A stretch of 19,599 bases of DNA from an uncultured archaeon (GCA_964473825.1 CAYYQL010000046.1:1-19599), one strand, 5' to 3'; shown: positions 1 through 19,599, counted from the first letter of the stretch. Numbers and translations are program-made. The notes: generated from the letters alone by a model not told the origin.

Positions 1-9
1 GTCTACACG

Positions 10-24
10 GAAGGGTTTATACCT
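10..24 (+). promoter_or_regulatory. Putative archaeal BRE/TATA promoter for xpb
   Basis: Purine-rich GAAGGG followed by TTTATA, about 75 nt upstream of the xpb start. Confidence 0.45.
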
Positions 25-96
25 GAAGCAAAGGTTTCCTTCACGGTTTCTGTCTGACCCATCCAAGTGGCAGAATGACTCCATCGAGGAACGTAG

Positions 97-1806
97 ATGC
101 CAGACCCAAAGAATCCCCTCATAGTTCAATCGGATAAGTCAGTACTACTTGAAGTAGACAATGAACGATACGAAGATGCCAGAGACTCGCTGGCACGATT
201 CGCAGAACTGGTCAAGAGTCCGGAGTATGTCCATACCTATCGCATAACCCCCCTCAGTCTCTGGAATGCCGCTGCAGTGGGTATGACTCCGAATGAGGTC
301 ATCGCGGCTCTCGAAGAGTATGCCAAGTATCCAATCCCGGGCAACATTAGTCGAGAGATTCTAGACTACATGAGCAGATACGGCCAGTTGAGCCTATACA
401 AAGAGGATGAGGATCTGTTGTTGCTTTGCGAGAACGAGGATTTGGCAGAGCAGATCTGGCAAAGCAAGAACGTACGGGAATACCTGATTGAGAGAGTTGA
501 TTCCACTACAATCTTGGTCGACCCAACGAAACGAGGATTCGTCAAACAGGCACTAATCGAGATAGGTCATCCAGTTGAGGATGTTGCGGGGTATGTAGAG
601 GGAGACCCACTATATTTTGAACTCAGGGAGAAGACGCTGAGTGGAAACAACTTCGACTTGAGAGACTATCAAGAAGATGCAGTTGCATCGTTTCACGCAG
701 GGGGAACGACCATGGGCGGCTCTGGCGTCGTGGTTCTGCCATGTGGCGCAGGAAAGACCATGGTGGGCATCGGAGCAATGCATGAACTTCAAACCTCTAC
801 GGTGATCCTCTGTCCCAACACAGTTGCTGTTCGCCAATGGATAGAAGAACTCCTCGATAAGACCACCCTGACGGAGGATCAGATAGGGGAATACACTGGA
901 GATGTCAAAAGGATTAGACCTGTGACAGTGGCAACCTACCAAATAATGACCTATCGAAAGTCAAGAGAATCCGAATTTGAGCACTTCGAAGTCTTCGAGG
1001 CTAAGAATTGGGGACTGATCATATATGACGAGGTCCATCTTTTGCCCGCACCAGTCTTTCGAGTCACAGCGACAATTCAGGCAACAAGAAGATTGGGGCT
1101 CACTGCAACCCTTGTCAGAGAAGATGAACGGGAAGAAGAAGTGTTCAGTCTCATCGGTCCGAAGAGATTCGACATGCCATGGAAGCTCCTCGAGGATAAG
1201 GGCTGGATTGCAACCGCGGTCTGCTACGAGGTGCGTATCGAGCTACCAGAATCACTCCGACGGAAGTATGCTCTCGCCGAGGACCGACACAAGTACAGAA
1301 TCGCAGCCGAGAATCCAGACAAGATTGCCATAATCAAGGAGATTGTTCAGTACCATACCGGGGATAACATACTCGTCATCGGGATGTATCTAAGGCAGCT
1401 CAGACTCATTTCTGAGGCGCTTGAGGCGCCACTGATAACAGGGAAGACAAGCAATGATGCTCGTCAGACCCTTTACAATGCCTTCCGCGACGGAAAGGTC
1501 AAAGTCTTAGTGGTCTCCAAAGTCGCAAATTTCGCCCTAGATCTTCCTGATGCCAACGTTGCGATACAGGTCTCAGGAACCTTTGGCTCGAGACAAGAGG
1601 AGGCTCAACGACTCGGACGGATTCTTCGCCCAAAAAGGGATGGCAGCTTTGCACGATTCTACTCGGTAATCACCAAAGACACAAGAGACATGGACTTTGC
1701 TGCAAAGAGACAGCTCTTCCTCACAGAACAGGGCTATCAGTATGTCATAGCCTCTGGAGATGAGAGAATCTGGGAAAGGGATCCCAACACCTTCTTCAGA
1801 CACTAA
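97..1806 (+). CDS. xpb: XPB/Rad25/Ssl2-family SF2 DNA helicase/translocase with N-terminal XPB (Helicase_C_3) domain
   Basis: Q motif LRDYQ, Walker A LPCGAGKT, Walker B DEVH, motif III plus XPB RED motif (LGLTATLVRED), motif VI GSRQEEAQRLGRILR. N-terminus PLIVQSDKSVLLEVD...HTYRITPLSLWNA is typical of bacterial/eukaryote-type XPB. GAGGA lies just upstream of the ATG. Confidence 0.96.
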   Translation: MPDPKNPLIVQSDKSVLLEVDNERYEDARDSLARFAELVKSPEYVHTYRITPLSLWNAAAVGMTPNEVIAALEEYAKYPIPGNISREILDYMSRYGQLSLYKEDEDLLLLCENEDLAEQIWQSKNVREYLIERVDSTTILVDPTKRGFVKQALIEIGHPVEDVAGYVEGDPLYFELREKTLSGNNFDLRDYQEDAVASFHAGGTTMGGSGVVVLPCGAGKTMVGIGAMHELQTSTVILCPNTVAVRQWIEELLDKTTLTEDQIGEYTGDVKRIRPVTVATYQIMTYRKSRESEFEHFEVFEAKNWGLIIYDEVHLLPAPVFRVTATIQATRRLGLTATLVREDEREEEVFSLIGPKRFDMPWKLLEDKGWIATAVCYEVRIELPESLRRKYALAEDRHKYRIAAENPDKIAIIKEIVQYHTGDNILVIGMYLRQLRLISEALEAPLITGKTSNDARQTLYNAFRDGKVKVLVVSKVANFALDLPDANVAIQVSGTFGSRQEEAQRLGRILRPKRDGSFARFYSVITKDTRDMDFAAKRQLFLTEQGYQYVIASGDERIWERDPNTFFRH

Positions 1807-2627
1807 TCAGGCGAGGGAGACTCGTACTTGGTGATCGACCGTGCTATTTCTTTCATATCATCAAGAGTCATCCGTCGTATTCCCGTGGGACCAACTCCGA
1901 AGGTGACCCATGCAGTATTATGAGGGGCTCCTCGCACTTTGGTGACTCTGAACTGCTTGATGAGTATCCCTGCTTTCTGAAAGGCGGGTTCATGTCTTGT
2001 ATCTAATATGGCATCACTAGAATATGTGATTGTGTCATCATAAGCAGAGAACTGCTGCAGTCCCATGTGATAGATGGCCCAGAGCGGGATTCGTTGCTCC
2101 TTGCAGAAGGTTGCACGCCATGCCTTCATAGTATTGATGGCCTTGAAAGGATGCGACTGGATGAAGAACTCCGTGATCGAGTCAACAAAAATACCACCGA
2201 GACGTGCGGGATCAAGCTTGTCGATTAGAGTGCGTATTGCATCAGTTATCTGTTCGGAGTCACTAGGGTTTCTTACTGTAAGGGTATGCTCATACTTGGT
2301 GGTCTTTCCCAGAATCTGGGATGAGAAACAGTCAACCAGTTCAATCATGCCTTTGTCAAGCATAGTGCTGTAGTCCCAACCTCGAGAACAGAGGCTTTGA
2401 AGAACGGAAAGGGGGGTGTCCTCAAAACAGACGTAGATTACTGGCCGTCCCGAATGCATCATGGACTTTGCCATCTCATTCAGTAAGACTGACTTACCGC
2501 CACCGCCGGGTCCACGAATAACTCCAAAGTTGTTCCGCGGGAATCCATCTGGAATCTCATCGTCCAAGGTCTTCATGCCCGTGAAATACGATCCAGTCCC
2601 TTTTTCGAGCAGTTCTCTGAAACTCAT
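1803..2627 (-). CDS. KaiC/RAD55-family RecA-superfamily ATPase (single domain)
   Basis: TGMKTLD..IPDGFP N-terminus, Walker A GPGGGGKS, YVCFED, Walker B IFVDSI, SDAIL, C-terminal RVTKVRG..H. Probable start is ATG 2627, preceded by AAGGTGG (ORF track starts at GTG 2636). Confidence 0.9.
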   Translation of the reverse strand: MSFRELLEKGTGSYFTGMKTLDDEIPDGFPRNNFGVIRGPGGGGKSVLLNEMAKSMMHSGRPVIYVCFEDTPLSVLQSLCSRGWDYSTMLDKGMIELVDCFSSQILGKTTKYEHTLTVRNPSDSEQITDAIRTLIDKLDPARLGGIFVDSITEFFIQSHPFKAINTMKAWRATFCKEQRIPLWAIYHMGLQQFSAYDDTITYSSDAILDTRHEPAFQKAGILIKQFRVTKVRGAPHNTAWVTFGVGPTGIRRMTLDDMKEIARSITKYESPSPD

Positions 2628-2708
2628 GGTGTCCACCTTAGGACAGGATATACCTTGTCAACGGGCATATTTACAGATTGCTCCAACGAATCACAGTCAG
2701 TTTCTCCC

Positions 2709-3677
2709 TCACGGTACAAGAGTCTCAAAGTCCCGTATCTTAGAGCGGAGATAGACCTCCAAGTCTTTCACTGCATGGGTGTCAGCTAGACTCTCCTCAA
2801 TTGCTCCTGATTGGGCGTGTACAATCCTTCTAATCGTCCATGATATCACTGAGAGAAGAGCAAGTGGGAAGAGCTCTCGTATCCTTCTCTCTTTGCCGTT
2901 GGACAGCACTGAAGGAATTCGGTCCATCAGATTGTGAAGGGGGTTTTGTACGAGGAGATATGCGATGTCAAACAAGGAGTTGCCTATGCAGGTTTCTTCG
3001 AAGTCAAGCAAGACTGCTTTGGACTCGGTGAAGACTACATTCGCTTCTTGAAAGTCGCCGTGCATGACATCACAAGGCCAATCATCTTGCAAGAGCCCTC
3101 TCACATCTAGAGAATCTGTCATTCTTTGAAGTCTTCTGCCCTCGTTGACTATGGAATTTGAAGAACTCGTATAACGGTTTAAGGTATCAGTGAGCCTGTT
3201 GAGAAGATACGTGGCGTAGGCCTTTGATGACTCGAATTCATGGAAACCGCCCATTGGGTTCTGAGAGAAAGTCATCATGGCAGCCTTCATCATAGAGAGA
3301 TGACTCGATTTCATCCTCGCTAGCTGTGGTACTACTTCGCCCTCCACAAACCTGAGCACCAAAAACGGCGTCTTCAATTTGGAGGCAAGTCGTCCGAAGG
3401 CGATTGGTTCCGGGCATAGTCCAAGTCTGGAGAAGTGGGCATATACCTTGAACTGAAACTCATAGGGGTTGTGATCATGGGGCTCTCGTAACCCGGGTAG
3501 TTTCACCACATATCTCTTTGAGTCGGACTCTCCAAGAAGATTGACATTTGTCCAGCCTCCGATGGAATGTCTGTTGAAATGAATGTCACTGAGGCAGCCG
3601 ACCGCCGTCGCGATCTGGTCCTCGATCTCACCGAGAGATAGACCATGAACAGAGAGGAGTTCCTTGCTCATATTCAT
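2709..3677 (-). CDS. Aminoglycoside phosphotransferase / choline kinase-like (APH-family) small-molecule kinase
   Basis: Gly loop GGWTN, YVVKLP catalytic Lys, HGDFQEANV motif, LLDFE metal-binding motif, DIAY. Start shortened to ATG 3677 (or 3671) so it does not overlap the divergent gene. Substrate unknown. Confidence 0.8.
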   Translation of the reverse strand: MNMSKELLSVHGLSLGEIEDQIATAVGCLSDIHFNRHSIGGWTNVNLLGESDSKRYVVKLPGLREPHDHNPYEFQFKVYAHFSRLGLCPEPIAFGRLASKLKTPFLVLRFVEGEVVPQLARMKSSHLSMMKAAMMTFSQNPMGGFHEFESSKAYATYLLNRLTDTLNRYTSSSNSIVNEGRRLQRMTDSLDVRGLLQDDWPCDVMHGDFQEANVVFTESKAVLLDFEETCIGNSLFDIAYLLVQNPLHNLMDRIPSVLSNGKERRIRELFPLALLSVISWTIRRIVHAQSGAIEESLADTHAVKDLEVYLRSKIRDFETLVP

Positions 3678-3732
3678 GTCATGTGCATCCGGCTTCATTA
3701 AGCTAATTAATCCTTGTAGATTAGCCGGGCTT
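3678..3732. promoter_or_regulatory. Compact divergent promoter region
   Basis: AT-rich core CATTAAGCTAATTAAT (3696-3711) offers TATA-like boxes about 20-26 nt from the ATGs on both strands, consistent with leaderless transcripts. Confidence 0.45.
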
Positions 3733-4020
3733 ATGATGGGACGTGAGATAATCCTCATACTGGCGCACCTCTTCAGGACCATTGGTTCATCCATTGAACT
3801 GGAAGAGGCTGTTGAGTACCTCTCGTTCAGGTGGCGGTATGGTTATCCCAGCGATATCAGACGGATGCTAACGGCTGCCGAGATGAAGGGCATGCTGGAT
3901 AGAAAAGGCGAGATGATTGAAGCAAACTTCCTCTTTGATACTCAAGATCTGTCACCAAATCAAGCCATTGCGATGGAGAACTCTGTTCGTCTCACCGGAG
4001 ATTATGAACCGATGAGCTAG
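3733..4020 (+). CDS. Small archaeal hypothetical protein, DUF2240-like (probable winged helix)
   Basis: Pattern LFR..G...ELEEAVEYLSFRWRY..P....RML..A...GML resembles archaeal DUF2240 N-termini as I recall them. Start ATG 3733 or 3736. Confidence 0.55.
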   Translation: MMGREIILILAHLFRTIGSSIELEEAVEYLSFRWRYGYPSDIRRMLTAAEMKGMLDRKGEMIEANFLFDTQDLSPNQAIAMENSVRLTGDYEPMS

Positions 4021-5150
4021 GCGGATTCTTCGGTGATGGCGGCTATGGAAACAAGCAATGCCTCCAGTTGGATGAATGGGTTTCGTGCTTGTACCATTCG
4101 ATGGTCGATTTCTGCAACCCGATCTACGAGTGTGGATGCCAGTTTCTTGGAGAAGGGACGAGCAACGATGTCTCGATTTATTCCCAAGATTATCTCATCA
4201 GGTGAGAACCCGTCAAATGTCAGCATGTATCTAAGCTTCTTACGCGCCCTGAGAAAATCACCGTTGATAGAAGTCGAAACCAACTCACGAACTCCTCGAT
4301 CTAGTGCTGTCTCATAAACCTCGTAAACACTGTCTTCGGAGACCACACCCGAGCCAGCCTGAGCCATCTGAAGAAGACTTGTTGCTCTTCTCAGATTGCC
4401 ATTGGATTCTCGAGCTATTGCAGCGATTCCTTTATCGTCAATAGTCACATCTTCTTTTTGTGCAATTCTGGTTACAAGATCTCGAGCGACAGTTTCTGAA
4501 ACCGCAGGAAAGCGAATGATCACGGTTCTTGACAGAATGGCCGGGCTCCAACCTGCAAGACTCGGGCTTATGAGGATGAACCGACATGCATCGCTGTAGA
4601 TCTCCATTGTCCGGCGCAGTGCTTGTTGCATGCTGTAGCTCAGTGCATCTGCCTCATCCAGTACGAGAATCTTGACTCTCTCGTCCACAACAGTCATAGT
4701 AGATGCAAAGATGTGGATTGCTTCCTGAAGCATCTGTCTTCGGTTCGGGTTTCTACTTGTGCCTCTTCTCTTGAGTGTGTCTTTGGCCTCCCTGTAGACA
4801 AACGACATATACTCATCGAAATCCGTCCTCTGACTACGATCCAGTTTAGCAAGTTTCTGGATGCTCCTCTTTGCTTTGGACACTGGGTAGTTGATGAGGT
4901 CTCTAACGTTCAGGAACATGTAATTGGAAGCAAAATCATCTTTCAGATAGGAGCGTGCAAAGAGCTCTGCAGCACTAGTCTTGCCAGTTCCGAATGGGCC
5001 CATGAAGATCATATGGGGGCACACCTGAGTTTCAGCGAACTCCCGTAGTCTGTCGATTGCTTTATCTTGGCCTATAAAATCGGTCCATTTCTCCGGACGA
5101 TACTTCACGCACCATAATGGCGGTTCCAGAATTTCCACCCGAGCCCTCAA
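4017..5150 (-). CDS. rfcS: Replication factor C small subunit homolog (divergent paralog with insertion)
   Basis: LWCVKYRP (RFC box II), PHMIFMGPFGTGKT Walker A, ILVLDEAD Walker B, QQALRRTME..S..CRFIL, AILSRT (SRC variant), GNLRRA sensor 2, C-terminal IQLEALL collar. Confidence 0.92.
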   Translation of the reverse strand: MRARVEILEPPLWCVKYRPEKWTDFIGQDKAIDRLREFAETQVCPHMIFMGPFGTGKTSAAELFARSYLKDDFASNYMFLNVRDLINYPVSKAKRSIQKLAKLDRSQRTDFDEYMSFVYREAKDTLKRRGTSRNPNRRQMLQEAIHIFASTMTVVDERVKILVLDEADALSYSMQQALRRTMEIYSDACRFILISPSLAGWSPAILSRTVIIRFPAVSETVARDLVTRIAQKEDVTIDDKGIAAIARESNGNLRRATSLLQMAQAGSGVVSEDSVYEVYETALDRGVRELVSTSINGDFLRARKKLRYMLTFDGFSPDEIILGINRDIVARPFSKKLASTLVDRVAEIDHRMVQARNPFIQLEALLVSIAAITEESA

Positions 5151-5297
5151 GATGTCCCATCAAGATAAGGTTGACTCTCGTATAGCTGTCCTTGACGTGA
5201 ATAGTTAAGACGCAAACACCCTAAACCACAACTATCAAAAGCCAGAAAACAGAGGCTCCTTGTTTACACGACTCGCTCTTAGGAGATATGTAGATAC

Positions 5298-7013
5298 ATG
5301 GCAAAAGAAAGCCTGAAGAATGAACTTGAACACATGCTTCGTGAAGACCTGATGGTCGCCTGCCAATATTGGGGCATCGAGCTAAGCGGCACCCGGTCAG
5401 GTACTCAATTGACTGAACTTCTTGCCAAGAAGATGAGCGACGAGGAGACCAGAAAGAGAGTCTTTGCCACCTTCACTCCCAGCGAACTAGACCTGCTTGG
5501 AATGCTCAGTCTCAATGGGGGTGCCATGAGCTATGATAGACTCAAGCCTTACAGAAAAATCTACAGCTACGGCCAGCTTAACCAAACTGAACGGGACCTG
5601 AGAAAGAAAGGCATCATAATCAGGAGAGTCATGTCCAGGCTCACCGAATATGGCCGGGAAGTAGCGGAGTTCAAGATAATAGACTATTTTTTGCCATATC
5701 TAGAGGCGCATTTCTCGAAGAAGCCTGATACTGGCAGATACAATCCAGAAGACGCCGATACGATTGTCGACGAACGAGACAGTCTTCTGGTGGACATCCT
5801 GCTCTTAGTATCGTATCTTGCCAAGAATGAAGTTACAATGACCAGCTCTTGGGAGTTCCCCAAACGAGACATGGAGGACATAATCAAACCCATGTCCGAG
5901 TCCACCGAGGAGAGATTTGATTTAGTTCAGAAGATTGCCCGAAAAGCTGGAGCATACGCTATCATCGAAGAAGACAGAGTTGTACCAGCAAAAGTGAGGG
6001 CGCTGTTCTCTGGCAAGCAAGACAATGCCTCAAGAAGGATTCTCTTGGCCTCACTCGGACGCACAAGAGCCATTTGGGCAACACCAGATCAACCGACGGA
6101 GTATACTTTGAATCTGATCATTTGCAGGCTCAGAGATAGCTCTACAGAACAGTGGATATCCATAAGTGAACTGCGTCAGTGGATAAGAAGCGAGCTCTTT
6201 GTTGATAAGCAGCCACTCAAATGGATACAGGTAGACGAAGAAAGAGTTACTCTTGCATTGGAAACACCAGTTCTCCTTGGGTTAGTCCAAGCAGCTTACC
6301 ATGGAGGTGACCTTGCCGCAATTCGACTCACAAAAGTTGGAAGTAGTGTTCTCAGAGGACACACCCTTGAGCTAACGGAGGGCCATGAAACATTCATCGT
6401 TCAGCCGAACTTTGAACTCACGGTCTTCACCTCAGAGATGAACTACGCCAAGCTCTACGAACTCATGCTGTTCACTGAACAAGTCAAGACGGATGTGGTG
6501 AGTACATTCAAGATCACAGAGCGGTCGATTTTCCACTCGATAGAGATAGGCATGCGTGAGAAGGAGATAGTCGGTTTTCTTGAAACAGAGAGCACAAAGC
6601 CGGTCCCAAACAACGTCATTCGGTCCATCCGGGACTGGACATCTCAAAGCACCTTCGCCACTGTAGATGACGTAACGCTCTTTGAAACAGAAAATGAAGC
6701 TGACTTAGACCATCTACTCCTACTTGAAGAATTTAATAAGTATGTAGTCCGGCGTGTGGGGCCGCTGGCTGCGGTCATCGTGGGGGACATTGATGAGTTT
6801 ACAGAAGAACTCAAAGAACACAAGTGTCACGTAAGACGCGCTGAGACTAAGGATGCTGCGAGCGAATCAGATATTCCAGACACAGGGATGGCAGAGCAGA
6901 TTCTACTCTACGAAGAAGAGATCGAAGATGTTCCAAAAGAGTGCGAAGGATGTCCGGCATTGAACTCCTGTAACAGGGTTGTCAGACGAAAGGCAGAAGG
7001 CCGAAAGAGATAG
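5298..7013 (+). CDS. XPB-associated protein with Helicase_C_3 domain (p52/Tfb2- or Rv0862c-like); no NTPase motifs
   Basis: Segment FIVQPNFEL...LFTEQVKTDVVSTFKITERS...GM...EIVGFLE...PVPNNV..SIRDW (about 6393-6647) aligns by eye with the N-terminus of XPB in this window. Helical/winged-helix-like N-terminal region. AGGAGA RBS at 5281. Confidence 0.8.
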   Translation: MAKESLKNELEHMLREDLMVACQYWGIELSGTRSGTQLTELLAKKMSDEETRKRVFATFTPSELDLLGMLSLNGGAMSYDRLKPYRKIYSYGQLNQTERDLRKKGIIIRRVMSRLTEYGREVAEFKIIDYFLPYLEAHFSKKPDTGRYNPEDADTIVDERDSLLVDILLLVSYLAKNEVTMTSSWEFPKRDMEDIIKPMSESTEERFDLVQKIARKAGAYAIIEEDRVVPAKVRALFSGKQDNASRRILLASLGRTRAIWATPDQPTEYTLNLIICRLRDSSTEQWISISELRQWIRSELFVDKQPLKWIQVDEERVTLALETPVLLGLVQAAYHGGDLAAIRLTKVGSSVLRGHTLELTEGHETFIVQPNFELTVFTSEMNYAKLYELMLFTEQVKTDVVSTFKITERSIFHSIEIGMREKEIVGFLETESTKPVPNNVIRSIRDWTSQSTFATVDDVTLFETENEADLDHLLLLEEFNKYVVRRVGPLAAVIVGDIDEFTEELKEHKCHVRRAETKDAASESDIPDTGMAEQILLYEEEIEDVPKECEGCPALNSCNRVVRRKAEGRKR

Positions 7014-7025
7014 GTTGGCACGACG

Positions 7026-8060
7026 ATGCAAGTAGTTCCGCAACGACTCGTAGGTGAGTTCTTCGGAGTAGGTAGCTTGGGAGCGAAAGACTACACTGCA
7101 CCGCTTGACTATATCACGGACTTGGCGCTCCCTTACTGGTACCAACTTCCGAAGTATAAGGAGGAAGACATGGTCCGCCAGTTCGCATATCTCATTGATG
7201 GATTTGAGGAAGAGGAAGACTTCACTCTCGATGTGGACATGTATACGTACCGCGAGATTTTGCAGGACGACAGCCCATTGGTGCCAGATAATGAGCACGC
7301 TCATGGACTCTATCTGCTTCAATCAAGAGGTCCTTTTGTGGATTTCAAAACGCAACAGACAGCCCCCGCCACCATGGCATTCAGCATAAGAGGGACGGAT
7401 GGTTGCCAGCTACTCTCCAAGAGCATGATTAGTTTCTTCGCATCTCTGATGGCCAGAGTAGCGGCGGGGCAAGTCAGATTTCTGGACAATTTCTGCGAGA
7501 ACATAATACTCTGTCAAGACGACCCAGCACTGGGGCATGCTGTCAACATGATTCAGAGCAACAAAATAGGAGATCTGGAGGTCTGGGAACTCGCAAGAGC
7601 TACAGAGGGGGTATATCCCGAGGAAGCTATTCCAGCGTATCACTACTGTGATGATTGGAGGCGGCTTCAATTTGGAGACGATTACTTCCTCTGGGATTCG
7701 AAGGCCAAGATAGTTCACATTGATGTACTGAGATATCCACCGCATCTTGAATCTGAGCAATCGGAGGCAATCAACCATTTCATTGAAAGAGGTGGCGGAT
7801 TCGCTCTCGGCGTCATACCGAACAATGACGAGGGCTTCTTCGACTCGGTGATAGAGCTCTTGCGTAAGGGCCTCAAAAGCACACTGCAGGCATTCACAGA
7901 TAGCGGAGTCAGCATTGAGCTGATTGCAGAAAACTCGATGGTCTCGACTCAGTGTGGTCTCTCTGGTCTTTCAAATGCATTGACCGAGAGAATACATGCT
8001 GAGAGTAGAAAATTCAAAGGCGTCTTCAACGAATTGAAGAATAGCTTCTTGACCAGATAA
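7026..8060 (+). CDS. Cobalamin-independent methionine synthase catalytic-domain-like (core MetE / URO-D superfamily) protein
   Basis: GVGSL N-terminus, PYWYQLP....EDM..Q, CQDDPAL (cf. QIDEP), YHYC (HxC zinc ligands), ALGVIP, STQCGL (cf. SPSCGL, third ligand). Starts 12 nt after the previous stop. Confidence 0.7.
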   Translation: MQVVPQRLVGEFFGVGSLGAKDYTAPLDYITDLALPYWYQLPKYKEEDMVRQFAYLIDGFEEEEDFTLDVDMYTYREILQDDSPLVPDNEHAHGLYLLQSRGPFVDFKTQQTAPATMAFSIRGTDGCQLLSKSMISFFASLMARVAAGQVRFLDNFCENIILCQDDPALGHAVNMIQSNKIGDLEVWELARATEGVYPEEAIPAYHYCDDWRRLQFGDDYFLWDSKAKIVHIDVLRYPPHLESEQSEAINHFIERGGGFALGVIPNNDEGFFDSVIELLRKGLKSTLQAFTDSGVSIELIAENSMVSTQCGLSGLSNALTERIHAESRKFKGVFNELKNSFLTR

Positions 8061-8112
8061 TTTTAAGTGGCGCCCTTCTCGGACAGGCTCTCAGACGTAC
8101 AGGTGGCTTTCA

Positions 8113-8934
8113 ATGACATCAACGGAAAATGAACCCGGGCCCATCATGAAATTCATTCAAGACTACCGCATGAAGATGCTCATACCCGAATTACTTGTGG
8201 TCTTGGGCGTTTGGTATCTCGCTCCCGAGTCCTTGACCGGCAATATGTATTCATTCCTTGGAGTCTTGAGCTACATCGCTCAGCCCCTATTTTTTGTTCC
8301 GAGTGGGATTCTTGTTCTGATTACAGCCATTACATTGCACGGCATCTACCCCCTAGACAATTACCACGAAGGAAAGATTTCGGAACTGCCGAGAGCGGCA
8401 TTAGTGATGATTGTCATTTCTTTCATATTCCTGCCCATTCTAGTTCTGATGCAGATGATTGGCTACTATATGACAGAGGCGACCGAGTACATAGCAAGAA
8501 ACCCCCTCTGGGAGAGAGTCGAGAGTCTTGGAGACCTTCTCTTCTACGCGGGACCCATGTTCTTTGTGGGCCTCCAGTGGTGGCTCTTGATTCCTGTCTT
8601 CTTCCTCTCACAGGGCGTGGACGGAATTCATAAGATCGCACATCACGAGACTTCCAGCGAGAAGATAACAGGAGCATTCTACTTCCTATGGCCAGCTTCT
8701 ATGCCCTTCTTCTTTGATCCCGTAGAGATAATGGCAATGGCTGCAATCTCCATTCCGGCGTTTGCGTTCTACTCATATATCAGACCATATTACACGTATG
8801 TGACAGCAGTTCATACCTTCACATTTGCGGTTCTAGTGGTGGTCACGATGGTGCTCGCGCCATACCTTCCCCTCTTGAACCTCTGGTTCCCCGGATCCAT
8901 TCCACCCCATGTGCCACCTCGAATATGGCCATGA
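8113..8934 (+). CDS. Polytopic membrane protein of unknown function
   Basis: About 7 hydrophobic segments. AGGTGG RBS at 8101 and TTTTAAG TATA-like box at 8061. Confidence 0.75.
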   Translation: MTSTENEPGPIMKFIQDYRMKMLIPELLVVLGVWYLAPESLTGNMYSFLGVLSYIAQPLFFVPSGILVLITAITLHGIYPLDNYHEGKISELPRAALVMIVISFIFLPILVLMQMIGYYMTEATEYIARNPLWERVESLGDLLFYAGPMFFVGLQWWLLIPVFFLSQGVDGIHKIAHHETSSEKITGAFYFLWPASMPFFFDPVEIMAMAAISIPAFAFYSYIRPYYTYVTAVHTFTFAVLVVVTMVLAPYLPLLNLWFPGSIPPHVPPRIWP

Positions 8935-8955
8935 GAACCATAGGCTCAAGGAGCT

Positions 8956-9608
8956 CTAGTCATGTCGTTTCTTGAAGGTGAAGAGTACAACTACAGCAAT
9001 TAGAGAAACGAGTACAGCACTGAAAGACAAGAGGATCAGACCATCGAAACCTCCACCGTTGGTTGTCTGAGTAGCGCTTGTGACATAGCGCCGAGGAAAT
9101 CGGTCAATGCTGTTCGAGAGGCCAGCGATCTGATACACGGCCCCCCGGCATAGTCGCTCCAGGCATTGCCTATTACACCGTTGTCCCAAGCGTTATTCTC
9201 AGAATCGTCGTATCCGTTGGACAGATTGTTCCATCCGAGCCGGTTGTTGAATACAAGATTGGAATCACTCCCGAAACCAAGACGAATGCCGTAACGCTCA
9301 TTGAACACAATCTCGTTCCCCGATAGCGTGCTGTTGTCTGTGGCAGATAGGTACACTCCATCGAGATTTCCACGAATAGTGTTATCGTGGACTGAGCATC
9401 GAGAGCATTGGAAGAGGTAGATCCCGACCCGCAAGGTTCCGTGGATTGAGTTGTTCAGGAAACTGCTCATGAGCCTGTTAGCGGCAGGACCTTCGAAGCT
9501 GAGGTGTGGCTTGCAGAGTGCAATAGGGCCTGCAAAACAGAGGTGCATGATAGCGATTACAAGTAGGAAACGACTGCCAGTGTGCACTGCATCATACCAC
9601 AAAGTCAA
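8956..9608 (-). pseudogene. Frameshifted NosD/CASH right-handed beta-helix surface protein with C-terminal membrane anchor
   Basis: ORF 9036-9608 has GIYL/GVYL/GIRL-N repeats and GNAWSDY. ORF 8956-9189 continues in another frame with VYQIAG....DRFP, a Thr/Gly linker, a TM helix and KKRH. The frames join at the C6 run 9141-9146. Confidence 0.75.
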
Positions 9609-9748
9609 TCCTTATGGGATGCGTATATAGAACAGCAATCTAGCAACCTTTCTGCAATCTGAGAGGGTTACAAAAAGGTATGGCTTTCTGTCTGGAGCCA
9701 GAGCTCAGTCGTTGCTGATTGCTATACTAAAGCCTAGATACAAGCAGC

Positions 9749-10057
9749 CTATTCAGTTGAATCTTCAGCATAGGTGGGCTTTCGATCAGCAACCTCCTCA
9801 TCCTCTTCACGAAGCTTATGTTGGAAGGGGCGTCCCTGACCATATATGTCCGGGTCTTCATCGGTGGTCTTGGACATGATCACAAGAAAGCCACCAAACT
9901 GTATGGCCACAGATGCAATGCTGACTATGAAGACATCAAGAAGGTACTCATGAGTGAAAAGTTGGAGAGCCCAAATCAAGGGATAGGCGATGACCTGAAT
10001 GATGATTCCGCTGAGAAGCAAGATTACCCATTTGTTTGTCCAGTTCGAAGATGCCAT
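9749..10057 (-). CDS. Small two-TM membrane protein with acidic C-terminal tail
   Basis: Two hydrophobic helices followed by a D/E-rich tail. Fills an otherwise empty gap, co-oriented with its neighbours. Confidence 0.7.
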   Translation of the reverse strand: MASSNWTNKWVILLLSGIIIQVIAYPLIWALQLFTHEYLLDVFIVSIASVAIQFGGFLVIMSKTTDEDPDIYGQGRPFQHKLREEDEEVADRKPTYAEDSTE

Positions 10058-10128
10058 TATTGCTCAACTCATGTTTCAAGGTACTGTTTGCCTTCCCGGC
10101 AGGACTACCAATTAAAGATGACTGTGAC

Positions 10129-11088
10129 TTACTGACCTGATTCGTAGATTTCCTTGACCTTTTGGACGACAACCTCGGCCAGTCTTCGGAAATCACGTTG
10201 TGAGATTCTTGGCACACTACTTGTTCGCTCAGGGATATCGAATCTGCCGACAATTACTGCCACATCACCGTCCATGCTGTACTCGGTCAAGACAGGATAT
10301 CTCGTTCCTATGCGATAGATCTCTTCGCCTTCATTCACTCTACCGCTTTTGTACAAAGTTCCAACAACATACGGATAAACAAATCCGGATTCTGATACCT
10401 GTACCTGAAGCGCCACGGTCTCCGGCAGGCCCTCTACGTATATTCTCGGTTCAGCCTCTATGATTGTACGAATGCCAGCTCTAGTCCCCAGAGTTATGCT
10501 ATACCCGGCTCTAACTCCAGGAACAGTCGAGAGTTCTGCTAGGTATTTGTCAAGAGATCCTGTTTCAGGCTCTTTGAAGAACTGCTGAGAATCTATGCCC
10601 ACGCTACCGTAGCCGGCCCAGAAACCCAGAGCAGATGGAATCGTGTAGAGAATCGCTATGAATATGACAGTGTATATCGGTGGAGGGACAGAGAAATCAA
10701 AGGGTATTAGAAACGCGATGATGAGTGCAGGAATCATGAACATTCCACAGACACAGCTGCAGCAGGCATTATCCTTCTTTGTCAGATGCCCATAGGCCTC
10801 ATCAAACTTCTCTTTCATCGTCTGATATTCCGTCAGCTCGACCCAAGTCTTCTGCTTCTTCCACTTCCCAGGTACGTAGTCAATTGCTCTCTTGGAGGCA
10901 GCACCAAAGCCAAGAGAAGCGAGACCAAGAGCAAAGGGAACGAGAGCAAACAGGATGATAAAATTATCAAAGCTCATGTTCTGTATGAGAGAGAATACGG
11001 CCACTGCGATAGCAGCAACCACAAAGAAGGCAAAGAGTTTGTTCACAACCTTCTGCCGGCCATAGTCAATAATCTCTGATTCGCTCAT
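10129..11088 (-). CDS. Uncharacterised 4-TM membrane protein with soluble C-terminal domain (paralog C)
   Basis: 2 TM, charged loop (AIDYVPGKW...FDEAYGHL), 2 TM, soluble domain. Likely start MSESEIID at 11088, overlapping the upstream gene end by 23 nt. Confidence 0.8.
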   Translation of the reverse strand: MSESEIIDYGRQKVVNKLFAFFVVAAIAVAVFSLIQNMSFDNFIILFALVPFALGLASLGFGAASKRAIDYVPGKWKKQKTWVELTEYQTMKEKFDEAYGHLTKKDNACCSCVCGMFMIPALIIAFLIPFDFSVPPPIYTVIFIAILYTIPSALGFWAGYGSVGIDSQQFFKEPETGSLDKYLAELSTVPGVRAGYSITLGTRAGIRTIIEAEPRIYVEGLPETVALQVQVSESGFVYPYVVGTLYKSGRVNEGEEIYRIGTRYPVLTEYSMDGDVAVIVGRFDIPERTSSVPRISQRDFRRLAEVVVQKVKEIYESGQ

Positions 11089-12082
11089 CGTCTTTCCCAC
11101 GCGTCTGTACGGTTCTATCTGTGTCTTCCGAAATAAGAGCATCGTTTGGATGTGATGGGTCTGGTCTAGCAAGACATCGCTTTACATCCTGCATCACTTC
11201 ATAGATCAGTGAATCGACCTCACGGGTCGCGGCATAGAACTCCAGTGCATCCAATACGAACCTCTCAACATGCTGCTTCAGCTCGGAGCTTTTAGCGTCA
11301 TGGTGGAGAACTTTAGAGTGCAAGTCCGAACCCAACTCTACCTCCCGGGTCAGAGCTGTTGTGGGAGACCCTAGCTTCGGTTCGATTATGATTCTTCCTG
11401 CGGACTCGATAGATTCGACGCGTCCGATAGCACCGACGTTTCGGATTGTATAGAGGCCCTGCCACTCCCCTATCGTTAGTCTGACGCCCACCCATGATAT
11501 TCCACAGGCATTAGCGAGAATCTTCACATATGGTTCTATGTCTTTTATGGAAGCGGTCTGAAATTCGCTGCTCGCGGGGGAAGGAGAAGCACGGAAAACA
11601 AACAGCGCAAATGACACACCAAAACCAATGAGAAACGCTGCGTATACATAGGGCGAGTACACGAGACCTAGAACCGAAACTCCGGCCAGAGCGGGAGGTG
11701 CTAGTACTGATGCTGCACCGAAGAATATGAACGTGAACAGCAGGTTCGTGTCAAGATCGACTAGTACTGACGAATACGCCTGGCGGTACTGCTCAACTAG
11801 CTTGCAAAAATCGGAAAAAGATAACTCACGCTCTCGATAGTCCCAATCTGTGCTGCCGATAGCGATCCTGCTCCTGAAGAACCAAGACAGCAATGCAGAG
11901 GCTAAGGCCAAAGTGACAACTAAAATCAGGGAGAAGCCATACCAGTCATGCGGATTCTGCTGATACACTAGGAGAAGGTACTGCGCACGGTCACCAGCAT
12001 GGAATCCCCAGAGTAACACAACTACGAGAACCAGAGCCTGATAGATGAGCGGCCGCCCCAAGTTCAGAGGTTCATCGGTCAA
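11066..12082 (-). CDS. Uncharacterised 4-TM membrane protein with soluble C-terminal domain (paralog B)
   Basis: Same architecture as its neighbours. Likely start TTG 12082 (or 12085) behind GGTGGTGG; ORF track start is 12133. Confidence 0.78.
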   Translation of the reverse strand: MTDEPLNLGRPLIYQALVLVVVLLWGFHAGDRAQYLLLVYQQNPHDWYGFSLILVVTLALASALLSWFFRSRIAIGSTDWDYRERELSFSDFCKLVEQYRQAYSSVLVDLDTNLLFTFIFFGAASVLAPPALAGVSVLGLVYSPYVYAAFLIGFGVSFALFVFRASPSPASSEFQTASIKDIEPYVKILANACGISWVGVRLTIGEWQGLYTIRNVGAIGRVESIESAGRIIIEPKLGSPTTALTREVELGSDLHSKVLHHDAKSSELKQHVERFVLDALEFYAATREVDSLIYEVMQDVKRCLARPDPSHPNDALISEDTDRTVQTRGKDDERIRDY

Positions 12083-12104
12083 CAACCACCACCATCCGCC
12101 GGAA

Positions 12105-13124
12105 TCAGTTAGAGGGATAGTCCGCGGGTACATCGAGTCTTCTCAGAATGTCTCGGCATTCATCTGATGCGATGTCACGGTTAATCGACTCGATAACCAC
12201 AAGCGCCACGGCATTAGCAGTCAACTCAGATACATCCTTCACTCCTAGATTTTCCTTATTCGTGGGCACGGGAAGCTTGACGTAGTATCCCTCATCCTCT
12301 CCTCCAATATGTTTCCGGAAGAGGCGATCCCTGCTTGTCCACCACCAATCAACTGCCGGTGTGTCATCAGTACTCAACAGGCGACAGAAGATGCTGGATA
12401 CAGCTCCTAGTTCCTCAGTCAAAGACTCGATATAGGCGTGCTCTTCAATGCCGCGTATCCGAACCAATACGCGGGGCACCCTATATACTACCAGATCCTT
12501 ATGCTGAGCGGTATCTAGCACAATCCGCACTTGAGAAACTCCAGGCGTGTCCCCTTGGGTTCTTGCCAGATCGAGATTCTCCCGTATCGGGGGAATTTTG
12601 AAGTCTTCGGAGGCATCGTTGGATGTTGCTCGAAACCCGCCATAAGATGACACAGCAAATATCGTCACCAACAGCAGGGCAGTCACCTCATCCACATAGG
12701 CGACAAGCCATGTCATATAGAAGAATGAGTAGAGTGGTACAGCGAGGGTTGCCAATATGAGGAGTACCGGTACAAAGAAGTGCCAGAATTGCGAATCGGA
12801 TATTAGGCGTGAGTAACTCCTGCTGTAGCCCTTCAACAGGCTGTCCAGTTCCTCAATGCCATACTGCTTGGGATCGAAATCCCATCGACGACCTGTGTAG
12901 TCAACGGCATCCTTCTTTCCCTTCCAACCAATCGCAAAGCCGATAGAGCTGGTTGCAAGCGGCACCAAGAAGAACCATGATATCACTACGAAAAGGTCTA
13001 GGTCAGACTGCGGCATGAACAGAGGGGTCAGGAAATACCCTCCTACTCCAGCTAGAATGAGGCAAAATATCTCCAAACCCAAGTGTCTATTCAACGACTT
13101 GTGCTGAACTATCCCTTCATTCAT
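12105..13124 (-). CDS. Uncharacterised 4-TM membrane protein with soluble C-terminal domain (paralog A)
   Basis: 2 TM, loop AVDYTGRRW...YSRSYSRL, 2 TM, FRATSNDASEDF, PGVSQVRIVL. AGGAAGGA upstream of the ATG. Confidence 0.82.
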   Translation of the reverse strand: MNEGIVQHKSLNRHLGLEIFCLILAGVGGYFLTPLFMPQSDLDLFVVISWFFLVPLATSSIGFAIGWKGKKDAVDYTGRRWDFDPKQYGIEELDSLLKGYSRSYSRLISDSQFWHFFVPVLLILATLAVPLYSFFYMTWLVAYVDEVTALLLVTIFAVSSYGGFRATSNDASEDFKIPPIRENLDLARTQGDTPGVSQVRIVLDTAQHKDLVVYRVPRVLVRIRGIEEHAYIESLTEELGAVSSIFCRLLSTDDTPAVDWWWTSRDRLFRKHIGGEDEGYYVKLPVPTNKENLGVKDVSELTANAVALVVIESINRDIASDECRDILRRLDVPADYPSN

Positions 13125-13225
13125 CGTGGCCCATCCTTCCTGCTGTGCCGCTCGCCTACTCCTTTAAGCGTTGCTAGAAGGCCACAATGTTTATTAACCA
13201 TTGTTAATGCGCATTTTTGATGACA

Positions 13226-13708
13226 ATGTTGAAAGTTGGAGATAAAGCACCAAACTTCGAAACCACAACCGAGTCTGGTGAAGAATTCAGACTAAGCGAC
13301 TACAGAGGAGAGAAGATAGTTCTCTATTGGTATGTTAAAGACAACACGACTGGATGTCAGGCGGAGTCCTGTTCCTTGAGAGATAGCTATGACGTCTTCC
13401 AATCAAATGATATTCGAGTCTTCGGAATCGGCCCTGGTTCAGAGAAGACACACCAGAGTTTCAAGTCCAAGAACAAACTCCCATTTCCGCTTCTGATAGA
13501 TGAGAATAATGAGATTGCAGAACTCTATGACGTGTGGGGAAAGAAGAAGATGTATGGCAAAGAGTACATGGGCATCATTCGCACAACGTTCCTCATCGAT
13601 GAAAATGGGAAAATTGAAGGCGTATTTGGCGGGCCCGATGGTATCGAGAAGGTCAAGACCAAGGAGCATGCCGATCAAGTAATAGGCTTCTGGGAACTCA
13701 AGCTATAG
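13226..13708 (+). CDS. bcp: BCP/PrxQ peroxiredoxin, copy 1
   Basis: LKVGDKAPNF, WYVKDNTTGCQAESC (CxxxxC), LPFPLL.D, YDVWGKKKMYGKEYMGIIRTTFLIDENG. Start ATG 13226 or 13220. Confidence 0.93.
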   Translation: MLKVGDKAPNFETTTESGEEFRLSDYRGEKIVLYWYVKDNTTGCQAESCSLRDSYDVFQSNDIRVFGIGPGSEKTHQSFKSKNKLPFPLLIDENNEIAELYDVWGKKKMYGKEYMGIIRTTFLIDENGKIEGVFGGPDGIEKVKTKEHADQVIGFWELKL

Positions 13709-13753
13709 AGAATGCAATGCTGAAAATCTATCATCATGAGGAGAAAGTGAGAA

Positions 13754-14227
13754 ATGCTTCAAGTAGGAGATAAGGCACCTGACTTCGAGACAGTGGACGA
13801 GTCAGGCAATACGTTCAGACTGAAAGACCATAGAGGGAGCAAGTTCGTGCTCTATTTCTACCCCAAAGATGAAACACCTGGATGCACTGCAGAAGCTTGT
13901 TCAATCCGAGACAACTACCAAACGTTCCAAGAGGCCGGAATACCTGTTTTTGGAATATCTGGTAAAGATGCAAACTCACACCAGAAGTTCAAAGAGAAAC
14001 ACAACCTTCCGTTTCCTCTACTAGTGGATGAGAATTTCGAAATCGCAAAGATGTATGATGCGTACAGTAGACTGAGTGTCATCGGTTTCGGTGTGAAACG
14101 TATAACGTATCTCATCGATGAGAAGGGCAAAATCGAGGGAATCTTCGGCGGTCCAGCAGGCGAAGAAGGCGTCATATCAAGTCAACACGCAGAGCAGATA
14201 GCAGGCTTTTGGGGACTCAAACTCTAG
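13754..14227 (+). CDS. bcp: BCP/PrxQ peroxiredoxin, copy 2
   Basis: Canonical YFYPKDETPGCTAEAC, SHQKFKEKHNLPFPLL, RITYLIDEKG. Confidence 0.95.
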   Translation: MLQVGDKAPDFETVDESGNTFRLKDHRGSKFVLYFYPKDETPGCTAEACSIRDNYQTFQEAGIPVFGISGKDANSHQKFKEKHNLPFPLLVDENFEIAKMYDAYSRLSVIGFGVKRITYLIDEKGKIEGIFGGPAGEEGVISSQHAEQIAGFWGLKL

Positions 14228-14425
14228 CACTTCTACCAGAGAATGTCAGGTGAGTTGTGACAGGCCATGAAGCCCACTGACCCCGTTTGAGGGTGAAGAA
14301 ACAAAGATGAATGTTAAGTCACGATAGTCTTTTCATATGTTAAAATTCGTCATTAGGAAATATTAATACTGACTGCTAGTTCGAAGACAGAAGTCATCTT
14401 ACAAAGATAGCCGTGAGTGGAGTAC

Positions 14426-14986
14426 ATGACTGAAGAAGCAAAAGAAAGGAAAGAACCTGCATCGCGTCGAAGGCCGGCTATTGTAGATCCTGAGTTCAAA
14501 CATGAGGTGTTGAGAGAACCGGGTGGCGAAAGCCTGAGACTGTGTTTCCAGTGCGGTACGTGTACTGCAGGATGCATCATTGCAGAGCACAGTGATGAAT
14601 ACCAAGGGCCTCGAAAAATCATACGAATGGCTCAGCTCGGCCTAGTTGAAGACCTTCTCTCCAGCCCCGAGCTATGGTTCTGTAGTACGTGTTATTCCTG
14701 TACCGAGGTGTGCCCGCAAGGGGTCACTCCAAAAGACATCATCAGAGTGCTTCAGAATCTGGCTGTGAAGAAAGGTTACGTGCCAAAGGGATATCAGAAA
14801 ATTGCTGAGAATATCGTGAAAACGGGATGGGCTCAAAAGGTCAGCAGCTTCAAGATGAAGAAAAGAGAGAAACAGGGCCTCCCACCGATTCCAGACACTG
14901 ATCAGGTCGAGGTTGAGAAGCTCATGAAGGTCACTGGGCTCAATGCAATTGCTGAAGCTGAAGAAGCGGAGGAGGAAGAAAAATGA
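14426..14986 (+). CDS. hdrC: Heterodisulfide reductase subunit C
   Basis: CFQCGTCTAGC and LWFCSTCYSCTEVCP [4Fe-4S] motifs, PRKIIR..QLG, R..QGLPP. ATGA overlap with hdrB. Start ATG 14426 or GTG 14417. Confidence 0.93.
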   Translation: MTEEAKERKEPASRRRPAIVDPEFKHEVLREPGGESLRLCFQCGTCTAGCIIAEHSDEYQGPRKIIRMAQLGLVEDLLSSPELWFCSTCYSCTEVCPQGVTPKDIIRVLQNLAVKKGYVPKGYQKIAENIVKTGWAQKVSSFKMKKREKQGLPPIPDTDQVEVEKLMKVTGLNAIAEAEEAEEEEK

Positions 14987-15933
14987 GCAGTACAGAACCA
15001 AAAGACATCTCGATTCCAGACGTAGAGGAGCATGCCGAGCCTGTCAGATACAGCTTTTTCCTTGGATGTGTCATACCCAATAGAGAAGCAGACTATGAGG
15101 TTGCCACGAGACGCGTGTGCAAAGAACTCGGAATCGAGCTTCTCGAGATGAAAGGGGCTAGTTGTTGCGGTCTCCCTGTGGATATGGTGAGTCATGAGTC
15201 TTCATTGGCTCTTGCCGCTAGGAACCTGACGATTGCTGAAGAGATGGGACTTGATATTCTTGCGATCTGCACTGGTTGCACTGGAGCACTCGCAAAAGCA
15301 AACATCAGCCTGAAGGAGAACAGAGGAATTCGGGATCATGTTAACACCGAGCTTGCTGAGATTGGCCGGAAGTTCGAGGGCAAAATCGAAGTCAAACATC
15401 TTGTTCGTGCTCTTGTGGAGGATTTTGGCCTGAATAATATAAGGAAACGGATCAAGCGCCCTCTGAAGAACCTCAAGATTGCAGGGCACTACGGCTGCCA
15501 CGTGCTCATGCCTGGCAAGTATCTCCAATTCGATGACCCAGGCAATCCCCGCTTTCTGAATGAACTGATTGAACTCACCGGGGCCAAGCTAGTTAGATAT
15601 GAGGGCGAGCGGGACTGCTGCGGGGCTATGATAATCACGGTCAATACGGATATTCCTACTGAGCTTGTTGGAAGAAAACTTCACAATGTGAAAAATGCAG
15701 GAGCAGACGCACTTGTAACAGTGTGTCCATCATGCCATCTGCAGTACGACGGGAATCAGGCAATGGCTGAGAAGAAGTATGGTGAAGAATTCGGCATTCC
15801 AGTCTTGCACTACCCACAACTACTCGGACTTGCCTTAGGTATTCCAGCAGAGGAACTCGGACTGGACAGCCTGAAGGTTAAACCCACATCTCTCTTGAAG
15901 GAACTGGAGAGAGGGGAAGAAGAGGGAGTCTAG
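14983..15933 (+). CDS. hdrB: Heterodisulfide reductase subunit B
   Basis: Two CCG domains: FFLGC..SCCG..ICTGC and HYGCH..DCCG..VCPSCHLQYD. C-terminal IPVLHYPQLLGLALG. Confidence 0.95.
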   Translation: MSSTEPKDISIPDVEEHAEPVRYSFFLGCVIPNREADYEVATRRVCKELGIELLEMKGASCCGLPVDMVSHESSLALAARNLTIAEEMGLDILAICTGCTGALAKANISLKENRGIRDHVNTELAEIGRKFEGKIEVKHLVRALVEDFGLNNIRKRIKRPLKNLKIAGHYGCHVLMPGKYLQFDDPGNPRFLNELIELTGAKLVRYEGERDCCGAMIITVNTDIPTELVGRKLHNVKNAGADALVTVCPSCHLQYDGNQAMAEKKYGEEFGIPVLHYPQLLGLALGIPAEELGLDSLKVKPTSLLKELERGEEEGV

Positions 15934-15945
15934 GAGGCAGAGACC

Positions 15946-16467
15946 ATGTGGAATTACTACGCAGTCTGGAGAGTCTTGGAGGAATTGCTTGGCGATCTCA
16001 AGGAAAGAGATGTCGAGATACCTGCAGGCTTCCTGACAAAACTGAAGGCTGTCCACGGGAATATCAACATCCTGAAGGCGGACCCCACCTATGAAGACAC
16101 CATGGTGGAGGTGGAGGAGCAATTGAACAACCTAGAGGGACAATTAGTCTATCTTGCTGAGAACAAAGTGGGTCCAGAATATGCGGACAAATGGATAGCT
16201 AGAATCAAACAGGCTAGAGAGTCTGAGCCTGAGGTATCTCGGGCAAGACCGTTCTCGCCGGGGGTTCCACGAGCAGACTACTGGATCCGCCTTACAGTAG
16301 GAGAGGTAATCAGAGAGGAGGAAATAAAGGAAATGACCTCAGAGTTGGGCCTCTCAATCAAAGAGGAAGACCCCGATACAGTCATAATTCACGGTGAAGA
16401 GGCAAAGGTAAAGAGCTTGGTCAAGAACATGACTGCGAAGATGAGAGAAGAGAGAGACAGAGCCTAG
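15946..16467 (+). CDS. DUF2096-like archaeal protein
   Basis: W.VLEELL.DL......IP N-terminus, GPEYADKW, F.PGVPR..WIRL. This family is commonly found near hdrCB in archaea. GGAGG RBS. Confidence 0.7.
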   Translation: MWNYYAVWRVLEELLGDLKERDVEIPAGFLTKLKAVHGNINILKADPTYEDTMVEVEEQLNNLEGQLVYLAENKVGPEYADKWIARIKQARESEPEVSRARPFSPGVPRADYWIRLTVGEVIREEEIKEMTSELGLSIKEEDPDTVIIHGEEAKVKSLVKNMTAKMREERDRA

Positions 16468-16475
16468 GCTCTGTC
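16456..16475. terminator. Perfect 20-bp palindrome between convergent operons (candidate bidirectional terminator or processing hairpin)
   Basis: GACAGAGCCT|AGGCTCTGTC is self-complementary and centred on the DUF2096 stop codon, 9 nt from the opposing gene's stop. The terminator role is inferred. Confidence 0.5.
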
Positions 16476-16484
16476 ATACTTGTT

Positions 16485-16976
16485 CTATTTCTCGGCCTCT
16501 GCGGCTTCAGCTGCCAAAATTCGTGCAGTCGTTGCAGCTATTCGAGACTTCCGTGCTACAATTTCGCGGCTCTGCAGTGAGATAGCCTCCACTGGACAGA
16601 CTTCTATGCATTTTGGCTCGCCTTCACAAAGGTCACAGACGATAGCAATTCTGTCAGGGCCCACCGTGATGGCACCAAAATCGCACGCTTCAACGCACCA
16701 ACCACATCCATTGCACTTGTCTTCATCGACGATGATATGACCGTCTTTCTCACTCTGTTGCAGAGCATCCCTCGGGCAAGCGATGACACACGGGGCGTCT
16801 TCGCACATTATGCAAGCTATCGCGAGATTACTGCTCGGATAGACACGAACCGCCCTAATCCGAGACCTGATGGGGTTGAAGACCCCGTCTTTCTCAAGGG
16901 AACATGCATATTCACAGACAGTACAACCAGTGCAGAGATCTGGATCGCAACTCACAAACTTGTGTGCTTTCGTCAT
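16485..16976 (-). CDS. 4x[4Fe-4S] electron-transfer subunit (AorA/HydN/CooF-like) for AOR
   Basis: CTGCTVCEYAC, SRIR, CIMCEDAPCVIACP, CNGCGWCVEAC, CDLCEGEPKCIEVCP. Start MTKAHKF at 16976 behind GGAGGT. Confidence 0.92.
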   Translation of the reverse strand: MTKAHKFVSCDPDLCTGCTVCEYACSLEKDGVFNPIRSRIRAVRVYPSSNLAIACIMCEDAPCVIACPRDALQQSEKDGHIIVDEDKCNGCGWCVEACDFGAITVGPDRIAIVCDLCEGEPKCIEVCPVEAISLQSREIVARKSRIAATTARILAAEAAEAEK

Positions 16977-16989
16977 TCTGTTACCTCCA

Positions 16990-18897
16990 TCAATCCTTCT
17001 TCGTCTTCTTCTTCGTGGTCTTCTTCTTCCCAGTTTTCTTCTTGGAGTCTGTCTTCTTCGACTCCTTAAGGTACTCGGCATAACTCTCAAGCCCTAACTC
17101 CTTGAGCTTGGCGTCTAATGGAATACCCTCTCTTGACCAACCTCGTGTTTCATAGTAGTCATCAAGAAGAAGGTCTAGTTCCTCCTGAGTGACTAAGGAA
17201 CCCTTTGCAACTCCCGACTTGATTGGATCAGTCATGCATCGGATAGGCAGGGTGTCCCTCTCACGACCAATGCCCTCCCGGAGGTTGTAGATCTTAGCCA
17301 AGTTGCTGATTCTCTCGCCACAGCGTCGCATCTCCTCTGCAGTCATGGGAATCCCTGTGGCCAGAGTGTACATCTTGGCATAACTCTCGTAGTCCCATAT
17401 TCCTCTAGAGAACTTGCAGATGATGAGGGAGTCCATGACGCTATAGAGGTCTTCTCCATCTATGACAAGCTGACCCCTTCCTTTCTCAGCCTTGAACCGG
17501 TCGACCTGACCCTTCAAATCGGGCCCGTAGGCACCATGTCGTTGATGGTCGGCACCTCTACGGGACACAGCATAACCTAGGGCACAGGTCTTAAGGCCCC
17601 GCACATCATAACCCGTCATCTCTACACCTTTGATATGCATGGCGAACTTCTCTGAGCCCTTTCCTAGCTTCGCAGCTGCACGTTCCACACCTTCAGCCAA
17701 GATATCGCCAATATCCTCTCTAAGGGCAATCTTCTCTATCATATCACACATGCCCTCAGCATTTCCGAACTCGAGATCTATACCGCCCGTATCTTTCTTG
17801 GTGATGATTCCCTTCTCGTAGGCCTCCATGGCAAATGCGATCACAACACCTGTTGATAGCGCATCTGTACCATAAAGATCAGAGAGCTGTACTGCCCGAA
17901 CAATGGCGTCTGGTCTGTCAACACCTGTACACGAACCAAAAGCATAGGTCGGCTCATACTCAATACGACCGATTGCACCTTTGAATGGGCCTTCTTTTAC
18001 AAAGGCAACATGTTCACAGCGCATTCCACAGCTGTCACAGCCCTGTATCTTCTCTACATGCATTTCATTCAGAGCCTCTCCACTTATCTTGTCGGCCTTC
18101 TCAAACACTGCATCTTGCCAGTTTCTTGTAGGCATGGCAGCCTGTTTGTTCAGTGTCAGAACATTAGCAGCAGTACCGAGAATCCGGTATTTCTCAGTGG
18201 CGGGGCCCTTTGAGTTTGAGTAGATCTCAAATGCCATCTCTTTGAAGCCGTCAACATCTGCAACCTCAACATCATTGAAACCTCTCACTGCAACGGCCTT
18301 GAGGTTCTTGGACCCCATGACCGCACCCATTCCGGTGCGCCCGGCAGCTCTGAGTCGGTCATTGATGATGGCTGAAAAGCGGACGAGGTTCTCTCCTGCC
18401 GGACCGATAGATGCAACTCTCACCCCTGGATCTCCCAGGTCCGATTTGATTGCATCTTCTGTTTCCCAATTACTCTTACCCCACAGATGGCCGGCGTCAA
18501 GGATCTGGACACTGTCATCCTCCAAGTAGATATATGACGGTCGCTCAGCCTTTCCCGTCACCATGACGATATCATATCCAGCTCTCCGCAGTTCCGAGCC
18601 AAAGAATCCAGTTGAATATGCCTCTCCAAGTCCCTGTGATTGGGGCGACTTTGCAGCGACACCCCACTTACTGGCGCTCCCGGGCACCATCATACCACAG
18701 AATGTGCCACACGAGTATACTATAGGATTCTCGGGATCAAAGGCATCTGTGCCAGGCCGCTGATGATCAGTAATCATCTTGATACCGAATCCGGCACCAC
18801 CGAGGAAGTCTCTGGCCATCTCCTCCCCTAGCGGTTCGGTCTTTGTTTTTCCAGTGCTAAGGTTGATGTATAATATATTGTTCGCAAATCCTTTCAC
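16990..18897 (-). CDS. aor: Tungsten-containing aldehyde:ferredoxin oxidoreductase family catalytic subunit
   Basis: KSPQS, ELRRAGYD, IGPAGENLVRF, RAAGRTGMGAVMGSKNLKA, CDSCGMRC, EYEP, DSLIICKF, YYETRGW..G.P. Likely start GTG 18897 (ORF track gives 18936). Confidence 0.95.
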   Translation of the reverse strand: MKGFANNILYINLSTGKTKTEPLGEEMARDFLGGAGFGIKMITDHQRPGTDAFDPENPIVYSCGTFCGMMVPGSASKWGVAAKSPQSQGLGEAYSTGFFGSELRRAGYDIVMVTGKAERPSYIYLEDDSVQILDAGHLWGKSNWETEDAIKSDLGDPGVRVASIGPAGENLVRFSAIINDRLRAAGRTGMGAVMGSKNLKAVAVRGFNDVEVADVDGFKEMAFEIYSNSKGPATEKYRILGTAANVLTLNKQAAMPTRNWQDAVFEKADKISGEALNEMHVEKIQGCDSCGMRCEHVAFVKEGPFKGAIGRIEYEPTYAFGSCTGVDRPDAIVRAVQLSDLYGTDALSTGVVIAFAMEAYEKGIITKKDTGGIDLEFGNAEGMCDMIEKIALREDIGDILAEGVERAAAKLGKGSEKFAMHIKGVEMTGYDVRGLKTCALGYAVSRRGADHQRHGAYGPDLKGQVDRFKAEKGRGQLVIDGEDLYSVMDSLIICKFSRGIWDYESYAKMYTLATGIPMTAEEMRRCGERISNLAKIYNLREGIGRERDTLPIRCMTDPIKSGVAKGSLVTQEELDLLLDDYYETRGWSREGIPLDAKLKELGLESYAEYLKESKKTDSKKKTGKKKTTKKKTKKD

Positions 18898-18956
18898 GTT
18901 ATCCACTCTCAGCCAGTTCGAAATGCATGTTTTCATATCGGGGAAGAATGAACCCG

Positions 18957-18968
18957 TGATAAAAGTAT
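18957..18968 (-). promoter_or_regulatory. Putative TATA box for the aor operon
   Basis: Minus strand reads ATACTTTTATCA about 60 nt upstream of the GTG start. Confidence 0.35.
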
Positions 18969-19232
18969 CGCATCTTCCCCACTCGCGAATAGTGGGACTA
19001 GCTTAGGACGGTCGAGAAGATGAGCAGTTGATTCAATAGAATCTGGGAAGAAGACGCAGATGCGTGAAGATAGTAAGGCCTATACCGAAACAAGGAACAT
19101 ATAGAGTTGACCTATCCAAGGAGGATACCCCCGCCAAGTTTTTGTCTCATTACAAAACAGATTTAATATGTACGTTATTGCGAAACTCATCTCGGTCACA
19201 ATATAGCTAGCCGATAGAGGAAGGATAGACAT

Positions 19233-19599
19233 TTGCCACTACGACTGAAAAAGACAGAAACTGACAATGCGCTGGTCATCGAACGGGGGCTCTACACAAA
19301 ACACTTCCTGCTGACTGTGGACAGAGAAAAGTGTAGAGGATGTGGCATTTGTGCAACGGTCTGTCATACAGGCGCGATTTCTCTCGTCGACAAAGAGATG
19401 ACAATAATAGACGGGGAAGAGGTTGCACAAAGATCAATTCTTGATATTGATGAGCATCTCTGCGACCACTGCGGCATGTGCGAAGCAATGTGTCCGTTCT
19501 GGGCAATAGAACATACAGTCAATGGTGAACCAGTCGTGTGTGTTCACGAAACAGAGAGTTTCCCTCAGTATGTTCGCGACATCAGGGTCAATGAAGAGA
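19233..19599 (+). CDS. fwdF: Polyferredoxin, FwdF-like (formylmethanofuran dehydrogenase subunit F); truncated by window end and absent from the ORF track
   Basis: My translation from TTG 19233: MPLRLKKTETDNALVIERGLYTKHFLLTVDREKCRGCGICATVCHTGAI...IDEHLCDHCGMCEAMCPFWAIEHTVNGE...FPQY..DIRVNEE, open to the end. GAGGAAGGA RBS and TTTAATAT box at 19162. Confidence 0.75.
   Translation, partial: MPLRLKKTETDNALVIERGLYTKHFLLTVDREKCRGCGICATVCHTGAISLVDKEMTIIDGEEVAQRSILDIDEHLCDHCGMCEAMCPFWAIEHTVNGEPVVCVHETESFPQYVRDIRVNEE

What the first reader, a model, noticed from the sequence alone, without database searches (positions are those of the whole stretch)
97..7013. TFIIH-like XPB + p52/Tfb2-like pair in an archaeal DNA-transaction cluster
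Seen: XPB (97-1806) has an N-terminal extension IVQSD..FAELVK..TYRIT.LS..GM..E..LE..PIP.N..I.D. The non-ATPase protein at 5298-7013 contains a clear copy of the same domain (IVQPN..FTEQVK..TFKIT.RS..GM..E..LE..PVP.N..I.D), followed by a similar short alpha/beta segment. No Bax1 nuclease follows xpb. Established: the characterised archaeal XPBs (Archaeoglobus, Sulfolobus, Thermoplasma) lack this domain and many partner Bax1. In eukaryotic TFIIH the XPB N-terminal domain pairs with the homologous 'clutch' domain of p52/Tfb2 to stimulate XPB, and an analogous gene pair exists in bacteria (e.g. mycobacterial Rv0861c/Rv0862c). Inference: this archaeon encodes a minimal XPB-p52 DNA-opening module, 3.5 kb apart and interleaved with RFC and a RAD55-like ATPase. 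If the host is Asgard, this bears on the origin of the TFIIH core; horizontal acquisition from bacteria is the alternative.
Basis: partly seen in the sequence, partly recalled or inferred. Interest (0 to 1): 0.8.

Follow-up and report, generated by a model that had tools for sequence, protein, structure and literature searches.

The report
Thorarchaeal XPB with p52-like partner
This Asgard (Thorarchaeota) genome encodes the DNA-opening motor XPB and, 3.5 kb away, a protein predicted to fold like the whole of p52, XPB's holder and activator in eukaryotic TFIIH; reviews say prokaryotes lack such a partner, but the same pair is common in bacteria and shows no special tie to eukaryotes.

Summary
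XPB (97-1806) and the 571-aa protein at 5298-7013 both carry Pfam PF13625, and they align at 30% identity (E 4e-10). The second protein is more than a shared domain. Its AlphaFold model (pLDDT 81) matches only TFIIH p52/Tfb2 chains at the top of the PDB, colinear from residue 55 to 511: winged-helix array, clutch domain and C-terminal domain.

The host is Thorarchaeota. In 201 Asgard genomes the pair was found in 43 of 44 genomes of that order and in none of 157 others. Synteny is fixed: XPB, an APH-like kinase, a small winged-helix gene, an order-specific RFC paralogue, then the p52-like gene.

The ancestral-TFIIH reading is not supported.
- Thor XPB is 56-63% identical to bacterial XPBs, which often have a full-length homologue of the partner directly downstream.
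- Bacterial and Thor proteins score equally against eukaryotic XPB and p52.
- No p8, p44, p34, p62 or Bax1 was found.

Predicted binding of the XPB N-terminus to the clutch got weak support only.

The scan reached the same verdict on at least five other Thorarchaeota genomes. I found no paper describing a prokaryotic p52 homologue.

The parts
97..1806 (+). Long-form XPB DNA translocase/helicase, 569 aa. It has an N-terminal PF13625 domain (nt 118-498), RecA1 and RecA2. Motifs GAGKT, DEVH, RED and QRLGRILR are intact.
   Evidence: Pfam PF13625, ResIII and ERCC3_RAD25_C. NCBIfam NF045503 repair_heli_XPB, 864.6 bits over positions 1-547 of 548. Colinear with human XPB (8ebt_A), residues 5-552. 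Motifs read from the translation.
1803..2636 (-). KaiC/RadA-family P-loop ATPase, 277 aa. A variable member of the interval.
   Evidence: Pfam PF06745, E 8e-20. Present in about 16 of 59 Thor loci.
2709..3794 (-). APH-family (aminoglycoside/choline kinase-like) phosphotransferase. A conserved neighbour. The true start is probably an internal Met, because the long ORF overlaps the small gene at 3733-4020.
   Evidence: Pfam PF01636, E 3e-18. Present in nearly all Thor loci and in the 36%-identity lineage L008.
3733..4020 (+). Small conserved gene, 95 aa. DUF2240-like winged-helix protein.
   Evidence: Pfam DUF2240, E 0.0034 here and 8e-11 for the syntenic gene in L008. Found in 50 of 59 Thor loci at the same place. 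AlphaFold model pLDDT 88.9 with an H-E-H-H-E-E winged helix. Only generic winged-helix matches in the PDB; not p8-like.
4017..5150 (-). Divergent RFC small-subunit paralogue, 377 aa. Transcribed divergently from the p52-like gene. Specific to this order.
   Evidence: Pfam Rep_fac_C, lid and AAA. NCBIfam RFC small subunit, 251 bits, below the cut-off of 303. The canonical RFC small subunit lies elsewhere, on C2. Orthologues (48-59% identity, at least 390 bits; 33% and 214 bits in f2) occur only in families f1/f2 and always next to XPB; other Asgard genomes give at most 145 bits.
5298..7013 (+). p52/Tfb2-like partner of XPB, 571 aa. Winged-helix array (about residues 55-355, nt 5460-6362), clutch domain (residues 360-452, nt 6375-6653), p52-CTD-like domain (residues 455-510, nt 6660-6827), disordered acidic linker, and a C-terminal helix with Cx2Cx5C (nt 6942-6971).
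   Evidence: PF13625 at residues 367-485. A family profile hits the human p52 clutch (E 3.6e-4) and the XPB N-terminal domain (E 7e-6). AlphaFold pLDDT 81.1, pTM 0.70. The Foldseek top 18 hits are all p52/Tfb2, best E 3.7e-11. VIA-align: 9pd3_D Z 14.2 with 378 residues aligned, 55-511 against 44-461; XPB N-terminal domain Z 15.8, rmsd 1.5 over 92 residues.
7026..8060 (+). 344-aa protein 13 nt downstream of the p52-like gene. Probably a MetE-C-terminal-like enzyme and probably not part of the DNA module.
   Evidence: No Pfam match. Nearest ESM Atlas clusters are named cobalamin-independent methionine synthase MetE C-terminal domain, score 0.94, which is a lead only. Present after the p52-like gene in most but not all Thor loci.

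Best explanation
The gene at 5298-7013 encodes a full-length prokaryotic homologue of the TFIIH subunit p52/Tfb2, and it is the dedicated partner of the long-form XPB at 97-1806. The inferred mechanism follows TFIIH: the partner's clutch domain pairs with the homologous N-terminal domain of XPB in a pseudo-symmetric heterodimer. This holds the motor and tunes its DNA-dependent ATPase and double-strand translocase, so that it can open DNA. The partner's winged-helix array would bind DNA or another factor in place of p34/p62, which are missing here. The biological role is most likely DNA repair or another DNA-opening step; this is inferred and not shown. The pair belongs to an old two-gene module that is widespread in bacteria, where the genes are adjacent. 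It entered, or left, the Thorarchaeota lineage once. There it became fixed and was split by an APH-like kinase, a small winged-helix gene and an order-specific RFC paralogue. It shows that the XPB-p52 pairing is not a eukaryotic invention. It does not show that eukaryotes inherited it from Asgard archaea.
For: Shown:
- The two proteins share a domain.
- The partner's predicted fold matches p52/Tfb2 first and colinearly over about 380-500 positions, including the N-terminal half (6tru_B, prob 0.98) and the C-terminal domain.
- A sequence profile reaches the p52/Tfb2 clutch in the PDB, and Pfam Tfb2 gives its only, weak, match in the genome at this gene.
- Co-occurrence: two PF13625 matches, usually on one contig, in 43 of 44 genomes of the order and none in 157 other Asgard genomes.
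- Gene order is the same in 59 Thor loci, including a lineage where the partner is only 36% identical.
- In bacteria a homologue lies directly downstream of XPB in 7 of 21 loci examined. It is homologous over the full length: hhalign probability 100%, E 1.7e-47, 455 columns.
- XPB's catalytic motifs are intact.
- Thor XPBs form one side of a branch against 16 bacterial XPBs, support 93/84.

Weak support for binding: complex prediction of XPB 1-185 with partner 355-515 scored 0.55 against a best control of 0.00. That mark was reached by 58 of 80 solved complexes and 2 of 110 mismatched pairs. At 0.60 or under it was reached by only 7 of those 80 and by both mismatches that passed. The runs agree in at least 91% of contacts, and the partner's pLDDT is at least 84. 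Because the TFIIH XPB-p52 complex is solved, this pass may reflect likeness and not binding.

Against: - No experiment supports binding, ATPase stimulation or a repair role.
- The binding prediction is only weak support and may come from memory of solved TFIIH.
- The two genes are not co-transcribed here: they lie 3.5 kb apart with opposite-strand genes between them.
- Global TM-scores to p52 are low (0.27-0.43), because the domains are arranged differently. Winged-helix arrays are common folds, so the N-terminal match rests on colinearity and on p52 chains filling the top ranks.
- Sequence similarity to p52 is confined to the clutch domain.
- No p8-like subunit was found.
- About two thirds of the bacterial XPB loci examined have no recognisable partner next to them.
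Confidence: 0.75

Rival explanations
1. Proto-TFIIH reading: the pair is a vertically inherited Asgard feature, retained in Thorarchaeota and lost in other Asgard lineages. It would be the direct ancestor of the eukaryotic XPB-p52 core, and bacteria would have received it by transfer from archaea.
For: The host is an Asgard archaeon. Thor XPB is far more eukaryote-like than any other Asgard XPB-like gene: TIGR00603 rad25 gives about 300 bits against at most 122 bits. XPB is colinear with human XPB from N-terminal domain to RecA2, and the partner is colinear with p52. The trees do not resolve the direction of transfer; Thor and bacteria are separate sides of a branch.
Against: The pair was not found in 157 genomes of 25 other Asgard families, many of them over 90% complete. 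Thor XPB is 56-63% identical to XPBs of at least seven bacterial phyla. The branch between Thor and bacteria (0.14) is shorter than most bacterial end branches. Bacterial XPBs score the same against yeast and human XPB (287/275 and 267/256 bits) as the Thor XPB does (287/272). The bacterial partner profile hits yeast Tfb2 better (E 1.1e-7) than the Thor profile does (E 0.01). No p8, p44, p34 or p62 was found. No eukaryotic sequences could be put in a tree here.
Confidence: 0.1
2. The 571-aa protein works independently of XPB, for example as a winged-helix DNA-binding regulator. On this reading it merely shares a domain with XPB by descent, and the linkage reflects slow genome rearrangement within one order.
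For: The genes are not in one operon here and are separated by unrelated-looking genes. Homologues occur without an adjacent XPB in a euryarchaeal bin (L006/L007) and in L003. Binding is not demonstrated, and the prediction gave only weak support.
Against: The two genes are directly adjacent or overlapping in bacteria of several phyla. They co-occur in 43 of 44 genomes of the order and both are missing elsewhere in the phylum. The shared domain is exactly the one that mediates XPB-p52 contact in TFIIH.
Confidence: 0.08
3. The module is a mobile anti-phage or anti-plasmid defence system and not a repair factor. XPB would be the motor and the p52-like protein a sensor or adaptor.
For: The distribution across bacteria and archaea is patchy and suggests transfer. 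In bacterial loci the neighbours include a large SF1 helicase and a WYL domain fused to the partner, and an AddB-like nuclease. XPB's helicase core weakly matches the PADLOC PbeA models.
Against: The partner matches no PADLOC model, and the XPB matches cover only the generic helicase core. In Thorarchaeota the pair is a fixed core feature with constant neighbours (42 of 43 genomes of f1), unlike variable defence islands. No nuclease or toxin-type effector is in the conserved cluster.
Confidence: 0.07

Closest known systems
XPB-p52-p8 (Ssl2-Tfb2-Tfb5) translocase sub-module of eukaryotic TFIIH (e.g. PDB 6NMI, 7NVV, 8EBS, 9PD3, 6TRS)
   Same: XPB has the same domain order, with N-terminal domain, RecA1 and RecA2, and is colinear with human XPB. 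The partner has the p52 order of winged-helix array, clutch and C-terminal domain. The clutch is homologous to the XPB N-terminal domain, as in TFIIH.
   Different: No p8/Tfb5, p44, p34 or p62 was found, so the partner's N-terminal winged helices have no p34/p62 to bind. XPB lacks the eukaryotic N- and C-terminal extensions (569 against 782 aa). The partner has an extra acidic linker and a C-terminal Cx2Cx5C helix. Sequence similarity to p52 is limited to the clutch. The genes are chromosomal neighbours of an RFC paralogue.
Bacterial XPB plus 'helicase-associated domain-containing protein' operon
   Same: XPB is 56-63% identical over its full length. The partner is homologous over its full length: hhalign E 1.7e-47, 455 columns. 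The position of PF13625 is the same.
   Different: In bacteria the two genes abut or overlap. Here they are 3.5 kb apart with three or four genes between them. Bacterial partners vary in length (389-889 aa), and some add WYL or a second clutch-like segment. The partner is only about 18-32% identical between lineages. The Cys-rich C-terminal tail is a Thor feature.
Archaeal XPB-Bax1 helicase-nuclease complex (Archaeoglobus, Sulfolobus/Sulfurisphaera; PDB 6P66, 6P4F)
   Same: The SF2 XPB helicase core is shared (159 and 126 bits). The presumed role is in opening DNA for repair.
   Different: Those XPBs lack the PF13625 N-terminal domain and align only from residue 186 onward. Their partner is the nuclease Bax1, which was not found in this genome. 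Here the partner is a non-enzymatic p52-like protein.

Membership tests
XPB/Rad25/Ssl2 helicase, long form | SF2 core with XPB-specific C-terminal helicase domain and RED motif | tested here: met
   PF16203, E 2e-48; NF045503, 864.6 bits against a cut-off of 610. GAGKT, DEVH and RED are present in the translation.
XPB/Rad25/Ssl2 helicase, long form | N-terminal PF13625 domain, the p52-binding domain of eukaryotic XPB | tested here: met
   PF13625 at residues 8-134, E 5e-34. Aligned with human XPB from residue 22.
p52/Tfb2 (GTF2H4) | Clutch domain homologous to the XPB N-terminal domain | tested here: met
   The family profile hits human p52 306-407 (E 3.6e-4) and yeast Tfb2 (E 0.01). Structure: Z 15.8, rmsd 1.5 over 92 residues to the XPB N-terminal domain; included in all p52 alignments.
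p52/Tfb2 (GTF2H4) | N-terminal array of winged-helix domains, colinear with p52 | tested here: met
   Foldseek full-length alignments to 18 p52/Tfb2 chains (best E 3.7e-11), and to 6tru_B, the N-terminal half of p52 (prob 0.98). VIA-align 55-511 against 44-461, 378 residues, Z 14.2. This rests on a predicted model only; there is no sequence signal in residues 1-360.
p52/Tfb2 (GTF2H4) | C-terminal domain that pairs with p8/Tfb5 | tested here: inconclusive
   Residues 455-510 align with p52 up to residue 458-461, so the fold is there. No p8-like protein was found: Pfam Tfb5 gives only E 0.158, inside XPB, and an HMM of this C-terminal domain finds no free-standing ORF in the genome.
p52/Tfb2 (GTF2H4) | Pfam Tfb2 (PF03849) above the gathering score | tested here: not met
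   13.6 bits against a cut-off of 34.5, covering model positions 284-356 only. It is therefore a remote homologue and not a member of the curated family.
p52/Tfb2 (GTF2H4) | Physical binding to XPB and stimulation of its ATPase | not testable with these tools
   Only a prediction is available, with weak support: 0.55 against a best control of 0.00.
TFIIH core complex | Presence of XPD, p62, p44, p34 and p8 together with XPB and p52 | tested here: not met
   Two XPD-like genes lie elsewhere in the genome. No match was found for Ssl1/p44. Tfb4/p34 and PH_TFIIH/p62 also gave nothing, but those two searches rang in no control genome, so they are weak tests. Tfb5/p8 was not found.
Archaeal XPB-Bax1 system | Bax1 (DUF790) nuclease encoded next to xpb | tested here: not met
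   No DUF790 match in the genome (95.7% complete). The search rang in Haloferax, Sulfolobus and Methanosarcina.

The most novel reading that the evidence does not exclude
In Thorarchaeota the XPB-p52-like pair may have recruited lineage-specific subunits into a larger DNA-opening or loading machine that has no described counterpart. The candidates are the order-specific RFC small-subunit paralogue, the 95-aa winged-helix protein and perhaps the APH-like kinase, all locked in one gene order across the order. Separately, and more broadly, the prokaryotic XPB-p52 module, rather than the classical archaeal XPB-Bax1, may be the source of the TFIIH translocase sub-module.
Probability: 0.2. Interest if true: 0.8.

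Novelty: new variant of a known kind. Interest (0 to 1): 0.6.

Why it matters
A 2012 paper states that p52 has not been found in bacteria (PMC3353954). A 2026 perspective states that TFIIH subunits other than XPB and XPD are absent from Archaea (PMC13153155). A full-length p52 homologue paired with XPB in bacteria and in one Asgard order would mean that the XPB-p52 holding-and-activating arrangement predates eukaryotes. It would also give a two-protein system, free of the other eight TFIIH subunits, in which to study how p52 controls XPB; mutations at that interface cause human disease. For eukaryote origins the message is cautionary. The most eukaryote-like XPB among Asgard archaea looks like part of a module shared with bacteria and not an Asgard heirloom.

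Tried and rejected
- **p8/Tfb5-like small subunit.** Pfam Tfb5 on the whole genome gave only E 0.158, inside XPB. An HMM of the partner's C-terminal domain, run against all 40,879 ORFs of at least 40 aa, found only the partner itself and a weak match to XPB 107-143 (E 0.11). The 65-aa ORF between XPB and its partner in bacterial locus L004 has no Pfam match and no BLASTP similarity to that partner.
- **The conserved 95-aa gene at 3733-4020 as a p8 analogue.** Rejected: it is a generic winged helix.
- **The downstream gene 7026-8060 as a Bax1-like nuclease.** Rejected: its Atlas look-alikes are MetE-C-terminal-like enzymes.
- **Defence system.** No PADLOC model matches the partner.
- **Rooting the XPB tree with other Asgard XPB-like genes.** The outgroup branch is too long (2.86) and the base is unresolved, so no direction of transfer can be read.
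- **Single-sequence search of the partner against the PDB.** It found nothing; only the family profile did.
- **Literature.** Searches for Rv0862c, PF13625, 'bacterial XPB', Asgard with TFIIH, and a prokaryotic p52 found no description of this partner.

Full report
**What is there.** The window is contig C46 of a 3.27 Mb, 95.7%-complete genome. Close relatives of its proteins are named Candidatus Thorarchaeota, an Asgard lineage. The ORF at 97-1806 (+) encodes a 569-aa XPB with four Pfam domains: PF13625 at residues 8-134 (E 5e-34), ResIII, ERCC3_RAD25_C and Helicase_C. It matches NCBIfam NF045503 'DNA repair helicase XPB' end to end at 864.6 bits. It has intact GAGKT, DEVH, RED and motif VI.

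The ORF at 5298-7013 (+) encodes a 571-aa protein whose only family match is PF13625, at residues 367-485 (E 9e-12). BLASTP aligns XPB 32-134 with residues 389-487 of this protein at 30% identity, E 4e-10. These are the only two PF13625 matches in the genome.

**The second protein is p52-like over its whole length.**
- A profile of 20 family members (A1) searched against PDB sequences hits the human XPB N-terminal domain (E 7e-6), the human p52 clutch at residues 306-407 (E 3.6e-4) and yeast Tfb2 (E 0.01). All hits fall in residues 364-460.
- An AlphaFold2 model built on that alignment has mean pLDDT 81.1 and pTM 0.70. Only 255-264, an acidic linker (516-545) and the last three residues (569-571) fall below pLDDT 50.
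- Foldseek against the PDB returns p52/Tfb2 chains as its first 18 hits: 8ebs_D E 3.7e-11, 6nmi_D 2e-9, yeast 7zs9_2 2e-9, p52-p8 crystal 6trs 2e-8. The alignments span about 500 columns. The crystal of the N-terminal half of p52 (6tru_B) also matches, at probability 0.98. XPB chains follow, matched only through their N-terminal domain.
- VIA-align gives Z 14.2 with 378 residues aligned, model 55-511 against p52 44-461 (9pd3_D), and Z 14.1, rmsd 8.0 over 269 residues (7nvv_2). The clutch alone superposes on the human XPB N-terminal domain at Z 15.8, rmsd 1.5 over 92 residues.

Global TM-scores are low (0.27-0.43) because the domains sit at different angles. The case for the N-terminal half therefore rests on colinearity and on p52 filling the top ranks. 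Residues 1-360 give no sequence signal, and Pfam Tfb2 reaches only 13.6 bits, at the start of the clutch. I therefore call it a remote, full-length p52 homologue and not a member of the curated Tfb2 family.

**Linkage with XPB.**
- In 201 Asgard genomes, PF13625 was found in 42 of 43 other genomes of the window's family and in the one genome of a second family of the same order. Nearly always there are two matches on one contig, 5-6.5 kb apart. It was found in none of 157 genomes of 25 other families.
- In 59 Thor loci the gene order is constant: XPB(+), sometimes a KaiC-like ATPase(-), an APH-like kinase(-), an RFC paralogue(-), the p52-like gene(+), then usually a 344-aa gene.
- The order also holds in a lineage whose partner is only 36% identical (L008).
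- The genome has a single XPB and no Bax1.

**Predicted binding.** I sent XPB 1-185 with partner 355-515 to complex prediction, and the result was weak support.
- The score was 0.55 against a best control of 0.00.
- That mark was reached by 58 of 80 solved complexes and 2 of 110 mismatched pairs.
- At 0.60 or under it was reached by only 7 of those 80, and by both mismatches that passed.
- The runs agree in at least 91% of contacts, and the partner's pLDDT is at least 84.
- Because the TFIIH XPB-p52 complex is solved, the pass may reflect likeness and not binding.

**Relation to bacteria.**
- A scan of species-representative genomes found Thor XPBs at 73-97% identity. It then found XPBs from Nitrospiraceae, Planctomycetota, Symbiobacteriaceae, Pseudomonadota, Myxococcota, Spirochaetales and Bacillota at 56-63% identity over the full length.
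- In 7 of 21 bacterial loci a PF13625 protein of 389-889 aa starts at or just after the XPB stop codon.
- A profile of these bacterial partners aligns with the Thor family over 455 columns: hhalign probability 100%, E 1.7e-47.

The whole two-gene module is therefore shared between bacteria and Thorarchaeota.

**Relation to eukaryotes.**
- Thor XPB scores 286.6 bits against yeast Ssl2 and 272.4 against human XPB.
- A Symbiobacteriaceae XPB scores 287.2 and 275.2, and a spirochaete XPB 266.6 and 255.8.
- The bacterial partner profile hits yeast Tfb2 at E 1.1e-7, better than the Thor profile does.

Thor proteins thus have no special affinity for the eukaryotic ones. Among Asgard genomes the rad25 model gives about 300 bits in Thor and at most 122 bits elsewhere, so the long form is confined to Thor in this sample.

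**Trees.** In a maximum-likelihood tree of 12 Thor and 16 bacterial XPBs, Thor forms one side of a branch (support 93/84). The internal branch (0.14) is shorter than most bacterial end branches. Rooting with other Asgard XPB-like genes failed to resolve the base because of very long branches.

This fits a single exchange between bacteria and the ancestor of this archaeal order. The breadth in bacteria favours a bacterial donor, but the direction is not shown. I could not obtain eukaryotic sequences for a tree.

**Other TFIIH parts.** No match was found to Ssl1/p44. Tfb4/p34 and PH_TFIIH/p62 also gave nothing, but those two searches rang in no control genome and are weak tests. Pfam Tfb5 gave only E 0.158, inside XPB. 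An HMM of the partner's C-terminal domain found no free-standing copy in the genome. Two XPD-like genes lie elsewhere. This is a two-protein module and not a TFIIH core.

**Neighbours.**
- **RFC-like gene (4017-5150).** It is a second small-subunit paralogue; the canonical one is on C2. Its orthologues were found only in the same order and always in this cluster. Other Asgard genomes give only their canonical RFC, at 145 bits or less.
- **Small gene at 3733-4020.** Between it and the kinase gene lies a conserved 95-aa gene that is easy to miss. It is DUF2240-like, present in 50 of 59 Thor loci, and predicted to be a winged helix.
- **Whether these act with XPB is unknown.** Their fixed order across the order is the only evidence.
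- **Gene at 7026-8060.** It looks MetE-C-terminal-like and is probably unrelated.

**Mechanism.** By analogy with TFIIH (PMC6422496), I infer that the partner's clutch pairs with the XPB N-terminal domain. This would hold and regulate the translocase, while the winged-helix array contacts DNA or another factor. A role in DNA repair is inferred from the family only.

[quoted passage not shown] PMC13153155 (2026) states that TFIIH subunits other than XPB and XPD are absent from Archaea. My searches found no paper describing this partner. Earlier follow-ups in this scan reached the same verdict on at least five other Thorarchaeota genomes and on several bacterial operons. I reached my reading before seeing them, and I tested the same points here.

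Noticed in passing
window 3733-4020 (+): A conserved 95-aa gene between the APH-like and RFC-like genes, hidden inside a longer TTG-started ORF that overlaps the 5' end of the APH ORF. It is DUF2240-like, found in 50 of 59 Thor loci, and predicted to be a winged helix (pLDDT 88.9). One of its weak PDB look-alikes is the Sulfolobus PCNA-binding protein PBP2 (5n35, E 0.057).
   Followed up: partly
window 4017-5150 (-): The RFC small-subunit paralogue is specific to this archaeal order and always sits between XPB and the p52-like gene. The canonical RFC small subunit is on contig C2. In four related genomes (G027, G128, G124, G155) the match to it contains one in-frame TAG.
   Followed up: partly
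window 2709-3794 (-): The APH-like ORF as listed overlaps the small gene at 3733-4020. Its real start is probably one of the internal Met codons (residues 33-42).
   Followed up: no
window 415-525 (XPB residues about 107-143): The segment after the XPB N-terminal domain weakly resembles the partner's p52-CTD-like domain (HMM E 0.11) and, at overlapping residues 126-156, Pfam Tfb5 (E 0.158). XPB and its partner may therefore share a two-domain block and not just one domain.
   Followed up: partly
window 6822-7013: The partner ends in an acidic disordered linker and a helix with Cx2Cx5C, plus an upstream HKCH. The motif is conserved in the Thor family (C558 in at least 90% of A1) but lies outside the region that aligns with the bacterial partners, which ends near residue 512. 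The model has low confidence there.
   Followed up: no
window 7026-8060 (+): A 344-aa protein with no Pfam match. ESM Atlas features place it next to clusters named MetE C-terminal/archaeal domain (score 0.94). Motifs such as HYCDDW and QCGLSG recall the zinc site of that family; this is from my own recollection and was not tested.
   Followed up: partly
L004/L005 4079-8670: A bacterial-looking locus encodes, in order, a 1262-aa SF1 helicase (AAA_11/AAA_12), XPB, a 55-65-aa ORF, and an 889-aa partner with PF13625, a second clutch-like segment and a WYL domain.
   Followed up: partly
L066 7825-13673: In a Nitrospiraceae MAG, XPB is followed by an AddB-like PD-(D/E)XK nuclease-helicase (1081 aa) and another large gene, instead of a p52-like partner.
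   Followed up: no
L006/L007 8001-10049: A 682-aa homologue of the partner in a 'Euryarchaeota archaeon' bin has no XPB within 8 kb. Its neighbours are RACo-like and MJ1341-like genes.
   Followed up: no
window 9036-19599: The rest of the window holds a NosD-like beta-helix fragment (9036-9608), three adjacent unannotated minus-strand genes (10129-13124), two tandem peroxiredoxins (13217-14227), a ferredoxin plus CCG-domain pair (14417-15933), a DUF2096 protein and an aldehyde:ferredoxin oxidoreductase (16990-18936).
   Followed up: no
L051: A contig labelled 'Candidatus Hermodarchaeota' carries an XPB nearly identical to that of a Thorarchaeota MAG (L049) and has the same gene order. The label probably reflects the submitter's naming.
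   Followed up: no
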